From positions 116,898-180,897 of IMG/VR virus record IMGVR_UViG_3300028887_000069: a DNA stretch of 64,000 bases; one strand, written 5' to 3'. This document shows positions 1 through 64,000 of this stretch, one piece after another. This DNA is from a virus (Duplodnaviria > Heunggongvirae > Uroviricota > Caudoviricetes). The notes under the pieces are model-generated. The model made no database searches. It was given only the letters and a program-made list of their open reading frames with translations, and was not told the origin of the DNA. The translations under genes were made by a program, and so were the position numbers. The stretch's first letter is position 1. Each line of letters begins with the position of its first letter.

Positions 1-1
1 A

Positions 2-184
2 ACCTACCGAGTCAACATGTCCCTCGTCACGAAGTACTTCACATCCGAGGACTCCTCAGGCACCTGCATCTACGGCGACAACAAGACCTTCATCCTCCTC
101 GCATCAGAATCCCCCGAGGAAATAGACAATCTCCTCCAAGAAAAACTCTCCCCCACCCGACACATCTCCCCCGACCTCCCCTAA
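2..184 (+). CDS. Partial hypothetical protein (3' end; begins before window)
   Basis: Open frame from 2 to TAA at 182-184 (TYRVNMSLVTKYF...SPDLP) with strong C-ending codon bias. Confidence 0.6.
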   Translation, partial: TYRVNMSLVTKYFTSEDSSGTCIYGDNKTFILLASESPEEIDNLLQEKLSPTRHISPDLP

Positions 185-201
185 GACACGATTGTGTCTT
201 A
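182..201. terminator. Perfect 8-bp hairpin at end of first gene
   Basis: TAAGACAC-GATT-GTGTCTTA; no U-tract, so terminator role is uncertain. Confidence 0.35.
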
Positions 202-223
202 TCCATACCCCCGCAATCCAAAA

Positions 224-239
224 TGTTTCACGTGAAACA
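224..239. promoter_or_regulatory. parS: parS centromere-like site
   Basis: Exact TGTTTCACGTGAAACA, the consensus bound by chromosomal ParB/Spo0J; palindrome extends 221-242. Confidence 0.8.
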
Positions 240-287
240 TTTATGTTAATCTATTGTAAATTAATTTTTTAACACACAAAAAATATT

Positions 288-593
288 ATGACAACAGATG
301 AAGTAAGGGGAATGTTCCACGACATAAAGGAATCTCTCGAGCATAAACTCTACAACGAATGCATGAAGGAGTACCGCGACTACCGCAGCGAGAACAATCT
401 CGACCGTCTCCCCACGGTCGGCATGGACACCATCCTCTACGATGAACAGTGCCGTGAGGCGGAGACCATATACAACAAATGCAATGCAGTCTACAGGCAA
501 AAAGCGGCTGAACTCGACAAGACCCTCGACTCGGTCTCCGACGAACTCGAACACCGCCTGTGGTTCCATATGATGGATGAAATGAATTCCTAA
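288..593 (+). CDS. Hypothetical protein
   Basis: 101-aa ORF after A-rich leader, phage-like codon usage. Confidence 0.75.
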   Translation: MTTDEVRGMFHDIKESLEHKLYNECMKEYRDYRSENNLDRLPTVGMDTILYDEQCREAETIYNKCNAVYRQKAAELDKTLDSVSDELEHRLWFHMMDEMNS

Positions 594-607
594 AAAACGT
601 TAAAATA

Positions 608-616
608 TGTTTCACG
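608..616. promoter_or_regulatory. parS half-site
   Basis: TGTTTCACG, right arm degenerate. Confidence 0.4.
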
Positions 617-654
617 ATGTGTTAATCATTTGATAATCAATATGTTAAATGAAT

Positions 655-670
655 TGTTTCACGTGAAACA
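655..670. promoter_or_regulatory. parS: parS centromere-like site
   Basis: Second exact TGTTTCACGTGAAACA. Confidence 0.8.
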
Positions 671-967
671 TAGGTCTGTTAATTTTTGTTAAATTTTTTG
701 GTGGGGAAAAAACAAAGGACAGTTTCTCACATCCAAATCCCCCGAATTCCGAAATTTCCGTAAAAGCCGCAGAATGCTTTAAGGTGTGTTACTTCCGATT
801 TCGTGCACAGTGGCAACGGAATTATATATCAATCCATTTGGTTTACAAGGCTTTCGCAGAGGTTGTCTCCATAACTTTCTGTAAATCATGCGTTTCTATC
901 CCATTGATTATCAGTGGGGTATATAACAGTCTATAATACAACATTTTATATAGGTATATTTCTCTTT

Positions 968-1034
968 TTAACATCTTTTAGGAAAAAGTGTTTGGTTGGT
1001 TTGGAAATTCTTCTTACCTTTGCAAACGTAAACA
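968..1034 (+). promoter_or_regulatory. Repeated promoter module 1
   Basis: TTAACA-N4-TTTAGG, TTTG near -33, TACCTTTG at 1015-1022, then CAAACGTAAACA. Confidence 0.8.
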
Positions 1035-1072
1035 AGAAACAAAGTATAAACAATCTAAAAGAAAGGGGAAAT

Positions 1073-1708
1073 ATGAACTTAGAAAACATGACAATTGTTG
1101 GAGTTAACAAAACAGCCGTGATTCGTGACAAGACTTATTCAATCGAAGAGGTCTATGAGGCAGTCAAAGACGATATGTTTGTTCCCACGACCGAACAGGT
1201 TCAAAGTAAAAGTAAGAAAAAGGGAAAAGGCAAATACAAACGCGGCAACCGCAAACGTGTAATGCTTGACGGCGAAATGGTTAAAGCCAACAGTCAGCGT
1301 TTGCAGTTGTTTTATACAAAAGGTTTTAAATGTGTTCAGTGCGGCACTGAGGGAAAGTTCTTTATCATGATAAAGAACAGGAACAACAAAGGTCAACTTG
1401 ACAATTATTACCATCTTGAGCTTGTCGGAATCACTCCTTCCGGTCAATATGTCATAATGACAAAAGACCATATCGTTCCTAAGGCAAAGGGAGGGAAAGA
1501 TGTACTTGAGAATTATCAGACAATGTGTTTCCATTGCAATGTTGCAAAGGCTGACAATTCTGAAGAGTACGTAAACGGTACAATGGATGAACTCAAAGCA
1601 GCAAACAGATATTTGTTCAACGAGAATGCAAAATTGAAAAAGAAGCTAACTGAACTTACAGAAAAATTGGCAAAATACGAAACTAGAGCAGACAAGAATA
1701 TGGCATAG
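1073..1708 (+). CDS. HNH endonuclease
   Basis: TKDHIVPKAKGGKDVLENYQTMCFHCNVAK HNH motif with CxxC pairs; ATG 1073 lies downstream of promoter. Confidence 0.85.
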   Translation: MNLENMTIVGVNKTAVIRDKTYSIEEVYEAVKDDMFVPTTEQVQSKSKKKGKGKYKRGNRKRVMLDGEMVKANSQRLQLFYTKGFKCVQCGTEGKFFIMIKNRNNKGQLDNYYHLELVGITPSGQYVIMTKDHIVPKAKGGKDVLENYQTMCFHCNVAKADNSEEYVNGTMDELKAANRYLFNENAKLKKKLTELTEKLAKYETRADKNMA

Positions 1709-1768
1709 GTCAACGTTTTCCCCCCGATGGCGGCTTATTAACTTTAATTAACAAAACACATATAAATC

Positions 1769-2191
1769 ATGGCAAACAAAAAAATAACAAAAATGGATGT
1801 TGAAAACACCGATATTTACGAACAGAACCACGCCAACACCGAGTACGCTGATAGGCATAGGGGGTGCGGCTCCAGCAATATACCCAAGCAGACTCCAATC
1901 GAGTGGAGCAACTGGGATGAGCTCGTCGGATACTTCAGGGGTTATTTCAGCCATTTCGGTGACGACACCTCAAGTATCGACGATGCCACGTTCAAGAGTA
2001 TTGTGAAAACCATCTGGCGTTTCGGTTATGTCAGCGGTGTTGTCGGGGGCATGAATACAATGAGAGAACTCACACCCACATTCAGTGAACAGCTCAGAGA
2101 ATGGAAAAAGTCCGTCGAAGAGCATAACCGTAACTGTGAGGATGAGAACGACATTCCTGTCAATTTCACCGAACTCATTTCAAGAGTCTAA
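1769..2191 (+). CDS. Hypothetical protein
   Basis: 140-aa ORF, operon-like spacing. Confidence 0.75.
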   Translation: MANKKITKMDVENTDIYEQNHANTEYADRHRGCGSSNIPKQTPIEWSNWDELVGYFRGYFSHFGDDTSSIDDATFKSIVKTIWRFGYVSGVVGGMNTMRELTPTFSEQLREWKKSVEEHNRNCEDENDIPVNFTELISRV

Positions 2192-2202
2192 CACATAAAA
2201 CA

Positions 2203-2436
2203 ATGATAACGAAAGTATACGAAGTCACCTGCGACTACTGCGGCACCTGCCTCAACCACTACATAGGGAAGAAGCCTACTATGGAAGAATTGAGGGAGGA
2301 CGGTTTTTCCACCACTGCGACCAAAGTGTTCTGCAACGAGCGCTGCAAGGGCGACTGGAACCACGACATGTGGGAGAAACGATACCTGAACCTACCCCAG
2401 AACGGAAAAATACACAACCACGAATACGACGGTTGA
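2203..2436 (+). CDS. Small zinc-finger-like protein
   Basis: CDYC...CNERC cysteine pairs. Confidence 0.65.
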   Translation: MITKVYEVTCDYCGTCLNHYIGKKPTMEELREDGFSTTATKVFCNERCKGDWNHDMWEKRYLNLPQNGKIHNHEYDG

Positions 2437-2479
2437 AAACGAATAAAACATTTATATAGTCACCAAAAAAATAAAGAGT

Positions 2480-3055
2480 ATGGAAATTAAATGCAATCTT
2501 AACGATTTGGTTTCACCCGAGAACAGGCCGTACATTGTAGTCCTTGACCGTTGCAGCGGTAAGAGGATGAAGTCTTACGGTGAGTGGTGCGGGTACAGTG
2601 GAAACGGCAAGGGAAGCGAGGGTGAGGTCACCCTTGTCTTCAAGACAGCGGAGAACGAGTCGCAGGTGAAGGAGGTCACCGTGTGTTGTGGGGAGGAGTA
2701 CATTGAGCGTCTTGGCGGGGAGTGGATGATTAAGTCCATGATGCGTAACCGTCTTGTTCCGAGGGAGTACGAGGTGGTCGAGGTCGGGGTTGTGGAGCGT
2801 TACAGTTCGGATGAGAGGGAGAAGAGGGAGGTGATGCTGAAGATACACGAGAGTCTGTCGAGACGGTGTGGTGAGTATGTTTTCTACAGCAAGCCTGTGA
2901 GGATTGAGCTTGGTTCGATAGGCAAGGTTGTGGAGATGGAGTATTTCACCAAGGATTGGTTCGGGATTGACGACATCATAAACTACAGGACGGACCATGT
3001 GCGTATGAGCAGCCTTTCGGTTTCTGATTTGAAGAAGGTGTACGCTGCGATGTGA
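2480..3055 (+). CDS. Hypothetical protein
   Basis: 191-aa ORF, very G-rich codons. Confidence 0.75.
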   Translation: MEIKCNLNDLVSPENRPYIVVLDRCSGKRMKSYGEWCGYSGNGKGSEGEVTLVFKTAENESQVKEVTVCCGEEYIERLGGEWMIKSMMRNRLVPREYEVVEVGVVERYSSDEREKREVMLKIHESLSRRCGEYVFYSKPVRIELGSIGKVVEMEYFTKDWFGIDDIINYRTDHVRMSSLSVSDLKKVYAAM

Positions 3056-3061
3056 TTTGGT

Positions 3062-3128
3062 TTAACATCTTTTAAGGAAAAAGATTTGTTCAGTCCTTGG
3101 GAAGTTAGTACCTTTGCAAATGTAATCA
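3062..3128 (+). promoter_or_regulatory. Repeated promoter module 2
   Basis: TTAACA-N4-TTAAGG, GATTTG, TACCTTTG at 3109-3116; variant tail CAAATGTAATCA. Confidence 0.8.
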
Positions 3129-3150
3129 ATCTAAAGAAAAATAATTTCAT

Positions 3151-3774
3151 ATGCTTACAGTAGACGAGATAAAATCCATGACGGGTATGCACGACATACC
3201 TGCGGAGATATATGTGAACAAGGGAGTGATGCTCGACCCGTTCCTTGCGGAGAACCTTACGGGGAAACCCAAGACGGTGGAGTACGACTTCGACGTGTAC
3301 CTCAAGGACTACGGCGTGAATTTGCAGAGACCGTTTGTGTGGACGCTCTTGCAGCAGGAGGAGTTCATAAAGTCGTTGCTTTTGAACAAGCCGATACCGC
3401 CCGTGGTGGTTGTGGACTTGGATACCCATGAGAGTTTGAACAGGGAAGAGCCGACCAAGCGGTTGGTTATTGACGGGAAGCAGAGGCTGCTCACCATAAA
3501 GAGGTTTCTCATGTGCGACTTTTGCATCACTGTGAACGGGAGGAACTATCGGTACAGTGACCTCGACAACGAGGCGAAGGGTCTTTTCGAGAGGCAGATA
3601 ACCTATCTCAACGCCACGGTGTACTATGCGACTGAGGACAGGGATTGCGCCTGGTACATGTCGGACGACATGAAGATAGCGATATTCAACTTCTACAATT
3701 TCACGGGAACGCCGCAGGAAAAGTCCCATAGGGATTTGCTTGAGGTATTGGTCAAGAAAACAAAAACAGAATAG
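3151..3774 (+). CDS. DUF262 (ParB/Srx-superfamily, GmrS-like) domain protein
   Basis: LQRPFVW...FIKSLL...PIPP...VIDGKQRLLTI motifs. Confidence 0.8.
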   Translation: MLTVDEIKSMTGMHDIPAEIYVNKGVMLDPFLAENLTGKPKTVEYDFDVYLKDYGVNLQRPFVWTLLQQEEFIKSLLLNKPIPPVVVVDLDTHESLNREEPTKRLVIDGKQRLLTIKRFLMCDFCITVNGRNYRYSDLDNEAKGLFERQITYLNATVYYATEDRDCAWYMSDDMKIAIFNFYNFTGTPQEKSHRDLLEVLVKKTKTE

Positions 3775-3780
3775 ATTGAT

Positions 3781-4023
3781 ATGACAAACGAAGAAAAAGC
3801 AAAGGAAATCGGACAGAAATGGTACAATGACGGTGCTAATGAAGTTGCATTTCGCTCAGCACTGCAAATGGCAAAATGGAAAGATGAGCAAATGATTGAA
3901 AAAGCCTGTGAGTGGCTGAAACATAATGCTGAACATTTTACCTACATTTCAGCGCACAGTGGTGATGCGAAAATTAGCGAACATAAACTAATCGAGGAAT
4001 TTGAAAAAGCAATGGAGGAATAA
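3781..4023 (+). CDS. Accessory family A protein
   Basis: IEKACEWL...FEKAMEE motif shared with 4028 and 10211. Confidence 0.75.
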   Translation: MTNEEKAKEIGQKWYNDGANEVAFRSALQMAKWKDEQMIEKACEWLKHNAEHFTYISAHSGDAKISEHKLIEEFEKAMEE

Positions 4024-4027
4024 AGCA

Positions 4028-4264
4028 ATGACAAATATAGACAGATTAAAAGAAATTGCAGAGCCTCGCAGTGAGGAGGCCAAGAACCGAGCATATTGGA
4101 GACGGTTTTACCGTCAGACAATCCGTGAAAATGCCAAGAGTGAATTAATTGAGAAGGCCTGTGGGTGGTTAGAATCCAACTTATGCCATTACGATGAAAA
4201 CTACTGTGAAATAGACTCTGGTAAATCATTAATAGAAGACTTCAAAAAAGCAATGGAGGAATGA
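4028..4264 (+). CDS. Accessory family A protein
   Basis: LIEKACGWL...FKKAMEE; ATG 4028. Confidence 0.75.
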   Translation: MTNIDRLKEIAEPRSEEAKNRAYWRRFYRQTIRENAKSELIEKACGWLESNLCHYDENYCEIDSGKSLIEDFKKAMEE

Positions 4265-4509
4265 TAATGAAAACAAAAATTCAAATTTTCAAGGCCAAAA
4301 GATGGAACAAAGAATGGATAGAGGGGCAACTTATAATTGTGCAAGGAACACCCGTAATTATCCCACTCGACAATCATATTCCTGGACTCCCGTTTGATAA
4401 TTGTCTCGAATGGGACGGGCATCACCTCAGACAAGATGTAGATATACCACTTTGGGTTGACCCCGAAACTGTGGAGTATGTACGTGATGAAGAGATGGAA
4501 ATGGATTAA
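4261..4509 (+). CDS. YopX-like phage protein
   Basis: FKAKR...WIEG.L...VDPETVEY pattern. Confidence 0.55.
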   Translation: MIMKTKIQIFKAKRWNKEWIEGQLIIVQGTPVIIPLDNHIPGLPFDNCLEWDGHHLRQDVDIPLWVDPETVEYVRDEEMEMD

Positions 4510-4546
4510 TGGAAATGGATTATTAATGAACATGGAGGACTAAACA

Positions 4547-5323
4547 ATGACAAAAGAAGACAAAGAATTATTACTGAAAGACCTCTGTGCGAGGTTGCCG
4601 TATGGGGTAAAATGCAATGTGCCATTTAATCAGAATGTCAAGCGTTTAATAGGGATAGAGTGTGATGACGTTGACGGCAATTTACTGTTGTTTGACAGAG
4701 ATGGTGAAAACTTGCCTTGCGAGTGCTATTTGAGTGAGGTAAAACCGTACCTCCGTCCGATGGAGAGCATGACCGAGGACGAAATAACCGAAATATATGA
4801 GTATGCAAAACCATACATAATAGAAGCAATAGGGCATGATGCGGAATCGGATAATCCTGACCGTAAAGTGGAGATAAAGAACGAATTTCTCTCAGATGCG
4901 GTCATTATTGATGAGTTGATTAAACGTCATCTTGATTACCGTGGACTTATTCCAATGGGCTTGGCACTGCCTGCGGAGGAAGGAATGTACAACTATACAA
5001 AAGTTGATGAGAAAAAATTGAGAGAAAACATAGCGAAGAAACTTGTTGATGCTCTCATATACGACAACGACTATGTGAATAGATGGACACCTTTTGATGA
5101 ATCAAAACATTATGGTGGTTGGATTGAAAAGATTGCAGAAAAAGTATCTTTACCATTGGCCAATCAAAAATACTTTACAGACGAAGCAATAGATACGTTT
5201 GCCGTAGGTGATTTTAGTGAGAAAGAAGATATGATAAAAGAACATCCAGAGTTGAGGGAACTCGATAAAGTGTTGGATGAATATTACGACTATCTCTGTG
5301 AAACATTTTCTATAAATAACTAA
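4547..5323 (+). CDS. Accessory family B protein with extra C-terminal domain
   Basis: LLKDLCARLPYG / KPYLRPMESMT / DYRGLIPMGLALPAEEGMY anchors followed by about 110 extra aa. Confidence 0.8.
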   Translation: MTKEDKELLLKDLCARLPYGVKCNVPFNQNVKRLIGIECDDVDGNLLLFDRDGENLPCECYLSEVKPYLRPMESMTEDEITEIYEYAKPYIIEAIGHDAESDNPDRKVEIKNEFLSDAVIIDELIKRHLDYRGLIPMGLALPAEEGMYNYTKVDEKKLRENIAKKLVDALIYDNDYVNRWTPFDESKHYGGWIEKIAEKVSLPLANQKYFTDEAIDTFAVGDFSEKEDMIKEHPELRELDKVLDEYYDYLCETFSINN

Positions 5324-5336
5324 AATCCAAATAATT

Positions 5337-5501
5337 ATGACACAGGAAGAAATGAATGAAATAAAGAACTTCATTGAGGAAAAGAAGTTCATAGCCCGCA
5401 GGACAGACGGATGGAGTTTCTTCTGGAGCGGCGATGCTATCAGTGTCGAGGATTTGATGAGAAAGTTGAAAAACATAATGCGAAGGAAAGCTAACAGATA
5501 A
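5337..5501 (+). CDS. Small hypothetical protein (54 aa)
   Basis: ATG 5337 to TAA 5501 fills the intergenic gap; below the ORF-track cutoff. Confidence 0.55.
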   Translation: MTQEEMNEIKNFIEEKKFIARRTDGWSFFWSGDAISVEDLMRKLKNIMRRKANR

Positions 5502-5505
5502 TTAA

Positions 5506-5787
5506 ATGGAAAGATACTATACTAAAATAATATCTTTCGACGCTGCAAAGGTAATCCGCGTGTTCATCGACGGCTGGCTCAACAAAAAGATGTTCGATTA
5601 TCGTGGACTTATCCCGATGGGTCTTGCGCTCGAAGCAAAAGAAGGAATGTACGACTGGGTGGACTTCAAGGATGCAGGCTGGAAGTATTATCCGAAGGAT
5701 AGGTTTTCGTCCTATGAGGAATACGCACAATACCTTAAGCGCGAAGGTCTGGCGGTGGACGCACCTAAAGGAAAGTATAACAATTAA
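5506..5787 (+). CDS. Family B C-module-containing protein
   Basis: Internal FDYRGLIPMGLALEAKEGMY module without the family N-terminus. Confidence 0.65.
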   Translation: MERYYTKIISFDAAKVIRVFIDGWLNKKMFDYRGLIPMGLALEAKEGMYDWVDFKDAGWKYYPKDRFSSYEEYAQYLKREGLAVDAPKGKYNN

Positions 5788-5803
5788 AAACCCAATAAAC
5801 TTT

Positions 5804-6178
5804 ATGAAACTTATAAGTTATATGTACAGTTACAGCGGTGACAGCGGTCTTTGTTTGTCTAACCGTGAGGAATGGAACACCATCGATAGTTATCTTTATT
5901 TCGATGCTGAAAAATGGGCTATGAAGAAAATTTATGATATAGTTAAGATGATATATCGTAAATATTGTAGTTTTGGTACTACTTGGACTTTGGGAGATGT
6001 TATGGACCATATAAATGATACAATAGTTCCTTTTATCAATGAAACCGATGGAGTATACAGGGATAAGGAGTATTGCGGGAAATCCATTAAGGAAGAAAAA
6101 CAAATTAATCCAAAAGAACACGAAATTATTCCCTGGGAACTTAATGGTAAAACATTTAATTACGACTATCTCAATTGA
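5804..6178 (+). CDS. Hypothetical protein
   Basis: ATG 5804 (MKLISYMY...) within ORF 5603-6178. Confidence 0.7.
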   Translation: MKLISYMYSYSGDSGLCLSNREEWNTIDSYLYFDAEKWAMKKIYDIVKMIYRKYCSFGTTWTLGDVMDHINDTIVPFINETDGVYRDKEYCGKSIKEEKQINPKEHEIIPWELNGKTFNYDYLN

Positions 6179-6266
6179 CTTCTACAACAAGTACCACTTT
6201 GACTACCGAGGACTTATCAAAAAAGGTCTTGTCCTGGAAGCGCCCGAAGGAATGTATAACAAATAA
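6174..6266 (+). pseudogene. Orphan family B C-terminal remnant
   Basis: IDFYNKYHFDYRGLIKKGLVLEAPEGMYNK with no own start, overlapping the end of the 5804 gene. Confidence 0.55.
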
Positions 6267-6278
6267 AATATAATAATC

Positions 6279-6668
6279 ATGACAAACGAAGAAAAACAAC
6301 TACTTCTAAAAGACCTCTGTGCGAGGTTGCCGTATGGGGTGATAACCAAGAATTGCACAAAAAACTCTGATGTTCCCGCCCATCTGCTTCCACATGTTAA
6401 CGGAATTAAACTACTTATTGCTGAATATGACCTTAAACCATATCTCCGTCCGATGGAGAGCATGACGGATGAGGAACGGGAAGAATGGTTCAAGCAAAGT
6501 CATGTTGAGTACGATTGTGAATTTCACACAGAACCGACACTGTCTCTCAGCAATTGTCACTTGTCAACTGATTGGCTCATTGCTAATCATTTCGACTACC
6601 GAGGACTTATACCAATGGGTCTTGCACTCCCCGCACCTGAAGGAATGTACAACAAAATGGAGGAATAG
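6279..6668 (+). CDS. Accessory family B protein
   Basis: All three family B anchors present. Confidence 0.8.
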   Translation: MTNEEKQLLLKDLCARLPYGVITKNCTKNSDVPAHLLPHVNGIKLLIAEYDLKPYLRPMESMTDEEREEWFKQSHVEYDCEFHTEPTLSLSNCHLSTDWLIANHFDYRGLIPMGLALPAPEGMYNKMEE

Positions 6669-6672
6669 AGAT

Positions 6673-7086
6673 ATGTGTCTAACAGTTTTACCAGGCTGCA
6701 AGCCTGAAATCGCAAAGGAAGATATATTGTGCTACAAAGCTGTAGTTGACCACGTAAAATATTGGAGTCCCGCTATACATCCATTCAAAGCAGGGTATTC
6801 ATATCCATACAACAAGGTGCTGACAGCAGAGTCTCATGTCATAGGCAAAATACATCCAATACAGCATTTGGAGATGAAGGGTGGGGGGTGTTTGAATTTC
6901 TATATAGAAGAAGGTTTCCATGCAAACCGTAATAAAACATACCTCCGTACGAATCCATGCATTATACCCAAAGGAACAGAATACTGTCTTGGCGAGGATG
7001 ATGAAATTGTCGCAGTGAATATGATTGTATTCAGGTCTATGCTGGACTATTATTGGTACAGAATAAAGAAATTGTGGCAGGAATAA
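6673..7086 (+). CDS. Accessory family C protein
   Basis: MCL...GCKPEIAKEDI.CYK...EEGFH...IPKGTEYCLG..EIVA; ATG 6673. Confidence 0.8.
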   Translation: MCLTVLPGCKPEIAKEDILCYKAVVDHVKYWSPAIHPFKAGYSYPYNKVLTAESHVIGKIHPIQHLEMKGGGCLNFYIEEGFHANRNKTYLRTNPCIIPKGTEYCLGEDDEIVAVNMIVFRSMLDYYWYRIKKLWQE

Positions 7087-7111
7087 ATACAAACGGTAAA
7101 ATAACAAAAAT

Positions 7112-7708
7112 ATGAAAGCATACAAGGGATTCAACAAACACGAAGACGGTACATTGTGGTGCCGTGACTTCCAATACGAAGTTGGAAAAACCTATACATT
7201 TGATGGTAAACCTGTACCATGTAAACAAGGTTTCCACGCTTGTCATGAGCCGTGGCAGTGTTGGCAGTTCTATCCGAATAACGGGGAGAATGTGTACTAC
7301 GAAGTTGAATGTGGTGGGAAGATAATCAAAAGTAATAATGGTGACGGTAAGTTCGTATGCACGGAAATAACCTTGGTAAAGGAAATCCCCGCGCCTGAGA
7401 GTAAATTTGATGATTGTTGGAATTTCCAAGAAGGATATGCAATTGTGGAGTTGAATGGTGAATATAACTTCATCGATACGGAAGGAAAATACCTATCCGA
7501 GCAGTGGTTCGATTATTGTTATAGTTTCCAAGAAGGATATGCAAGGGTGAACTTGAATTGTAAATGGAACCTTATCAATACTGAAGGAAAGATATTGTCC
7601 GAGCAGTGGTTTGACTATTGTAGGTATTTCCAAGATGATTATGCAAGGGTGTGGTTGAACGGTGTACACTATAAAATGGATAAAAGCGGTAAATTAATTC
7701 AATTATGA
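7112..7708 (+). CDS. Family D: DUF7666-like N-domain plus 3 WG-like repeats
   Basis: KAYKGF..LWCRDFQYEVGKTY..GFHAC, then 34-aa FxEGYA.V.LNG..N.I.T.G..LSEQWF repeats. Confidence 0.75.
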   Translation: MKAYKGFNKHEDGTLWCRDFQYEVGKTYTFDGKPVPCKQGFHACHEPWQCWQFYPNNGENVYYEVECGGKIIKSNNGDGKFVCTEITLVKEIPAPESKFDDCWNFQEGYAIVELNGEYNFIDTEGKYLSEQWFDYCYSFQEGYARVNLNCKWNLINTEGKILSEQWFDYCRYFQDDYARVWLNGVHYKMDKSGKLIQL

Positions 7709-8193
7709 CAAACGAAGAAAAAGAACTACTCCTGAAAGACCTCTGCGGTAGATTGCCGTATGGAGTAAAGATTCAAGTATGGTCATATTGGAATGGCGAT
7801 TACTTTGATATGAAACTACTCGGTATTGACTTGGACGAGGGTGATGTTCTGATTGCTTTGCCGGGTGATAGGTGTGAGATTGAGAAAGTTAAGCCTTATC
7901 TCCGTCCGATGGAGAGTATGACCGAGGAAGAGAAGATAGAACTTCTCAAATATATGTTTGGGGAGGAAGGATTAAATAATTTTCATATCACAAATGATGG
8001 TATCGTTCCTAATGGCTATGACGAGGGCTGTGTAGAGGTGGGGATTGGTGAATTTAACTTACATTGGATTAATTTTAGTAACAGTAATGTTGCCAGATAC
8101 GAAGATTGGCTCGACAAGAATATGTTTGACTACCGTGGACTTATTCCAATGGGCTTGGCACTGCCTGCGGAGGAAGGAATGTACAACGGTTAA
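7705..8193 (+). CDS. Accessory family B protein
   Basis: All three family B anchors present. Confidence 0.8.
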   Translation: MTNEEKELLLKDLCGRLPYGVKIQVWSYWNGDYFDMKLLGIDLDEGDVLIALPGDRCEIEKVKPYLRPMESMTEEEKIELLKYMFGEEGLNNFHITNDGIVPNGYDEGCVEVGIGEFNLHWINFSNSNVARYEDWLDKNMFDYRGLIPMGLALPAEEGMYNG

Positions 8194-8204
8194 AAGTGAG
8201 TATT

Positions 8205-8564
8205 ATGTGTTTGATAGTAAAAGAAGGTTGCAATATTGAGGTTGCCAATGAGGATATCACCTGTTGGAAGGTGGTGGCCCCGCTTGTGGGGGGTGTTAGG
8301 TGGGAGGCGATTTATCAGTTCACACAGCATAAGTTTGATGGGGTTCTGAAAGCTTGTGCCCATCTTCGGGTAAACCCGTATCGTGAGATACACAAGGGGT
8401 TCCATGTGTTTATTGACAAGGCGCATGCTGGGTATGCGAGTCATCTAAGCGGCATTGTGGTTGAATGCACGATACCGAAGGGTGCGGAGTACTGTCTCGG
8501 AAAGTACAACGAGATAGTTGCAAACAAAATGATAGTTCACAAACCAAACAAAATGGAGGAATAG
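8205..8564 (+). CDS. Accessory family C protein
   Basis: CWK...KGFH...CTIPKGAEYCLG..EIVAN. Confidence 0.8.
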   Translation: MCLIVKEGCNIEVANEDITCWKVVAPLVGGVRWEAIYQFTQHKFDGVLKACAHLRVNPYREIHKGFHVFIDKAHAGYASHLSGIVVECTIPKGAEYCLGKYNEIVANKMIVHKPNKMEE

Positions 8565-8568
8565 AGAT

Positions 8569-9018
8569 ATGTGTCTAAGAGTTTTACCAGGGTGTAAGCC
8601 TCAAATCGCAAAACGTGGCATCACATGCTGGAAGTATGTGGTGGAAGAGGGTTTGTCCAGATGGAGCGGTCCGTATTATGGCGGGAAGTTCGAGTACGGC
8701 AAGAGGGTGGTGGCAGAGGCTGCGTGGGAAATGAAAACGGTTGGAAGGCTATGTGTAGAGCCTTACCGTACAACCCGTGGAAAGAAGATAAAGTGTGTTG
8801 AGGAGGGTTTTCATTCGTTCAGGAATCCTGTCGCTGCATGGTCGTTTAATGTCGGTGGGGACTACTTGTTGTACAAAAAGCTCAAGTGGTGTGTCATACC
8901 GAAGGGTGCGGAGTACTGCAAAGGGAGGGAATGTCAGATGGTCTCCACGGACATAGTCGTATTCCGCAGTTTCGGGGATTATCTCAGTTATATTTTTAAG
9001 AGAAACAAAAACAGATAG
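8569..9018 (+). CDS. Accessory family C protein
   Basis: CWK...EEGFHSF...IPKGAEYCKG. Confidence 0.8.
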   Translation: MCLRVLPGCKPQIAKRGITCWKYVVEEGLSRWSGPYYGGKFEYGKRVVAEAAWEMKTVGRLCVEPYRTTRGKKIKCVEEGFHSFRNPVAAWSFNVGGDYLLYKKLKWCVIPKGAEYCKGRECQMVSTDIVVFRSFGDYLSYIFKRNKNR

Positions 9019-9022
9019 AGTT

Positions 9023-9412
9023 ATGTGTTTAATACTTAGATGGAATCGTAAACCTGAAATCGCACAGGAAGACATGACATGTTGGAAAGTCATAAAGCCT
9101 TTTGATAACTATAAATGGGAAGCACCTTATAGATGTACCGTTCATAATTACGATGAAGTATTAACTGCCTGCGATAGGTTGAGTGTGAAACCCTGGTTTA
9201 ATGGTATTCCCTATTTTGATTACATTGAAGAAGGCTTCTATGCATGTACCAATGAAGATATTGCACTATACCAATTAAATAATTTAGTGTGCTTTAACTC
9301 ATCACATTCCTTGGCTAAGTGTACTATACCGAAGGGTGCTGAGTACTGCCTTGGATGGTACAGCGAGATAGTGGCAAATAAAATGATTGTTCATAAACCA
9401 AAAGAAATATAG
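9023..9412 (+). CDS. Accessory family C protein
   Basis: CWK...EEGFY...CTIPKGAEYCLG..EIVAN. Confidence 0.8.
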   Translation: MCLILRWNRKPEIAQEDMTCWKVIKPFDNYKWEAPYRCTVHNYDEVLTACDRLSVKPWFNGIPYFDYIEEGFYACTNEDIALYQLNNLVCFNSSHSLAKCTIPKGAEYCLGWYSEIVANKMIVHKPKEI

Positions 9413-9415
9413 ATT

Positions 9416-9631
9416 ATGATAAACAAGTTAAGTGGAAGGCATTCTTCCGATGACATTGAAAACTACAAGAAATACATAGTCCAATGTCCTTGCTGCGGCA
9501 CCATGTTGGGTTTCGGCAAGGATGACGTGTACGTGGCGGAGGACGGTTATCTTATACACCATGAGTACATAGACTGTCCCGAATGCAATGAGAAGGTAAT
9601 GCTGAGTGATGACGAGAGGTTCGGGTACTGA
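9416..9631 (+). CDS. Zinc-ribbon protein
   Basis: CPCC...CPEC. Confidence 0.65.
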   Translation: MINKLSGRHSSDDIENYKKYIVQCPCCGTMLGFGKDDVYVAEDGYLIHHEYIDCPECNEKVMLSDDERFGY

Positions 9632-9699
9632 TTAACATCTTTTAACAAAAAAGATTTGTGTGGATTGGAAAAACTTTCTTATCTTTGCAAACGTAAACA
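9632..9699 (+). promoter_or_regulatory. Repeated promoter module 3
   Basis: TTAACA-N4-TTAACA, GATTTG, TATCTTTG at 9680-9687, CAAACGTAAACA. Confidence 0.85.
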
Positions 9700-9714
9700 A
9701 CAAAAAAATCTTAT

Positions 9715-10149
9715 ATGGAAAACATAGCAGAAAAATACAAAATCTCACAAGAAAAAGGTAAGACCGAACCTCGTGTTGAAATTTTCACGAGAACGGATGT
9801 CAACGATGGTGACTATCTGAACGAACGCATTGAAATGAAGTATAGTGATTTCAAAAATGACATACTGTTTCAATACATCTTATCATATGTGAATGAAAAC
9901 GATGAGGTTGATGAGGATGATACTTTCTGCCACCCAGAAAACTTCTGTGATTACTTGGGTGATATGGGACTCCTATCCAGTGACGTCAATGGTTACGGAC
10001 ATTCTGTGTATATCGACGGGATGTGCTACTATGACGAGGACAACAAGAAACACCTTATGACAATACCTTCGTTCAAGGACCTCAACGTAGATTTGGATGG
10101 GTTGAAAAAAATGCTCCACGAGTGGTTGGAGGAAGAGGGGTATGAATAA
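9715..10149 (+). CDS. Acidic hypothetical protein
   Basis: 144-aa ORF, first gene after promoter, D/E-rich. Confidence 0.75.
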   Translation: MENIAEKYKISQEKGKTEPRVEIFTRTDVNDGDYLNERIEMKYSDFKNDILFQYILSYVNENDEVDEDDTFCHPENFCDYLGDMGLLSSDVNGYGHSVYIDGMCYYDEDNKKHLMTIPSFKDLNVDLDGLKKMLHEWLEEEGYE

Positions 10150-10210
10150 ACACAAACCATCCTGACACCTTCAAAGGAATGTATACCACTAAAAGAAAGG
10201 AGAAAGCATT

Positions 10211-10453
10211 ATGAGCAAGACTGCGGAAAAGAAAGCGTTGGAGGCATATCCAATCAGTGTGTCCAAGACTTCGGTTGAAGCGGGCTTTGATTGGAACGAG
10301 GAGTACCGTGACGTGTTCATGGAGGGTTATGAACAAGCAATGGAGGACTTCATGGAGAAAGCCTGTGAGTGGCTGAATGAATATGAAAACGGCACAACTA
10401 TAATTGATATAGATTCATTCATAAAAGGCTTCAAAAAATATATGGAGGAATAG
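10211..10453 (+). CDS. Accessory family A protein
   Basis: MEKACEWL...FKKYMEE. Confidence 0.75.
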   Translation: MSKTAEKKALEAYPISVSKTSVEAGFDWNEEYRDVFMEGYEQAMEDFMEKACEWLNEYENGTTIIDIDSFIKGFKKYMEE

Positions 10454-10456
10454 GAT

Positions 10457-11047
10457 ATGAAACTGTACTACGAAACCAAAATCGACGGCATTGACGAGAT
10501 GTGCACCTGCGTCTGCCCGTGCGAGAAAGCCGAGGAGGAAAGACTCGATGCCTACCGTGCTGCATGTGACAAATGGGTGATTTGCAAGAGTTATTCGTCA
10601 CACAAGAAAGACGATAGAAAGGTGCTTTGCAGTGACGGGAGTCTCTGTATGATGTACTCTTGTGGACTTTACGATGACGTTCTTATATTCAAGACGCAGG
10701 GCGATGGTTTTGAATATCTGCGGAACATGGACACCAAGGCAATCAACGCAAAAGACCCCGACAACGAGGAGGGTGTTTCCTATTGGGATGTCATCCCTCT
10801 CTACGACTACCAACCGACGATGGCCGGCAGCGCGAACTGCCAGGAGTGCAGGTACTGCTACGGGCGAAGCAAGGAATACTGCGACTTCGCGATGATAGGG
10901 GCGAACGGCAAGTTCATTCCCTCGAAAGAGCAATACGTCAAATGCTCGGCGATGTTCCGCAACCCCGACTTTTCGTGGAAAATCCGACTCCGCAGGAAAC
11001 TGTACCACTTGGGGCTTAAAATGGATAAACTTTTCAAAAGAAAATAG
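10457..11047 (+). CDS. Cys-rich hypothetical protein
   Basis: 196-aa ORF with CTCVCPC and CQECRYC. Confidence 0.7.
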   Translation: MKLYYETKIDGIDEMCTCVCPCEKAEEERLDAYRAACDKWVICKSYSSHKKDDRKVLCSDGSLCMMYSCGLYDDVLIFKTQGDGFEYLRNMDTKAINAKDPDNEEGVSYWDVIPLYDYQPTMAGSANCQECRYCYGRSKEYCDFAMIGANGKFIPSKEQYVKCSAMFRNPDFSWKIRLRRKLYHLGLKMDKLFKRK

Positions 11048-11055
11048 GATTGGCT

Positions 11056-11460
11056 ATGTGCATGACTGTATTGAAAGGCTGCAAGCCTAAGTTTGCAAAA
11101 GAGGATATTGTTTGCTACAAAATAGTCGGCTATTTCGATGAAAATGAATGGCAGGCAATATTCCGCGGCACGTTACATAAATACGATATGGTGTTGAAGA
11201 CATACAAGCCGTTATTGGAGAAAAAATCGGCACCAGATACGCTTACTAACAGATGTATTGTCGGATGGACATTTATTGACGAGGGGTTTCACGCATACTC
11301 TACGTTAAAGAAGGCGAATTTTGAACTTAAACGACGTGGCGTTCCAAGTGAACTCATAGTGAAATGCACCATCCCGAAAGGTGCAATGTATTGCTATGGG
11401 GAATTGGACCATATTGTTGCAAACCAAATGATTGTACATAAACCAAAATGCGTCAAATGA
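11056..11460 (+). CDS. Accessory family C protein
   Basis: CYK...DEGFHAYST...CTIPKGAMYCYG. Confidence 0.8.
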   Translation: MCMTVLKGCKPKFAKEDIVCYKIVGYFDENEWQAIFRGTLHKYDMVLKTYKPLLEKKSAPDTLTNRCIVGWTFIDEGFHAYSTLKKANFELKRRGVPSELIVKCTIPKGAMYCYGELDHIVANQMIVHKPKCVK

Positions 11461-11912
11461 AAAGGAAAGAAAGCATAAAGACATTCAAGGACGTAAAGAA
11501 GGGAGACACCTTGTACCTTGTGTACCTTGACCCGAACGGTGACCGACAGATAGGTGAGGCTGCCGTTACGGGTTTCACTGATTGGACATACAGGTATGGG
11601 GACAGGTACGAGGATTACGGTGAGAGAGATGTAAGAAACGTTAATTTCAAGTTTCAGGGAGTCAAGTTCTCGAGAGACCTGACATATATTCTCAATGATA
11701 CGCATACACTTAGCGGGGCTGAATTTGGAGAGGAGTATGAGAATGTAATGGGTGACGCCTTCGTGGAGGTGTTCACGACCCGTGGTCTTGCCAAGGAATA
11801 CCTTGTCTCCCTGCTGGGGTCTTTCATTGAAAGCAAACAGGAACAGATTGCCGAACTTGAGTCGGAGATAGAGAAATTCAGGAATAACTTGGATTCAATT
11901 AACAACATTTAA
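11457..11912 (+). CDS. Hypothetical protein with C-terminal coiled coil
   Basis: ATGA overlap with previous stop. Confidence 0.75.
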   Translation: MKRKESIKTFKDVKKGDTLYLVYLDPNGDRQIGEAAVTGFTDWTYRYGDRYEDYGERDVRNVNFKFQGVKFSRDLTYILNDTHTLSGAEFGEEYENVMGDAFVEVFTTRGLAKEYLVSLLGSFIESKQEQIAELESEIEKFRNNLDSINNI

Positions 11913-11965
11913 CAAAAAACATTTTGTCAATCCGCATAAACTTCATACCTTTGCAAACGTAAACA
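11899..11965 (+). promoter_or_regulatory. Repeated promoter module 4
   Basis: TTAACA-N4-TTAACA, TTTTG, TACCTTTG at 11946-11953, CAAACGTAAACA. Confidence 0.85.
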
Positions 11966-11971
11966 AGTTAA

Positions 11972-12358
11972 ATGAAAGGAGACAATATGAGTGACTACAC
12001 GATGGTGAGCCTCGCCACCGACATATACGGGGCAATCGACGAGTCCATGCCCGAACAGCATGTGGCGATGAACATCAATGTCATCCCCGACCTATGCAAC
12101 CTTATGTCCGACCCGAAGACCGCCCGTGGCGGTGCATATCTCGGAGTCAAGAGCGAGATAAGCCTTATGATGGTTGACGACAAGCCGCACCTGGACACCG
12201 ACATTGACATAAGGTTCTATGAAACCGTCGTTACAAAGGGTGGTATCCCGTTCCTTGAAAGGCACGTCGCTGTGGTGAAAAACGACCCACACTGTGATAC
12301 AACGTATCTTGATGAGGTGCTTCGCTTGTGCGGGTTGGCTGACTTCATTGCCGATTGA
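11972..12358 (+). CDS. Hypothetical protein
   Basis: 128-aa ORF after promoter. Confidence 0.75.
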   Translation: MKGDNMSDYTMVSLATDIYGAIDESMPEQHVAMNINVIPDLCNLMSDPKTARGGAYLGVKSEISLMMVDDKPHLDTDIDIRFYETVVTKGGIPFLERHVAVVKNDPHCDTTYLDEVLRLCGLADFIAD

Positions 12359-12416
12359 ACCGAATTGGAAACATTAAAAATACAAACTCTAACGTTAAAA
12401 AAAAAAACAAATCACT

Positions 12417-13199
12417 ATGGGAAAGAACTATAAAATAAATGACGACCTGACGCTTGAAATGGACGGTAAGGTTTACAGGCTGACGAAAAATAACAGTGAG
12501 AATTGCAGTCACTGTCCGTTGCATAATATAGAGGACTGTGTTGAATTGTGTGGTGATACGTATTTTGAAGCTGCCGAAAGACCAGCGTTTGAACACAGGG
12601 AATCCATATTCGTCGAAGTAGCCGAAAACAAAGAAACAACCATGGAAGAAAAAGAACACAAAAACGAACCCGACTACAAGGCTCTCTATGAGGAGGAGCA
12701 CAAGAAGTATGAAGATGCTGTGGAAAGAGCGAAAGGTATCACAAGTAATATGACCACGCTGCAGTCTATAAGAGAGCATATCTTTCCAGAACTCGTGGAG
12801 AGCGAGGAAGAGAAACTAAGCAAAAAACTCCATGAGTGTGTCTGTAGGGCAATCAATAATGACAAGTTACCTTATGAGGAAAGAAAATACATTTCCGAGC
12901 AGGTAATACCATACCTTGAAAAACTCGAAAAACAGAAAGAGCAGAAAGCAACTTGGAGTGAAGAAGATGAAATAAGATTTACAAATACTATTGTTATGCT
13001 TAAAGAGGGTGCAAGTCTTCACTTTAATAAAGAGAATATTACGAATGCTGTCAATTGGCTCAAATCCCTCAAAGACCGAGTGGTTCCACAGAATACTTGG
13101 AAACCCACGGAGGAGCAGATGAAAGCACTTAAATATTTGGTAGATAATACTACAGACAAGGACATTGAATCACTTTACTACGACCTCAAGAAACTTTAA
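12417..13199 (+). CDS. Modular family E protein
   Basis: Cys-rich N-module plus DYKALYEE, ELVESEEE and SLKDRVVPQNTWKPTEEQMKAL...LKKL modules. Confidence 0.8.
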   Translation: MGKNYKINDDLTLEMDGKVYRLTKNNSENCSHCPLHNIEDCVELCGDTYFEAAERPAFEHRESIFVEVAENKETTMEEKEHKNEPDYKALYEEEHKKYEDAVERAKGITSNMTTLQSIREHIFPELVESEEEKLSKKLHECVCRAINNDKLPYEERKYISEQVIPYLEKLEKQKEQKATWSEEDEIRFTNTIVMLKEGASLHFNKENITNAVNWLKSLKDRVVPQNTWKPTEEQMKALKYLVDNTTDKDIESLYYDLKKL

Positions 13200-13204
13200 G
13201 CGAT

Positions 13205-13897
13205 ATGGAGAAAGACAATTCATTATTCAAGTATAACGGCAAGACTTATAAGTTGGTAAAGAAACCTGATTCATTTGGATGCACGGAAATATGCCCTCTT
13301 GCCCTTGCCAATGAAGGTAATTGTGAGGAACTTTGTTCAGAGGCACTTTTGGACATTGAAGCTCCCGAGTTCAGTTATACTAATTGCATGTTCGTCGAAG
13401 TAACCGAAAACAAAGAAACAACCATGGAAGAAAAAGAACACAAAAACGAATCCGACTACAAGACACTCTATGAGCAGGAATGTAAAAAATACGGAGATGC
13501 AGTTGAACGTATGAAGTCTTGGATGAACGGGGAACATCCCGAATGTTTCTCGGAAGCGCAGAAAGCGGCTGAATTTGTCTTTCCAGAACTCGGAGAGAGT
13601 GAGGATGAGAGGATAGGGAAAGATATAATTGCATACATGCGATATGAACGAAAATCGACAGAGGAAGAAATTGAAAATAGATTTATCCCTTGGCTCGAAA
13701 AGCAAGGTGAACATAATAAGCCAAATCCATATAGTGGAACAAGTTTTGAATACAACGGTCACGTTTGGGGAATGTGTGCAAGAGATAATGGAGTTGATGT
13801 TTTAATCGACAAGCACCTTATTGCACATATTAATCATGATGGGGCTATCGTTAAAGATAGAGTAGTTCCACCAGTTAGTCAATGGTTACCAAGATAA
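13205..13897 (+). CDS. Modular family E protein, C-terminus apparently truncated
   Basis: Same N-modules; ends DRVVPPVSQWLPR, with an out-of-frame LKKL-like remnant at about 13910-13930. Confidence 0.7.
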   Translation: MEKDNSLFKYNGKTYKLVKKPDSFGCTEICPLALANEGNCEELCSEALLDIEAPEFSYTNCMFVEVTENKETTMEEKEHKNESDYKTLYEQECKKYGDAVERMKSWMNGEHPECFSEAQKAAEFVFPELGESEDERIGKDIIAYMRYERKSTEEEIENRFIPWLEKQGEHNKPNPYSGTSFEYNGHVWGMCARDNGVDVLIDKHLIAHINHDGAIVKDRVVPPVSQWLPR

Positions 13898-13934
13898 TGA
13901 ACTGTGTACGGACACCTCAAAAACTTTAAGCAAT

Positions 13935-16247
13935 ATGAAAGAAATTGAAAAAATTGGACAAGACATTTTTAAGTACAACGGTGAGGTTTACCGTTTGATG
14001 AAAAAAGAATATGAATGTATATGCTATGATATATGTCCCCTGTATGGTGAGAATAATGGAGATTGCGGAACTATTTGCCTCGAAGCATATGAACAGCTCG
14101 ATAATCCAGGGTTTACGTTTGGAGATACAACCTTCGTTAAGGTAACCGAAACGAAAAACGAAACAAATATGAAAGAAAACGGAACCGATTACAAGTCTCT
14201 TTATGAGGAAACTATATCGAAATTGAAGATTGCAAAGAAGAATATTGGATGCTATACATTCTCCAGTGTAATAGATAAAGTGATTCCCGAAGTTGCAGAG
14301 AGCGAGGATGAGAGTTTAAAGAGAGAACTTATACAATATCTAAAAGACTGCTCCATTTTACCATGTGGTCATTATTCCCGTGCTGATTTCTTTGCTTGGA
14401 TTGAAAAGCAAGGTGAGCAGAAAGACGAAAAAACCAACCCCTACAAATCAGCAATTGATTCCATTCATGAAATGTGTAATTCTTATGAATATAATGGTAC
14501 ATTTAAAGATGATAGGGCCATTGATTTTCTTAATAATATAAGGGTTAAATGCCTTGATGCGGAGTTGTATGACGATATGGGTAGAGAACAGAAACCTATT
14601 GAGCAGAAACCAACTGATAGAGTTGAACCGGAGTTTAAAGTAAAAAAGGGTGGATGGTATGTTTGTACCAATACTTTTGTATCAAAAGGTAAAATTATTG
14701 CAATTAAAGGACAAACATATCAATCAAAACAAGAAGACAATACTATAACTTGTGAAGATAATTGCCTTTTTATTGATAGACACGATGGTAAAGCGGCAGA
14801 CTATTTTAGACCTTGGACCATCCAAGACGCAAAGTCAGGGGATGTGCTTGCAACAGAAGGATTTATATTTATCTTTAAAGAAATCCGAGAAGATAAAGGT
14901 GTTGGCTATTTCTGTGCAAACGAAAAAGAGCTGCATGAAGGTGACGATAGCACATTCCATATTGCTAACCCAAACTCTCTTATGGGCAGTATTAATAACG
15001 ATTTTACTCATTATACTCCTGCCACCAAAGAACAGCGTGAACTCTTATTCCAAAAGATGAAGGAAGAAGGATATGAGTGGAATGTCGAGACACTGGAATT
15101 AAAAAAGATTGAGCAGAACCCAACCGATAAAGCTGAACGGAAGTTTAAGGTTGGGGATTGGATAATTAGTTCGGAAGGAACGCTTCGCCACATCGTAGCT
15201 GTTGGCAAAAGATGTTATGAAACGGATAAAGGGTGGCTTACTCACGATGACTACGAAAGGAGGTTTCATCTTTGGACCATTCAAGACGCAAAGGATGGTG
15301 ATGTACTTTCAACTCGTTTAAGCCCAGAAGGAGACTGGATTGGTATCTATAAAGACTCCTGCGAATTTGGCTTCAATACGCACTGTTTTGTTAATGGTAT
15401 TATGGAATTTGTTTCAAATTCCTATTGGTGCACAAACCACGGAACACAAGGTATTCATCCAGCCACCAAAGAGCAGTGTGACCTTTTATTCTCCAAAATG
15501 AAAGAAGCAGGTTACGAGTGGGATGCGGAGAAGAAAGAGTTGAGGAAGATTGAGCAGAAGCTTGTTGAATATAATAGAGAAGATGAGCAGAACTTAAATG
15601 CTTGTCTTGGCTATATACCAGATGAATTTCTTAGAAGATGGCTAAAAGATATTATTCATATTAAATATGACAAACCTGTTTGGTGTGAAGAGGATGAGAA
15701 AACTATAGATGAAGCAGTAGAAAAATTAGAAAAATACGCAGAATATGTGCAAGGTGGTAACTCAAAACGATATATTTTAGATTTGGCATCAAGAGTTGAA
15801 TCCCTCAAAGACCGAATGCTTCCGCAAACAAAACAAGAGGTCTGTGAGGATACATCAACCAGCGAATACATCGACCTCGGACTGCCAAGCGGTACACTTT
15901 GGAAAATTTCAAATGAAAAAGGGTATTACACCTATGATGAGGTGGTTGAGAAGTTCAGCAACCAACTCCCAACAAAAGAGCAATGGGAGGAACTAAGAAA
16001 TGAATGTAAGTGGGAATGGAAAGACAATGAATACAAAGTGATTGGACCCAACGGTAACAATATATTCCTTCCTGCTGCGGGCTACCGCTTCGGTACGGGG
16101 GTGTACGACTTGGGCACGGAAGGCAATTATTGGTCGGGTACGTGCATCTGTGAGGGCAGCGCATATAGCATGTGCTTCCGCGACGGCAATATCGGCATGT
16201 ACTACTACTATCGCGGCAGCGGCTTATCTGTCCGTCTCGTTAAATAA
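13935..16247 (+). CDS. Modular family E protein (770 aa) with C-terminal C-type-lectin-like (Fib_succ_major/FGE-type) domain
   Basis: Two WTIQDAK.GDVL...PATKEQ modules; ends EYIDLGLPSGTLW...LPTKEQWEEL...IFLPAAG...YWS...GLSVRLVK. Confidence 0.8.
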   Translation: MKEIEKIGQDIFKYNGEVYRLMKKEYECICYDICPLYGENNGDCGTICLEAYEQLDNPGFTFGDTTFVKVTETKNETNMKENGTDYKSLYEETISKLKIAKKNIGCYTFSSVIDKVIPEVAESEDESLKRELIQYLKDCSILPCGHYSRADFFAWIEKQGEQKDEKTNPYKSAIDSIHEMCNSYEYNGTFKDDRAIDFLNNIRVKCLDAELYDDMGREQKPIEQKPTDRVEPEFKVKKGGWYVCTNTFVSKGKIIAIKGQTYQSKQEDNTITCEDNCLFIDRHDGKAADYFRPWTIQDAKSGDVLATEGFIFIFKEIREDKGVGYFCANEKELHEGDDSTFHIANPNSLMGSINNDFTHYTPATKEQRELLFQKMKEEGYEWNVETLELKKIEQNPTDKAERKFKVGDWIISSEGTLRHIVAVGKRCYETDKGWLTHDDYERRFHLWTIQDAKDGDVLSTRLSPEGDWIGIYKDSCEFGFNTHCFVNGIMEFVSNSYWCTNHGTQGIHPATKEQCDLLFSKMKEAGYEWDAEKKELRKIEQKLVEYNREDEQNLNACLGYIPDEFLRRWLKDIIHIKYDKPVWCEEDEKTIDEAVEKLEKYAEYVQGGNSKRYILDLASRVESLKDRMLPQTKQEVCEDTSTSEYIDLGLPSGTLWKISNEKGYYTYDEVVEKFSNQLPTKEQWEELRNECKWEWKDNEYKVIGPNGNNIFLPAAGYRFGTGVYDLGTEGNYWSGTCICEGSAYSMCFRDGNIGMYYYYRGSGLSVRLVK
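16071..16244 (+). other. Putative DGR variable repeat (VR)
   Basis: GC about 57% over 16081-16240 versus about 35% in a sampled upstream line; runs of NNC/NNT codons between invariant anchors; template repeat and RT absent from window. Confidence 0.6.
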
Positions 16248-16250
16248 TGA

Positions 16251-17378
16251 ATGAAGAAAAATAACAAAAAGATGAAAGCATACAAGGGATTCAAAAAACA
16301 TGAGGACGGTACATTGTGGTGCCGTGACTTCCAATACGAAGTTGGAAAAACCTATACATTTGACGGTGAACCTTTAATGTGCGAACAAGGTTTCCACGCT
16401 TGTCATGAACCACATCAGTGTTGGGTGTTTTATCCAAACAACGGGGAGAACGTGTACTACGAGGTTGAGTGCGGTGGGAAAATAGTTGAAAGTAATGATG
16501 GCGACGGCAAGTTCGTATGCACTGAGATAACATTGGTAAAAGAAATACCTGAACCTGAAAATAAGGTTGATGATTGTTGGTATTTCCGAGACGGCTATGC
16601 AATGGTGGAGTTGAAGAGTAAATATAATTTCATCAACACTGACGGTAAATTGATTTCCGAGCAGTGGTGGGAAGATTGCTATGGTTTCTATAATGGATAT
16701 GCAAGAGTGGAGTTGAAGAGTAAATATAATTTCATCAACACTGACGGTAAATTGATTTCCGAGCAGTGGTGGGAAGATTGTTATGATTTCAGTAATGGCT
16801 ATGCGAGTGTGAAGTTGAATGGCAAATGGAATTATATTGACACGAAAGGAAAATACCTATCCGAGCAGTGGTGGGATGAATGTTGGTGTTTCCATGATGG
16901 TTGTGCAGTAGTGAAGTTGAATGGTAAACGGAATTATATTGACACGAAAGGAAAATACCTATCGGAGCAGTGGTGGGATTGGTGTGGTGATTTCCGCAAT
17001 GGTTATGCAGTGGTGAAATTGGATGGTAAATGGAACTGTATCAATACAGAAGGAAGCCTGATATCGGAGCAGTGGTTTGATGATTGTTGGAATTTCAGTA
17101 ATGGCTATGCGAGTGTGAAGTTGAATGGCAAATGGAATTATATTGACACGAAAGGAAAATACCTATCGGAGCAGTGGTTTGATGATTGCTATGGTTTCCA
17201 TGATGGTTGTGCAGTAGTGAAGTTGAATGGTAAACGGAATTATATTGACACGAAAGGAAAATACCTATCGGAGCAGTGGTTTGATGATTGCTATGGTTTC
17301 TATAATGGATATGCAAGAGTGGAGCTGAACGGTAAATGGTATAAAATAGATAAAAACGGTAAAATAGTTCAAATATGA
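16251..17378 (+). CDS. Family D: DUF7666-like N-domain plus 8 WG-like repeats
   Basis: Same N-domain as 7112; 102-nt internal repeat units, several near-identical. Confidence 0.8.
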   Translation: MKKNNKKMKAYKGFKKHEDGTLWCRDFQYEVGKTYTFDGEPLMCEQGFHACHEPHQCWVFYPNNGENVYYEVECGGKIVESNDGDGKFVCTEITLVKEIPEPENKVDDCWYFRDGYAMVELKSKYNFINTDGKLISEQWWEDCYGFYNGYARVELKSKYNFINTDGKLISEQWWEDCYDFSNGYASVKLNGKWNYIDTKGKYLSEQWWDECWCFHDGCAVVKLNGKRNYIDTKGKYLSEQWWDWCGDFRNGYAVVKLDGKWNCINTEGSLISEQWFDDCWNFSNGYASVKLNGKWNYIDTKGKYLSEQWFDDCYGFHDGCAVVKLNGKRNYIDTKGKYLSEQWFDDCYGFYNGYARVELNGKWYKIDKNGKIVQI

Positions 17379-18337
17379 CAAAAGAAGAAGCAATAAAAAG
17401 AATTCGAGATTGGAATCTCGATAAGGATAAGATGGAAGTCTTATCAGTAGTCATCCCTGAACTCGCCGAAAGTGAGGATGAGAGGATAAGAAAGGGCATC
17501 ATCCAGTATCTTGAGCAATCTCAATTTGGGGAAGAGCATTATCATATAGATGATGATATTGTTAGAGGTTATATTGTTTGGCTTGAAAAGCAAGGCAAAC
17601 AGAAACCCATTGATGAAGTTAAATCAAAACTCAAAGTTGGTGATTGGATTACATTTTGTGGAAGTGAACCATTTAAAATACTTGAAGTTGAACCAGAACA
17701 AAACGGTATTTTGAATTATCTTTTATTAGAACCAAGTGGTTGTAGTACTTATTATGATAAAAAATATGTTGATGAAAACGCAAGGTTGTGGACTATCCAA
17801 GACGCAAAGGATGGCGATGTACTTGTAGATAATTATGGTAACATGTTACTGTATGAAGAGATTTCATCCCCCACATTCTATCATTCATATTGTTTCGGCA
17901 ATGAAAATGTCTTCATCGAAAATGGGGGAGCACATATGATAGAATGTACACATCCAGCAACTAAAGAACAGCGTGACTTCTTATTCTCCAAGATGAAGGA
18001 AGAAGGTTACGAGTGGGATGCAGAGAAGAAAGAGTTGAGGAAGATTGAACAGAAACCTGTTTGGAACGAAGAGGATGAAGAAATGTTTGATGCTATTATT
18101 GCGGATATACAATTTACACAGAAAGCACATAATCATGAAGTTAATCAGGTTGTTTATGAAAGAGAGATTGACTGGTTCAAATCCCTCAAAGACCGAATGG
18201 TTCCACAGAATACTTGGAAACCCACGGAGGAGCAGATGAAAGCATTGAGCGATGCAGCGTTTGAGTTCGAGTATGCACAGCGTTTTAAGGATGCGGATAA
18301 AATCCAATCTCTCTACAACGACCTCAAAAAACTTTAA
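17375..18337 (+). CDS. Modular family E protein
   Basis: ELAESEDERIRK, WTIQDAKDGDVL, HPATKEQ and KPTEEQMKAL...LKKL modules. Confidence 0.8.
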   Translation: MTKEEAIKRIRDWNLDKDKMEVLSVVIPELAESEDERIRKGIIQYLEQSQFGEEHYHIDDDIVRGYIVWLEKQGKQKPIDEVKSKLKVGDWITFCGSEPFKILEVEPEQNGILNYLLLEPSGCSTYYDKKYVDENARLWTIQDAKDGDVLVDNYGNMLLYEEISSPTFYHSYCFGNENVFIENGGAHMIECTHPATKEQRDFLFSKMKEEGYEWDAEKKELRKIEQKPVWNEEDEEMFDAIIADIQFTQKAHNHEVNQVVYEREIDWFKSLKDRMVPQNTWKPTEEQMKALSDAAFEFEYAQRFKDADKIQSLYNDLKKL

Positions 18338-18342
18338 GCGAT

Positions 18343-18600
18343 ATGGAACAGATACTATTTCTTTTGACCGAGGTTGACAAGGATAACAATGAGATAGTCC
18401 ACGAGATTGGTGGAATAAACCAAACATTGTTCGTAAAATTCCAAGACGCTCTCAGGTCTCTCTACGACAGAGTTTCCAAAAATTCCAAGATGGATATTTT
18501 CAAATGTGATGATGACTTTGCGTTTATAACTGTCGAGAAGGAAAACGAAAAAACACAATATTACAGACTGTGCGGTAGAAAACCGATACATTATGAATAA
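18343..18600 (+). CDS. Hypothetical protein
   Basis: 85-aa ORF. Confidence 0.7.
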   Translation: MEQILFLLTEVDKDNNEIVHEIGGINQTLFVKFQDALRSLYDRVSKNSKMDIFKCDDDFAFITVEKENEKTQYYRLCGRKPIHYE

Positions 18601-18670
18601 ACAAAAACTTTGAATTATGATAGCAACAACGTTCAAAGCAAAAAGTTAAAGGGTTAAAAACGCATAAAAT

Positions 18671-19114
18671 ATGAAAACAGTAAGATTTAACGGTGATTTT
18701 ACATTGGTGGTGGACAACAATGGAATTATGAACAACATTCCATTGGCTGCACTGGAATGCACAGAAATTGAAAACTATGCCGAATACGAGTCATTGGATA
18801 TTTTCGGCAAAGGAATTATAAACACAGATATATTTCGCAAACAAAGGGATGCTGTCATACACAGCGGTACATTTTCAAAGAAAGATTTTTTGTTTGAAGC
18901 GATGCTGCTTGACGGAAACGAAATTGTTTTGAAAATGCACAGCACAATGCAGATAGGGGTTTTGGAAAATGCGTGGGCAGGAAACGACAGAATTGGTCTG
19001 CAGTCAGAATTTTGGGAGTACGGCAACGGACAAGTAGCAATGGAATTAGCAAAACTCCATCAGAAAAACAGAGAAACATATGAACGTACTGTTCCTGACT
19101 ACAGTGAATGGTAA
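18671..19114 (+). CDS. Hypothetical protein
   Basis: 147-aa ORF. Confidence 0.7.
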   Translation: MKTVRFNGDFTLVVDNNGIMNNIPLAALECTEIENYAEYESLDIFGKGIINTDIFRKQRDAVIHSGTFSKKDFLFEAMLLDGNEIVLKMHSTMQIGVLENAWAGNDRIGLQSEFWEYGNGQVAMELAKLHQKNRETYERTVPDYSEW

Positions 19115-19133
19115 GTCTAAAATCATAAACGAT

Positions 19134-19526
19134 ATGACACAGATAGCGACAAGCATTGAACAAAGCAAGAGATTGTTGGAACTCAGATTGAGTCCTGACA
19201 CAGCAGATATGATAAATATGTGTTACAGTTATAGTTTTAATGGTAAAGAATACACTGACTGTAAATACAAATTAAGACTTTTGGAAGAAGGTGAAGAACC
19301 TTTTATGCCAGAATTAAATATTCCATCTTGGTCACTCACGGCACTGTTGAAGTTGATGCCATACAATCAATTAGAAGGATACAATAACAAATGGAGTTTG
19401 TGGGTGTGGGATGATACAGGTTATGCTCTTCATGTAGAACAGGGCTATGAAAGTCCAATAGATGCCGCCTACCATATGGCGGTGTGGCTACTTGAAAACG
19501 GACACATTAAAACAGAAAAGATATGA
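19134..19526 (+). CDS. Family F-related protein
   Basis: MTQIATSIEQSKRLLEL..PDTADM...PSWSLTALLKLMP. Confidence 0.7.
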   Translation: MTQIATSIEQSKRLLELRLSPDTADMINMCYSYSFNGKEYTDCKYKLRLLEEGEEPFMPELNIPSWSLTALLKLMPYNQLEGYNNKWSLWVWDDTGYALHVEQGYESPIDAAYHMAVWLLENGHIKTEKI

Positions 19527-19909
19527 TTACCGAGGACTACTGCTCTTTTGAAACAGCGAAACTCCTGAAAGAAAAGGGGTTTGATGTAAAATGTGAATAT
19601 TGTTATGCGGAGTTTAGTAAGGATGATATTGAAGTTATTGGCTTGTCACCTGCTAAATGCGCACAATCTCTTAAAGAAGATAGATACCCATATGTAACTC
19701 TCCAAATGGCAATGAAGTGGTTGAGGGAGGTGCATAATATAGATGTGGTTATCAGACCTTATATAACAACAGAAGGTTTATATTACTGTTATGAGATTAA
19801 GAAGTTGCATAGTGAAATGGTTGAAGGCATTAAAAACCACGCAGGATATGAATTCCACGAGCAAGCCTGTGAAGCGGCAATTAAATACTGTTTGGAAAAC
19901 TTAATATAA
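19523..19909 (+). CDS. Accessory family F protein
   Basis: MITEDYCSFETAKLLKEKGF / TLQMAMKWLREVH / EQACEAAIKYCLENLI. Confidence 0.8.
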   Translation: MITEDYCSFETAKLLKEKGFDVKCEYCYAEFSKDDIEVIGLSPAKCAQSLKEDRYPYVTLQMAMKWLREVHNIDVVIRPYITTEGLYYCYEIKKLHSEMVEGIKNHAGYEFHEQACEAAIKYCLENLI

Positions 19910-19915
19910 TTAATC

Positions 19916-20125
19916 ATGACCAAAAGTGAAATAGAAGTAAGAGAGTCGTTGCACATTGTCGACAACTGCATTTCCAAAAAAAACTATATCAAGGATAACC
20001 TTATGATGTATGGAAAGAACACAACGCTTCAAGAAATCATCGATGAACTCGACAGACAGATTGACAAATATAACGGAATTGTTGATGGCGTTTTTGAAAA
20101 GTTAACCCCAACACGACAGTTGTAA
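19916..20125 (+). CDS. Hypothetical protein
   Basis: 69-aa ORF. Confidence 0.6.
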   Translation: MTKSEIEVRESLHIVDNCISKKNYIKDNLMMYGKNTTLQEIIDELDRQIDKYNGIVDGVFEKLTPTRQL

Positions 20126-20155
20126 GTAAACAAAAAGATAATAAAAACAAAAGAT

Positions 20156-20524
20156 ATGATTACAGAAGATTACGTATCGTTTGAAACAGCAAAACTCCTT
20201 AAAGAAAAGGGTTTCAATGAAGATAGTTGGTTTCACTTTGATTCCGATGGTGATATCGTAACAAGGGGATACAGACTCAATAGACCCGATGAGATACCAG
20301 CTTGGACACTTCAAATTGCAATGAAGTGGTTGAGAGAGGTGCATAGAATAGAAATTAATATTGTACTTACTGAATTAAATTACGATAACACAAGAAAATA
20401 TCAATTTGACGTGTTTTCTGGCAATGTAAATGATGATTTCGATAGTGTACAACGTTATGGTTTCAATACCTACGAGCAAGCCTGTGAAGAAGCAATTAAA
20501 TATTGTCTCGAAAACTTAATCTAA
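20156..20524 (+). CDS. Accessory family F protein
   Basis: Same three anchors. Confidence 0.8.
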   Translation: MITEDYVSFETAKLLKEKGFNEDSWFHFDSDGDIVTRGYRLNRPDEIPAWTLQIAMKWLREVHRIEINIVLTELNYDNTRKYQFDVFSGNVNDDFDSVQRYGFNTYEQACEEAIKYCLENLI

Positions 20525-20531
20525 ATTAACA

Positions 20532-20777
20532 ATGACAACCGATAAGCAAAAGAGAGCTATAATGTTCTGTAATGAGACTCTTCCTGACAAATTCAATGGT
20601 GATATTGATAATTTCAAAGAAGTGTCTCAGTACCTATCACAACATTTGGTAGAAGCAAAGAAAAAATCAGAACCTAAAAAGATTGTTCTGACTACAACAA
20701 GACACTGTGATTATTGTAGTTATATTGATGATAATGATTTAAATAATATTGAAGACCCATATTGGATAATAGAATAA
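20532..20777 (+). CDS. Hypothetical protein
   Basis: 81-aa ORF. Confidence 0.65.
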   Translation: MTTDKQKRAIMFCNETLPDKFNGDIDNFKEVSQYLSQHLVEAKKKSEPKKIVLTTTRHCDYCSYIDDNDLNNIEDPYWIIE

Positions 20778-20781
20778 GTTT

Positions 20782-21171
20782 ATGATTACAGAAGACTATG
20801 TAAGTTTTGAGGTTGCAAAACTCCTTAAAGAAAAGGGTTTTGATGAAGATTGCCATGCTTATTGGAACTTAACCACCGAAACAAAAACTCCAAAAATAGG
20901 ATTATCAGTTTCATCAAAGAATTGGAATTATAAATGGAATCCTATTCCGTTCCCGATATCCGCACCGACTCTCCAAATGGCAATGAAGTGGTTGAGAGAG
21001 GTGCATAAAATTCATATAACCATATACCCTTATGGTGAATATCAGTGTGATAATTATCAGTTTGACATCTATAAAAACAAGAAATATTTGTTTTCAAGAG
21101 ATGAAGGTTATATGACAAATGAGCAAGCCTGTGAAGCGGCAATTAAATACTGTTTGGAAAACTTAATATAA
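20782..21171 (+). CDS. Accessory family F protein
   Basis: Same three anchors; last 51 nt identical to those of 19523. Confidence 0.8.
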   Translation: MITEDYVSFEVAKLLKEKGFDEDCHAYWNLTTETKTPKIGLSVSSKNWNYKWNPIPFPISAPTLQMAMKWLREVHKIHITIYPYGEYQCDNYQFDIYKNKKYLFSRDEGYMTNEQACEAAIKYCLENLI

Positions 21172-21179
21172 CAGATAAT

Positions 21180-21602
21180 ATGGAAATCAACGAGAAAAAC
21201 AAGGAACTCTACGAGAGTGCATTCATCGAGAACGGTGAGTACGGCTATCACGGGAAGAATTGGAATCCCGACATCGACGAGCGTGAAATCGACACGATGT
21301 GTGAAGGTGAAGATGGTAATTACGTTCCCGCCACACCGCTTGGGTACAGGGACTATTCAATCTCCCGTCTTGCGGGTTTGCGGAACATACTCGACCAAGT
21401 GCCGTGCGTCGACCTTACCAATGACAGATTCCATCACCTCAAGAAGGATGACAATACCATAAAGAAGTATGACAAGATACGCACAGACAAAGGTGACTTC
21501 GTGGTGACGGGCGACAGCGAGGGTTATTACTACGTTGTCAATGCGGACAACCGACAGTTCTACATCGAGTGGGAAAAGGAGGAAGATGGACAGGATAATT
21601 GA
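21180..21602 (+). CDS. Acidic hypothetical protein
   Basis: 140-aa ORF. Confidence 0.7.
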   Translation: MEINEKNKELYESAFIENGEYGYHGKNWNPDIDEREIDTMCEGEDGNYVPATPLGYRDYSISRLAGLRNILDQVPCVDLTNDRFHHLKKDDNTIKKYDKIRTDKGDFVVTGDSEGYYYVVNADNRQFYIEWEKEEDGQDN

Positions 21603-22386
21603 TACAGAATGGCAAGACCATGCCGACAACCAAGATTTCAAGTTATGGGGCATCAATTGGCGAATCGGCAGGAATTGGGGCATTGCCCATCCCGACCACA
21701 CCTGTTGGTGCAGCGGCGACATGGTGCTTACACGGCACGATGCCGCCAATCCTTCATATGATGCGGCACGTCTCGGGATAGGTAAGGAATACAGGGAGTT
21801 CTATTCACAGACATACCCTTGGAAGGTCGGCTACATTTCGTCCGTCGACACGTTCAAATACGGTGTGTTCACATTCTTCTTCAGCCTGCCGAGAGGGAGA
21901 CACCTGTGGCCTGCCATATGGCTCACGGACGGGAAGACGTGGCCGCCCGAGATAGACATTGTTGAGGGATGGACAAACGGCAAGTCCGACAAACATCCCT
22001 ACAGGAAATACTCGCATGACATATTTCCCATTTGCTGTACAAACAAGATATTTCCAGGATTGGTGACAGGCAATTGCCTTGAGAACAAGGGAGGGAAATC
22101 CTACTACAATCTATTCCACGGCGCCAACTCAAAATATATGGATACCGATTTGGGTATCAACAGTTGCATGCTCGAGTGGAATCCGAACAAGATTGCGGTT
22201 TGGTACAACGAGCACAAGGTGATGGAGGAGACAAATCCCGACATGCTCAGGTGGTTCAATGAAAGCGAAGGTATGGAGATTCACCTGAACAACTATGTGA
22301 CAAACGACTTCTCCTTTAAGGATTTCGACAGGCTGAAGGAAGATGAGAAATACCTTATAATAGAAGGTTTGGATATTGCTGAATAA
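21586..22386 (+). CDS. Glycoside hydrolase family 16 protein
   Basis: GRHLWPAIWL...PPEIDIVEG catalytic ExDxxE motif; ATG 21586. Confidence 0.85.
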   Translation: MDRIIDTEWQDHADNQDFKLWGINWRIGRNWGIAHPDHTCWCSGDMVLTRHDAANPSYDAARLGIGKEYREFYSQTYPWKVGYISSVDTFKYGVFTFFFSLPRGRHLWPAIWLTDGKTWPPEIDIVEGWTNGKSDKHPYRKYSHDIFPICCTNKIFPGLVTGNCLENKGGKSYYNLFHGANSKYMDTDLGINSCMLEWNPNKIAVWYNEHKVMEETNPDMLRWFNESEGMEIHLNNYVTNDFSFKDFDRLKEDEKYLIIEGLDIAE

Positions 22387-22392
22387 CAACAC

Positions 22393-22459
22393 TTAACGTT
22401 TTTTAACTAAAAAGATTTGGTCCATTCGGGAAAAGGTGTTACCTTTGCAAACGTAAACA
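22393..22459 (+). promoter_or_regulatory. Repeated promoter module 5
   Basis: TTAACG-N4-TTAACT, GATTTG, TACCTTTG at 22440-22447, CAAACGTAAACA. Confidence 0.85.
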
Positions 22460-22476
22460 TTAAAACAAAATGCACC

Positions 22477-23172
22477 ATGAAAACAAAGAACACACCTTAT
22501 TTCAATTTCGACTCAACGACGTTGAGGTATCAGAAAGTAAACAAGTTCAAACAGTTTGTATTGGACAATCCCGTCATCGCTTCAATCCCGCTTTGGATTG
22601 TTTTAGTAGGACTTATTTCCCTTTTGGTATCAAATGACCTTAAACACAAGAAGTCGTACCGTCTTCTTTCAATGGAGTATGCCGCAACGGTTGAAAGCCT
22701 CAGCAGGGAGATTGACGCCGACACCCTTGTCATAAAGATAGGTCGTGCCATTCTCGAAGGACCTTCAAACGCACCTCTCAACGACAGCATAGTGTACGCC
22801 TACATATGCGAATGCCGTGCATGGTATCCCGACTACATCTTCGCACAGTACAAGATTGAGAGTGCAAGCGGAAAATCCGACCTTGCGGTAAACGCCAACA
22901 ACCTGTTCGGCATGCGCCCCGTGACGGGCAAGCGGAAGAACTTCACCACGCAGCGTCTCGGCGCCAACTATAAGGGCTACGGCGTGTATGACAATTGGCA
23001 CCTCAGTGTGCTTGACAAAATCCTGTGGGAACACTTCAGGTTCGGTGGCGTAAAGCCCGACGAGAAGACATATCAGAACTCGCATGAACGGTACGCCGAG
23101 GACGAGCAGTACAATGACAAGATAAAGGAAATGATAGAGGTTTTCAAAGATGAACAGGAAGCAAATTCATGA
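22477..23172 (+). CDS. Membrane-anchored glucosaminidase (GH73-like) peptidoglycan hydrolase
   Basis: N-terminal hydrophobic helix; AQYKIES.SG.S.LA..ANNLFGM...Y..YDNW..SV.D...YAED..Y. Confidence 0.75.
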   Translation: MKTKNTPYFNFDSTTLRYQKVNKFKQFVLDNPVIASIPLWIVLVGLISLLVSNDLKHKKSYRLLSMEYAATVESLSREIDADTLVIKIGRAILEGPSNAPLNDSIVYAYICECRAWYPDYIFAQYKIESASGKSDLAVNANNLFGMRPVTGKRKNFTTQRLGANYKGYGVYDNWHLSVLDKILWEHFRFGGVKPDEKTYQNSHERYAEDEQYNDKIKEMIEVFKDEQEANS

Positions 23173-23599
23173 GGGTATAACGGCTGAGTTTTTCAGCCGA
23201 CACCTACCGAAACGCATATCTCAGTCCCTGCCCGAACTGTTCTCGGGTGTGAGGGACGAGATACTGTTCGGAGGAGGCAAGTCCAACGTTGTCGCCTTCC
23301 ATGAGAACGGCAAACTGATAGGCGCATGCTGCCTGACCTTTGAACAGTGGACAATGGTGAACGGGTTGCCGTCGTGGGACATATACATTGACAGGTTTGA
23401 AGTCTCCTCCAAATTCCAAAGGCGTGGATATGGCACCAAGATGTTCAATTGGATGGTCGGGCTGTTCAACCCCCATGAGGTCAGCCTCTCCCATTTCAGC
23501 AAGGATGCCGACGGCGGTGTGAGCGAGAGTTTTTGGAAGAGTGTCGGTTTCAAACATTCAAGAGGATATACACAGTACATGACAATCAAAATAAAATGA
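23150..23599 (+). CDS. GNAT family acetyltransferase
   Basis: FEVSSKFQRRGYGTKM acetyl-CoA motif A; FWKSVGF. Confidence 0.8.
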   Translation: MNRKQIHEGITAEFFSRHLPKRISQSLPELFSGVRDEILFGGGKSNVVAFHENGKLIGACCLTFEQWTMVNGLPSWDIYIDRFEVSSKFQRRGYGTKMFNWMVGLFNPHEVSLSHFSKDADGGVSESFWKSVGFKHSRGYTQYMTIKIK

Positions 23600-23603
23600 T
23601 ATT

Positions 23604-24431
23604 ATGGATTTCAAAAGTTTAAAGGAAAAATGCGAGTATTACAAGGACTTGGCGGACTACAGACTTCTCCCCAATTCCTATGTCCTGTTCCACTTGGACG
23701 GCAGAGCCTTCTCCAAGATGGTGAAGAACAAGTTCGAGAAGCCGTTCGACAAGGCTTTCACCGAGATGATGAACAAGACTATGGTACACCTCTGCGAGAA
23801 ACTGCAGGGTGTTGTCTTCGCCTATTGCCAATCGGATGAGATTTCGTTGGTGATGAGAGACTTTTCGACGGAGGGTTTGGCAAGTTCGTCGTTCTTCAGT
23901 TACAGGCTGTGCAAGATGCAGTCGATTGCGGCTTCCATGGCCACGGCCAAGTTCAACAACCTGATGACACGGTACAGGTTGGGAGAAGTCCCTTCCCTGT
24001 TTAGCGGTGACATGTGGACTTGGTGCGCAAAAAAGGTTGAGGACATGCCTCTTTACGAGTTCGACTGCAAGGCATGGAACGTTCCGTCCGCAAACGACGC
24101 CTATGCGTGGATGCTTTACAGGCAGCATGACTGTCTCAGGAACTCCAAACAGCAGTTTGCGCAGACCTATCTACCGCACAATAAACTTGTGGGGCATGAC
24201 AGCGACGAGCAGGTCAGGCTGACAAATGAGGCAACGGGAAACGATTGGAATGCAATAGACGACGGTTGGAAATACGGGCGCATCTGTCTCAAGAAGGTGT
24301 TCATGTTTGAGAATCCCGAAGGTGGACAATATGAACGCACGAAGTGGGTTGCTGAAAATGCTCAGCCGTTCGACAAGGATTTCAACGAAGGGGATGAGTA
24401 TCACAAGATTATCAATTTAATAACAAAATAA
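23604..24431 (+). CDS. thg1: tRNA-His guanylyltransferase (Thg1/TLP family)
   Basis: FHLDGRAFSK, AYCQSDEISL, FDCK, RQHDC.RNS motifs. Confidence 0.9.
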   Translation: MDFKSLKEKCEYYKDLADYRLLPNSYVLFHLDGRAFSKMVKNKFEKPFDKAFTEMMNKTMVHLCEKLQGVVFAYCQSDEISLVMRDFSTEGLASSSFFSYRLCKMQSIAASMATAKFNNLMTRYRLGEVPSLFSGDMWTWCAKKVEDMPLYEFDCKAWNVPSANDAYAWMLYRQHDCLRNSKQQFAQTYLPHNKLVGHDSDEQVRLTNEATGNDWNAIDDGWKYGRICLKKVFMFENPEGGQYERTKWVAENAQPFDKDFNEGDEYHKIINLITK

Positions 24432-24438
24432 CAAGAAA

Positions 24439-24699
24439 ATGGAAACAAAGAAAGTTGTAACAAAGGAAGAGGCAATCGAAACCTTCAAGAATTTCGAGAC
24501 AATCAAGAACGCATTGGCAAAAGAGGACACCAAGTCGTCGGTATCCGAGGACGGCGTGTTCCGTATCCACAAGGATGACGCCAAACACCCCGATGTCTAC
24601 TCTGAGATATTCGACTTCTATCAGTGGGCAAACACCGACGAGGTGCTGAAAATCGACAGCGAGGAAGACAAGGATGTACTCGTTCTGAAATTCATCTGA
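24439..24699 (+). CDS. Hypothetical protein
   Basis: 86-aa ORF. Confidence 0.7.
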   Translation: METKKVVTKEEAIETFKNFETIKNALAKEDTKSSVSEDGVFRIHKDDAKHPDVYSEIFDFYQWANTDEVLKIDSEEDKDVLVLKFI

Positions 24700-24704
24700 G
24701 AAGT

Positions 24705-25487
24705 ATGGTTGAGAAAGAGAAGATATACGCAATAGTCATACCTGACGTTCACGGGAGGCTGTTCTGGAAAGACGCCCTTCCCTACATGAACGAAGGTGTG
24801 CGCACCATATTCCTTGGCGACTACTTGGCACCCTATCCCCATGAGGGCATCACAGGAAAGGCTGCGTTGGAGAATTTCCATGAAATATTGGATACAACCA
24901 AGGACATGGAGAATGTCACAATGTTGACGGGAAACCATGATTGGTCGTACATTGCCCCCGACTACCATCTTTGCGACAGCCGCATTGACGAGAGGAGGAT
25001 GACGGAGATAGTCTCGTTATTCCTCTCAAACCTCAAGCGGTTCTACCTGTGTGTTATAGACAAGGAGGACGGGAAGGAGAAAGTCATATTCTCCCATGCG
25101 GGAATACATTCGATGTGGCTGTACGACCTTAAAGCCGATGTATCCGACTCGGACATGTTGGAGTGGAACCTCTACGACATGCTGAAGTCTCCCGACAACG
25201 AGACAATGATTAAGTATCTCTCGCATGTCTCGCCTTATAGATGGGGAATGAATCCCGAGGGTTCAATCATATGGGCTGACATAAACGAGTTTGAGCACAG
25301 GAAGCAGTTGGACTGTCTGCAGTTCGTGGGGCATACCATGCAGTTGAGGAAAGAGATAACCGACGAGGACAAGGGTTGGTTCAAGTGGGTGCCTGACGAG
25401 CCTGTCACCTTTGGGAACGTGACATGTATCGACTGTCAGAGTTGCTTTTGGCTTGACCAAGATTTGAAACTACATAAATTGGAATAA
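24705..25487 (+). CDS. Calcineurin-like metallophosphoesterase
   Basis: PDVHG, LGDY, GNHD, FSHAG, VGHT motifs; ATG 24705. Confidence 0.88.
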   Translation: MVEKEKIYAIVIPDVHGRLFWKDALPYMNEGVRTIFLGDYLAPYPHEGITGKAALENFHEILDTTKDMENVTMLTGNHDWSYIAPDYHLCDSRIDERRMTEIVSLFLSNLKRFYLCVIDKEDGKEKVIFSHAGIHSMWLYDLKADVSDSDMLEWNLYDMLKSPDNETMIKYLSHVSPYRWGMNPEGSIIWADINEFEHRKQLDCLQFVGHTMQLRKEITDEDKGWFKWVPDEPVTFGNVTCIDCQSCFWLDQDLKLHKLE

Positions 25488-25488
25488 C

Positions 25489-25683
25489 ATGCAGAAAGTA
25501 ATCATAGGAAAAATTGGGGAAAACAGCGAAGCCATGCATACAGAACACGCTGTGAACAGTTACCTTAAAGACGGTTGGAATATTGTTAATGTTTGCCTTA
25601 CACAGTTCCAACCCCGAAACGGGTTTGAGGACAACAAGGCGATTTTTGTGTTGGAAAAAGACGATAATGCCAACACAAACTAA
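25489..25683 (+). CDS. Small hypothetical protein
   Basis: 64-aa ORF, VNSYLKDGWNIV pattern. Confidence 0.6.
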   Translation: MQKVIIGKIGENSEAMHTEHAVNSYLKDGWNIVNVCLTQFQPRNGFEDNKAIFVLEKDDNANTN

Positions 25684-25716
25684 ATATCAATCTATTTATA
25701 TATAAACATATTTACA

Positions 25717-26475
25717 ATGAACAGATTGGTTGAAACATATTTCAGGAACGCTGCCAAGCAGGTTGTCAATGAGATGATGTCCGAGGAGATGGACAAGATT
25801 GCGATGGCATTGCCTATATTCAGGCATACCGACAGGGCGTTTCTTCCTGGCGATAAAGTCTTCATTGAAAGAAGGATAAACAAGGCGGTGACCTATCCTT
25901 CATACACGATAACAGGTGTCAACGGCAACGAATTGTCGTTGATGGATACGAACGGGAACAAGATTAAAGCCTCCACTCAGTTGGATGCCCTGTGCACAAG
26001 CAACATATGGATGAGAGCCTTCAACCTCTTCTCCAACGATGGCGAAAGCGGACTGCTTCCCGCCGACGTGATTTTCGACTATGAGGAGATAGACGGTGAA
26101 CTGTATGTAACGATGATGATAAAGTCGGGTGCGTCTTTTTCCAACGGTTCCAAAATAGGATACAAATACAGCGACATCAAGGCGGGCGGCAAGCCTGATT
26201 TCATCAGGTTGGCCGTGGAGTCTGAAAAAGACAAGGTGGAACTGTATTGCAAGGAAGGTGAAACGATACCGTTCAAGTCCAAGTCATACCAATCGGGTGC
26301 TGTTAGGATAGACAGCAGGTTGGTTGCAACCGAGCCGAACGGCAAATTCAGGGGTTGGGTGTACGGCAGGAGACGTGAGATAGTCGAGACATGCCCATGG
26401 CTCAGGGATATGCCCGCCAAATGGTGTGACTCCAAGGGGACTGTAAGAAACATACCTATTTCCAAATACCTTTAA
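25717..26475 (+). CDS. Hypothetical protein
   Basis: 252-aa ORF preceded by TATTTATA at 25693. Confidence 0.75.
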   Translation: MNRLVETYFRNAAKQVVNEMMSEEMDKIAMALPIFRHTDRAFLPGDKVFIERRINKAVTYPSYTITGVNGNELSLMDTNGNKIKASTQLDALCTSNIWMRAFNLFSNDGESGLLPADVIFDYEEIDGELYVTMMIKSGASFSNGSKIGYKYSDIKAGGKPDFIRLAVESEKDKVELYCKEGETIPFKSKSYQSGAVRIDSRLVATEPNGKFRGWVYGRRREIVETCPWLRDMPAKWCDSKGTVRNIPISKYL

Positions 26476-26487
26476 TAGAAACAATTT

Positions 26488-26934
26488 ATGATAATTGCTG
26501 TTGATTTTGACGGCACCTGTGTCACCCACGAATATCCGAAAGTCGGGAAAGAGATAGGTGCCTCACACGTTTTGAAAATATTGGTTGAAGAAGGGCACCG
26601 CATCGTGCTCAACACCATGAGGGGCAAGGATGAAGGCACTGTCCTGAAAGACGCTGTCAAGTGGTTTGATAAGCACGGCATACCTTTATATGGGGTAAAT
26701 GAGTCGCCTTCACAGAAAGCGTGGTCGTCAAGCCCGAAGGTTTATGCCCATCTCTACATAGACGACGCTGCGCTCGGCTGTCCATTGGTTGACAGGGGTG
26801 TTAAAAGCCCGTTTGTGGATTGGCTTGAAGTGTACAGGATGCTGCTGAACAGGAATGTCATCATGAAGCATGACATCAGCAAGGATGTCATGGACAGTAT
26901 CGAGGAAGAGGTCGAGGCTGTCATGCCCCTTTAA
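26488..26934 (+). CDS. HAD-superfamily phosphatase-like protein (BT0820-like)
   Basis: IIAVDFDGT, LNTMR, KVYAHLYIDD. Confidence 0.8.
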   Translation: MIIAVDFDGTCVTHEYPKVGKEIGASHVLKILVEEGHRIVLNTMRGKDEGTVLKDAVKWFDKHGIPLYGVNESPSQKAWSSSPKVYAHLYIDDAALGCPLVDRGVKSPFVDWLEVYRMLLNRNVIMKHDISKDVMDSIEEEVEAVMPL

Positions 26935-26997
26935 CACATTTTAAGGAAAAAGATTTTGCGTATTCATAGAAAGTTGTTATCTTTGCAAACGTAAACA
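26931..26997 (+). promoter_or_regulatory. Repeated promoter module 6
   Basis: TTAACA-N4-TTAAGG, GATTTTG, TATCTTTG at 26978-26985, CAAACGTAAACA. Confidence 0.85.
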
Positions 26998-27012
26998 TTA
27001 AAACAACAAAAT

Positions 27013-27945
27013 ATGAGCAAATGGAACATACAGGCCGTAAAAGACCTTTGGAATGAACGCGTTGATTGGACATCTACCTACTACTCCGTTATCTTAAAGG
27101 ATGGGCAGGAACGTGAGGTACGAACATATGCGGACGAATGTGCCGATGGTACTATAAATGCTTATTGGGAATACACCGATGACGATTCAGGTGTGGATTT
27201 CGATGACATTCTCCTGTGGAAACCCATTGAGAAACACGACTACGAAGGAATGGTTGAAAAGTTCAAGGCCGCTGTTGATGGGAAGACCAAAGAGGAATTA
27301 TCTGAATTGTTCGAAGACAAGGAAGACAAATGTCAATCCTGTACCAACGACAAAGGGTGTGTAGCCTGTGTAAACGGCGAGTTGTGGGAAGGACAGCCCA
27401 TTGAAAACGCGGAACCTGAAGAGGCGCAAATCCCCACAACGATGGACGAGGCGATGAAAGCCATTGATAGGGAACTCTCCGATGAGGACAAGGAATGGCT
27501 TGCCACCGAACCGAACTCCGCAATCAAGTCGCATCATTCCGTCGGCAGATGGATTCGCAACAATTGGGGTCTGTGGGCTGACAAGTCACCGATGAAGGAA
27601 CTTCTTACCAAGCAGGGTTTCACGCATCCCGACGACATGTCGAACTATATCATTGAGAAGTATGTTGAATACCTGAAAAAGAATAGCCACCCGAAAAATA
27701 AGAAGAACAAAAATCCGAGGACACAGTTTGAAATCAGGTCTATATTTGAACGTAACCTGTTCAATGAATACCAATGGTGTGTAAACAACCTGCCACTTAA
27801 AGAGGACAGAGGACTCATCTATCAGGTAAGCGAGTTTTACATTATCACATCAAGTCAAGCAATCATCGATAAGGTAAACAAGCACTTCGGTTCAGATTTC
27901 AATTTCAAGAACAGTTGGGAATCAAGAACATTCTATCTAAAATAA
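27013..27945 (+). CDS. Multidomain hypothetical protein with DUF6794-like domain
   Basis: IPTTMDEAM...HHSVGRWIRNNWGLW...GFTHPDDMS. Confidence 0.65.
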   Translation: MSKWNIQAVKDLWNERVDWTSTYYSVILKDGQEREVRTYADECADGTINAYWEYTDDDSGVDFDDILLWKPIEKHDYEGMVEKFKAAVDGKTKEELSELFEDKEDKCQSCTNDKGCVACVNGELWEGQPIENAEPEEAQIPTTMDEAMKAIDRELSDEDKEWLATEPNSAIKSHHSVGRWIRNNWGLWADKSPMKELLTKQGFTHPDDMSNYIIEKYVEYLKKNSHPKNKKNKNPRTQFEIRSIFERNLFNEYQWCVNNLPLKEDRGLIYQVSEFYIITSSQAIIDKVNKHFGSDFNFKNSWESRTFYLK

Positions 27946-27981
27946 AGGAAACTATATACGTGTTGACAGAATCCCATTTCT

Positions 27982-28049
27982 ATAACATTCTTTAACAATT
28001 TAATGCTTGTTTATTTCGTTGAAATGTGTTATCTTTGCAAACGTAAACA
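27982..28049 (+). promoter_or_regulatory. Repeated promoter module 7
   Basis: ATAACA-N4-TTAACA, TATCTTTG at 28030-28037, CAAACGTAAACA. Confidence 0.8.
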
Positions 28050-28095
28050 ATTATTTACAAAATCAAAATGAAGTTTTTATAATAAAAAAAGCAAT

Positions 28096-28524
28096 ATGAA
28101 AGCAAATGAATTGATGTTATCGAATTGGGTGAAATATGGTAAACGGTATGCCATAGTCGAGAAAATGACTTTGTCGAGAGTTACAATCCTTGCATGTTTT
28201 AACGGCAACGATGAACTTGTCGAGGAAACCTACGACAACATTGAGCCTATCCCAATCACCCATGAACTTCTTGAAAACAACGGTTGGGAACGTGACGACA
28301 TGGAATGGGGTGCCGACGGTGAGATAGAGTGTTGGTTCAGTCCCGACCACCGCATTGAACTGCGTTCAAACAAGAACCACGACATGTGCAATTCAGACGC
28401 TGCGTGGGCTGTTCACATTGACAACAAGGACTTCGATACGATAGGCTCGGGTGAGGTCTCATACCTCAACGAACTGCAGAACGAGTGCAACTGCAAGCAT
28501 TACGAATTTGAATGGAAATTATAA
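28096..28524 (+). CDS. Conserved phage hypothetical protein
   Basis: MKANELMLSNWV...IEPIPITHELLENNGW...LNELQN. Confidence 0.75.
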   Translation: MKANELMLSNWVKYGKRYAIVEKMTLSRVTILACFNGNDELVEETYDNIEPIPITHELLENNGWERDDMEWGADGEIECWFSPDHRIELRSNKNHDMCNSDAAWAVHIDNKDFDTIGSGEVSYLNELQNECNCKHYEFEWKL

Positions 28525-28536
28525 AGTACATATAAT

Positions 28537-29754
28537 ATGGAAGTAAAGGCTGTAATAGGTTCGCTGTTTGGCGACGAAGGCAAAGGAACGTTGGTTCAGT
28601 ACCTCTGTTCCGAGGCAATCAATGAAAACAAAAGCGTCATTGTTGTGCGTTTCTCGGGCGGACCTCAGGCTGCCCACACTGTGGAACACAACAGCATAAA
28701 CCACATCTGTTCGTCATTCGGTAGCGGTACTCTCTTGGGTGTTGACACCGCATATGTCCGTGGTTCCTATTTCGACCCAATCTGTGCCTTCAACGAGTCA
28801 AAGACTTTACGTGTAAAGGGTGTGGAATTGCCGACAATACACTTGTTTGACAACGGAATCATAACCCCATACGACGTGAAGTCCGCACATGAGGACAAGA
28901 AAGCGGAGGATGACGGTTCCTGCAAGGCAGGTGTATGGCAGGCGGTTCAGCGTCAGGCAAGCGGTCATACGTTCAAATCCTACAACCTGACACACCAAGA
29001 CGACAACCCCGACACGTTGGAAAACCTGTGCAACCTTTACTTGGACGATGCCCGCAACTACTACGGGTATTCCAGAAACGACGAACTTGAGAAACAGTTC
29101 AACGCTGCAATGAAGCATGGGTGTGAAAACTATCTCAAGTTATATGAATCTATGGGAGAGTTCAAGACTCTACTTCAATGCTACGATGTCGTTATCTTTG
29201 AGGGAACTCAGGGGCTTCTGTTGGACGGAACCTACGGCTTCTATCCACATGTCACCTCAACAAAGGTTGGAATAGAACCGATATTGGACATCGTTCCCAA
29301 ATACCTTGAAGGCTGCGGTATGTCTGACGTGGATTTCTACTTTGTCACGAGAACGTATCTCACAAGGCACGGCAACGGCTATAACCCGAGAAAGAAATTG
29401 GAATGGGATTTGTCCAACAAATGCGAGACTAACACCTATAACGAGAACCAAGGGAAATTCAAGGTAGGCTGTCTTGAATTGGAGCTGTTTGAACGTGCGA
29501 CTGACCGACACAGGCTCGACAATCTGCAGAAGAAACACGGTCTGAAATACCATTTGGCTGTCACCCATATGGACTTGCTCAAGGAGAACGGAAAGTGTGA
29601 CATGCTGTACGGGTTGGAACACATAATCACAACGGGAATCGAGGAGACCATGCAGATGATTGGCGGTTGGTTCAGCGGGGTGACTTTCACCGATTGGCTT
29701 TACAGCGACAGCCCTGAAGGTGAGTTCAAATATGCCGATATTGACATTTTTTAA
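28537..29754 (+). CDS. purA: Adenylosuccinate synthetase-like protein (divergent PurA family)
   Basis: GSLFGDEGKG, RFSGGPQAAHT, FEGTQGLLLD, VTST, RTYLTRHGNG motifs. Confidence 0.75.
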   Translation: MEVKAVIGSLFGDEGKGTLVQYLCSEAINENKSVIVVRFSGGPQAAHTVEHNSINHICSSFGSGTLLGVDTAYVRGSYFDPICAFNESKTLRVKGVELPTIHLFDNGIITPYDVKSAHEDKKAEDDGSCKAGVWQAVQRQASGHTFKSYNLTHQDDNPDTLENLCNLYLDDARNYYGYSRNDELEKQFNAAMKHGCENYLKLYESMGEFKTLLQCYDVVIFEGTQGLLLDGTYGFYPHVTSTKVGIEPILDIVPKYLEGCGMSDVDFYFVTRTYLTRHGNGYNPRKKLEWDLSNKCETNTYNENQGKFKVGCLELELFERATDRHRLDNLQKKHGLKYHLAVTHMDLLKENGKCDMLYGLEHIITTGIEETMQMIGGWFSGVTFTDWLYSDSPEGEFKYADIDIF

Positions 29755-29807
29755 CAAAAACGATTTGGTCGGTTCAAAAAAACATAGTACCTTTGCAAAC
29801 GTAAACA
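29741..29807 (+). promoter_or_regulatory. Repeated promoter module 8
   Basis: TTGACA-N4-TTAACA, GATTTG, TACCTTTG at 29788-29795, CAAACGTAAACA; drives the NAD operon. Confidence 0.85.
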
Positions 29808-29822
29808 TATAAAATATATCAA

Positions 29823-30416
29823 ATGAACAAACCGAAGATTTTAGTGGTCGTTGACATGCAGAACGATTTTGTCTCAGGTTCACTCGGAAGCGACGATGCC
29901 AAGGCAATCGTTCCGAATGTCATGGAGAAAATCAAGAATTTTAACGGTGAGTACATCATATTCACCCGAGACACCCACACAGACGACTACCTCTACACCA
30001 AGGAAGGTGAGAAACTGCCTGTTGTACATTGTGTAAGGGGCAGCGAGGGTTGGAGGCTTATTCCCGAGATTGAGGAATGGCTTCACAAGAACCTCATGTC
30101 ACGTGAAAAGACTGTCATGGTGGTGGACAAGCCCACATTCGGCTCGGTCTATTCGGACAACGAGACAAAGTCGCTCGTGGAATGTGTAAGCGACATTGTC
30201 GAAGCCAACGGTGGACCGAAGGAATTCGACATTGAGGTTGTAGGCGTCTGTACGAGTATATGTATTGTGTCCAACGCACTGCTGCTCAAGGCTCACTTCT
30301 ACGATACCGCCGAGATAACAGTGGATGCCAAATGCTGCGCATGTGTCAGCAAGGAGACCCACAATGCGGCACTGACCACAATGGAAACATGTCAAATTAA
30401 CGTAATAAACAAATAA
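29823..30416 (+). CDS. pncA: Nicotinamidase (isochorismatase family)
   Basis: VVVDMQNDF, TRDTH, PVVHC..GSEGW, DKPTFGS, GVCTSICI. Confidence 0.88.
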   Translation: MNKPKILVVVDMQNDFVSGSLGSDDAKAIVPNVMEKIKNFNGEYIIFTRDTHTDDYLYTKEGEKLPVVHCVRGSEGWRLIPEIEEWLHKNLMSREKTVMVVDKPTFGSVYSDNETKSLVECVSDIVEANGGPKEFDIEVVGVCTSICIVSNALLLKAHFYDTAEITVDAKCCACVSKETHNAALTTMETCQINVINK

Positions 30417-30417
30417 T

Positions 30418-31443
30418 ATGGCAACAAAAGGACTTAAAAAAAGCGCTTCAAACGTAAAGCAAAAGTATTTGGAACAAGTGGATTTAAACATCACAGATAT
30501 TTGTGAAGATGAAATGGGAGAGGGAAATCTTGCAGGTCAACCTGTATTGGATGACGAATGCGACTGCGGGAACCAATGGTCGTCAATGGACGGCCGCATA
30601 ATTCCCGTGAGCAATGTCTATCCCGTGCTTGCTCCAGGCTACTACACGCTTGGCTACTGCCAAAACCTCGGAATGTACTTTGAGGTCGCCAAGGTGGAGA
30701 CCAACAAACTGTACAGGCTTCCGAACAAGGCAACCGATATCGTGTTGGACGACATTTCGAAATTCTGGACTCTTGAGGAGACCTACAAGAAATACCATAG
30801 GGTGTTCCGCAGAAACTATCTCCTGTATTCAGCGCCTGGAACGGGTAAAACCTCTTTGATAAGCCTCATGTGCAAGGAACTGATTGAGAAGTACGACGGC
30901 GTGGTGTTCTACCTGAACAACAGCAACGATGTCGAGGCGTTCCCCGACGCAATGAGACGCATCAAGAAAATCGAACCCGACAGAAAGATTATCGCCATTA
31001 TCGAGGACATCGACAGTTTCCTCTGCCGTTCAGAACTCAACACAATGCTTCTGAACATACTTGACGGAAACATCAAGATAAACGGCTTGGTGACAATCGC
31101 AACCACCAACCACATCGAGATGATGGAGGACAGATACACCAACCGCCCGTCACGTTTCGACCGTGTCGTGGAGTTCCCGCTTCCGAACGAGGAAAGCCGC
31201 AAGATATTCATTGAGAAGACTGTTCTTCCTGAAGACCTTGAGAAGATAAACATCGACGAATGGGTCAAGAAGACGGAGGGATTCACAATCGACCACATCA
31301 ACGAACTCATACTGTTGTTCTTTGTGTTCGGTCATACTGAGGAAGAGTCATTCGAGACGCTTTACAAGATGACCAAGACCAAGGGCATGTTGAAGAACAC
31401 CACAAGTGTAACAAAGTCGTCAATAGGTTTCACCAACAAATAA
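30418..31443 (+). CDS. AAA+ ATPase
   Basis: Walker A YSAPGTGKT, Walker B IIEDID, TTNH, RPSRFD arginine finger. Confidence 0.88.
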   Translation: MATKGLKKSASNVKQKYLEQVDLNITDICEDEMGEGNLAGQPVLDDECDCGNQWSSMDGRIIPVSNVYPVLAPGYYTLGYCQNLGMYFEVAKVETNKLYRLPNKATDIVLDDISKFWTLEETYKKYHRVFRRNYLLYSAPGTGKTSLISLMCKELIEKYDGVVFYLNNSNDVEAFPDAMRRIKKIEPDRKIIAIIEDIDSFLCRSELNTMLLNILDGNIKINGLVTIATTNHIEMMEDRYTNRPSRFDRVVEFPLPNEESRKIFIEKTVLPEDLEKINIDEWVKKTEGFTIDHINELILLFFVFGHTEEESFETLYKMTKTKGMLKNTTSVTKSSIGFTNK

Positions 31444-31451
31444 CAAAACAT

Positions 31452-32444
31452 ATGAATACAGGTTTGACATATATCAAAAAATATAAGGATGAACTCATCC
31501 AATGGTTGAAAGATTGGTTTGCCGTCAACGGTCCTGATTGCAACGCATGTGTCGGTATCTCGGGCGGTAAGGATTCAAGCACCGTGGCCGCACTCTGTGT
31601 GGAGGCACTTGGCAAAGACCGTGTCGTGGGTGTTCTCATGCCCAACGGGGTACAGAAGGACATCACTGACAGTTTCGCCGTGTGCGACTTCCTCGGCATT
31701 GAAAAACACGTTGTGAACATTGAGGAATCCTACAACGCAATCATAAGGAACTTGGAAGAGAGTGGGATTGAGGTTTCCGAACAGACAAAGGTAAACCTTG
31801 CACCGAGACTCCGCATGTCCACACTCTACGCCGTATCCCAAAGCAGAAACGGGCGTGTTGTCGGTACGGGCAACGCATCGGAGGCACTGTGTGGCTACTA
31901 CACAAGATACGGTGACGGCGCATACGATGTCAACCCGATAGCGGAACTCACAATGGAGGAGGTTGTCGAACTCGGTCTCGAACTCGGACTCCCCGAATAC
32001 CTTGTGAAGAAGGCTCCGTCGGATGGATTGACAGGCAAAACTGATGACGAATGCTTCAAGGAACGTGGCTACTCGTATGCCGAAATCCACGACTTCATAA
32101 TATACGGTACAACGGGCAACTTGGAAACCGACAAGAAGTTGGTTGCAGCAAGAAACGCCTTTGAGTTCAAGAAACACATGGGAGTTACACCGCAGTTGCG
32201 TGAAGGTGCCTATTATGGCATAGCATACCATGATGAATTTGGAAAGGACTTCGCCGACGGCATACCTTGGGTCAACTTCATATCTCAGGATATGCTTGAC
32301 ATTGAGTACGGCATGAACGAGTTGAAAAGCGCATGTTGCCAAGATATGACAGTTTTCAGATACCCGTTCTCGAAAGACGGTCTGTTGGCACCCCAGTCCA
32401 ACATTTCATGGGAATATGTACAAACACATAAAATTGAACTGTAA
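31452..32444 (+). CDS. nadE: NH3-dependent NAD+ synthetase with C-terminal extension
   Basis: GISGGKDSS, VLMP, N..PRLRM..LY, GTGN.SE..GY.TRYGDG, APSDGL. Confidence 0.92.
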   Translation: MNTGLTYIKKYKDELIQWLKDWFAVNGPDCNACVGISGGKDSSTVAALCVEALGKDRVVGVLMPNGVQKDITDSFAVCDFLGIEKHVVNIEESYNAIIRNLEESGIEVSEQTKVNLAPRLRMSTLYAVSQSRNGRVVGTGNASEALCGYYTRYGDGAYDVNPIAELTMEEVVELGLELGLPEYLVKKAPSDGLTGKTDDECFKERGYSYAEIHDFIIYGTTGNLETDKKLVAARNAFEFKKHMGVTPQLREGAYYGIAYHDEFGKDFADGIPWVNFISQDMLDIEYGMNELKSACCQDMTVFRYPFSKDGLLAPQSNISWEYVQTHKIEL

Positions 32445-32547
32445 TGGCGGACATAACAGATTGTCCCGACGTGGTATCCTGTGAAAGCATTGCCGAGTCG
32501 GACAGCACTTTAGTCAATTGTACAAACTATTAAAAAATAAGCACGAT

Positions 32548-32748
32548 ATGTCAGAAAGCAAAAACGTTTCAGTAAACGGCATCAGTTTCGGAGGTGCCCT
32601 CTTTTTGGTGTTCCTTGTCTTGAAACTCTGCCATGTAATCGATTGGAGTTGGTGGTGGGTAACCGCCCCTCTTTGGATTGGCATCCCGTTGGTCGCCATC
32701 CTGTTTGTGATAGTAACCTTGATAATTTATTTTGCTGACCGAAAATAA
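32548..32748 (+). CDS. Small two-helix membrane protein
   Basis: LFLVFLVLKL..VIDWSWWWVTAPLWI pattern common in phages. Confidence 0.75.
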   Translation: MSESKNVSVNGISFGGALFLVFLVLKLCHVIDWSWWWVTAPLWIGIPLVAILFVIVTLIIYFADRK

Positions 32749-32756
32749 GAAATAAT

Positions 32757-34268
32757 ATGAAGAAACATGAAACAATCGCATTATTGCTCTGTGATGGATA
32801 TAAATGTGTACATAACGAGCAGTATTCCAAGGGGTTAACTAAACTCTATTCTTATTTCACCCCGAGAAGAAACCGCATTCCCGAATTGGATACGATGGTA
32901 TTCTTTGGATTGCAGGGGTTCATCAAGAAATACCTTATAGAGTATTTTGACGATAACTTCTTCAATGTGGATGAGGAGGAGGTCATATCCGAGTATACCC
33001 GTGTAATAGACACCATGCTTGGCAAGGGCAACTACGGTATAGAGAAGATAAGAGACCTTCACCGTCTTGGGTATCTTCCGCTTGAGATAAGGGCAATCCC
33101 CGAGGGTTCGATTGTCAACATGGGTGTTCCCTGCATAGAGATAACCAACACGCATGACGATTTCGCATGGGTTGTGCAGTGGGTTGAGAGTCTGCTTTCA
33201 TCAGAGATATGGAAACCGTGTGCACACGCCACTGTAGGTAAACTGTACAGGGATGTTGTGGATGAATGGTACAACAAGACTGTAGATGACAGAATACCGC
33301 ACAGCAAGGCCATCTCCGATTTCGGTTTCCGTGGCATGAGTTGCCGAGAGGAGGCTGAGAAGGCATCAGCCGCATGGCTTGTCTCGTTCGGTGGAACCGC
33401 CACCATACCTGCGGTTAAGTATATAGAGGACTATTACAACGAACGAAATGACGTCAGCCATTTCGCAGTCAATGCCATAAGCACGGAACACAGTGTGATG
33501 TGCTGCAACGCTGCCATCGACGGTGACGAGCGCACGATGGTGAAGAGACTTCTTACCGAGATATATCCGCATGCGTCATTCTCCATGGTATCCGACAGTT
33601 ATGACTATTGGAACATGGTGGACAATATCCTGCCCACCTTGAAGGAGGAAATCCTCAACCATGACGGCAAACTGTTGGTGAGACCCGACAGCGGTGACAT
33701 CATTGACATCTCGGTGAAGACAATCGAGCATCTGTGGGGCATTTTCGGTGGTACTGTGAATACAAAGGGATTCAAGGTACTTGACCCCCACATCGGATGT
33801 GTTTACGGTGACGGGGTTACGATTTCAAGGGCTGCAACAATCTATAAGAAACTATATGAAAGAGGGTTTGCCGCCAACAATATCGTTTTCGGCGCGGGTA
33901 GTTTTTCTTTCACCTGCTACCAAGACAAGAACGGCGAGTTCCAAGCCTTTACCCGTGACACATGGTCATGTGCTATCAAGGCAACGGGTGGTATTGTCAA
34001 CGGTAAGTTCATCCCCATATTCAAAGACCCCAAGACTGACAGGGAATCAGGCTTCTCTTTCAAGAAATCACAGAGAGGGTGCTGCGAAGTGTGGAAGGAT
34101 GACGGTACAGGTCTGTTCAAGTTCGGTGACGGAATCGACCCTACAACCTATGAAAACATGGAATTTCATGGTTCAAATTCCGCATACAGACTTGTATTCA
34201 AAGATGGCATGACAGTCAATGAGGAAACCCTGACAGATATTAGAAAACGCTTGCATGGCAATTTTTAG
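32757..34268 (+). CDS. nadV: NAMPT/NadV-family phosphoribosyltransferase (Ala at the Asp219-equivalent position)
   Basis: DGYK.H, DFGFRG, TEHS, VSDSYD, VRPDSG, YGDG, KDPKTD...KKS motifs. Confidence 0.9.
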   Translation: MKKHETIALLLCDGYKCVHNEQYSKGLTKLYSYFTPRRNRIPELDTMVFFGLQGFIKKYLIEYFDDNFFNVDEEEVISEYTRVIDTMLGKGNYGIEKIRDLHRLGYLPLEIRAIPEGSIVNMGVPCIEITNTHDDFAWVVQWVESLLSSEIWKPCAHATVGKLYRDVVDEWYNKTVDDRIPHSKAISDFGFRGMSCREEAEKASAAWLVSFGGTATIPAVKYIEDYYNERNDVSHFAVNAISTEHSVMCCNAAIDGDERTMVKRLLTEIYPHASFSMVSDSYDYWNMVDNILPTLKEEILNHDGKLLVRPDSGDIIDISVKTIEHLWGIFGGTVNTKGFKVLDPHIGCVYGDGVTISRAATIYKKLYERGFAANNIVFGAGSFSFTCYQDKNGEFQAFTRDTWSCAIKATGGIVNGKFIPIFKDPKTDRESGFSFKKSQRGCCEVWKDDGTGLFKFGDGIDPTTYENMEFHGSNSAYRLVFKDGMTVNEETLTDIRKRLHGNF

Positions 34269-34271
34269 GCT

Positions 34272-34338
34272 TTAACAACCTTTAACAAAAAAGATTTGGT
34301 CCGTTTGGAAAATCTTCTTACTTTTGCAAACGTAAACA
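34272..34338 (+). promoter_or_regulatory. Repeated promoter module 9
   Basis: TTAACA-N4-TTAACA, GATTTG, TACTTTTG at 34319-34326, CAAACGTAAACA. Confidence 0.85.
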
Positions 34339-34362
34339 ATTCTAATCATATAATAAAGAAAA

Positions 34363-35484
34363 ATGGAAAACCAAGACTTGACATTGAGAAACGGAAAGGA
34401 TGAAAAGACAGTCACCGCCCTTTCAGCAAACAACTACAACTATGACGAACGTATCGCCCTGCTCACTCCCGAGGAAAGGGAGAAGTACGAGAAGATAAGT
34501 TCGACAATAAAGGTGACGGACGTGAACAGCGTACAGAGTTACGGCTGCGAACTGAGCAAGACCATTGCACAGAGTGGCGACCAACTGCTCTCGTCGGTAC
34601 GCTCGAACAACAATAACGACTTGGTCGACCTGACGAACCAACTCCTTGGCGAGTTGAACCTTATCAATGTCGACGAGTTGGATTCGAGCAACCGCTTCAA
34701 GAATTTCCTGCGCAGGGTTCCAATCATCAAGAACCTTGTGAAGACTGTCGAGAGTGTGCTTGTGAAGTACGACAGCATATCCGACAACGTTCAGAAGATT
34801 TCGGGCAAGATTGACGTGACACGTGTCGTGGCGATGCGTGACAACTCCACCCTGCGTACTATTTTCGACGCCGACAAGACGTACATTGCGCAGATGAGGG
34901 AGTACATCCTTGCCGCCAAGATGAAACTCAAGGAGATTGACGACGAAGTGGACAAGATGATTGCCAATCCTGCCGACTACGAGGCTTACGACACCAAGAC
35001 GATGATTAGTTTCCGCAACTCCCTTGAGAAGCGTATCGCAGACATGCAGACTCAGGAGTACACGCTGACGCAGTCGCTGCTTCAGGTGGAGACAATCGCA
35101 GCGGGCAACGCTGAGTTGGCACAGAGGGCTGACAACATCGTGAACAACGTGATTCCCCTTTGGAAGAACCAACTTTCCAACGCAATCATCATACAGAACC
35201 AACGCAACGGAATCGAGGCTCAGCAGAAGATAACTGAGGCTACGAACAAGATGCTTCGCACCAATGCCGAGAACATCAGGAAGAACTCCATTGAGGTGGC
35301 CAAGGCTAACGAGGACCCCGTGATAAGTCTGGAAACGCTGCAGCACACCACCAACGAGATTATACAGACACTCAAGGAAGTCAAACAGATACACGACCAA
35401 GGAGCCGCCAACCGCAAGACTCTCGAGGCTTCGCTGAAGGGATATGCCGAGCAGCTTGACCGTGCAATATCCGAGAACGCATAA
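34363..35484 (+). CDS. telA: Toxic anion resistance protein (TelA family)
   Basis: Long helical protein; VQSYG...LLGEL...IPLWKNQL.A...Q..I.EATNKML..NAE...D...LETLQ. Confidence 0.85.
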   Translation: MENQDLTLRNGKDEKTVTALSANNYNYDERIALLTPEEREKYEKISSTIKVTDVNSVQSYGCELSKTIAQSGDQLLSSVRSNNNNDLVDLTNQLLGELNLINVDELDSSNRFKNFLRRVPIIKNLVKTVESVLVKYDSISDNVQKISGKIDVTRVVAMRDNSTLRTIFDADKTYIAQMREYILAAKMKLKEIDDEVDKMIANPADYEAYDTKTMISFRNSLEKRIADMQTQEYTLTQSLLQVETIAAGNAELAQRADNIVNNVIPLWKNQLSNAIIIQNQRNGIEAQQKITEATNKMLRTNAENIRKNSIEVAKANEDPVISLETLQHTTNEIIQTLKEVKQIHDQGAANRKTLEASLKGYAEQLDRAISENA

Positions 35485-36131
35485 TGGCAACGTACAATCG
35501 ACTTATGCTTAACCCAACCCTGGTTAAGGAGGCTACCGACTACTATTACTTGAAATACGTCATTGCTAACGCAGCGTTGACAACGCTGCGTGAGGTAAAG
35601 GAGGAAAAACCATTGAAAACACGTGCTCGGAGAGACCCCAAAAAATACATCACCGTCAGGGAGATAGAGAAGGAGACGGGACTGAACGGCACGGATGTCA
35701 GCAATACCATGCACAATGAAGGCTATCAGTTTTATGATACTGACCCGTTTGTATACGAGGAACGCTATTTCAAGCGTGAGGATTTCTACAAGTGCTATCC
35801 CGACAACATCCCGAGAGGCGAGTTGAAGAGACGTGCCAAGGCAAAGGTGAAACGCAAGTTCGTTGTGGGCGAGCTGCTTTCGCTGAAGACCAAGCCGAAG
35901 TGCGGTTCAAGGGAGATAATCAAGGGGTACAAGGTCATCAAGTACATCTACACGATGAACAGGATTGAGACAAATATCCTTATACTGAAACAGATTTACG
36001 GCCCACAAGGTCACATCTACACACTCAATGCCCATGACTGCAGGAAACTGCACATCAAGTACCAACCTGGGCTGCAGGTGTTCCCGATGAACATGAATTG
36101 GGGAAAATTCAAAGTCAAACTTTACCAATAA
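35484..36131 (+). CDS. Basic hypothetical protein
   Basis: 215-aa ORF coupled to telA stop. Confidence 0.75.
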   Translation: MATYNRLMLNPTLVKEATDYYYLKYVIANAALTTLREVKEEKPLKTRARRDPKKYITVREIEKETGLNGTDVSNTMHNEGYQFYDTDPFVYEERYFKREDFYKCYPDNIPRGELKRRAKAKVKRKFVVGELLSLKTKPKCGSREIIKGYKVIKYIYTMNRIETNILILKQIYGPQGHIYTLNAHDCRKLHIKYQPGLQVFPMNMNWGKFKVKLYQ

Positions 36132-36144
36132 AAATACAGAACAA

Positions 36145-36342
36145 ATGGAAAGAAAGAAATTCATCAGACTCCACAGAGCGTCGGACAACAACAGCGTACT
36201 TGTCCCGATAGAAGTCCTGTTGTTCATTGACTCGGGTCACAACAACAGAAAGGATGCACGTGTAATACTCAAGGATTCACGTGTCGACCCTTTCTATGTG
36301 AACGAGTCGCCTGACAAAATCTATAAAATGTTGGAAGAATAA
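36145..36342 (+). CDS. Small hypothetical protein
   Basis: 65-aa ORF, FYVNESPDKIYKML pattern. Confidence 0.65.
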   Translation: MERKKFIRLHRASDNNSVLVPIEVLLFIDSGHNNRKDARVILKDSRVDPFYVNESPDKIYKMLEE

Positions 36343-36753
36343 AAACACAACGTGAAGGAAGGGACGGGCGTTCTTGACATAACGGTGAGCGACAGTGTGG
36401 CTACGGTTTGCGGGGCGGACATGATGTAATTGATGTTATATGTAAAACACAAAATAAATGCCTTTCAAAACATGCCACACCCATGCACTAAGAACACCTG
36501 AAACGGTAAACCACCTTGAGGGAAGACGGATGTTGGACAACTGACGATTCGTATGATTGGCGGATAGCCATTATACCTATCTTTGAGGAGAAAAGAACCG
36601 ACATATGGATTCATAGAATCAAAGGTAAATGTCCCTGTGGTGTTGAAGTCATGATTATGATGACTTGGTTGAAAAATGTCTTGACGACTTCTTGGCTTGG
36701 CCACCCATTCAGGCTCACCGCCCCTTTTTCCCACGTTAATCAAAGTAAGCATT

Positions 36754-37152
36754 ATGGAGCAAAAAGACAATTACACAGCAAAGATTGTAAAAGGAGTTCT
36801 CGACTCCATTTTCTATTGGCTTCATGAGGACAAGAGAATCATGAGCAGTCAGAAAGCGTTCAACGACGCCACATACGGCAAGAGCATGGACAGGGAGAGT
36901 TTCATCTTGGCGAAACAGGTTGAAATCAACTCCTCCATCCGTGAAAAACTCAACAGTATCCGCTATGGCGAGACAAACTTCAACCGATACTACATCGTTG
37001 TGGGTCTCACCCCGATAGAGGAGGAATACAAGGAGGAGATTTTCAAGCCGTTCCTTGAAGAGGGATACAGGATAATAGACCTTTCCGAGAAGGTTGAGGA
37101 ACTGAAAGGGGAGAACGTCTATATGATAAATTGGAAAAATAGTTTGAAATAA
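36754..37152 (+). CDS. Hypothetical protein
   Basis: ATG 36754 (MEQKDNY...). Confidence 0.7.
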   Translation: MEQKDNYTAKIVKGVLDSIFYWLHEDKRIMSSQKAFNDATYGKSMDRESFILAKQVEINSSIREKLNSIRYGETNFNRYYIVVGLTPIEEEYKEEIFKPFLEEGYRIIDLSEKVEELKGENVYMINWKNSLK

Positions 37153-37176
37153 ATTGTAAAATTTCCCGAAAAATAG

Positions 37177-37184
37177 TATATTTG
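37177..37184 (+). promoter_or_regulatory. Bacteroidota -7 promoter box without the full module
   Basis: TATATTTG ending 17 nt before ATG 37201. Confidence 0.55.
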
Positions 37185-37200
37185 CTAAAACGATAAAGAA

Positions 37201-38235
37201 ATGGCACAGAAAAAAAATCTATTCAGGGTCGAGGTCATCTTCACCAACCGCAAGATAGACGATGCGCTGCTGATTGCGCAGGAAAAGCACTACAGTTATC
37301 TCATTGACGGCACCAAGGACCCGTCGTCAAGCCTTCAGATAGGTGACATCGTTGATTGCCCAACCTATGCAACCCCAATGCAGATTTGCGGGTTCTACAA
37401 GGCGGACAGCGAGTACTACTGCGGCGTGAAACTCAAATACCTCATATACGACTCGGTCAAGAGAAACGGCAAAACAATAACCAAAAAAAATAAAAAGAAC
37501 ATGAAAAGTAACAGAATGATGTCCAACTTCATGGACAAGTTTAAATCACAGTTTCTCCCTGTGGTTGACGAAAACCTGACAATCTCGATGAACGGTCAGG
37601 TGTGTGTACCTATCAATGGCGAGTACGTTGCAATCGACAACAACGGCGAGTTGGTATCCTATCCAAAGGAATTCACCATGGACATGCCCGTCTATCTTAT
37701 CAGCAAGGATGTTGAGGCTGTACAGATTGGAGACGTGGTTCGCACGGGTAACTCGAGTTATTCTAAGGTCGTTGGAATCGAGCGTGGCGACGACGGCAAG
37801 GTGGCCAACATCAAGTCGATTTCCTACAGCGGAACCAACCGTACCGTGAAACCTATCAAGGACTTCATGCTCGGTCAGAAGACCCTGAAGGTTGTCGTAA
37901 ACCTGTTCAATGGTTTCGAGGGCACACAGATTAACCCGATGTTCATGATGCTTGCCGACAAGGACGGTGGCGAGGGACAGGACATGCTTATGATGCTCAT
38001 CGCAATGCAGTCGATGAATCCGACCAACCAAGGTATCATGAATAACATGAATCCGATGATGCTCATGATGTTCATGGACAGCGATGGCAACAACGACTTC
38101 TTCAAGAACATGATGCTTATGCAGATGATGCAGGGCAGCATGGGTAACATGTTCGGAAACGGCATGAACAACATGTTCGGAAACCTGTTCGGTCAGAACA
38201 ACACTAACAATCAGCAGCAAATCCTTAACGACTAA
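37201..38235 (+). CDS. Hypothetical protein with Met/Asn/Gln-rich C-terminus
   Basis: MNPMMLMMFMD...MMQGSMGNMFGNGMNNMFG tail; directly upstream of vWA gene. Confidence 0.75.
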   Translation: MAQKKNLFRVEVIFTNRKIDDALLIAQEKHYSYLIDGTKDPSSSLQIGDIVDCPTYATPMQICGFYKADSEYYCGVKLKYLIYDSVKRNGKTITKKNKKNMKSNRMMSNFMDKFKSQFLPVVDENLTISMNGQVCVPINGEYVAIDNNGELVSYPKEFTMDMPVYLISKDVEAVQIGDVVRTGNSSYSKVVGIERGDDGKVANIKSISYSGTNRTVKPIKDFMLGQKTLKVVVNLFNGFEGTQINPMFMMLADKDGGEGQDMLMMLIAMQSMNPTNQGIMNNMNPMMLMMFMDSDGNNDFFKNMMLMQMMQGSMGNMFGNGMNNMFGNLFGQNNTNNQQQILND

Positions 38236-38239
38236 GACT

Positions 38240-39085
38240 ATGGGTGGCGGTTCATATTCATACTACAACGCTTCAATGAGAAGCCACAGCCTCCGCAGCT
38301 CATCCGTAAGCCGTGAGGAGATATTCCGCAACCGCTGCATGAACGAGGAGATGGACATCAAGGGTAAGACTCGTGAGTCTTGCGACAGCGAGGAACACCC
38401 TGAGTCCTTCCCCGTTATCATAGCACTCGACGTTACGGGCAGCATGGGAATGGTTCCCGAGAAACTTGTCAAGGAGGGATTCCCTGAGATAATGAAGAAA
38501 CTGATGGACGAGGGCATCGACAACCCGCAGGTCTGTTTCGTCGGCATAGGCGACTTTACCTGTGACAACGCCCCGATACAGGTCGGTCAGTTCGAGAGTT
38601 CGGATGAACTCACCGAGAAATGGCTCACCTCACTCTACCTTGAAGGAGGGGGAGGCGGCAACGGTTTTGAGACCTACAGTTTGGCATACTACTTCGCAGC
38701 CCGCCACACCAAGACCGACTAGTTAGACAAACGTGGCAAAAAAGGTGTGCTCATCACCATCGGTGACGACTGTTGCAACAAGGTCATATCCCAGAAAGTT
38801 GGGGAGGAACTGTTCGGAAACTGCGAAAACGATGTCCCGACAAGCGAAATCCTTAGCGAGGCTCTTCAGAAATGGGATGTGTACCACATCAACCTGAAAG
38901 ACTATCTCGGGTCGACAAGTGCGGTCATCAACTCATGGAAAGACCTGCTTGGCGAGAACGTCATCACCACCGAGAACGGCGACGGAAACGACATTTCCTC
39001 AATCATATCGGGACTTGTGCTGCGTTCGTTCAACGGTGACAGCGACAAGAAGAAACAGAACAACGTCATTGACGACGAAGACTGA
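38240..39085 (+). pseudogene. vWA-domain protein with one in-frame TAG
   Basis: MIDAS-like LDVTGSM; ORFs 38240-38722 and 38747-39085 share a frame: ARHTKTD*LDKRGKKGVLITIGDD. Confidence 0.75.
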
Positions 39086-39097
39086 TACAATCTTGGT

Positions 39098-39164
39098 TTA
39101 ACATTTTTTAAGAAAAAACCTCATTGTTATATGGGGTTTTTTGTTATCTTTGCAAACGTAAACC
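39098..39164 (+). promoter_or_regulatory. Repeated promoter module 10 (overlaps a terminator)
   Basis: TTAACA-N4-TTAAGA, TATCTTTG at 39145-39152, CAAACGTAAAC. Confidence 0.75.
39113..39142 (+). terminator. Intrinsic terminator inside promoter module
   Basis: AAAAAACCTCAT-TGTTAT-ATGGGGTTTTTT. Confidence 0.6.
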
Positions 39165-39179
39165 TAAAAAGATAATAAT

Positions 39180-39755
39180 ATGTACAAGTTCATCAAGATT
39201 AAACTCAGGAATTGGACAAAGGGACAATGGTATTTCCAACCTCAATCGGTCCAAGACATAAACGACTTCTTCGACACTGTTGTCCGAAGCGAGATACAGG
39301 ACGGCTTGCACGACGCCGAGGGGGGTCTGTTCCGAACGGGCGCAAGCCACTACACTACCGCTTGGGCGCGGGGCGTGGCGCTGTTTCAGACGCACGGCGG
39401 AGGTGTGGGTTGGGCGATGGCTTCAACCAACCTTGAAAACCAGACGTACCGAGACCGCATAGCGGATTACCTTGATGGCAAGGAACCCCTTTTCGCCAAC
39501 GGAATTCAGTGGCTTAACATGTCCTGCGTGGACGAGATACTCGAAGAGACCGAGAAGGACGAACTCGTGTTCCCCGCCGAGTACTCGATAGACAACGTGC
39601 GCTACATGCAGTGGGGACTCCCCAACAACAAGGGCAAGCATTGGTACGCCAAAATCGAGACAATGGACATACGTGACGAGGCGGGCAACATGAAGTGGGA
39701 CACGAGAAAGGAAGCCGAGGAAGCGGCGAAATGGTTTATTGAACACAAACTTTAG
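39180..39755 (+). CDS. Hypothetical protein
   Basis: 191-aa ORF after promoter. Confidence 0.75.
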   Translation: MYKFIKIKLRNWTKGQWYFQPQSVQDINDFFDTVVRSEIQDGLHDAEGGLFRTGASHYTTAWARGVALFQTHGGGVGWAMASTNLENQTYRDRIADYLDGKEPLFANGIQWLNMSCVDEILEETEKDELVFPAEYSIDNVRYMQWGLPNNKGKHWYAKIETMDIRDEAGNMKWDTRKEAEEAAKWFIEHKL

Positions 39756-39763
39756 GAAAACAT

Positions 39764-39994
39764 ATGAGAATTTACAGAGATGACACACAGGGTTCGTTTG
39801 CACCCGAGATAGGCGAGGAGTTCATCTGCGAGATAGGACTGAACAGGCTGCATCTCATTGCAGAGGAGAGCGAAAGGGGCACCGATTGCGAGTGTTGCCC
39901 GTTGGCTGCGCTTTGCAAGCCTGGTTTCGGGGTGAAGTGCCATTACATGACCCGTTCGGACAACAAGAACATCAAACTGAAACTAATCTTCTGA
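39764..39994 (+). CDS. Small Cys-rich protein
   Basis: DCECCPL..LC...C, resembles the family E N-module. Confidence 0.65.
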   Translation: MRIYRDDTQGSFAPEIGEEFICEIGLNRLHLIAEESERGTDCECCPLAALCKPGFGVKCHYMTRSDNKNIKLKLIF

Positions 39995-40539
39995 TGAGAA
40001 GACTGTATTGGACAAGGAACAGGTGCTTCAGGGAGGCAAAGAAATACAAGAGGATAACGGATTTCCGTTTCTTCGCCTCGGGTGCCTTCAGGTCAGCCTA
40101 CAAGAACGGATGGCTTGGGGACTACACATGGTTCAGGAAATACAAGAAGTGGACCAAGGAGGAATGCATGGACGTAGCCCTGAAATACCACACGAAGAAC
40201 GAGATGCGCAACAACAGTCCCGCCGCCTATTGGTTCGCATACAAGCGTGGGTGGGTCGACGAGTATTGGTGGTTCATCGATTGGGAAGTCGCCAAGGATG
40301 AGTGGGGAAAGGTTATCGGCTATGCGATAAGGGTGTATGCGGAGAAGGGGTTGGAGGCTTGTAAGGAAGAATGCAGGAAGAAGAGCGAGGACGAGACCCT
40401 TGGCGACGAAGTGAGGAAACTGTACAGGTACGTGGCGGACAGCAGCACCGAGAAATGGTTCTCATGGGCTAAGAAGAATTGGTATTACTATTACCCCGAA
40501 AAAAGATATTTTAAGAAAAAAGACAATGAAAAAGATTGA
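39994..40539 (+). CDS. Protein with two WT.E.C..A.KY...AY..A...GW repeats (homing-endonuclease-associated DNA-binding type)
   Basis: Repeat unit visible twice; ATG 39994. Confidence 0.6.
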   Translation: MRRLYWTRNRCFREAKKYKRITDFRFFASGAFRSAYKNGWLGDYTWFRKYKKWTKEECMDVALKYHTKNEMRNNSPAAYWFAYKRGWVDEYWWFIDWEVAKDEWGKVIGYAIRVYAEKGLEACKEECRKKSEDETLGDEVRKLYRYVADSSTEKWFSWAKKNWYYYYPEKRYFKKKDNEKD

Positions 40540-41089
40540 ATTTTATGCAGGCTGCAGTATTGACGAAGCCTACGAGATGCTGCTCAATGAAGCAAAGACA
40601 TGCGGTGAAGGCTGCTTTGGAACCTTCAACGGCAAGGAAATCCGTTCCACCGAGACGCTTGACGAGGTGTACACCAAACTGACGGGCAAGACAAAGGCTG
40701 AGTTTGACCGGGGACAGAAAGAATGGAAGGAAAAGTACGACAGGGAATTGGCAGAACACAACGAGAGAATTCCAGAGTATACCGAGAAATACCGTCAGGA
40801 GGCAAGAGGGCTTGTGCTTGACGAGGAGTTGGAGTATTGGGACAAAATCGTCCCCATTCGCCTCAATGACCTCTATCGTGGCATGGAACTCCGCAACACA
40901 CTTGACATTTGCCGCATAATGCGTGATGAGAGTATTGAGTACCCCGAGCGTCTGAAAATGGCATACAAACTGTTCATGGATGAAGGGCACAGTGGTATGT
41001 CGGCCGGACTCACTGCATCGATGATAAAGAGATTCTGTCCGCACGGCGAGGATGTGGCGGACGCTGTACTCAATTTCAGGTTTGAATAG
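40526..41089 (+). CDS. Conserved phage hypothetical protein
   Basis: 187-aa ORF, IVPIRLNDLYRGMEL...QGHSGMS-like motif. Confidence 0.75.
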   Translation: MKKIEFYAGCSIDEAYEMLLNEAKTCGEGCFGTFNGKEIRSTETLDEVYTKLTGKTKAEFDRGQKEWKEKYDRELAEHNERIPEYTEKYRQEARGLVLDEELEYWDKIVPIRLNDLYRGMELRNTLDICRIMRDESIEYPERLKMAYKLFMDEGHSGMSAGLTASMIKRFCPHGEDVADAVLNFRFE

Positions 41090-41091
41090 AG

Positions 41092-41280
41092 ATGGAAAGG
41101 ACTGTCACAAACATACTTGACCATTTCAGCACCGACGACTTTGTGTTGGAAGATGTCGGCACGGAATACCGTGGCGGAACGCTTGTCGTGTTCTATAAGG
41201 AATGGTATCTACCTATAGAAGAAGTTTTCCACCTGATTAACAGTGGGAAACGCATATCCTTAACAAACTTTAGGAAATAA
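41092..41280 (+). CDS. Small hypothetical protein
   Basis: 62-aa ORF. Confidence 0.55.
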   Translation: MERTVTNILDHFSTDDFVLEDVGTEYRGGTLVVFYKEWYLPIEEVFHLINSGKRISLTNFRK

Positions 41281-41326
41281 TATTTGTCTGTTTCAGACAT
41301 TCTTCCTATCTTTGCAAACGTAAACA
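41260..41326 (+). promoter_or_regulatory. Repeated promoter module 11
   Basis: TTAACA-N4-TTAGGA, TATTTG, TATCTTTG at 41307-41314, CAAACGTAAACA. Confidence 0.85.
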
Positions 41327-41337
41327 AATAAATTGAG

Positions 41338-41778
41338 ATGGAAATAAGGAACAAAAAGGTATACTTTGACTATTTCGTGGAAGACGAATACGTGGCGGGC
41401 ATCGTGCTTGTCGGCGGTGAGATTAAGAGTGTCCGCAAGGGTAACGCATCGATAGGTGAGGCATTCTGCTATGTTTCCCCCGAGGGTGAGATGATGCTCA
41501 AGGGTTCGTACATCAAACTGTACGAAAACGCAGGCTATATGAAATATGACGAGCATCGCCTTCGCAAACTTCTTCTCAAGAAGTCCGAGATAACAAAGAT
41601 AACCCGTTTCATGAAGGAACACAAGACAGGCTATACGATTATACCACTCTCGATGTTCATCAACGACAAGGGCTACTGCAAGGTGAAGATAGGCGTATGC
41701 AAGGGAAAGAAGAACTACGACAAGAGGGCAGCCATCAAGGAGAAGGACATTGACAGACAAACAAAGCGTGAGATATGA
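41338..41778 (+). CDS. smpB: SsrA-binding protein SmpB
   Basis: NKK.YFDYF...AGIVL.G.EIKSVR, RKLLL.K.EI, IIPL, GKK.YDKR. Confidence 0.92.
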   Translation: MEIRNKKVYFDYFVEDEYVAGIVLVGGEIKSVRKGNASIGEAFCYVSPEGEMMLKGSYIKLYENAGYMKYDEHRLRKLLLKKSEITKITRFMKEHKTGYTIIPLSMFINDKGYCKVKIGVCKGKKNYDKRAAIKEKDIDRQTKREI

Positions 41779-42044
41779 AGTACATGATTTCCTTTCTGAC
41801 AGACAACAAGTTTAACAACGGATATGTTGCGGGTATCCTGAGCAAGTACTGTAAGAATTATTACGGTCAAGTATCAGGTCTCATATTTTTTGAGTCCGAC
41901 ATCGGGATGGACACAATAAGGGACGGGTTGAATGCGAAGAATCTGGATTTTTTTCATTATAGTACCCCTAAGCAGATACAGTGGCAGACTCCCGAACAAA
42001 TATTGGGAATTTATGAAGGTTGGTACAGGTGGAAAGGAAATTGA
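41775..42044 (+). CDS. Hypothetical protein
   Basis: 89-aa ORF, ATGA overlap. Confidence 0.65.
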   Translation: MKYMISFLTDNKFNNGYVAGILSKYCKNYYGQVSGLIFFESDIGMDTIRDGLNAKNLDFFHYSTPKQIQWQTPEQILGIYEGWYRWKGN

Positions 42045-42098
42045 TAAGGTCGAGACAATCAACTATGACGATTTTTGTTCTTAAAATATACAAATAAC

Positions 42099-43070
42099 AT
42101 GAATACATATTTCAATTGGAACCTTGCACAGAGGTTTGTGAACGACTACAGACTCCCAATACCGATTATCAGCGCGGAGATTTTTAACTATCATCTGCGC
42201 CTGTATGAAAAAGAATACGGAGCACTGACCAAGTGGAACAAATTGCTGAATTTCATTGACAACAGGTATGACGGTAACACGATGAACACTCGTATAGAAC
42301 AGTTCCTAAAGGAGTTCTACGAAGTGCGTGAACGAATTATCACCGAAATCCCGCAGAAAGAGGCGTTCCAACGTTTCAACAATATGGACATGTCGGTCTT
42401 TCCTGTCAAGAAACTCACGCCCAAGTGTTCAAGTCTCTACAACGAGACAAACATAGGTAAATTCTTCATCTCCATAGACCTCACGAAGGGTAACTTCCAG
42501 GCGTTGAACTACGCCGATAAAGATATATTGGAAGCCGACACCTACGATGAATTCATACGAAAGTACACCGACATCTATTACATAGCGGAGAGCAAATATT
42601 TCCGACAGGTGATATTCGGGAAGATGAATCCCTCCCGCCATATCACTGTGGAGAAGCATATAATAGGGAAGGTTTATGACCTGTTTGTTCGGGAGTATGG
42701 AGAGAACATGCCTCTTGTAGTCTATAACTCGGATGAACTTGTATTCGAGTTTACTGATTCGGTGCCTGTGAACATTGAACATGCGGTTGAAGGAAAAGTC
42801 AAGAACGAACTTGGTATTAACGTGCACTGTGAAGTATTTTCGCTCAACGGCTATAATTTCTTCTCCGAGAGGGAACGTCACAAGAGGTGCACATATTTTG
42901 AGAAATACAGTCTTGGTTCAGAACTCATGTGCATTCCACTGCCCTACCATACGCTGATATACAAACTGCATAATGGTCTTGACCTCAATGAGAAGGATTA
43001 TCATTTCAACTATGAGAACATTGACTGCATATTCAACGACAATTTCTATATTCAAAAAATCCGAAAATAA
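42099..43070 (+). CDS. Hypothetical protein with polymerase-palm-like motifs
   Basis: SIDLTKGNFQAL, SKYFRQVIFG, YNSDELVF. Confidence 0.55.
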   Translation: MNTYFNWNLAQRFVNDYRLPIPIISAEIFNYHLRLYEKEYGALTKWNKLLNFIDNRYDGNTMNTRIEQFLKEFYEVRERIITEIPQKEAFQRFNNMDMSVFPVKKLTPKCSSLYNETNIGKFFISIDLTKGNFQALNYADKDILEADTYDEFIRKYTDIYYIAESKYFRQVIFGKMNPSRHITVEKHIIGKVYDLFVREYGENMPLVVYNSDELVFEFTDSVPVNIEHAVEGKVKNELGINVHCEVFSLNGYNFFSERERHKRCTYFEKYSLGSELMCIPLPYHTLIYKLHNGLDLNEKDYHFNYENIDCIFNDNFYIQKIRK

Positions 43071-43076
43071 CAGAAC

Positions 43077-43757
43077 ATGACAGAGTTTGAAAAATACGCC
43101 ACCAAGCATTGTGGCATCGGAAGCACCACGTATGGAAAATACAGTTCGGCGATAACTTCGTCGCTTACGCCATACATCATTGAGGAACGCCAACTCAACA
43201 TGACACAGATGGACGTGTTCTCACGCCTCATGGCTGACCGTATCATTTTCCTCGGCACGGAGATTGACGACCTAACCGCCAACATCATTCAGGCACAGTT
43301 GCTGTTCCTTGAATCGGTGGACTGTGAGAAAGACATATCAATCTATCTCAATTCACCTGGAGGCTCGGTGCATGCAGGTCTCGCCATCTATGACACCATG
43401 CAGATGATAAAGCCGAAAATCTCCACGATATGCACAGGACTCGCCGCTTCGATGGCTTCCGTACTCTTGTGTGCAGGTGAGAAGGGAATGCGTTTTGCCC
43501 TGCCCCACAGCCGTGTGATGATTCACCAACCGATGGGTGGTGCACACGGACAGGCTTCCGACATGGAAATCACAGTGCGTGAGATACAGAAACTAAAGAA
43601 GGAACTTTATGACATAATATCCCTCCACAGCGGAAAACCCTACGAGGAGGTCGAGAAGGATTCCGACCGTGACCATTGGCTGACCGCACAGGAGGCGATG
43701 GAATACGGAATGGTGGACGAGGTGCTTCATGCACGTTCTGAAAAAGTAAACAGATAA
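43077..43757 (+). CDS. clpP: ATP-dependent Clp protease proteolytic subunit
   Basis: YLNSPGGSV, GLAASMAS (catalytic Ser), MIHQP (His), DRDHW (Asp). Confidence 0.93.
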   Translation: MTEFEKYATKHCGIGSTTYGKYSSAITSSLTPYIIEERQLNMTQMDVFSRLMADRIIFLGTEIDDLTANIIQAQLLFLESVDCEKDISIYLNSPGGSVHAGLAIYDTMQMIKPKISTICTGLAASMASVLLCAGEKGMRFALPHSRVMIHQPMGGAHGQASDMEITVREIQKLKKELYDIISLHSGKPYEEVEKDSDRDHWLTAQEAMEYGMVDEVLHARSEKVNR

Positions 43758-43769
43758 TACCAAAAGGAT

Positions 43770-44618
43770 ATGAAACGGATTAATTTAGTAGACATTGGCA
43801 AGTCAGACATCAAGTATGAGATTTTCAGTTTCCCCGACGGTGAGAAACATATCAAACTCGAACCGTTCGACAGAAAGGATTTGTATGAGGTTGCGGTACG
43901 AATCAAATCGGGTGACGATTTGTTCCTCCTTGCACAAGTAGGCGACATCCTCAAACGGGCAGGTGTTTACTTCACCATCAAGATTTACTACCTGATGTCA
44001 ATGAGAATGGACCGTGTCATGACATACGAGGAGGCATTCTCGTTGGACATTGTGGCAAAAATCATTAACAGTATAGGGGCAAATTTCGTGCAGGTTTTCC
44101 ACCCGCATTCAAATACCGTCTACCGCCTTATTGATAATTGCCAAGCATATGACGAACCCGTTCTTGGTCAAGGCGGTTCATACGATGTAATTCTTGACAC
44201 CTATAAACCTCTTGAGACAACTTACTGCTATCCTGACGCAGGTGCTGCAGCACGTTACGGAAGGGGAGAAAAGGATAAAATCATCCTTTCAAAGAAAAGG
44301 GATATAAACAACAAGGGGGCAATCACGAATATGGAAATCTCCGAGTCCCCTGACAATGTGTGTAAAAACATCCTCATTGTAGATGACCTCTGCGACGGTG
44401 GCCGTACATTCGTTGAGGCTGCAAAGATTCTGCGTGAGAAATACAAGCCCGAAAGACTTGGCATCTTTGTCCGTCACCTCGTCAATCCATACGGTCAAAT
44501 GCAGCTGATTAACACGTTTGACGATGTATATGTAACCAATTCTTACGATGAATGGAATACAAACAGCATCATTACACCTGACTGTAAAAACTTCCACGTT
44601 ATAGACATTATCAAATGA
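43770..44618 (+). CDS. prs: Ribose-phosphate pyrophosphokinase-like protein (Prs/Adps-like)
   Basis: FPDGE, Y..S.RMDR, HPHS, PDAGA, K.RD, IVDDLCDGGRTF. Confidence 0.85.
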   Translation: MKRINLVDIGKSDIKYEIFSFPDGEKHIKLEPFDRKDLYEVAVRIKSGDDLFLLAQVGDILKRAGVYFTIKIYYLMSMRMDRVMTYEEAFSLDIVAKIINSIGANFVQVFHPHSNTVYRLIDNCQAYDEPVLGQGGSYDVILDTYKPLETTYCYPDAGAAARYGRGEKDKIILSKKRDINNKGAITNMEISESPDNVCKNILIVDDLCDGGRTFVEAAKILREKYKPERLGIFVRHLVNPYGQMQLINTFDDVYVTNSYDEWNTNSIITPDCKNFHVIDIIK

Positions 44619-45277
44619 GCAAGACTGATTCACTCCATTACCAACTCTGCGTCGAGGGCGGGAAGTGGCTCAAACGCAGCAAGCGCAACTACGAGAGGTG
44701 CAAGACCAAGCCTTGCCACGTTCCCGAACTCTGCCGTGTATGCACAAAGCACCGTATCGTCGCCGTGGAACTCGTGACGCTTACTGCCGAGAACTGCGAC
44801 GTGTGGGGCTACGACGGTTGGAACACGACGGTCATAGAGGTCAAGACCTCACACTCCGATTTCCTCCACGACATGAAAAAGACGGCGAGGAACATCGATG
44901 TAAAGTATCAGTTGGGTAATGTGCGGTGGTATCTATGCCCCGAGGGGATAATCAAGAAAGAAGAACTTCCCGAAGGGTGGGGACTGCTCTATTGGAACGG
45001 AAAAAAGATAACGCCGATAGCGGCTCCCGTAAGGAGAGAGGGTTGCACAGCCGACCTCCGTATGCTCTATAGCATAATGCTGCGCGAGGGGATGTGCGAC
45101 AAAATCTATAACTACCGAGGTGTGCCATCTACCATAAAGCCGCAGACGATTAACGGAATGCCCGCAGGGGAATACTACAAGAAGAAAAGGGGTGTGGGGT
45201 ACGAAAGCGTGGATGTGGAAAGCCAAGGGCTTTTCGAGTTCAAAGAGGAACACACCGTCTTTCCCGACAACATTTGA
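44615..45277 (+). CDS. PD-(D/E)XK nuclease-like protein (MmcB-like)
   Basis: CDVWGY..TTVIEVKTSHSDF.D..K...RWYLCP.GII...ELPEGWGLL. Confidence 0.65.
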   Translation: MSKTDSLHYQLCVEGGKWLKRSKRNYERCKTKPCHVPELCRVCTKHRIVAVELVTLTAENCDVWGYDGWNTTVIEVKTSHSDFLHDMKKTARNIDVKYQLGNVRWYLCPEGIIKKEELPEGWGLLYWNGKKITPIAAPVRREGCTADLRMLYSIMLREGMCDKIYNYRGVPSTIKPQTINGMPAGEYYKKKRGVGYESVDVESQGLFEFKEEHTVFPDNI

Positions 45278-45297
45278 CAAACAATAAAACGAATACT

Positions 45298-45495
45298 ATG
45301 GAAACAATTATCATTTTCATCCTTGGTGGATTGGCGTATGTTCTTGGCAATATTTGCATTTTGCAGAATGCAATCATCAAATCCCATTATCGGGACTTCG
45401 ATGAGGCGCAGAACAGGGTGTGGAAACTCCAAGACAAGTACGGCATCAACGACGAGGACATCCGAGGATGCTTTCATTTTGAAGACAAACAATAA
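45298..45495 (+). CDS. Small membrane protein
   Basis: N-terminal hydrophobic helix. Confidence 0.6.
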   Translation: METIIIFILGGLAYVLGNICILQNAIIKSHYRDFDEAQNRVWKLQDKYGINDEDIRGCFHFEDKQ

Positions 45496-45505
45496 AACTA
45501 ATACT

Positions 45506-46426
45506 ATGGAAGACACAACACAATGTACATCAATGGGTGAATACAAAGAGGTAAGTAAACAGATACTCCCCATAGACGGTCAGATACTTGGCAGGAATTC
45601 TGAAGTCAGACACAATACTGCAGATTGTGGAGATAGCATACTCTATCCTAGAGGCGATGGAAGCCTTATAATAAAGAGGATAGGCCCTATGCTCGGAAGC
45701 GACAAATGCAACATCGTCACCCTCGACATAAACGAGAACCTGATAAAACGCGATTACGATTACAGCTTCAGGAACATTGCTGCGCACGACTACCGCGACT
45801 GTCAGGCCCCTTCTGACAACAGCGAGGAGAAAGAAGGAGAAGTTGACTGCTGTTTCAATTACGCCATCACAGAGAAGATGTTCAAACTGTTCGACGAGGC
45901 GTACAGTGAGGCCCTTGACGAACTCAATATGTTCACCACAGAACTCGCTTTGGAATATTTTAAGGCAGCCTCGCCTAAAAACCAAGGAGCTTTCAAGTAC
46001 ATCCGCAGGAGGATATGCTCCGACGACCCAGTGTTGAACATCGGCACATGTCTGATGGAGTGGGGTGGTGAAAGCATGCTACTAATCAGGATTAGGAACC
46101 GAAAAGTGCAGTTAATTGATACGTCATCCATAGAATGGGAAGCCACAAGTTTCACAATCGCACCGCATATACTTGAATACAGGCAGAATGACACATTCAG
46201 CAGCTGTCTTATAGACGCTGAAATTGAAAATCCGCGTTTATTTGGACCAAAAAAATTTGTATTCTATGAGATAGACAGCGACGCTTTTGACCAGTTCGAG
46301 GCAATCTATTCAAAGAGCACAAAACGTATCCAGGAGCTCAGGGATATGACTGTGAACGAGATACACGTCATGGAATACAACCGACAGGTTCTGGAAAATA
46401 ACAGTAAAAAGGAGGAAAAGAAATGA
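45506..46426 (+). CDS. Hypothetical protein
   Basis: ATG 45506 within ORF 45323-46426. Confidence 0.7.
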   Translation: MEDTTQCTSMGEYKEVSKQILPIDGQILGRNSEVRHNTADCGDSILYPRGDGSLIIKRIGPMLGSDKCNIVTLDINENLIKRDYDYSFRNIAAHDYRDCQAPSDNSEEKEGEVDCCFNYAITEKMFKLFDEAYSEALDELNMFTTELALEYFKAASPKNQGAFKYIRRRICSDDPVLNIGTCLMEWGGESMLLIRIRNRKVQLIDTSSIEWEATSFTIAPHILEYRQNDTFSSCLIDAEIENPRLFGPKKFVFYEIDSDAFDQFEAIYSKSTKRIQELRDMTVNEIHVMEYNRQVLENNSKKEEKK

Positions 46427-46869
46427 TACAATTTAAAAAAGGCGATAAAGTTTGCCACAAATACGATGTAAATGGTCCGGTAGTTACGGTCATAGCTCTT
46501 GACAATGACAATCTTCACATGTCTATTCAATATAAAAATAATTATATTGAGTCACCCAAGCTTATAAGTGATTTTATATTAACGGACATCTCACTTGAAC
46601 GGTGGAAAGAAATGACCCCAGATGAGCAACTTGAGTACCTAAGACTTCACCCCGAACTTACTCGTCAGTGGGCAGTATCGTGGTTTGGAATTACGGAATC
46701 CGGTAAGCAATGTAGTGGGTGTGAAAGATTTGGAGCGGTTGAAACATTAATTGAACACAAAAACCCATCAAATGGTATTTTAGCTGAAAGTTTTTGTAGA
46801 ACTCTTAGGCTTAGGTCAACTAAAGGATACTTTAATTCAGTCACAATACTTAATTTTTGGGAGGTGTAA
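46423..46869 (+). CDS. Hypothetical protein
   Basis: 148-aa ORF, FKKGDKV N-terminus. Confidence 0.65.
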   Translation: MIQFKKGDKVCHKYDVNGPVVTVIALDNDNLHMSIQYKNNYIESPKLISDFILTDISLERWKEMTPDEQLEYLRLHPELTRQWAVSWFGITESGKQCSGCERFGAVETLIEHKNPSNGILAESFCRTLRLRSTKGYFNSVTILNFWEV

Positions 46870-46887
46870 CTAATAAACAGAAAAGAA

Positions 46888-47100
46888 ATGAATGAATATA
46901 TTATATTTGTTATTTGCATAATTGCTTATGGAATCATAGCAAGATGTACTCAATATATCTTATGGGATGAGGATACAAGAATAGAAGGACTCTGTGGCAA
47001 CTTCTTTACATTCATGTCAGTGATGTTACCAATGTTGTTTTGGCCCATCACATTCTTCTACCTTGGAATCAAATGGATAATAAAGAAAATTAAGAAATGA
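46888..47100 (+). CDS. Small membrane protein
   Basis: Two hydrophobic helices, LFWPITF. Confidence 0.6.
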   Translation: MNEYIIFVICIIAYGIIARCTQYILWDEDTRIEGLCGNFFTFMSVMLPMLFWPITFFYLGIKWIIKKIKK

Positions 47101-47179
47101 CATTTGAAATAATATTCGGATTGGCTATGTTGGCATTGCTGTATATTTGTATCGGCAATTCAAATATAGGAAAAAAGAA

Positions 47180-47578
47180 ATGAATATGAATATGACATTT
47201 GTATTAATTATGGCGGGAGGGCTGTATTCATTTGCATCAGTTATCATGTGCCTGGTCATCGTGGCGAAATCGGACGACATCAAAACAATACTCGAATACG
47301 CCGCAATTACTGTCTTGGCTATGATTTGGCCTGTGACCGTAACATATATAGGCATACTCGCACTCTTGAGTCTGTTCGCATACAAGCCCAAGAGACCGAC
47401 GCTTGGAGATAGACTACATTGCATGATATTCGGGCATATTTGGTGCAGCGACGGACTCCCCAAGGGGAATGGAGTCGGAAGGCAGTTTTGTGATATCTGC
47501 AAGAAAGAACGGTTTTACGATTATAGAAATGATTGTGAATCTACCGACGAAGATTTCAATAACTATAAGAAAAAATAA
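47180..47578 (+). CDS. Membrane protein with C-terminal Cys/His motif
   Basis: Hydrophobic helices, MIWPV, then HC.IFGH.W...CDIC. Confidence 0.65.
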   Translation: MNMNMTFVLIMAGGLYSFASVIMCLVIVAKSDDIKTILEYAAITVLAMIWPVTVTYIGILALLSLFAYKPKRPTLGDRLHCMIFGHIWCSDGLPKGNGVGRQFCDICKKERFYDYRNDCESTDEDFNNYKKK

Positions 47579-47584
47579 GGAGCA

Positions 47585-47920
47585 ATGGACAAGAAATATC
47601 CTGAATACTACGAGATTGTAAAGGGGTGTAAAAGGCACAAGTCCCTCAATCTCAACAATTGGTGGTACGTGCAGTTGAACGCCTCCATCATAACCGCTTT
47701 CGGCAAGTACAAGATGGACTACCCGCAGTGCGTGTTCGTCGAGACGTTTGGCTATACAACGGGACCGACAACACAAATCACCATAGTCCGAAACAACTTC
47801 AAGAACGACAGGGATGCGAAGAAATGGTATGACAACCTCATCTTTGTACAAAGCGCTCTCAATCTCCAAGCCGAGGCGAACAGTACCGATGATATGAAAT
47901 TCAAATTTGTATTGATATGA
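47585..47920 (+). CDS. Hypothetical protein
   Basis: 111-aa ORF. Confidence 0.7.
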   Translation: MDKKYPEYYEIVKGCKRHKSLNLNNWWYVQLNASIITAFGKYKMDYPQCVFVETFGYTTGPTTQITIVRNNFKNDRDAKKWYDNLIFVQSALNLQAEANSTDDMKFKFVLI

Positions 47921-48189
47921 AAGAACTACCTGAAACAGTAACGATAGGTGAGCGTGTGTACTCCCTGAATATATTGCAAGATTCCTCCGACGACGGAGTA
48001 TTCCCGAAATGGTGGTTTGTGTCCTATGTGGTGAAAGATGAATTGGGACTTCCACCTCGGGTTCACGACAAGGAATATTGGTATTACCTCCAATCAGCAG
48101 AAGAAACAAGGGAAGCCGCCATCGCCGACATGCAAGAGAGGTTGGAGAACATGATAATCGATGAGGAAACAATAAACTGTAACAAATAG
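47917..48189 (+). CDS. Hypothetical protein
   Basis: 90-aa ORF, ATGA overlap. Confidence 0.7.
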   Translation: MKELPETVTIGERVYSLNILQDSSDDGVFPKWWFVSYVVKDELGLPPRVHDKEYWYYLQSAEETREAAIADMQERLENMIIDEETINCNK

Positions 48190-48197
48190 CAAACAAC

Positions 48198-48722
48198 ATG
48201 AACAAACAGGTTAAACAAATTTTAGACGAGATTGAACGTCAACTCGGAAACAAGGAAGAAACCTCGAATCTTGACAACGAGGCTTTTAACAGTGGCAGGT
48301 GGAAGGCACTTGAGAAACTAAAGGATTTCATCAACACACAATCCGAGGAATGCACAAACGAGGAGCGTGATATTGATATGTGGTTGGAAGAATATAAGTC
48401 AAGGACTGAGTTCTATAAAAATTTCATCGAGTACCTGAGTGAGGAATGCGTTGGCAGCAAAGACAACATAATAGAGGCTGTGAGCAACAATTTCAGAAAC
48501 GAGTTCATGGGCTATGTCGATACTGAAAAAGAGATTGACAGCAAGGGCAACCTGATATTCAAGTTCAAGATAGACGACAAGCCTTATAAAGCCCATTGGC
48601 AAGAAGATGACAACTATGCCGTATGCCAATGGACAGGCTATGAGGCGGATGACTATATGGGTTATTTGTTGTTCCCTACTTTTGGATTCAAGAAATTTTT
48701 CTGTATATATTACACTTGCTAA
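48198..48722 (+). CDS. Hypothetical protein
   Basis: 174-aa ORF. Confidence 0.7.
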   Translation: MNKQVKQILDEIERQLGNKEETSNLDNEAFNSGRWKALEKLKDFINTQSEECTNEERDIDMWLEEYKSRTEFYKNFIEYLSEECVGSKDNIIEAVSNNFRNEFMGYVDTEKEIDSKGNLIFKFKIDDKPYKAHWQEDDNYAVCQWTGYEADDYMGYLLFPTFGFKKFFCIYYTC

Positions 48723-48734
48723 CACTTTAAAAAT

Positions 48735-49015
48735 ATGGAAACACAAGTTGTAGAAAAAGCGGCCATCGAATATAGTTGCGCCAACCCATCCGAGCGAACC
48801 AATGGACTGTATGACAAAAGCGAGTTGGAATGGGCTTTCGAGGCGGGTGTAAGTGGCAAAAGGAACAGATGATGAAAGATGCTATTCCTGCAAAGGTAGT
48901 GAATGATGAAAATTCAGGATGTGTTGTTGATTGTGACAATGGATGCCTTGTAATGCCAAGACATGCTTATAATTTTACTGACAAACTGAAAATCATAATT
49001 GTAAAGGAGAATTAA
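48735..49015 (+). pseudogene. Frameshifted accessory gene
   Basis: METQVVEKAAIEY...AFEAGV, then KWQKEQMMKDA... in another frame; adding one A at about 48851 restores a single ORF. Confidence 0.6.
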
Positions 49016-49038
49016 ACAACAATCAAAATTGAAAAAAT

Positions 49039-49512
49039 ATGAAAACGCTCGCAGAATATATAATGGAAGGTTTTTCCAACATGCCACCCTATCACTTTAT
49101 GGTAAAAGTGAATAAGGATTCAAAGAATTTTGGTGTGCTCGAAATGAATTATAAAACCAACAACGACATTGAATGTAGTTTGGATTCGCACGGTAATACC
49201 TACACATTTATTATACCTCTAACCAAATCTGTAAGGTTTTGGATGGAAATGTGGGGTGCTCGTTTTGATTGCTGGAAAAAGTATGGTGGCGCTCCTATAA
49301 TGAAATACCCAGCAAAATGTAAGGGAAATCTTATAAAATGGGTGCTTATTGAACCGGCACGTCGTAAATGTGATTTCCTAATAGAATTGTTGGATGAAAA
49401 GAGCAAGGTGCAATTTACATATAGATTCACCATCCAGGACCTCCTCCGAAAATTAGCCGAAGCTACTAATGGAGGTGATATTGAAAACCTTGACGAAATA
49501 ATTAGAAAATAG
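49039..49512 (+). CDS. Hypothetical protein
   Basis: 157-aa ORF. Confidence 0.7.
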   Translation: MKTLAEYIMEGFSNMPPYHFMVKVNKDSKNFGVLEMNYKTNNDIECSLDSHGNTYTFIIPLTKSVRFWMEMWGARFDCWKKYGGAPIMKYPAKCKGNLIKWVLIEPARRKCDFLIELLDEKSKVQFTYRFTIQDLLRKLAEATNGGDIENLDEIIRK

Positions 49513-49606
49513 CATAATATGAAAACGCAAACTGAATTAGTCAAGGAATGGTTAAAGAAGCATGACCTATGCGGCTCGAAGGCTTGGTGGGATAATAACA
49601 GAAGTT

Positions 49607-51445
49607 GGTAAACCTATTCAAAAGTAGTTAAAAATGTTCAAAACTAACCCGTATAAATATATTGTAGTTTGACACTATTTATATAAAAGAAACCGAAGGA
49701 GAGAGCGGTTTCGAACATAACATAAGGCATACAGAGGTTTTATCCTTGATGACACTCTCTCCATCAGTCTCAAGTTTAACGCCTCTTTTTTATTGGAACA
49801 TGGTCATGGACAGCAAATATACAAAAGTTTTCAAGTCAAACGGATTGACTCGCCAGAAGTATGACGAGTTGTATGCGTTTGCTGTTATGCTGCGTGACCA
49901 TAAGAACAAGGTTTCCGAATATGTGAACAACAATATTGAACACTACCTTGAATACAGCAAACTTGACTTCTTGAAGGAAATGCGCGCAACATACAAGGAT
50001 GCCATTCCGAGTTCGTTTGATGTTCAGTTATATACCCAAGTGTTCAACTGCTACCAGAACAAGTTTGATGCAATCCGCAAGCACCTTGACTTTGAAGTCG
50101 TGCGGTTTGTCGGATTTGAGTTCTACAAGCGTGACACCAAGAAGAACAAGAAAGGCGACTTGAAGAAGGTTGTGACAGAAAAGAGCAAAACACCATTGTC
50201 AATATGTCTCACCTACCTTGCACGCTATGGTAATGAGAACACGATTGACTATATCACCAAGCAGCTGGAGACCTGCGATGACAAGAAACGTGAGTTCTAC
50301 AACAACATACTGCGTTGCTGTGAGAAATTTGGTTTTGACAGAGTTATGAAACTCGCTTTAAGAAAAAGGAACAGAATAATCAAGCGGTATTCGGAGCATC
50401 CGATTGAGTTCAAATGTTTGTCATTCGGAGGTCGTTGCAGGAAAACGAGAATCATCGACTACAACAAGAAGTTCGGTTCGGTAATCAACTCCTTCGTCAG
50501 TCTGTCGGGAATTGGTAGGAAGTCGTTTGATATACCCGTGAAGTTCAACAAGGATTGGCACGGTTCTATGAAAGAGTACCGGAAGTCTAACCCAGACTAT
50601 GAGTATGTCCTTACCTTTAATGAAAAGCATCATCAAGTAAACATCAACTTGTGCAAGGACGGACAAAGGTACATACCAGAGGCAGGTGATAATGTGGTTG
50701 GCATTGATGTGAACTGCAAGCATAACTTGTTCAGTCTGTCAAACGAAACTACCTATGACTATAACAGGCAACTCGTAAACGACTTCTGTAAACTGTCATT
50801 AGAAGTTGACAAATTGAAGAAGGGCAAGAACTATGTTGTAGGCAAACGCAAGCAGCAAAAACTTGACACACTCAAGATGAAGATGTTGAAATCCGAGCAA
50901 GAACTCATTTCAAAGATGTGCAAGTCGTTGGTGGTTGATGGAGTGAACCATATTGTTATGGAAGACCTTGACAACGGATTCGGAAGGTGCTACGTTAAGG
51001 ACAAGGATAACGAGGACATAAACTACAACCGTAAGGTGAAGTTTCTTGGATTGAGCAGTCTGAAAGATGAGGTTGAACACATCGCAAGGAAATACGGCAT
51101 CGCTTTGTCAACCGTGCATGCGAGCTACACGTCAAAGATGTGTCCGGTTTGCGGTTGCATTGCCGATGAGAACAGACCGAACCAAGAGACCTTTGAGTGT
51201 GTTGAATGCGGACATACCGATAATGCCGATTTCAACGCATCCAAGAATATAAGGAACAGAGTGACCGCAACCGTGTTGCGGGAACAACTCTTAAAACAAC
51301 TTGGCAACGGCGCATACGAACCGCGCAAATTAAAGCGGGAAAAGGTTAAGGATGTGCTGCTGTCGTTCCGGAGAAGTCTGATGGATAAATCAGATGGTGA
51401 ACGTAGTGAAAATAACAACTTAAATACTTTTGACTATGTTTAGTT
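49607..51445 (+). mobile_element. Non-autonomous TnpB element (IS200/IS605/IS607-like, no transposase)
   Basis: AGTT at 49603-49606 and 51442-51445 flanks 1839 bp; 5' hairpin GAAACCG...CGGTTTC. Confidence 0.7.
49800..51443 (+). CDS. tnpB: TnpB RNA-guided endonuclease homologue
   Basis: RuvC-I VGIDVN, RuvC-II IVMEDL, YTSKMCPVCG...FECVECG..DNADFNASKNI; likely ATG 49800 or 49806. Confidence 0.88.
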   Translation: MVMDSKYTKVFKSNGLTRQKYDELYAFAVMLRDHKNKVSEYVNNNIEHYLEYSKLDFLKEMRATYKDAIPSSFDVQLYTQVFNCYQNKFDAIRKHLDFEVVRFVGFEFYKRDTKKNKKGDLKKVVTEKSKTPLSICLTYLARYGNENTIDYITKQLETCDDKKREFYNNILRCCEKFGFDRVMKLALRKRNRIIKRYSEHPIEFKCLSFGGRCRKTRIIDYNKKFGSVINSFVSLSGIGRKSFDIPVKFNKDWHGSMKEYRKSNPDYEYVLTFNEKHHQVNINLCKDGQRYIPEAGDNVVGIDVNCKHNLFSLSNETTYDYNRQLVNDFCKLSLEVDKLKKGKNYVVGKRKQQKLDTLKMKMLKSEQELISKMCKSLVVDGVNHIVMEDLDNGFGRCYVKDKDNEDINYNRKVKFLGLSSLKDEVEHIARKYGIALSTVHASYTSKMCPVCGCIADENRPNQETFECVECGHTDNADFNASKNIRNRVTATVLREQLLKQLGNGAYEPRKLKREKVKDVLLSFRRSLMDKSDGERSENNNLNTFDYV

Positions 51446-51551
51446 CTTCGGACGGTGAAACGTACTATAACCTTAAAATCGAACAAGTTGTCAGAATTAT
51501 CAAATATGTAAATAGAAATAAAAATCATGATAGTAAAGGAGGACAAAGAAA

Positions 51552-51794
51552 ATGAAAGTAGGGCGTGATTATGCATGGTGGGTGAACTATTCGTGGTCTT
51601 ACAAATGGCTTGAGGAAGAAAGCGGCGAGTGGATTGCCGACAGGGATTTCGATGCCGAGCGGTTCTATTGCCGAAAGAGGGACATCAAGAAAGAGGCGGC
51701 GAAAAGGGCAGCCGAGTCAATGTGCGGATTGGAGTACCGCAACCTCAAGGTGACCATCGACGAGTGCTACATGACGACACCAGAAGAAATATAA
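51552..51794 (+). CDS. Hypothetical protein
   Basis: 80-aa ORF. Confidence 0.7.
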   Translation: MKVGRDYAWWVNYSWSYKWLEEESGEWIADRDFDAERFYCRKRDIKKEAAKRAAESMCGLEYRNLKVTIDECYMTTPEEI

Positions 51795-51806
51795 GGAGGA
51801 CTGAAT

Positions 51807-52220
51807 ATGGCTTTATACGACAAATACAACCTAACCGAGCCGATGGGCAGGCTTCTCATCAAGTATGTTCTCGCATTGCAGAACATTATGCAGTACAAGG
51901 TAGATGCAAATGATTGGCAAACTCCATATCAGTTGGAGACCATTAGACAAAATGCTCACCAGGAACTTTTTGACAATGCAATACTTCCTCTATTGGAACT
52001 TAATGAAAGTGTTAGTGAGGACGATGTATATCTCCGTTCAAAGGAACTTTTCTCCAATCTCGACAAGATTTGGAAGATATATGACCAGACGGAGTTCGAC
52101 CTAACCGATGATAATTGCATGGAATGGATGGTTCTTTATCTTTATAAGTTTCTTAATACCACGGAAACGAAATTATATCTGGAAGGAAAGATACAATATA
52201 TACACGGAATACACATATGA
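51807..52220 (+). CDS. Hypothetical protein
   Basis: 137-aa ORF. Confidence 0.7.
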   Translation: MALYDKYNLTEPMGRLLIKYVLALQNIMQYKVDANDWQTPYQLETIRQNAHQELFDNAILPLLELNESVSEDDVYLRSKELFSNLDKIWKIYDQTEFDLTDDNCMEWMVLYLYKFLNTTETKLYLEGKIQYIHGIHI

Positions 52221-52221
52221 T

Positions 52222-53175
52222 ATGAGATACTACAAGGGAAACATAACACCAGCCGAGGACACCATATTCGTGTTCGGAAGCAACCCCGAGGGTCGCCACG
52301 GGGCGGGTTCGGCGAAGGTTGCACGGGAACAATTCGGTGCAATATACGGCGTAGGTGAAGGTCTGCAGGGCAACTCCTACGCATTACCAACAAAGGACTT
52401 GCGAATTCCGGGAGACAGGACAATCGGCAAGGGTGACATTGCCAGGAATATAGGAAAACTTTACGAAGTTGCAAGGAAGCATCCTGACAAGAAATTCATG
52501 ATAGCCTACAGGAACGGAAAGGATGAAAAGACTCTCAATGGCTATACGGGTGAGGAGATGCTGAGGATGTTCGCAGCATTGATTGTACCCAACAACATAT
52601 GGTTTTCGGAGGAGTGGCGTTCCATATTCCAATCGATATTCAACTATACAGGAAACTATGTGAACCACTCAGGTGGTGCAATCGGAAGCGACACCGTATG
52701 GGGTGAGGTCGGCGGTGTATACGGTGTTGAGTCGTTCCACTATTGGCACGGCAAGATTACGCCCAACGGCAACACCGAGATAACCGAGGAGGAGTTCGAG
52801 GAAGGCAAGGAACACGTGATGAAGGCGAACGAAACACTACATAGAAAGCCCGAGAAGTATATGAATCTCCTTGCAAGGAACTACTGTCAGGTCAAGAACG
52901 CTGACGAGATATTCGCCATAGGTAAGTTCAAGAACAAAATGGTCGACGGAGGCACGGGATGGGCTGTGCAGATGGCTATAGACGACGGAAAAATTGTCAA
53001 TTTTTATGACCAAGAAAGACGCCTGTGGGCAAGGAACAAGGGTGGTATATGGGAACCTTCATCCACACCCCTACTTACTGAGAAGTTTGCGGGAATCGGT
53101 ACACGTGAGATAAACGTCAACGGCATAAACGCAATCAAGGAAGTGTATGCACAGACATTCGTGACACATGTTTAA
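52222..53175 (+). CDS. Fusion of A1S_2505-like (macrodomain-like) domain and SLOG-like domain
   Basis: IFVFGSNPEGRHGAGSAK.A...FGA.YG.GEG.QG.SYALPT; then HSGGA.GSD...LARN..QV...D...GGTGWAVQMA. Confidence 0.65.
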   Translation: MRYYKGNITPAEDTIFVFGSNPEGRHGAGSAKVAREQFGAIYGVGEGLQGNSYALPTKDLRIPGDRTIGKGDIARNIGKLYEVARKHPDKKFMIAYRNGKDEKTLNGYTGEEMLRMFAALIVPNNIWFSEEWRSIFQSIFNYTGNYVNHSGGAIGSDTVWGEVGGVYGVESFHYWHGKITPNGNTEITEEEFEEGKEHVMKANETLHRKPEKYMNLLARNYCQVKNADEIFAIGKFKNKMVDGGTGWAVQMAIDDGKIVNFYDQERRLWARNKGGIWEPSSTPLLTEKFAGIGTREINVNGINAIKEVYAQTFVTHV

Positions 53176-53238
53176 CATCCTTTAACAAAAAAGATTTGGC
53201 ACATTCAGAAAAACGCCTTATCTTTGCAAACGTAAACA
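53172..53238 (+). promoter_or_regulatory. Repeated promoter module 12
   Basis: TTAACA-N4-TTAACA, GATTTG, TATCTTTG at 53219-53226, CAAACGTAAACA. Confidence 0.85.
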
Positions 53239-53258
53239 AACAAAAAGAAAGGAACAAT

Positions 53259-53576
53259 ATGATATTAGAAGAATTCAAGGCAAAGTACGAAAGAATAAGC
53301 AAAGACATTGAATTGCTTCGAGCCGAAAGGCGTGAACTCTGCAAAGTCATGTCGGAAGAACACCCTATAAACAGGCTGAAAGGAAAGCTCGTGAGGGTGC
53401 GAGGCGCAGAGCCGATGTTCTTTGACCATCTGGAGATTTCGTCAGATTCCAACTATTTTAGCTTAATCACGGCGGTGGGTTATGCCCCGAAAAAGGATGG
53501 TTCAATATCCAAAAGCCCTCGTACTCACTTTGTCAGTATTGACACCATTGAGGAAGAAATACAGGAAGTCAACTAA
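53259..53576 (+). CDS. Hypothetical protein
   Basis: ATG 53259 after promoter; GY.PKKDGSIS motif. Confidence 0.7.
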   Translation: MILEEFKAKYERISKDIELLRAERRELCKVMSEEHPINRLKGKLVRVRGAEPMFFDHLEISSDSNYFSLITAVGYAPKKDGSISKSPRTHFVSIDTIEEEIQEVN

Positions 53577-53596
53577 AAAGGAAAGGAAACACTAAT

Positions 53597-54115
53597 ATGT
53601 GCTTATATATCAAAGAAGGATGCAAGCCCGAAATTGCAAAAGAGGACATTGTCTGTTGGAAAATTGTCTGTAAAGATAATGAATACAAGAACAGATGGCG
53701 CGGGCCGTTTTTTGGTTCTATAGATAAGCAACGCTATAACAGAATATTGAATGCCAAAGGCATCAATGTGTTACGCAGAGGAGATATAACCTATCTGGAA
53801 CCCATTAATGGATTAGGAGAACAAAGGATAAATGAAGGGTTCCATGCCATAGTGGATACAACATCTGAAGTCAGGACACGTATTCAAGAGAAATTTACGG
53901 CACTTCGACATGCCGACGATTATCCTTTCCGCAAGGCAATCATCCCGAAGGGTGCCGAGTACTGTCTCGGTAGCAGTTTCGACATTGTTGCAACACACAT
54001 TATTGTGTTCCGTAACGAACTTTCATATAATATGTACTGCAGGTTCAGAGGATTGATAAGACTGTGGAACTCACTGATTGGAAAAACACCGCACATTGTG
54101 CACAATGGACAGTAA
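53597..54115 (+). CDS. Accessory family C protein
   Basis: MCL..KEGCKPEIAKEDI.CWK...NEGFHA...IPKGAEYCLG. Confidence 0.8.
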   Translation: MCLYIKEGCKPEIAKEDIVCWKIVCKDNEYKNRWRGPFFGSIDKQRYNRILNAKGINVLRRGDITYLEPINGLGEQRINEGFHAIVDTTSEVRTRIQEKFTALRHADDYPFRKAIIPKGAEYCLGSSFDIVATHIIVFRNELSYNMYCRFRGLIRLWNSLIGKTPHIVHNGQ

Positions 54116-54593
54116 TATGGAAAATAACAAGGATTTCACCGTTTGGATGGACGAACGGTACAATATGACCAAGGAGGAGTTTGAACAGCACATGACTTGG
54201 GCGGACACCTTTGAGGAAAAATACGGCATCGAACTCCCGCAGGGACTTAAAACTAAGACATTAAAGTACGAAGAAGAATCCTGTGCGAACCGAATGCCGC
54301 AGGTGGATTATGACAAACTGTTTGTCGGTGCTCATCTGTATATGGACTCGTCCGACTTGTCGTCGTTAGGTCCCCTCTGTTGGGATGAAATAGAGATAAC
54401 ACACATCTACGGCGGTGTGGTGTTCTACAAGTTCCTTGAAGGGAAAAGAGAGGGAGAGGAAGATTGGTCACCGAAAAACTCTTTCTGTTTCATGCGACAG
54501 ATTTACCCCAAGGTGGTGATGAAGCCCGCCTGCGTAGAGATGGAATGCGACTGTCCGAGAGTGATATTCAAAAATTGGCAAACACAAAAATAA
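54105..54593 (+). CDS. Hypothetical protein
   Basis: ATG 54105 or 54117. Confidence 0.7.
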   Translation: MDSNMENNKDFTVWMDERYNMTKEEFEQHMTWADTFEEKYGIELPQGLKTKTLKYEEESCANRMPQVDYDKLFVGAHLYMDSSDLSSLGPLCWDEIEITHIYGGVVFYKFLEGKREGEEDWSPKNSFCFMRQIYPKVVMKPACVEMECDCPRVIFKNWQTQK

Positions 54594-54594
54594 T

Positions 54595-55395
54595 ATGAAA
54601 GCATATAAAGGATTTAATAAGCATAGTGATGGCACGTTGTGGTGCCGTGACTTCCAATACGAGGTCGGTAAGACATATACGTTTTATGGTGTACCTTTAC
54701 TGTGTAGACAGGGATTCCATGCGTGTCATGAGCCGTGGCAGTGTTGGGTGTTTTACCCTAACGACGGAAGTACCGTGTACTACGAGGTTGAATGCGGCGG
54801 GAAGATAGTCGAAAGTGATGATGGTGACGGCAAGTTCGTATGCGCAGAGATAACCTTGGTAAAAGAGATACCAGCGCCTGAGAATAAGTTTGATTTTTGT
54901 AGTAATTTCCGAGAAGGTTATGCAGGAATTGAATTGGAAGGTAAGAAGAACCATATCAATACGGAAGGGCAGATATTGTCACAACAGTGGTGGGAAGATT
55001 GCTATGGTTTCTATAATGGATATGCAATGGTGAAATTGGATGGTAAATGGAACCATATTAATACGGAAGGGCAGATAATATCACAACAGTGGTGGGATGA
55101 TTGTTGGCGTTTTCAAGAAGGTTATGCAGAAGTGCAGTTGAATGGCAAAGGCAACTATATCAATGCGGATGTAAAACTATTATCCGAGCAGTGGTTTGAT
55201 GCTTGTTATAGCTTCCAATATGGTTATGCAATGGTGCAGTTGAAAGGTAAATGGAACTTTATTGACACGAAAGGAAAATACCTATCGGAGCAGTGGTGGG
55301 AAGATTGCTATGGTTTCTATAATGGATATGCAAGAGTGGAGCTGAACGGTAAATGGTATAAAATAGATAAAAACGGTAAAATAATAGAGCAATGA
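54595..55395 (+). CDS. Family D: DUF7666-like N-domain plus 5 WG-like repeats
   Basis: Same architecture as 7112 and 16251; last repeat shares 81 identical nt with 16251. Confidence 0.8.
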   Translation: MKAYKGFNKHSDGTLWCRDFQYEVGKTYTFYGVPLLCRQGFHACHEPWQCWVFYPNDGSTVYYEVECGGKIVESDDGDGKFVCAEITLVKEIPAPENKFDFCSNFREGYAGIELEGKKNHINTEGQILSQQWWEDCYGFYNGYAMVKLDGKWNHINTEGQIISQQWWDDCWRFQEGYAEVQLNGKGNYINADVKLLSEQWFDACYSFQYGYAMVQLKGKWNFIDTKGKYLSEQWWEDCYGFYNGYARVELNGKWYKIDKNGKIIEQ

Positions 55396-55817
55396 AACAG
55401 ATAGAACTCAGTGGCAAGGATAGTCTTATAAACAGTCTCCACGTAAAAGTTTGCGACTATGAGACGGGAAAAATGAAGGATGTCCCGTTTTATGATGAGG
55501 ATGGAAAACTTGCACGGGATGTGGAAGAAGGTGGCTTTGCCGTCACCCTCGACAAGGACGAACTCGCCCAATCCATAGCATATCTTCGTGAAGATACGGA
55601 CGGCAAGGTCGGTGCCAACGACATTCTCAAGTCGATGTTCAAATACTCACCTGACATACTCGGTGACAACGAGCCTTTCCTCATGGGAATGACCATTTTG
55701 AAGGAACTTGTGAAAAGAACTGAAAACGGCCGTTCCGAAAACCTGGCACTCCGCTGTGCGTTGGCTAACCTTGAGGAAATTTATAATAATATTTCGAGAA
55801 AACTCCGAAATCTTTAG
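55392..55817 (+). CDS. Hypothetical protein
   Basis: 141-aa ORF. Confidence 0.7.
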   Translation: MKQIELSGKDSLINSLHVKVCDYETGKMKDVPFYDEDGKLARDVEEGGFAVTLDKDELAQSIAYLREDTDGKVGANDILKSMFKYSPDILGDNEPFLMGMTILKELVKRTENGRSENLALRCALANLEEIYNNISRKLRNL

Positions 55818-55822
55818 TTTCG

Positions 55823-56161
55823 GTGCGGTTCACAACAGATAACAAAACAGATTCATTGATGATTACAGACACAGACCTTATAATTATGTATGCGGAGAAC
55901 GAGAAGTTCCGCAAGGAGAAGCCGCAATACCGTTTCAGAATGCCGCTTGACAAACGATTCGAGGAGTATTTCGGACAGATATACGGACATGATGTGATAG
56001 TGAAATGCATTGACAAGAACGGTGTCAGGAACACGATAAACGGAAGGGTTGAACATGCCTTCATAAGCGGTGTGTTCCTCTATGACAAGGACAATTTCAA
56101 GTCGTCGTATTTTTCATACTCGACAATGGTTTCAATCAAGGACAAAAAAGCAAGGAAATGA
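55823..56161 (+). CDS. Hypothetical protein
   Basis: 112-aa ORF; start uncertain. Confidence 0.6.
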   Translation: MRFTTDNKTDSLMITDTDLIIMYAENEKFRKEKPQYRFRMPLDKRFEEYFGQIYGHDVIVKCIDKNGVRNTINGRVEHAFISGVFLYDKDNFKSSYFSYSTMVSIKDKKARK

Positions 56162-56331
56162 CTAAATGGGACTCTTACGCATATGCGGCTGATATTGTCG
56201 ACGCCATTGACGAACTAATCAAAAAATACGGGTTTGACAACGTCAAATATTCAGTGACTTACAACATAGACTACCGTCTTTTCTATACTATCCGTGACAA
56301 AGATGACGAAAATATGGAAAATATTTCCTGA
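56158..56331 (+). CDS. Small hypothetical protein (57 aa)
   Basis: ATGA overlap at 56158, TGA at 56329-56331. Confidence 0.55.
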   Translation: MTKWDSYAYAADIVDAIDELIKKYGFDNVKYSVTYNIDYRLFYTIRDKDDENMENIS

Positions 56332-56359
56332 AAACATTTGAAATGTAAAAATAAAAAAG

Positions 56360-56367
56360 TATATTTG
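56360..56367 (+). promoter_or_regulatory. Bacteroidota -7 promoter box
   Basis: TATATTTG 3 nt before ATG 56370 (a leaderless or near-leaderless transcript is possible); TTTG upstream at 56337. Confidence 0.5.
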
Positions 56368-56369
56368 CA

Positions 56370-56630
56370 ATGGAAAACGTATTGATTGTATTTAACGCCC
56401 CATCCGACTTGGGAATGGGTGAGGAACTGACAGATGAACTGATTAGAGAGAAATGTTTTAAAGTAATGAGGTTTGACAACGGCAGCGAGGCACTGTGGAC
56501 ATATGCGAACCTGCCATGCACATGGTCACACCTTGTGGATGAGGACACCGATACCGACAAATGGTGCGACGAGGCGTTTGAACATATCAAAAGCCACGAC
56601 TACGATTGGTTGGAAGAAAATTTTGAATAA
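56370..56630 (+). CDS. Acidic hypothetical protein
   Basis: 86-aa ORF. Confidence 0.7.
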   Translation: MENVLIVFNAPSDLGMGEELTDELIREKCFKVMRFDNGSEALWTYANLPCTWSHLVDEDTDTDKWCDEAFEHIKSHDYDWLEENFE

Positions 56631-56652
56631 ACCATAAACAACACCAAATCAC

Positions 56653-56862
56653 ATGGAAGAATTTATAGTTGAACAGACAAGGGTATGGGACGTTGACAAC
56701 CAACTCGTGGTTGCAAATACCGCTGAGGAGGCAATTATGGTTGCCAAAGCAAACAATCCCGACTATTATAATTATGATGAGCCACATTCTATAAATGCCA
56801 TTAAAAGTGTTTCTGTTGGCGTGTCATCCTATGTTGCCCTTATAAGAAAAAATATCAAATAA
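56653..56862 (+). CDS. Hypothetical protein
   Basis: 69-aa ORF. Confidence 0.6.
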   Translation: MEEFIVEQTRVWDVDNQLVVANTAEEAIMVAKANNPDYYNYDEPHSINAIKSVSVGVSSYVALIRKNIK

Positions 56863-56863
56863 C

Positions 56864-57112
56864 ATGAAAACATACGAAGAATTCATAGGAGAGATACACA
56901 CCTTGAGAAAGACATATCCCTCCTACATAAGAAAGGGACAGGGCGTCTTCAATGCCGTAGAGGAAATATACGGACCTGATGTCGCAAGATACGTCCAATG
57001 CAATGAAGGCATCGACTGTTTCTATGACGACAGCATGATTACCGCCTTCCTTGTCTGCTGCTATAACCGATACATGTTCTTGGAGAAGGAAAAGGATGGG
57101 AAAGATAAGTAA
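56864..57112 (+). CDS. Hypothetical protein
   Basis: 82-aa ORF, RKGQ..FN...DCFYDD. Confidence 0.7.
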   Translation: MKTYEEFIGEIHTLRKTYPSYIRKGQGVFNAVEEIYGPDVARYVQCNEGIDCFYDDSMITAFLVCCYNRYMFLEKEKDGKDK

Positions 57113-57189
57113 GATAATATCATTGGCATTTGTCGCCCTAAGCGGTTTCTACGTGGCAGGTGAGGTGCTTAAAAAACTGATTAAGGACT

Positions 57190-57699
57190 ATGAAGAAAAT
57201 AAAGATATTCCTTGCGGGGACGATAGATAACGGTGACTCTGACAATTGGCAGCAACAGGTCATTGACGCTGTCAGGGAACAGTTGGGTGACGAGGTTATT
57301 CCCATCACTCCTGAAACCAAGGAAAAGGCATTGGATGACGATAAAGACGGTCTTGTTCTGTACAACCCGAGAAGGGACAATTGGGCAAAGGATGCCACTT
57401 ACGATGAAGTGGCGGAACAGATACATTGGGAACAGGAACGCTTGGATGATTCAGACCTGATATTCATGTCGTTCGGTGACAACTCAGTCTCACCAATATC
57501 CCTCTTGGAACTTGGCCTGTATGCCAAGGACAATAAATTGATAGTCTTCTGCAATCCCAAATTTTGGAGATATGTGAATGTCCGTGAAACCTGCAAGAAG
57601 TACAAGATACCGATATTCTATAACACTATAGATAACATGGTAGGGATAATGGTTTCAGCATACAGGGCACGTAAATCGTACAATAACAGCCAATCATAA
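57190..57699 (+). CDS. Nucleoside 2-deoxyribosyltransferase-like protein
   Basis: IFLAGTI...WQ...YNPRR...QI.WE...D...SPISLLELG...FWR..NV. Confidence 0.8.
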   Translation: MKKIKIFLAGTIDNGDSDNWQQQVIDAVREQLGDEVIPITPETKEKALDDDKDGLVLYNPRRDNWAKDATYDEVAEQIHWEQERLDDSDLIFMSFGDNSVSPISLLELGLYAKDNKLIVFCNPKFWRYVNVRETCKKYKIPIFYNTIDNMVGIMVSAYRARKSYNNSQS

Positions 57700-57711
57700 A
57701 CAACAAACAAA

Positions 57712-57957
57712 ATGTTCAAGATAATGACACAGAAAGATAGCGACTACTTCAAGACGACGCAGACAATGATGCGCCGTGTGCGTACAATGCTGCGCAACCT
57801 TGCGGAACGCTCGGACATATCCGACGTGACCGAGAAGTGCAACTACGCAGCAGACAAGGTCGAGAATGCACTCTCGATGTTGGACTTGGTCGACCAACAA
57901 TACGCAAGCAACAAGGGATGCAAACAACTAAACCTGTTCGACGACTATGGACAATGA
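57712..57957 (+). CDS. Helical hypothetical protein
   Basis: 81-aa ORF. Confidence 0.65.
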   Translation: MFKIMTQKDSDYFKTTQTMMRRVRTMLRNLAERSDISDVTEKCNYAADKVENALSMLDLVDQQYASNKGCKQLNLFDDYGQ

Positions 57958-58207
57958 CATTCTGAAAGCAATATACGAGAACGGCATGGCTTGGCTCATG
58001 ATGGGTGAACTCATCAGCGCCGACAACAACATGACCAACGAGGAACGCCTGAAAAACATACAGACTCTCTCGGAAATCGGTCACACCCTTACTGTCAATG
58101 AATGCGAGTACATGATTGAAGTGGGTAAAAATGACAAGCAAAAACTGACAGAGATGGCTTTCAAAGGCATTTGTTCACTTTGTGAAGAAATAAAAAACAA
58201 CAAATAA
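57947..58207 (+). CDS. Hypothetical protein
   Basis: 86-aa ORF. Confidence 0.65.
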   Translation: MDNDILKAIYENGMAWLMMGELISADNNMTNEERLKNIQTLSEIGHTLTVNECEYMIEVGKNDKQKLTEMAFKGICSLCEEIKNNK

Positions 58208-58211
58208 AGAT

Positions 58212-58436
58212 ATGGGAAGAATCATAGTTTTACTCCTCATTGCACTGTTTGTCATGTGCGGAGTCTACACATGGGTGACATGGCTCAAGGAGAACGGTTT
58301 CGGAAAGAAAGACGACAATTCCAGAATGATGGAGGAAAAGGACAAAGCCATCAGGGAAAAGGATGAACAGATTGAAACCCTTGAAGGAAAAATCGCCTCA
58401 TTGAAGGAAATGTATGACAAGGAAAATATAAGTTAA
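58212..58436 (+). CDS. Small membrane-anchored coiled-coil protein
   Basis: N-terminal TM helix plus charged heptads. Confidence 0.65.
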   Translation: MGRIIVLLLIALFVMCGVYTWVTWLKENGFGKKDDNSRMMEEKDKAIREKDEQIETLEGKIASLKEMYDKENIS

Positions 58437-58453
58437 TTAAAATACATAGAAAA

Positions 58454-58948
58454 ATGGACAGTAAAGAAATTATCAAAGACATTGAGAGAGCATTCAACGA
58501 ACTCGGGTTCGACGTGGATGTCAAAGACCTATCCGACACATTCGCTGAAAAGATTAAGGACACTGTGGAGAAAGTCGGTCCTGAAATTGAAAAAGGTTAC
58601 GGGAAAATCCGTTCCAAAATGGATGGATTGAAATCCAAACCCGTTACCATCCACACCGAATACAGGTCAACTGTTGAAAACGGTGAATACAACCTCGTGG
58701 TTGTTGCGACGGGTCATAGCGAAAACGACATCAAGGTGGATGTCAACCCCGCTCTTAACCGCATTGAAATCTCTTCAAGCATGAGCGATGAGATGAAAAA
58801 CAGTTGGTTTATATCAGAAATCGACGGGTATATTGAACTTCCGAAAAATATCCACTACAGCACATTGACCAAATACATATCGAACGGCCTCCTGTTCATC
58901 AATGGCAAGGTTGCTGCAGAAGAGACACCCGCAAAATTCTCCATCTAA
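58454..58948 (+). CDS. Hsp20/alpha-crystallin-like protein
   Basis: EYNLVV.ATG.SENDIKVDV...IELP...A/T.Y.NGLL.I pattern. Confidence 0.6.
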   Translation: MDSKEIIKDIERAFNELGFDVDVKDLSDTFAEKIKDTVEKVGPEIEKGYGKIRSKMDGLKSKPVTIHTEYRSTVENGEYNLVVVATGHSENDIKVDVNPALNRIEISSSMSDEMKNSWFISEIDGYIELPKNIHYSTLTKYISNGLLFINGKVAAEETPAKFSI

Positions 58949-58981
58949 CGACCTTTTAGGTTTTTTGTTCTATATATCAGG

Positions 58982-59009
58982 AAATCCCACCTTGTATGAG
59001 GTGGGATTT
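58982..59009. terminator. Bidirectional intrinsic terminator
   Basis: AAATCCCACCT-TGTATG-AGGTGGGATTT followed by T-tract, between convergent genes. Confidence 0.85.
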
Positions 59010-59017
59010 TTGTTTTT

Positions 59018-59881
59018 TCACTGTTCGGTATTAAGCAAGTCTTTCTCACATTTGACAATCACTCGCCCTATATATTTGGCATACTCCCCTACCGCCCATT
59101 CACATCGCTTGACAATATGATTGTATGTAATGTCAAAGTTTTGTAACGCATTCTGAAGGTTTGGATTGTCCTTGTTCTTTGTAAGGAAATTCATCCCCCT
59201 TTTAAGTTTCCTGTATCCTGAATATAAGTTTGTATCCGCAATGGCGTTCCTTATATCCCCGTATACCTCGGCAATATTGTCCATATGCATTATCGCTTGG
59301 TATGCTTGGTTGGCAAACGCATACAGTTCCTTGGCGGTGGAATAATACAGTATTTCACTTATGGTCTTGATACCTTTAGAAGAACTGTTAATGTTTTTTG
59401 CGGCCAACCCGTATGACGGATAATGTTTCGTGTTTCCGTTACTCATGAAGCCTTGGAATATGTGTTCCAACTCATGTTGAAAGGCGCCGTAAAGGTGCTC
59501 ACCCATAATTCTGTTGTTCACAAAGTCAAAATGCATGTCCAATGTCTTGGTTTTGCTGTTGTATTTGTTTGGGCGGCGGCTGTATTCGGTTCTCACCTTG
59601 GCATATATGTTCCTGTCGCCAAAATACATATTATGGCATACAACCTTGATTGCATCACCAAAATCCTTGATATTGAAAGTAAAGATGTTCTCAAAGATAC
59701 CGGATTGCACTTTTTTTCTTGGGCGTGACAATGCGTTTTCATAGACAGCGTTGGATATCCTCTCCGCAATCTGTGTCACCTTGTCAGAGATACCAAGTTC
59801 CTCCGTGACGGCTTCACTGATAAGTCTGTCTTCACGGAGGATAGTCTTGGGTAAAATTGATTTAATGTCTAACATATACAT
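59018..59881 (-). CDS. Hypothetical protein with HExxH motif
   Basis: FQHELEHIFQ...ELYAF; related architecture to 62657. Confidence 0.7.
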   Translation of the reverse strand: MYMLDIKSILPKTILREDRLISEAVTEELGISDKVTQIAERISNAVYENALSRPRKKVQSGIFENIFTFNIKDFGDAIKVVCHNMYFGDRNIYAKVRTEYSRRPNKYNSKTKTLDMHFDFVNNRIMGEHLYGAFQHELEHIFQGFMSNGNTKHYPSYGLAAKNINSSSKGIKTISEILYYSTAKELYAFANQAYQAIMHMDNIAEVYGDIRNAIADTNLYSGYRKLKRGMNFLTKNKDNPNLQNALQNFDITYNHIVKRCEWAVGEYAKYIGRVIVKCEKDLLNTEQ

Positions 59882-59888
59882 AAATATG

Positions 59889-61805
59889 CTACTCTCTTAA
59901 AGCGTCAATCAGTCTGCCTGTCATGTCGGGCAACGCTATCTTTTCATATGTCCCGTCATCCTTGAGCCATATGAGGCGCCTGTCGCCAATCTCATAGCCG
60001 AGTTGCATCAGTCCTATCTGATACAGGCTGAGTTGCAATGCGTAATGTGAGAGGCTTTCGTCAATCAAATCGTCGAACGGCGGTTCCATATATACACCCT
60101 TCGAGCGTTTGTAATCATCAGACAATGATTTATTGGTGTTATGTGTAACTAAAAGCATAGTATCAGCCAAGTAAGTGTGTGATGGACTATCCACTTCAAT
60201 ACATCTTGTTTTAACAGTCTCACAATATTCAACACTTGATATGTTTCTATAATCACGTTCATTTCGGGTTGGACATTCTACCTTAATTTTTCTAATAAGG
60301 AACGGATTCATGTCAGTGCTAAATGCAATATCCCATTTTTCAAAAACCGGTTTTTTCTTACAGTTATTGCACTTACCTGTGGCTTTAATTACAGTTGGTT
60401 TAATACCGAGAGAAGTTACCAGTTTTACAGTAAAATCCACCTGTGATTTCTTAGTTGTTGCCATAACAAAACGTTTCCGTGTCTTATTATAATAACCGTC
60501 AGTATCCATTAAGCCTTGTAATATTTCAAATCGTTCTTCAAACGTGAATCCATTGATAAACTCATCTGGAATATGTTTGTTTTTCAAAAGATTGTATTTT
60601 TTCAATTGAGTTGCCAATCCAAAAACACAGCGTGTCTTTGCTTGACCACAATGTTTTCCATCATTAACATTATTACCTACATGGTAACCTCTTTTTTCAA
60701 TCTCGTTGAATATTTCATCATACATGTTCGTGACATAACCGCAAGCGGAGTGTCCATCACCAAGCCAAACACCGAAAACATAGGGGTCCACCTCAATATT
60801 ATTATCCTTTTCAGTATTTAACGGTTTATTAATTTGTATTTTCGGAATCGTAAGTGTATGACGTTTTTTTCCTGTATGGTTTTTGAGGTATTCATGCAGT
60901 TCAAGAGTCGTCATAACCTTTTCATCCTTTTCCCCATTTTGTTTATTAAAATAGACAAGCCATCTGTGTTCTTCGTCAGCCACGATTGAATAGTTGTCAT
61001 CAAATGTGATTTTCATACAGGGATTGTTGTGTATTTCCGAAATGCCTGTTATCTTTGCGGGATTTCCGTCTTTGTCATATACACTGTCCCCATACTCCAA
61101 TGTTCCCATTGTCTTGAATCCCTTTGTTGTCAAAATAGGAGTTTCCAAAGGTAACCCTTTCCAATCGTGTATGGCGAGTTTCCATTTGCCACCCTTGTCT
61201 TGGTATGCATGGAGGATGTCGAAGGTTCCTGCATATCTCTGCTTGATACCGAACTCGTTGCCCCTCTTGATGTATATCTGTGATTCAGGCATCACAGGGT
61301 ACATCTTGATTGGTTTGCTGTCATCATAGAACGAATCGTACATTTCCATGTAGTAGTTCATTGCGGCCACCTGTTTTCCCGAATAAGGTATCAGGAAGCC
61401 TTCCTCATATTGGGGTTTGATTACGTCACATATCTTTTCAGGATGCCCCTGGAAAAAGTGCATGAGCATTTCCCCGTAAAGGTGTGTCGACGAGCCGTTA
61501 TTGGTGCCTATTATGTTGGTTTCCTTCCACATTCTCGTGACCTGTTCAACAGTCAACCCGTGATTCAGTGCGTATCTTTCCTTGATAGCCTGCCAATCCG
61601 TATACGGCTCGAACTTCTCCACAGTGCCGCTTACGCTTGGCAATTCCTCTGTCTCACCATCGTCATAATGCACATAGTATTTGTGCGGTCCTTCCTGAAA
61701 TTCAAGGTTTTTGAATGAGTTGATGATGTTCTCCCTTATCTTCTTCACTTCATCAGGTTCGGGATAGTCTTTCAGCCTTTTCTGAATGTCCTCGTTATTT
61801 AGCAT
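59889..61805 (-). CDS. PD-(D/E)XK (Cas4/RecB-like) nuclease interrupted by an intein
   Basis: Extein motifs PSVSG, G...H.YGE, E..I, AGTFDIL, DWK|TNK, Y.LQLSLY; about 298 aa after splicing. Confidence 0.8.
   Translation of the reverse strand: MLNNEDIQKRLKDYPEPDEVKKIRENIINSFKNLEFQEGPHKYYVHYDDGETEELPSVSGTVEKFEPYTDWQAIKERYALNHGLTVEQVTRMWKETNIIGTNNGSSTHLYGEMLMHFFQGHPEKICDVIKPQYEEGFLIPYSGKQVAAMNYYMEMYDSFYDDSKPIKMYPVMPESQIYIKRGNEFGIKQRYAGTFDILHAYQDKGGKWKLAIHDWKGLPLETPILTTKGFKTMGTLEYGDSVYDKDGNPAKITGISEIHNNPCMKITFDDNYSIVADEEHRWLVYFNKQNGEKDEKVMTTLELHEYLKNHTGKKRHTLTIPKIQINKPLNTEKDNNIEVDPYVFGVWLGDGHSACGYVTNMYDEIFNEIEKRGYHVGNNVNDGKHCGQAKTRCVFGLATQLKKYNLLKNKHIPDEFINGFTFEERFEILQGLMDTDGYYNKTRKRFVMATTKKSQVDFTVKLVTSLGIKPTVIKATGKCNNCKKKPVFEKWDIAFSTDMNPFLIRKIKVECPTRNERDYRNISSVEYCETVKTRCIEVDSPSHTYLADTMLLVTHNTNKSLSDDYKRSKGVYMEPPFDDLIDESLSHYALQLSLYQIGLMQLGYEIGDRRLIWLKDDGTYEKIALPDMTGRLIDALRE
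60138..61157 (-). mobile_element. Class-3 intein (340 aa) with LAGLIDADG homing endonuclease
   Basis: Begins GLPLETPILT; block B EEHRW, block F TRCIEV, block G VTHN|T; LGVWLGDG-like and LQGLMDTDG motifs. Confidence 0.85.
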
Positions 61806-61840
61806 TGTATTGTATATTTTTATAAGATTATTTTCTTATG

Positions 61841-61848
61841 CAAATATA
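61841..61848 (-). promoter_or_regulatory. Bacteroidota -7 promoter box for the minus-strand genes
   Basis: TATATTTG on minus strand 36 nt upstream of ATG 61805. Confidence 0.55.
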
Positions 61849-61982
61849 CTATTTTTCTGTCAGTTAGATAATAGAAGATTGAAAAAATGTTTACATTTCA
61901 TAATTTTATTTTGAAATAATTGAAAACTTTTTAATTTTTGTTTATATTTATATGTAAATAATCAAAAATAAAAACAGATAAT

Positions 61983-62660
61983 ATGAATGAACTATTAAAA
62001 ATGTACATCAAACCAACAAAAGAGTCGCTTGATTTGGTTGAAAAAGGTGAAATGACCAAGATTATTCAAAGGTGGAGGCTCCTAGGACTAATGGTAGGTA
62101 TAAGGAAAAATTCAAAAATTGAAAAGGACGTGGCTGTCAGTTATGAGACCATGGCATATTTTGCCATTGAACACAGCAACGATGGAACATACGGCGGTAA
62201 TTTTGAAACGTGGGTTTTCCCATTGCTAAGGATAATAAGAACAGGGAAGAAGGGTGTCATATCTCATATAAGCCGTGCGGTCAAACCCAATGAGATTGTT
62301 GATATACTTAATAAGGTTTCTCTCAACGACATTGAAAAGGAGATTGTCAAAATATACGGTAGGAAAAAATATGACACTGACCTGTGGACTTTGTTTGCGT
62401 TCTTCCGTTCAATCGGACAAGGCAATATTCCTTTGACACAACTTGACATTGATATTTTCACTATGTTAAAAGAAAAAGTTGTAACCCTTAATGAGTTTTT
62501 GAACAACAGAAAGAAATCTTTCATGTTTGATGATGATACAGTTTCGTCAAAAGTTGCCACAATAAAACCTGCAAATGACATGGGTGCTTTAGTAACCGTA
62601 TTGATTGCAAGTTATGTCATCAAGAAAATAAACGAGGAAGATAAAAACAAGAAACAATGA
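61983..62660 (+). CDS. Hypothetical protein
   Basis: 225-aa ORF preceded by TATTTATA at 61945; IQRWRLLGLMVGI motif. Confidence 0.7.
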   Translation: MNELLKMYIKPTKESLDLVEKGEMTKIIQRWRLLGLMVGIRKNSKIEKDVAVSYETMAYFAIEHSNDGTYGGNFETWVFPLLRIIRTGKKGVISHISRAVKPNEIVDILNKVSLNDIEKEIVKIYGRKKYDTDLWTLFAFFRSIGQGNIPLTQLDIDIFTMLKEKVVTLNEFLNNRKKSFMFDDDTVSSKVATIKPANDMGALVTVLIASYVIKKINEEDKNKKQ

Positions 62661-63580
62661 TTAGTGAAAAGTTGAAAACTGTACTGACTGAGGAAATCAG
62701 GAAAACGGTGCGTCTCATCCTTGAAGAAAGGAGACTTGACGAGGCGGACTTGGCTAACAACCCTGTGGACCACGAAATTGACAGAATGTACGAGAAAATA
62801 AGCGGTATTTGTGAAGAAACCGTTCCCAAGCCTTTCAAGAATAACATCAGGATATGGACGGGGATGTTCGATGAATCCATGTTCGGTGTGGAGACAACAG
62901 TCCATTACAAGGTTATCTCATATCCTTCCGAGGAAATAAAAGTTATTTTACATTCAAATCCAACCTTTCAAAAGATATTGGGATTTAATACCAAAACAAG
63001 TGAACTATATTTGTCCTATGAAATAATTGACGGTGTTTCCGATGACAATGTTGTTGCCGATGAGTTCGGTCATGAACTGAACCATTTATATCAGGATGCC
63101 TGCCGTATTCAAAACCAATCGCCACGGCCTGTGTATGGAAAGGATTTGTATGGGGCGGTTAGGAATGGTATGGAGTCAAAAAACATTTGTGAGCGTTGTG
63201 TTGCCAGACTAATTTACTATTCCAACCGACGTGAACAAGACAGTTTAATACAGGGCTTCAAATCCGAACTTAGGCGGAGAGAAGTCAACCCTTCAGAGAT
63301 TGATAATACTGAAACTGAATTCAGTAAAAGCGCAAACGAGTACGAAAGGTATGTTGAGTATTTTTTGAATAATCATGAGAGTGACGACATGAAGAAAGTT
63401 ATATCATTTTATACAAAAAATTTCGGATATGATTATCGTGGACTGTATGATTTGTTCCGTTTCAGGTATGGCCGCCTGTTCAAAAAATACAAACGTGCGG
63501 TTGACGAATACACAAGATGGTATAAAAATAAGTATAATTTCTTTTCAGAAAGGGAGGGGTTAAATGAAAGATATATTTAA
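62657..63580 (+). CDS. Hypothetical protein with HExxH motif
   Basis: FGHELNHLYQ...EQDS. Confidence 0.7.
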   Translation: MISEKLKTVLTEEIRKTVRLILEERRLDEADLANNPVDHEIDRMYEKISGICEETVPKPFKNNIRIWTGMFDESMFGVETTVHYKVISYPSEEIKVILHSNPTFQKILGFNTKTSELYLSYEIIDGVSDDNVVADEFGHELNHLYQDACRIQNQSPRPVYGKDLYGAVRNGMESKNICERCVARLIYYSNRREQDSLIQGFKSELRRREVNPSEIDNTETEFSKSANEYERYVEYFLNNHESDDMKKVISFYTKNFGYDYRGLYDLFRFRYGRLFKKYKRAVDEYTRWYKNKYNFFSEREGLNERYI

Positions 63581-64000
63581 TGATGAACAAATGAAGAAGA
63601 CGGTTATAGATGCTATTGGTAGCATAGTATCTGACAAACTTATCCCAAAAGCATTATTGAATGTTGCGGAATACAACGAACTATTGCAATATTCGGATTG
63701 TACAAACACCATTCATGATTTGTTTATGTGCTGTGATGCGGTAAGAGAGAAGGTACGTTTGAAAAACTTGGTTGGGGAGATTTTGTTCAATAACAATGAG
63801 ATTAAAAAGTATGACAGATTCCTTGAAGAATTCCGTATGCTGATTGACAATTTCAGAAGTGATTACAAACGCAGGGGCAAATTGCCAAAAATTGGAAGGA
63901 ATAACCATACCTACCCGTTTGAACGGTTGAATACATTTTTCACGGAAACCTATACGAAATACAAAGAATATGGGGAAGTTTTGAAAGACAAATTGTCGCC
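63564..64000 (+). CDS. Partial hypothetical protein (runs off window)
   Basis: Open frame from ATG 63564 to window end. Confidence 0.65.
   Translation, partial: MKDIFNDEQMKKTVIDAIGSIVSDKLIPKALLNVAEYNELLQYSDCTNTIHDLFMCCDAVREKVRLKNLVGEILFNNNEIKKYDRFLEEFRMLIDNFRSDYKRRGKLPKIGRNNHTYPFERLNTFFTETYTKYKEYGEVLKDKLS

Follow-up and report, generated by a model that had tools for sequence, protein, structure and literature searches.

Results

Gene content and transcription units

The DNA analysed here, a 64-kb stretch referred to below as the window, belongs to a giant or jumbo phage of gut Bacteroidota that carries four NAD+-related enzymes, the genes of which are split over two transcription units. The features given below with start and end coordinates are on the + strand. 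A Bacteroidota-type promoter (TTTGG-N19-TACCTTTGCAA, 29764..29798), intergenic and 28 nt 5' of the first ATG, drives the upstream unit. This unit encodes a PncA-like nicotinamidase of the isochorismatase/nicotinamidase family (29823..30416, 197 aa; PF00857, 76.7 bits), an AAA+ ATPase (30418..31443, 341 aa; PF00004), an NH3-dependent NAD+ synthetase NadE (31452..32444, 330 aa; PF02540, 170.9 bits; TIGR00552, 174.5 bits with cut-off 63.65), a small hydrophobic protein between NadE and Namat (32548..32748, 66 aa; phrog_1374, 81.7 bits), and a Namat/Nampt homologue of the Ala/Ser215 type (32757..34268, 503 aa; phrog_448, 540 bits). The promoter pattern at 29764 makes these genes one promoter-driven unit, and the original prediction, which had placed the nicotinamidase, the AAA ATPase, NadE and the NAMPT-family enzyme in such a unit, is borne out in its open reading frames and families.

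A second promoter of the same type (41283..41314) drives SmpB-orf89-orf331-ClpP-Adps-orf220 and the genes after them, with intergenic gaps of at most 30 nt between the named genes. The short Prs-like gene that had been predicted at 43770 is found here (43770..44618, 282 aa; phrog_619, 185 bits) and is annotated as a predicted Adps-like ADP-ribose pyrophosphokinase of the classical Bacteroidota-phage NARP1 lineage. A distance of 9.5 kb and 14 genes separates it from the Namat gene at 32757; it is in a separate unit with a promoter of the same class, and does not meet the criterion of Osterman et al. that Adps be no more than 10 genes from Namat. A pattern search for TTTG-N-TAnnTTTG found it 5 times across the window, where 0.03 matches would be expected, and a third promoter match of this type is at 34295.

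The AAA ATPase had been listed together with the pathway genes; its membership in the unit stands, its membership in the pathway does not. It has more than 1000 homologues of 65-92% identity, many of them on contigs of 300-390 kb, a 364-kb relative (L136) carries it with no NAD genes alongside, and none of the Namat loci compared (36 viral, 80 from genomes) includes it. It belongs to the conserved core genes of this group of jumbo phages and is probably a bystander of the pathway.

Nicotinamidase and NadE

The best PDB match of the nicotinamidase is the pyrazinamidase/nicotinamidase of P. horikoshii, to which its triad D11-K103-C147 and its metal ligands D50, H52 and H69 align; none of these six residues varies among 20 distinct cluster-linked homologues. 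NadE has no glutaminase domain, carries a C-terminal extension of about 80 aa and retains the ATP pyrophosphatase motif (SGGxDS) as GISGGKDSS. Its top PDB matches are 2e18 and, second-best, 3fiu. We take the latter to be a Francisella NadE that prefers NaMN, which counts against the route proposed below, where NaAD as the substrate of the phage NadE is only inferred.

The Namat-family enzyme

The best solved homologue of the 32757 protein is 9w5x/9w5w (406 bits, compared to 184 bits for human NAMPT). We take 9w5x/9w5w to be the crystal structure of SPbetaL1 Namat, since the two agree in length (491 aa) and in the GTDT and GSFTYQYNTRD segments. The 32757 protein shares 42% of its residues with SPbetaL1 Namat and 34% with KVP40 Nampt, and is much nearer the former than either KVP40 Nampt or human NAMPT. 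NAPRT (PncB family) models applied to it stayed below cut-off (TIGR01513, 18 bits with cut-off 297; PRK12484, 24.8 bits with cut-off 330). Phylogenetic placement, which the original prediction had proposed for both 32757 and 43770, puts 32757 within a clade of Ala/Ser215-Ser242 (A/S) type proteins (SH-aLRT 100) that groups with the Adps-linked Namats and is nested among the validated NARP1 Namats of SPbetaL1 and ICP1, KVP40 Nampt being the outgroup.

The nicotinamide contacts of SPbetaL1 Namat include Asp215 and Ala242 (PMC12774641). In the phage protein a GCC codon at 33399..33401 gives Ala215 in place of the amide-binding Asp (SPbetaL1 Asp215, human Asp219), and Ser242 (codon at 33480..33482) replaces the pocket Ala242. 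Ala215 pairs without gaps with the Asp of GTDT in 9w5x (HMMER) and likewise with SPbetaL1 Namat (MAFFT), which confirms the substitution as it had been predicted. Position 215 is Ala or Ser in 63/63 sampled members of the clade and in all 121 closest homologues of 32757; position 242 is Ser in 63/63 A/S-type proteins and Ala in the 14/14 proteins of the D/E type. As for the effect of such substitutions, two reviews citing Khan et al. 2006 (PMC4919578, PMC7096376) list a switch of substrate affinity for D219S in human NAMPT and a loss of activity for D219A. In Namat, D215A reduces nicotinamide-dependent NAD+ formation 8-fold and leaves residual activity.

The catalytic core (D13, Y15, F189, R192, H245, R306, D308) and T398-R399-D400 are invariant in the A/S clade. 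The aromatic residue that stacks on adenine at 392 (Phe392 in the clade, Gly in KVP40 Nampt) is kept in 60/63 members, and Arg40, the stacking Arg of the clamp loop, in 45/63, including 32757 with the same numbering. The adenine 'selectivity clamp helix' is remodelled: in an HMMER alignment to 9w5x, 32757 has a ten-residue insertion, TCYQDKNGEF (33912..33941), between GSFSF and TRD, so that the clamp reads GSFSF-[TCYQDKNGEF]-QAF-TRD, with the aromatic at position 3 retained and Cys at position 7. The NARP1 Namat clamp criterion is not met. All 121 closest homologues have an insertion here, one of about 10 residues is carried by members of the A/S clade, and Tyr396 is replaced by Cys or Ala in the clade. 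Adenine recognition, and hence use of ADPR-PP, could therefore be weakened or lost.

The Adps-like kinase

The hallmarks of Adps are the PP loop DDxCDG..F, Lys185, the residues F18, R87, H121, D161, D212 and D213, and the absence of the C-terminal helices of PRPS (PMC13586617). The 43770 protein retains all of these residues, with Phe92 being Met, and its C-terminus coincides with the end of ICP1 Adps, about 21 aa short of the end of E. coli Prs. Its PP loop, DDLCDGGRTF, may be compared with DDICDGAASF in ICP1 Adps and DDMIDTGGTL in E. coli Prs; it thus has CDGGRT and not the ribose-5-phosphate loop of Prs (IDTGGT/DTGGT). By this loop and by its score of only 53.7 bits against the Prs model TIGR01251 (cut-off 113), it does not qualify as an ordinary Prs.

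In the tree, 43770 falls with Namat-linked phage Adps, in a clade with those of Lak-C1, DAC15 and cr85_1 (SH-aLRT 99). The 235-kb record contains no other Adps/Prs homologue. The nearest relatives of 43770 (DAC15, cr85_1, L046) adjoin a Namat gene, and its lineage is the one that accompanies D/E-type Namats where NARP1 consists of two genes. The syntenic sister phage L048 is 77% identical in Namat, 70% in TelA and 73% in SmpB, whereas the Adps in the slot equivalent to 43770 is just 27% identical and of the cassette-linked lineage. Judged from these comparisons, 43770 is a classical Lak/crAss-phage-lineage Adps that replaces the cassette-type Adps of the sister phage. Since L048 has the cassette type in the matching slot, the two lineages appear interchangeable, which would be expected if both make ADPR-PP.

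Co-occurrence across viral and genome loci

We compared 36 viral Namat loci from IMG/VR and 80 bacterial and archaeal genome loci. PncA, Adps and NadE lie within a few kb in 25/25 untruncated A/S-type IMG/VR loci, and Adps is the sole partner in all 10 Asp215 loci. No PncA or NadE was found near the Namat of ICP1, DAC15, Lak-C1 or L046, which have Asp or Glu at 215 (Glu in L046), and Lak-C1 has no NadE anywhere in its 540 kb. Among the genome loci, 79 of the 80 were readable at columns 215 and 242, and all 79 have Ala or Ser at 215 with Ser242. The full four-gene set is within 8 kb in 57/80; in about 11/80, despite ample flanking sequence, one or two partner genes are missing over that distance. 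It should be mentioned that, on the tree, the A/S type arose only once. The link to PncA and NadE accordingly counts as a single retained evolutionary event and not as repeated independent evidence.

Adenylyltransferase search

The window contains no NMN/NaMN adenylyltransferase, as had been claimed, and we extended the search for NadD, NadM and NadR beyond it, as had been suggested. Neither these nor NMNAT were found in the 235-kb record (235,679 bp, 65% complete), the sole PF01467 match being a CoaD-like gene of 183 aa that lies 4.2 kb beyond the window end. The CoaD model scores best on it (77.8 bits) and NadD models reach just E ~0.002; its PDB matches are phosphopantetheine adenylyltransferases (PPAT) in 34/34 cases. 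No homologue of it was found in the 36 related viral or 80 genome loci, and a distant one is present in L046, a relative whose NARP1 is classical, with Glu215. Across the 36 viral and 80 genome loci, NadD is the one step never encoded in the cassettes. With the phage record only 65% complete, NadD may be encoded in the portion of the genome that it lacks.

Proposed route and alternatives

The most likely role of the four enzymes is to regenerate NAD+ from its degradation products via nicotinic acid and not nicotinamide, although no enzyme has been assayed. PncA would make nicotinate from the nicotinamide that NADase defences release, the 43770 Adps would pyrophosphorylate ADP-ribose to ADPR-PP, the Ala215/Ser242 Namat-type enzyme would join ADPR-PP and nicotinate directly to deamido-NAD (NaAD), and NadE would turn NaAD into NAD+ with ATP and ammonia. 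Such a route would need no adenylyltransferase. We favour it as a counter-defence with moderate confidence; every substrate and product, the use of ADPR-PP and the counter-defence role are inferences from observed genes, families, catalytic residues, phylogenetic placement and co-occurrence. The four-enzyme deamidated variant of the original prediction accordingly has comparative support (an A/S clade inside the Namats, linkage to PncA, Adps and NadE, no NadD) and none from chemistry. The changed base pocket, the retained donor-side residues, the apparent interchangeability of the two Adps lineages and the promoter type common to both units also speak for it. For no member of the A/S clade is there biochemical or genetic evidence. 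Points that stand against the route are the remodelled clamp, the single A/S origin, the distant Adps, the incomplete record, the CoaD-like gene of the NadD superfamily and the incomplete genome loci.

The same genes could serve a phage-boosted Preiss-Handler salvage, in which PRPP comes from 43770 or a host Prs, 32757 makes NaMN, this is adenylated to NaAD by NadD of the host or by the CoaD-like enzyme of the phage, and NadE finishes. The exchange of Asp215 for Ala or Ser alters base preference and is silent on the ribosyl donor, the clamp has lost Tyr396 and gained 10 aa while Namat clamp mutants retain PRPP activity, a PF01467 nucleotidyltransferase is in the record, and gut Bacteroidota and Clostridia possess NadD. 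However, the PP loop, C-terminal truncation, sub-cut-off Prs score and Namat-linked clustering of 43770 all speak for Adps; the A/S clade derives by phylogeny from ADPR-PP-using Namats and retains Phe392, Arg40 and TRD; the cassettes never encode NadD; and the PF01467 gene resembles only PPAT among solved structures and has its distant homologue in a Glu215 NARP1 relative. We therefore regard this salvage as unlikely, though it deserves to be kept in mind.

A promiscuous enzyme is a weaker candidate still. The Ala215 protein might take both bases, both donors or all of these, with PncA and NadE mainly draining nicotinamide or topping up host deamidated flux; Namat does accept both PRPP and ADPR-PP in vitro, its D215A mutant is residually active, and NadE or PncA is missing nearby in some genome loci. 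The replacement of Asp215 and the presence of Ser242 throughout the sampled clade nevertheless indicate a committed and not a relaxed specificity change, and the viral loci show almost complete linkage with PncA and NadE. That the four are unrelated auxiliary metabolic genes which merely happen to be neighbours in a large phage genome, we consider very improbable: they do occupy two transcription units interleaved with AAA ATPase, TelA, SmpB and ClpP, but the same four families form contiguous operons in most relatives, the sister phage L048 keeps all four within 11 kb in a different gene order, and NadE is found in just 37/50,697 phage records.

Returning to the deamidated route, we lean only slightly towards the broader reading that the Ala/Ser215-Ser242 branch is a nicotinate ADP-ribose transferase making deamido-NAD directly from ADPR-PP, that PncA, Adps, this Namat branch and NadE form a distinct NAD+ reconstitution pathway widespread in gut phages and Clostridia, and that its Adps step is modular. 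If true, an Adps from classical nicotinamide-type NARP1 serves a nicotinate-type enzyme in the jumbo phage, which is the ground for calling that step modular.

Comparison with known systems

No publication was found that describes a PncA-Adps-Namat-NadE route or a nicotinate ADP-ribose transferase reaction, and the route is apparently an unpublished variant, split over two units in this phage, of a known phage counter-defence. NARP1 consists of Adps and Namat and is known from phages SPbetaL1, Bas63, ICP1 and FADO (Osterman et al., bioRxiv 10.1101/2024.02.11.579819; structures in PMC12774641 and PMC13586617). Both phage proteins are homologous to this pair, Namat at the identity given above and Adps in PP-loop motif, catalytic Lys and C-terminal truncation, and the inferred logic, NAD+ rebuilt from ADPR and a pyridine base with ATP, is alike. 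In contrast to NARP1, the phage transferase has Ala215, Ser242 and the 10-aa clamp insertion and lacks Tyr396, it is obligatorily accompanied by nicotinamidase and NadE, its implied product is NaAD and not NAD+, and the core genes are 14 genes apart with the Adps lineage swapped. The Preiss-Handler pathway (PncA, PncB, NadD, NadE) similarly passes through nicotinate and deamido-NAD with PncA first and NadE last, but no PncB-family NAPRT or NadD was found in the phage record, and a single reaction, by the Namat-family enzyme together with Adps, would take the place of the two middle steps.

NARP2 (Nampt and Nmnat, Vibrio phage KVP40) and NARP3 (PnuC and NadR; PMC13464706) are also phage-encoded NAD+ restoration systems, the former with a Nampt-family enzyme. 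KVP40 Nampt is, however, an outgroup to the A/S clade at 34% identity, and Nmnat, NadR and PnuC were looked for in the 235-kb record and not found. NARP1-AP extends NARP1 by a Macro-domain ADPR-1''-phosphatase, Adpp (bioRxiv 10.64898/2026.01.28.702374). No Macro domain is present in our record; the phage system is alike in being a NARP1 extended by accessory enzymes, whereas its additions would act on the pyridine base and not on ADPR.

Gene layout and promoters

The window corresponds to bases 116,898-180,897 of a 235,679-bp IMG/VR virus record that is 65% complete according to CheckV. Three Bacteroidota-type promoters (TTTG-N-TAnnTTTG) were located on the plus strand at positions 29764, 34295 and 41283, all of them intergenic and 24-37 nt 5' of a start codon. 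A stricter version of the pattern matched the window 5 times against 0.03 expected matches, and scans for sigma-70 promoters and for terminators gave nothing above chance. The first promoter drives five closely packed plus-strand genes, namely PncA (29823-30416), an AAA+ ATPase (30418-31443), NadE (31452-32444), a 66-aa hydrophobic protein (32548-32748) and the Nampt/Namat homologue (32757-34268). The second lies directly 3' of the Namat gene and ahead of a TelA-family gene. The third drives SmpB, two unknown genes, a ClpP-like protease, the Prs/Adps-like gene (43770-44618, plus strand) and then further genes.

The AAA ATPase has intact Walker A, Walker B and arginine-finger motifs, and more than 1000 homologues of 65-92% identity were found, many of them on contigs of 300-390 kb. 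Next to a 92%-identical copy PncA and NadE again flank the gene; in a 364-kb relative no NAD genes stand beside it. A role as chaperone or regulator of the pathway was rejected, since the gene belongs to the strongly conserved core of the phage group and also occurs without NAD genes; the best reading is that the NAD genes were inserted around it. In a phage with a 92%-identical copy (L135), an IS605-type TnpB (L135:2545-3852, minus strand) directly follows PncA-AAA-NadE; the following 6 kb showed no Namat, and the module may be disrupted there.

Residues and phylogeny of the transferase

The original prediction placed an alanine at position 215 of the 32757 transferase, at codon 33399-33401. 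This is borne out, the codon being GCC. All catalytic-core residues of SPbetaL1 Namat are kept (D13, Y15, F189, R192, H245, R306, D308). The top solved homologue is 9w5x/9w5w (406 bits), which from its length and motifs is taken to be the SPbetaL1 Namat structure; a third solved homologue, 9ke8, has 333 bits, and human NAMPT reaches 184 bits. The protein is 42% identical to the Namat of SPbetaL1 and 44% to that of FADO, which both belong to validated NARP1 systems, and 34% identical to the Nampt of KVP40 (NARP2). The structure predicted by AlphaFold2 from 10 aligned sequences was of low quality (mean pLDDT 55), and no conclusion rests on it.

Maximum-likelihood phylogeny with KVP40 Nampt as the root places every protein that has Ala or Ser at position 215 (A/S type) in one clade (SH-aLRT 100, stem length 0.82) that is nested among Namats with Asp or Glu (D/E type), including those of SPbetaL1 and ICP1. 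Among the 121 closest homologues in a collection of 5.8 billion proteins, position 215 is Ala in 68, Ser in 53 and Asp in none. Columns that distinguish the two groups were sought among 63 A/S-type and 14 D/E-type proteins. Asp215 is replaced by Ala or Ser and Ala242 by Ser in all 63, and His187 changes to Ser, Ala or Gly. His207 becomes Trp in the scanned sample, with Phe there in many members from bacterial genomes, and further changes are Asn33 to Tyr, Ala172 to Tyr and Arg299 to His. For the Namat crystal structure seven residues are listed as contacting nicotinamide, Asp215 and Ala242 among them (PMC12774641), and the D215A mutation of Namat lowers nicotinamide-dependent NAD+ synthesis about 8-fold. 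In human NAMPT, according to reviews citing Khan et al. 2006 (PMC4919578, PMC7096376), D219S switched substrate affinity and D219A lost activity.

On the donor side, the adenine-stacking aromatic residue at position 392 (SPbetaL1 Namat numbering; Phe383 of the 32757 protein) is retained in 60 of the 63 A/S-type proteins, KVP40 having Gly, and Arg40 in 45 of them, the 32757 protein included. In Namat, mutation of these two residues abolishes the use of ADPR-PP and leaves that of PRPP intact. T398-R399-D400 is invariant in the clade. Cys or Ala takes the place of Tyr396, and the clamp helix carries an insertion of about 10 residues. Some A/S-type proteins carry 150-350 extra residues without a Pfam match (P0106, 646 aa; P0024, 682 aa; the Namat ORF of loci L020 and L021, about 850 aa). 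Certain of these long forms belong to very abundant clusters, with 2406 member sequences for P0106.

The company of the two Namat types

The surroundings of Namat homologues were compared in 36 IMG/VR loci. All untruncated A/S-type loci (25/25) have PncA, NadE and an Adps-like gene within a few kb, most commonly as the contiguous operon PncA-Adps-Namat-NadE; Adps alone accompanies the transferase in all ten Asp215 loci. Neither PncA nor NadE was seen near the Namat of ICP1, DAC15, Lak-C1 or the relative L046, where position 215 is Asp or Glu, and no NadE was found in the 540 kb of Lak-C1. The classical Namats of Bacteroidota phages (Lak-C1, DAC15 and L046) have Glu rather than Asp at this position (GSES, GSET and GGET, respectively). 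About 85 kb separate Adps from Namat in Lak-C1, and the window is therefore not alone in having unlinked NARP1 genes.

A second sample came from GTDB species genomes, for the most part of gut Clostridia, and comprised 80 loci, of which 79 were readable at columns 215 and 242; every one of these has Ala or Ser at 215 together with Ser242. The full four-gene set lies within 8 kb in 57 of the 80 loci, and those without it comprise about 12 cut by contig ends and about 11 real exceptions. Since the A/S type arose once, its association with PncA and NadE is a single event kept across a diverse clade and not repeated independent evidence.

In INPHARED a Namat or Nampt homologue occurs in 1901 records and NadE in only 37 of all 50,697. 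A single record has a Namat more than 50% identical to the 32757 transferase; it is an uncultured human-gut contig in which NadE adjoins Namat. The module is common in gut viromes and Clostridia genomes and almost absent from collections of cultured phages, which may be why the variant escaped the original NARP1 survey.

Adps lineage exchange

The 43770 protein is the sole Adps/Prs homologue in the record and scores below the Prs family cut-off. Its PP loop reads DDLCDGGRTF, compared to DDICDGAASF in ICP1 Adps, DDMIDTGGTL in E. coli Prs and DD[IL]CDGGRTF in the classical NARP1 loci L023 and L032. The protein retains F18, R87, H121, D161 and the catalytic K185, and its C-terminus coincides with the end of ICP1 Adps, about 21 residues short of that of E. 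coli Prs. This PP loop, the retained residues and the C-terminal shortening are Adps features (PMC13586617). In the Adps tree E. coli Prs was the only Prs outgroup, and the separation of Adps from Prs rests on this one outgroup and the motifs.

The 43770 protein groups (SH-aLRT 99) with Adps proteins of Lak megaphages and crAss-like phages. These have Namats with Glu215 as partners, encoded next to them in DAC15 and cr85_1, and no NadE. In L046 a 76%-identical relative of the 43770 protein adjoins a Glu215 Namat. The sister phage L048 is syntenic with the window (identities of 77% for Namat, 70% for TelA, 73% for SmpB and 60% for orf335) and has the four NAD genes all within 11 kb. Its Adps occupies the same slot after orf335 but is only 27% identical to the 43770 protein, and belongs to the lineage linked to A/S cassettes (about 41% identity to that of locus L003).

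The A/S or D/E label of the partner switches at least 3 times on the Adps tree. From this mixing of lineages we infer that an Adps of the classical nicotinamide-type NARP1 lineage serves here alongside a nicotinate-type transferase; the inference is drawn from gene history and not from any measurement. Such a swap is expected if the product of both Adps lineages is ADPR-PP, an intermediate that does not depend on the base. It can be regarded as a natural experiment, and suggests that the first step is independent of the base used.

Readings of the pathway

PncA has the same Asp-Lys-Cys triad and Asp/His/His metal site as the P. horikoshii nicotinamidase, with no variation at these residues among 20 distinct homologues taken from related clusters. 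NadE, which is of the ammonia-dependent kind, exceeds the curated score threshold for its family. Judged from sequence, PncA, NadE and the 32757 transferase appear to be active. The original prediction was that these three enzymes and the 43770 protein may form a deamidated route to NAD+, in which the transferase would join ADPR-PP and nicotinate to NaAD. The underlying observation was confirmed, and the four-enzyme route, with its substrates, products and counter-defence role all inferred, is the best-supported reading, which we hold with moderate confidence; it rests on families, residues, phylogeny and co-occurrence and not on chemistry.

Preiss-Handler salvage, running via PRPP, NaMN and a host NadD, is the chief alternative, which we consider unlikely. 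The lineage exchange, again as an inference from gene history without measurement, speaks against reading the cassette-linked Adps as a mere PRPP synthetase. As for an adenylyltransferase of the phage's own, the whole record has one PF01467 match, a 183-aa gene 4.2 kb past the window end (record 185134-185541, minus strand; L001:1378-1929 in the locus handle of this record). Its best curated model is CoaD (77.8 bits, below cut-off), the NadD and NMNAT models reach only E ~0.002, and all 34 solved-structure matches are phosphopantetheine adenylyltransferases. It is a phage-encoded nucleotidyltransferase resembling CoaD. No homologue was found in any related Namat locus; a distant one is present in L046 (classical NARP1). 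Macro, PnuC and Nudix genes were not found in the record.

A literature search found no description of a nicotinate-type (deamidated) NARP or of NaAD formation from ADPR-PP and nicotinate, and megablast of the gene cluster against phage records gave no match. New for the window are the split two-unit layout, the AAA ATPase as bystander and an Adps of classical lineage that has displaced the cassette type. If the deamidated route is true, it would be a fourth phage route that undoes NAD+-depleting immunity (Thoeris, DSR, SIR2-HerA and others), and the transferase would have a new activity, nicotinate + ADPR-PP to NaAD, making both NAPRT and NadD unnecessary. This raises the question of why an ATP-costly detour via nicotinate is taken. 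Possible reasons are hosts that deamidate nicotinamide fast, evasion of counter-measures to the amidated route, or the irreversible pull of NadE.

Neighbouring genes

The C-terminus of NadE (31452-32444, residues ~250-330) is about 80 residues longer than in cassette NadEs (243-290 aa), and the extension has no family match. The plus-strand orf220 (44615-45277) overlaps the Adps stop codon by 4 nt and encodes a Cys-rich 220-aa protein with a motif that reads like the PD-(D/E)xK type. It was rejected as an ADPR-handling partner, given the lack of Pfam or PADLOC matches, weak PHROG matches to DNA repair and the nuclease-like reading of D..E.K. The 331-aa gene that adjoins Namat in loci L045 and L049 has no homologue in this genome. 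Between both NAD units, a 187-aa protein (40526-41089, plus strand) matches PF25185 (Tad3, a type I Thoeris inhibitor) weakly and below threshold (E = 7e-4, 19.8 bits, cut-off 27), which is only a hint.

The Adps promoter unit includes SmpB (PF01668, 161 bits; 41338-41778) and the ClpP-like protease (PF00574, 266 bits; 43077-43757), both on the plus strand; the sister phage has the order SmpB-orf335-Adps without ClpP. An adenylosuccinate-synthetase-like gene (PF00709, 108 bits; 28537-29754, plus strand) lies just 5' of PncA and is also present in the sister phage. The TelA-family gene (PF05816, 235 bits) and a 215-aa partner without a family (34295-36131, plus strand) follow right after Namat under their own promoter, and the pair is kept beside the NAD genes in both L048 and L049.
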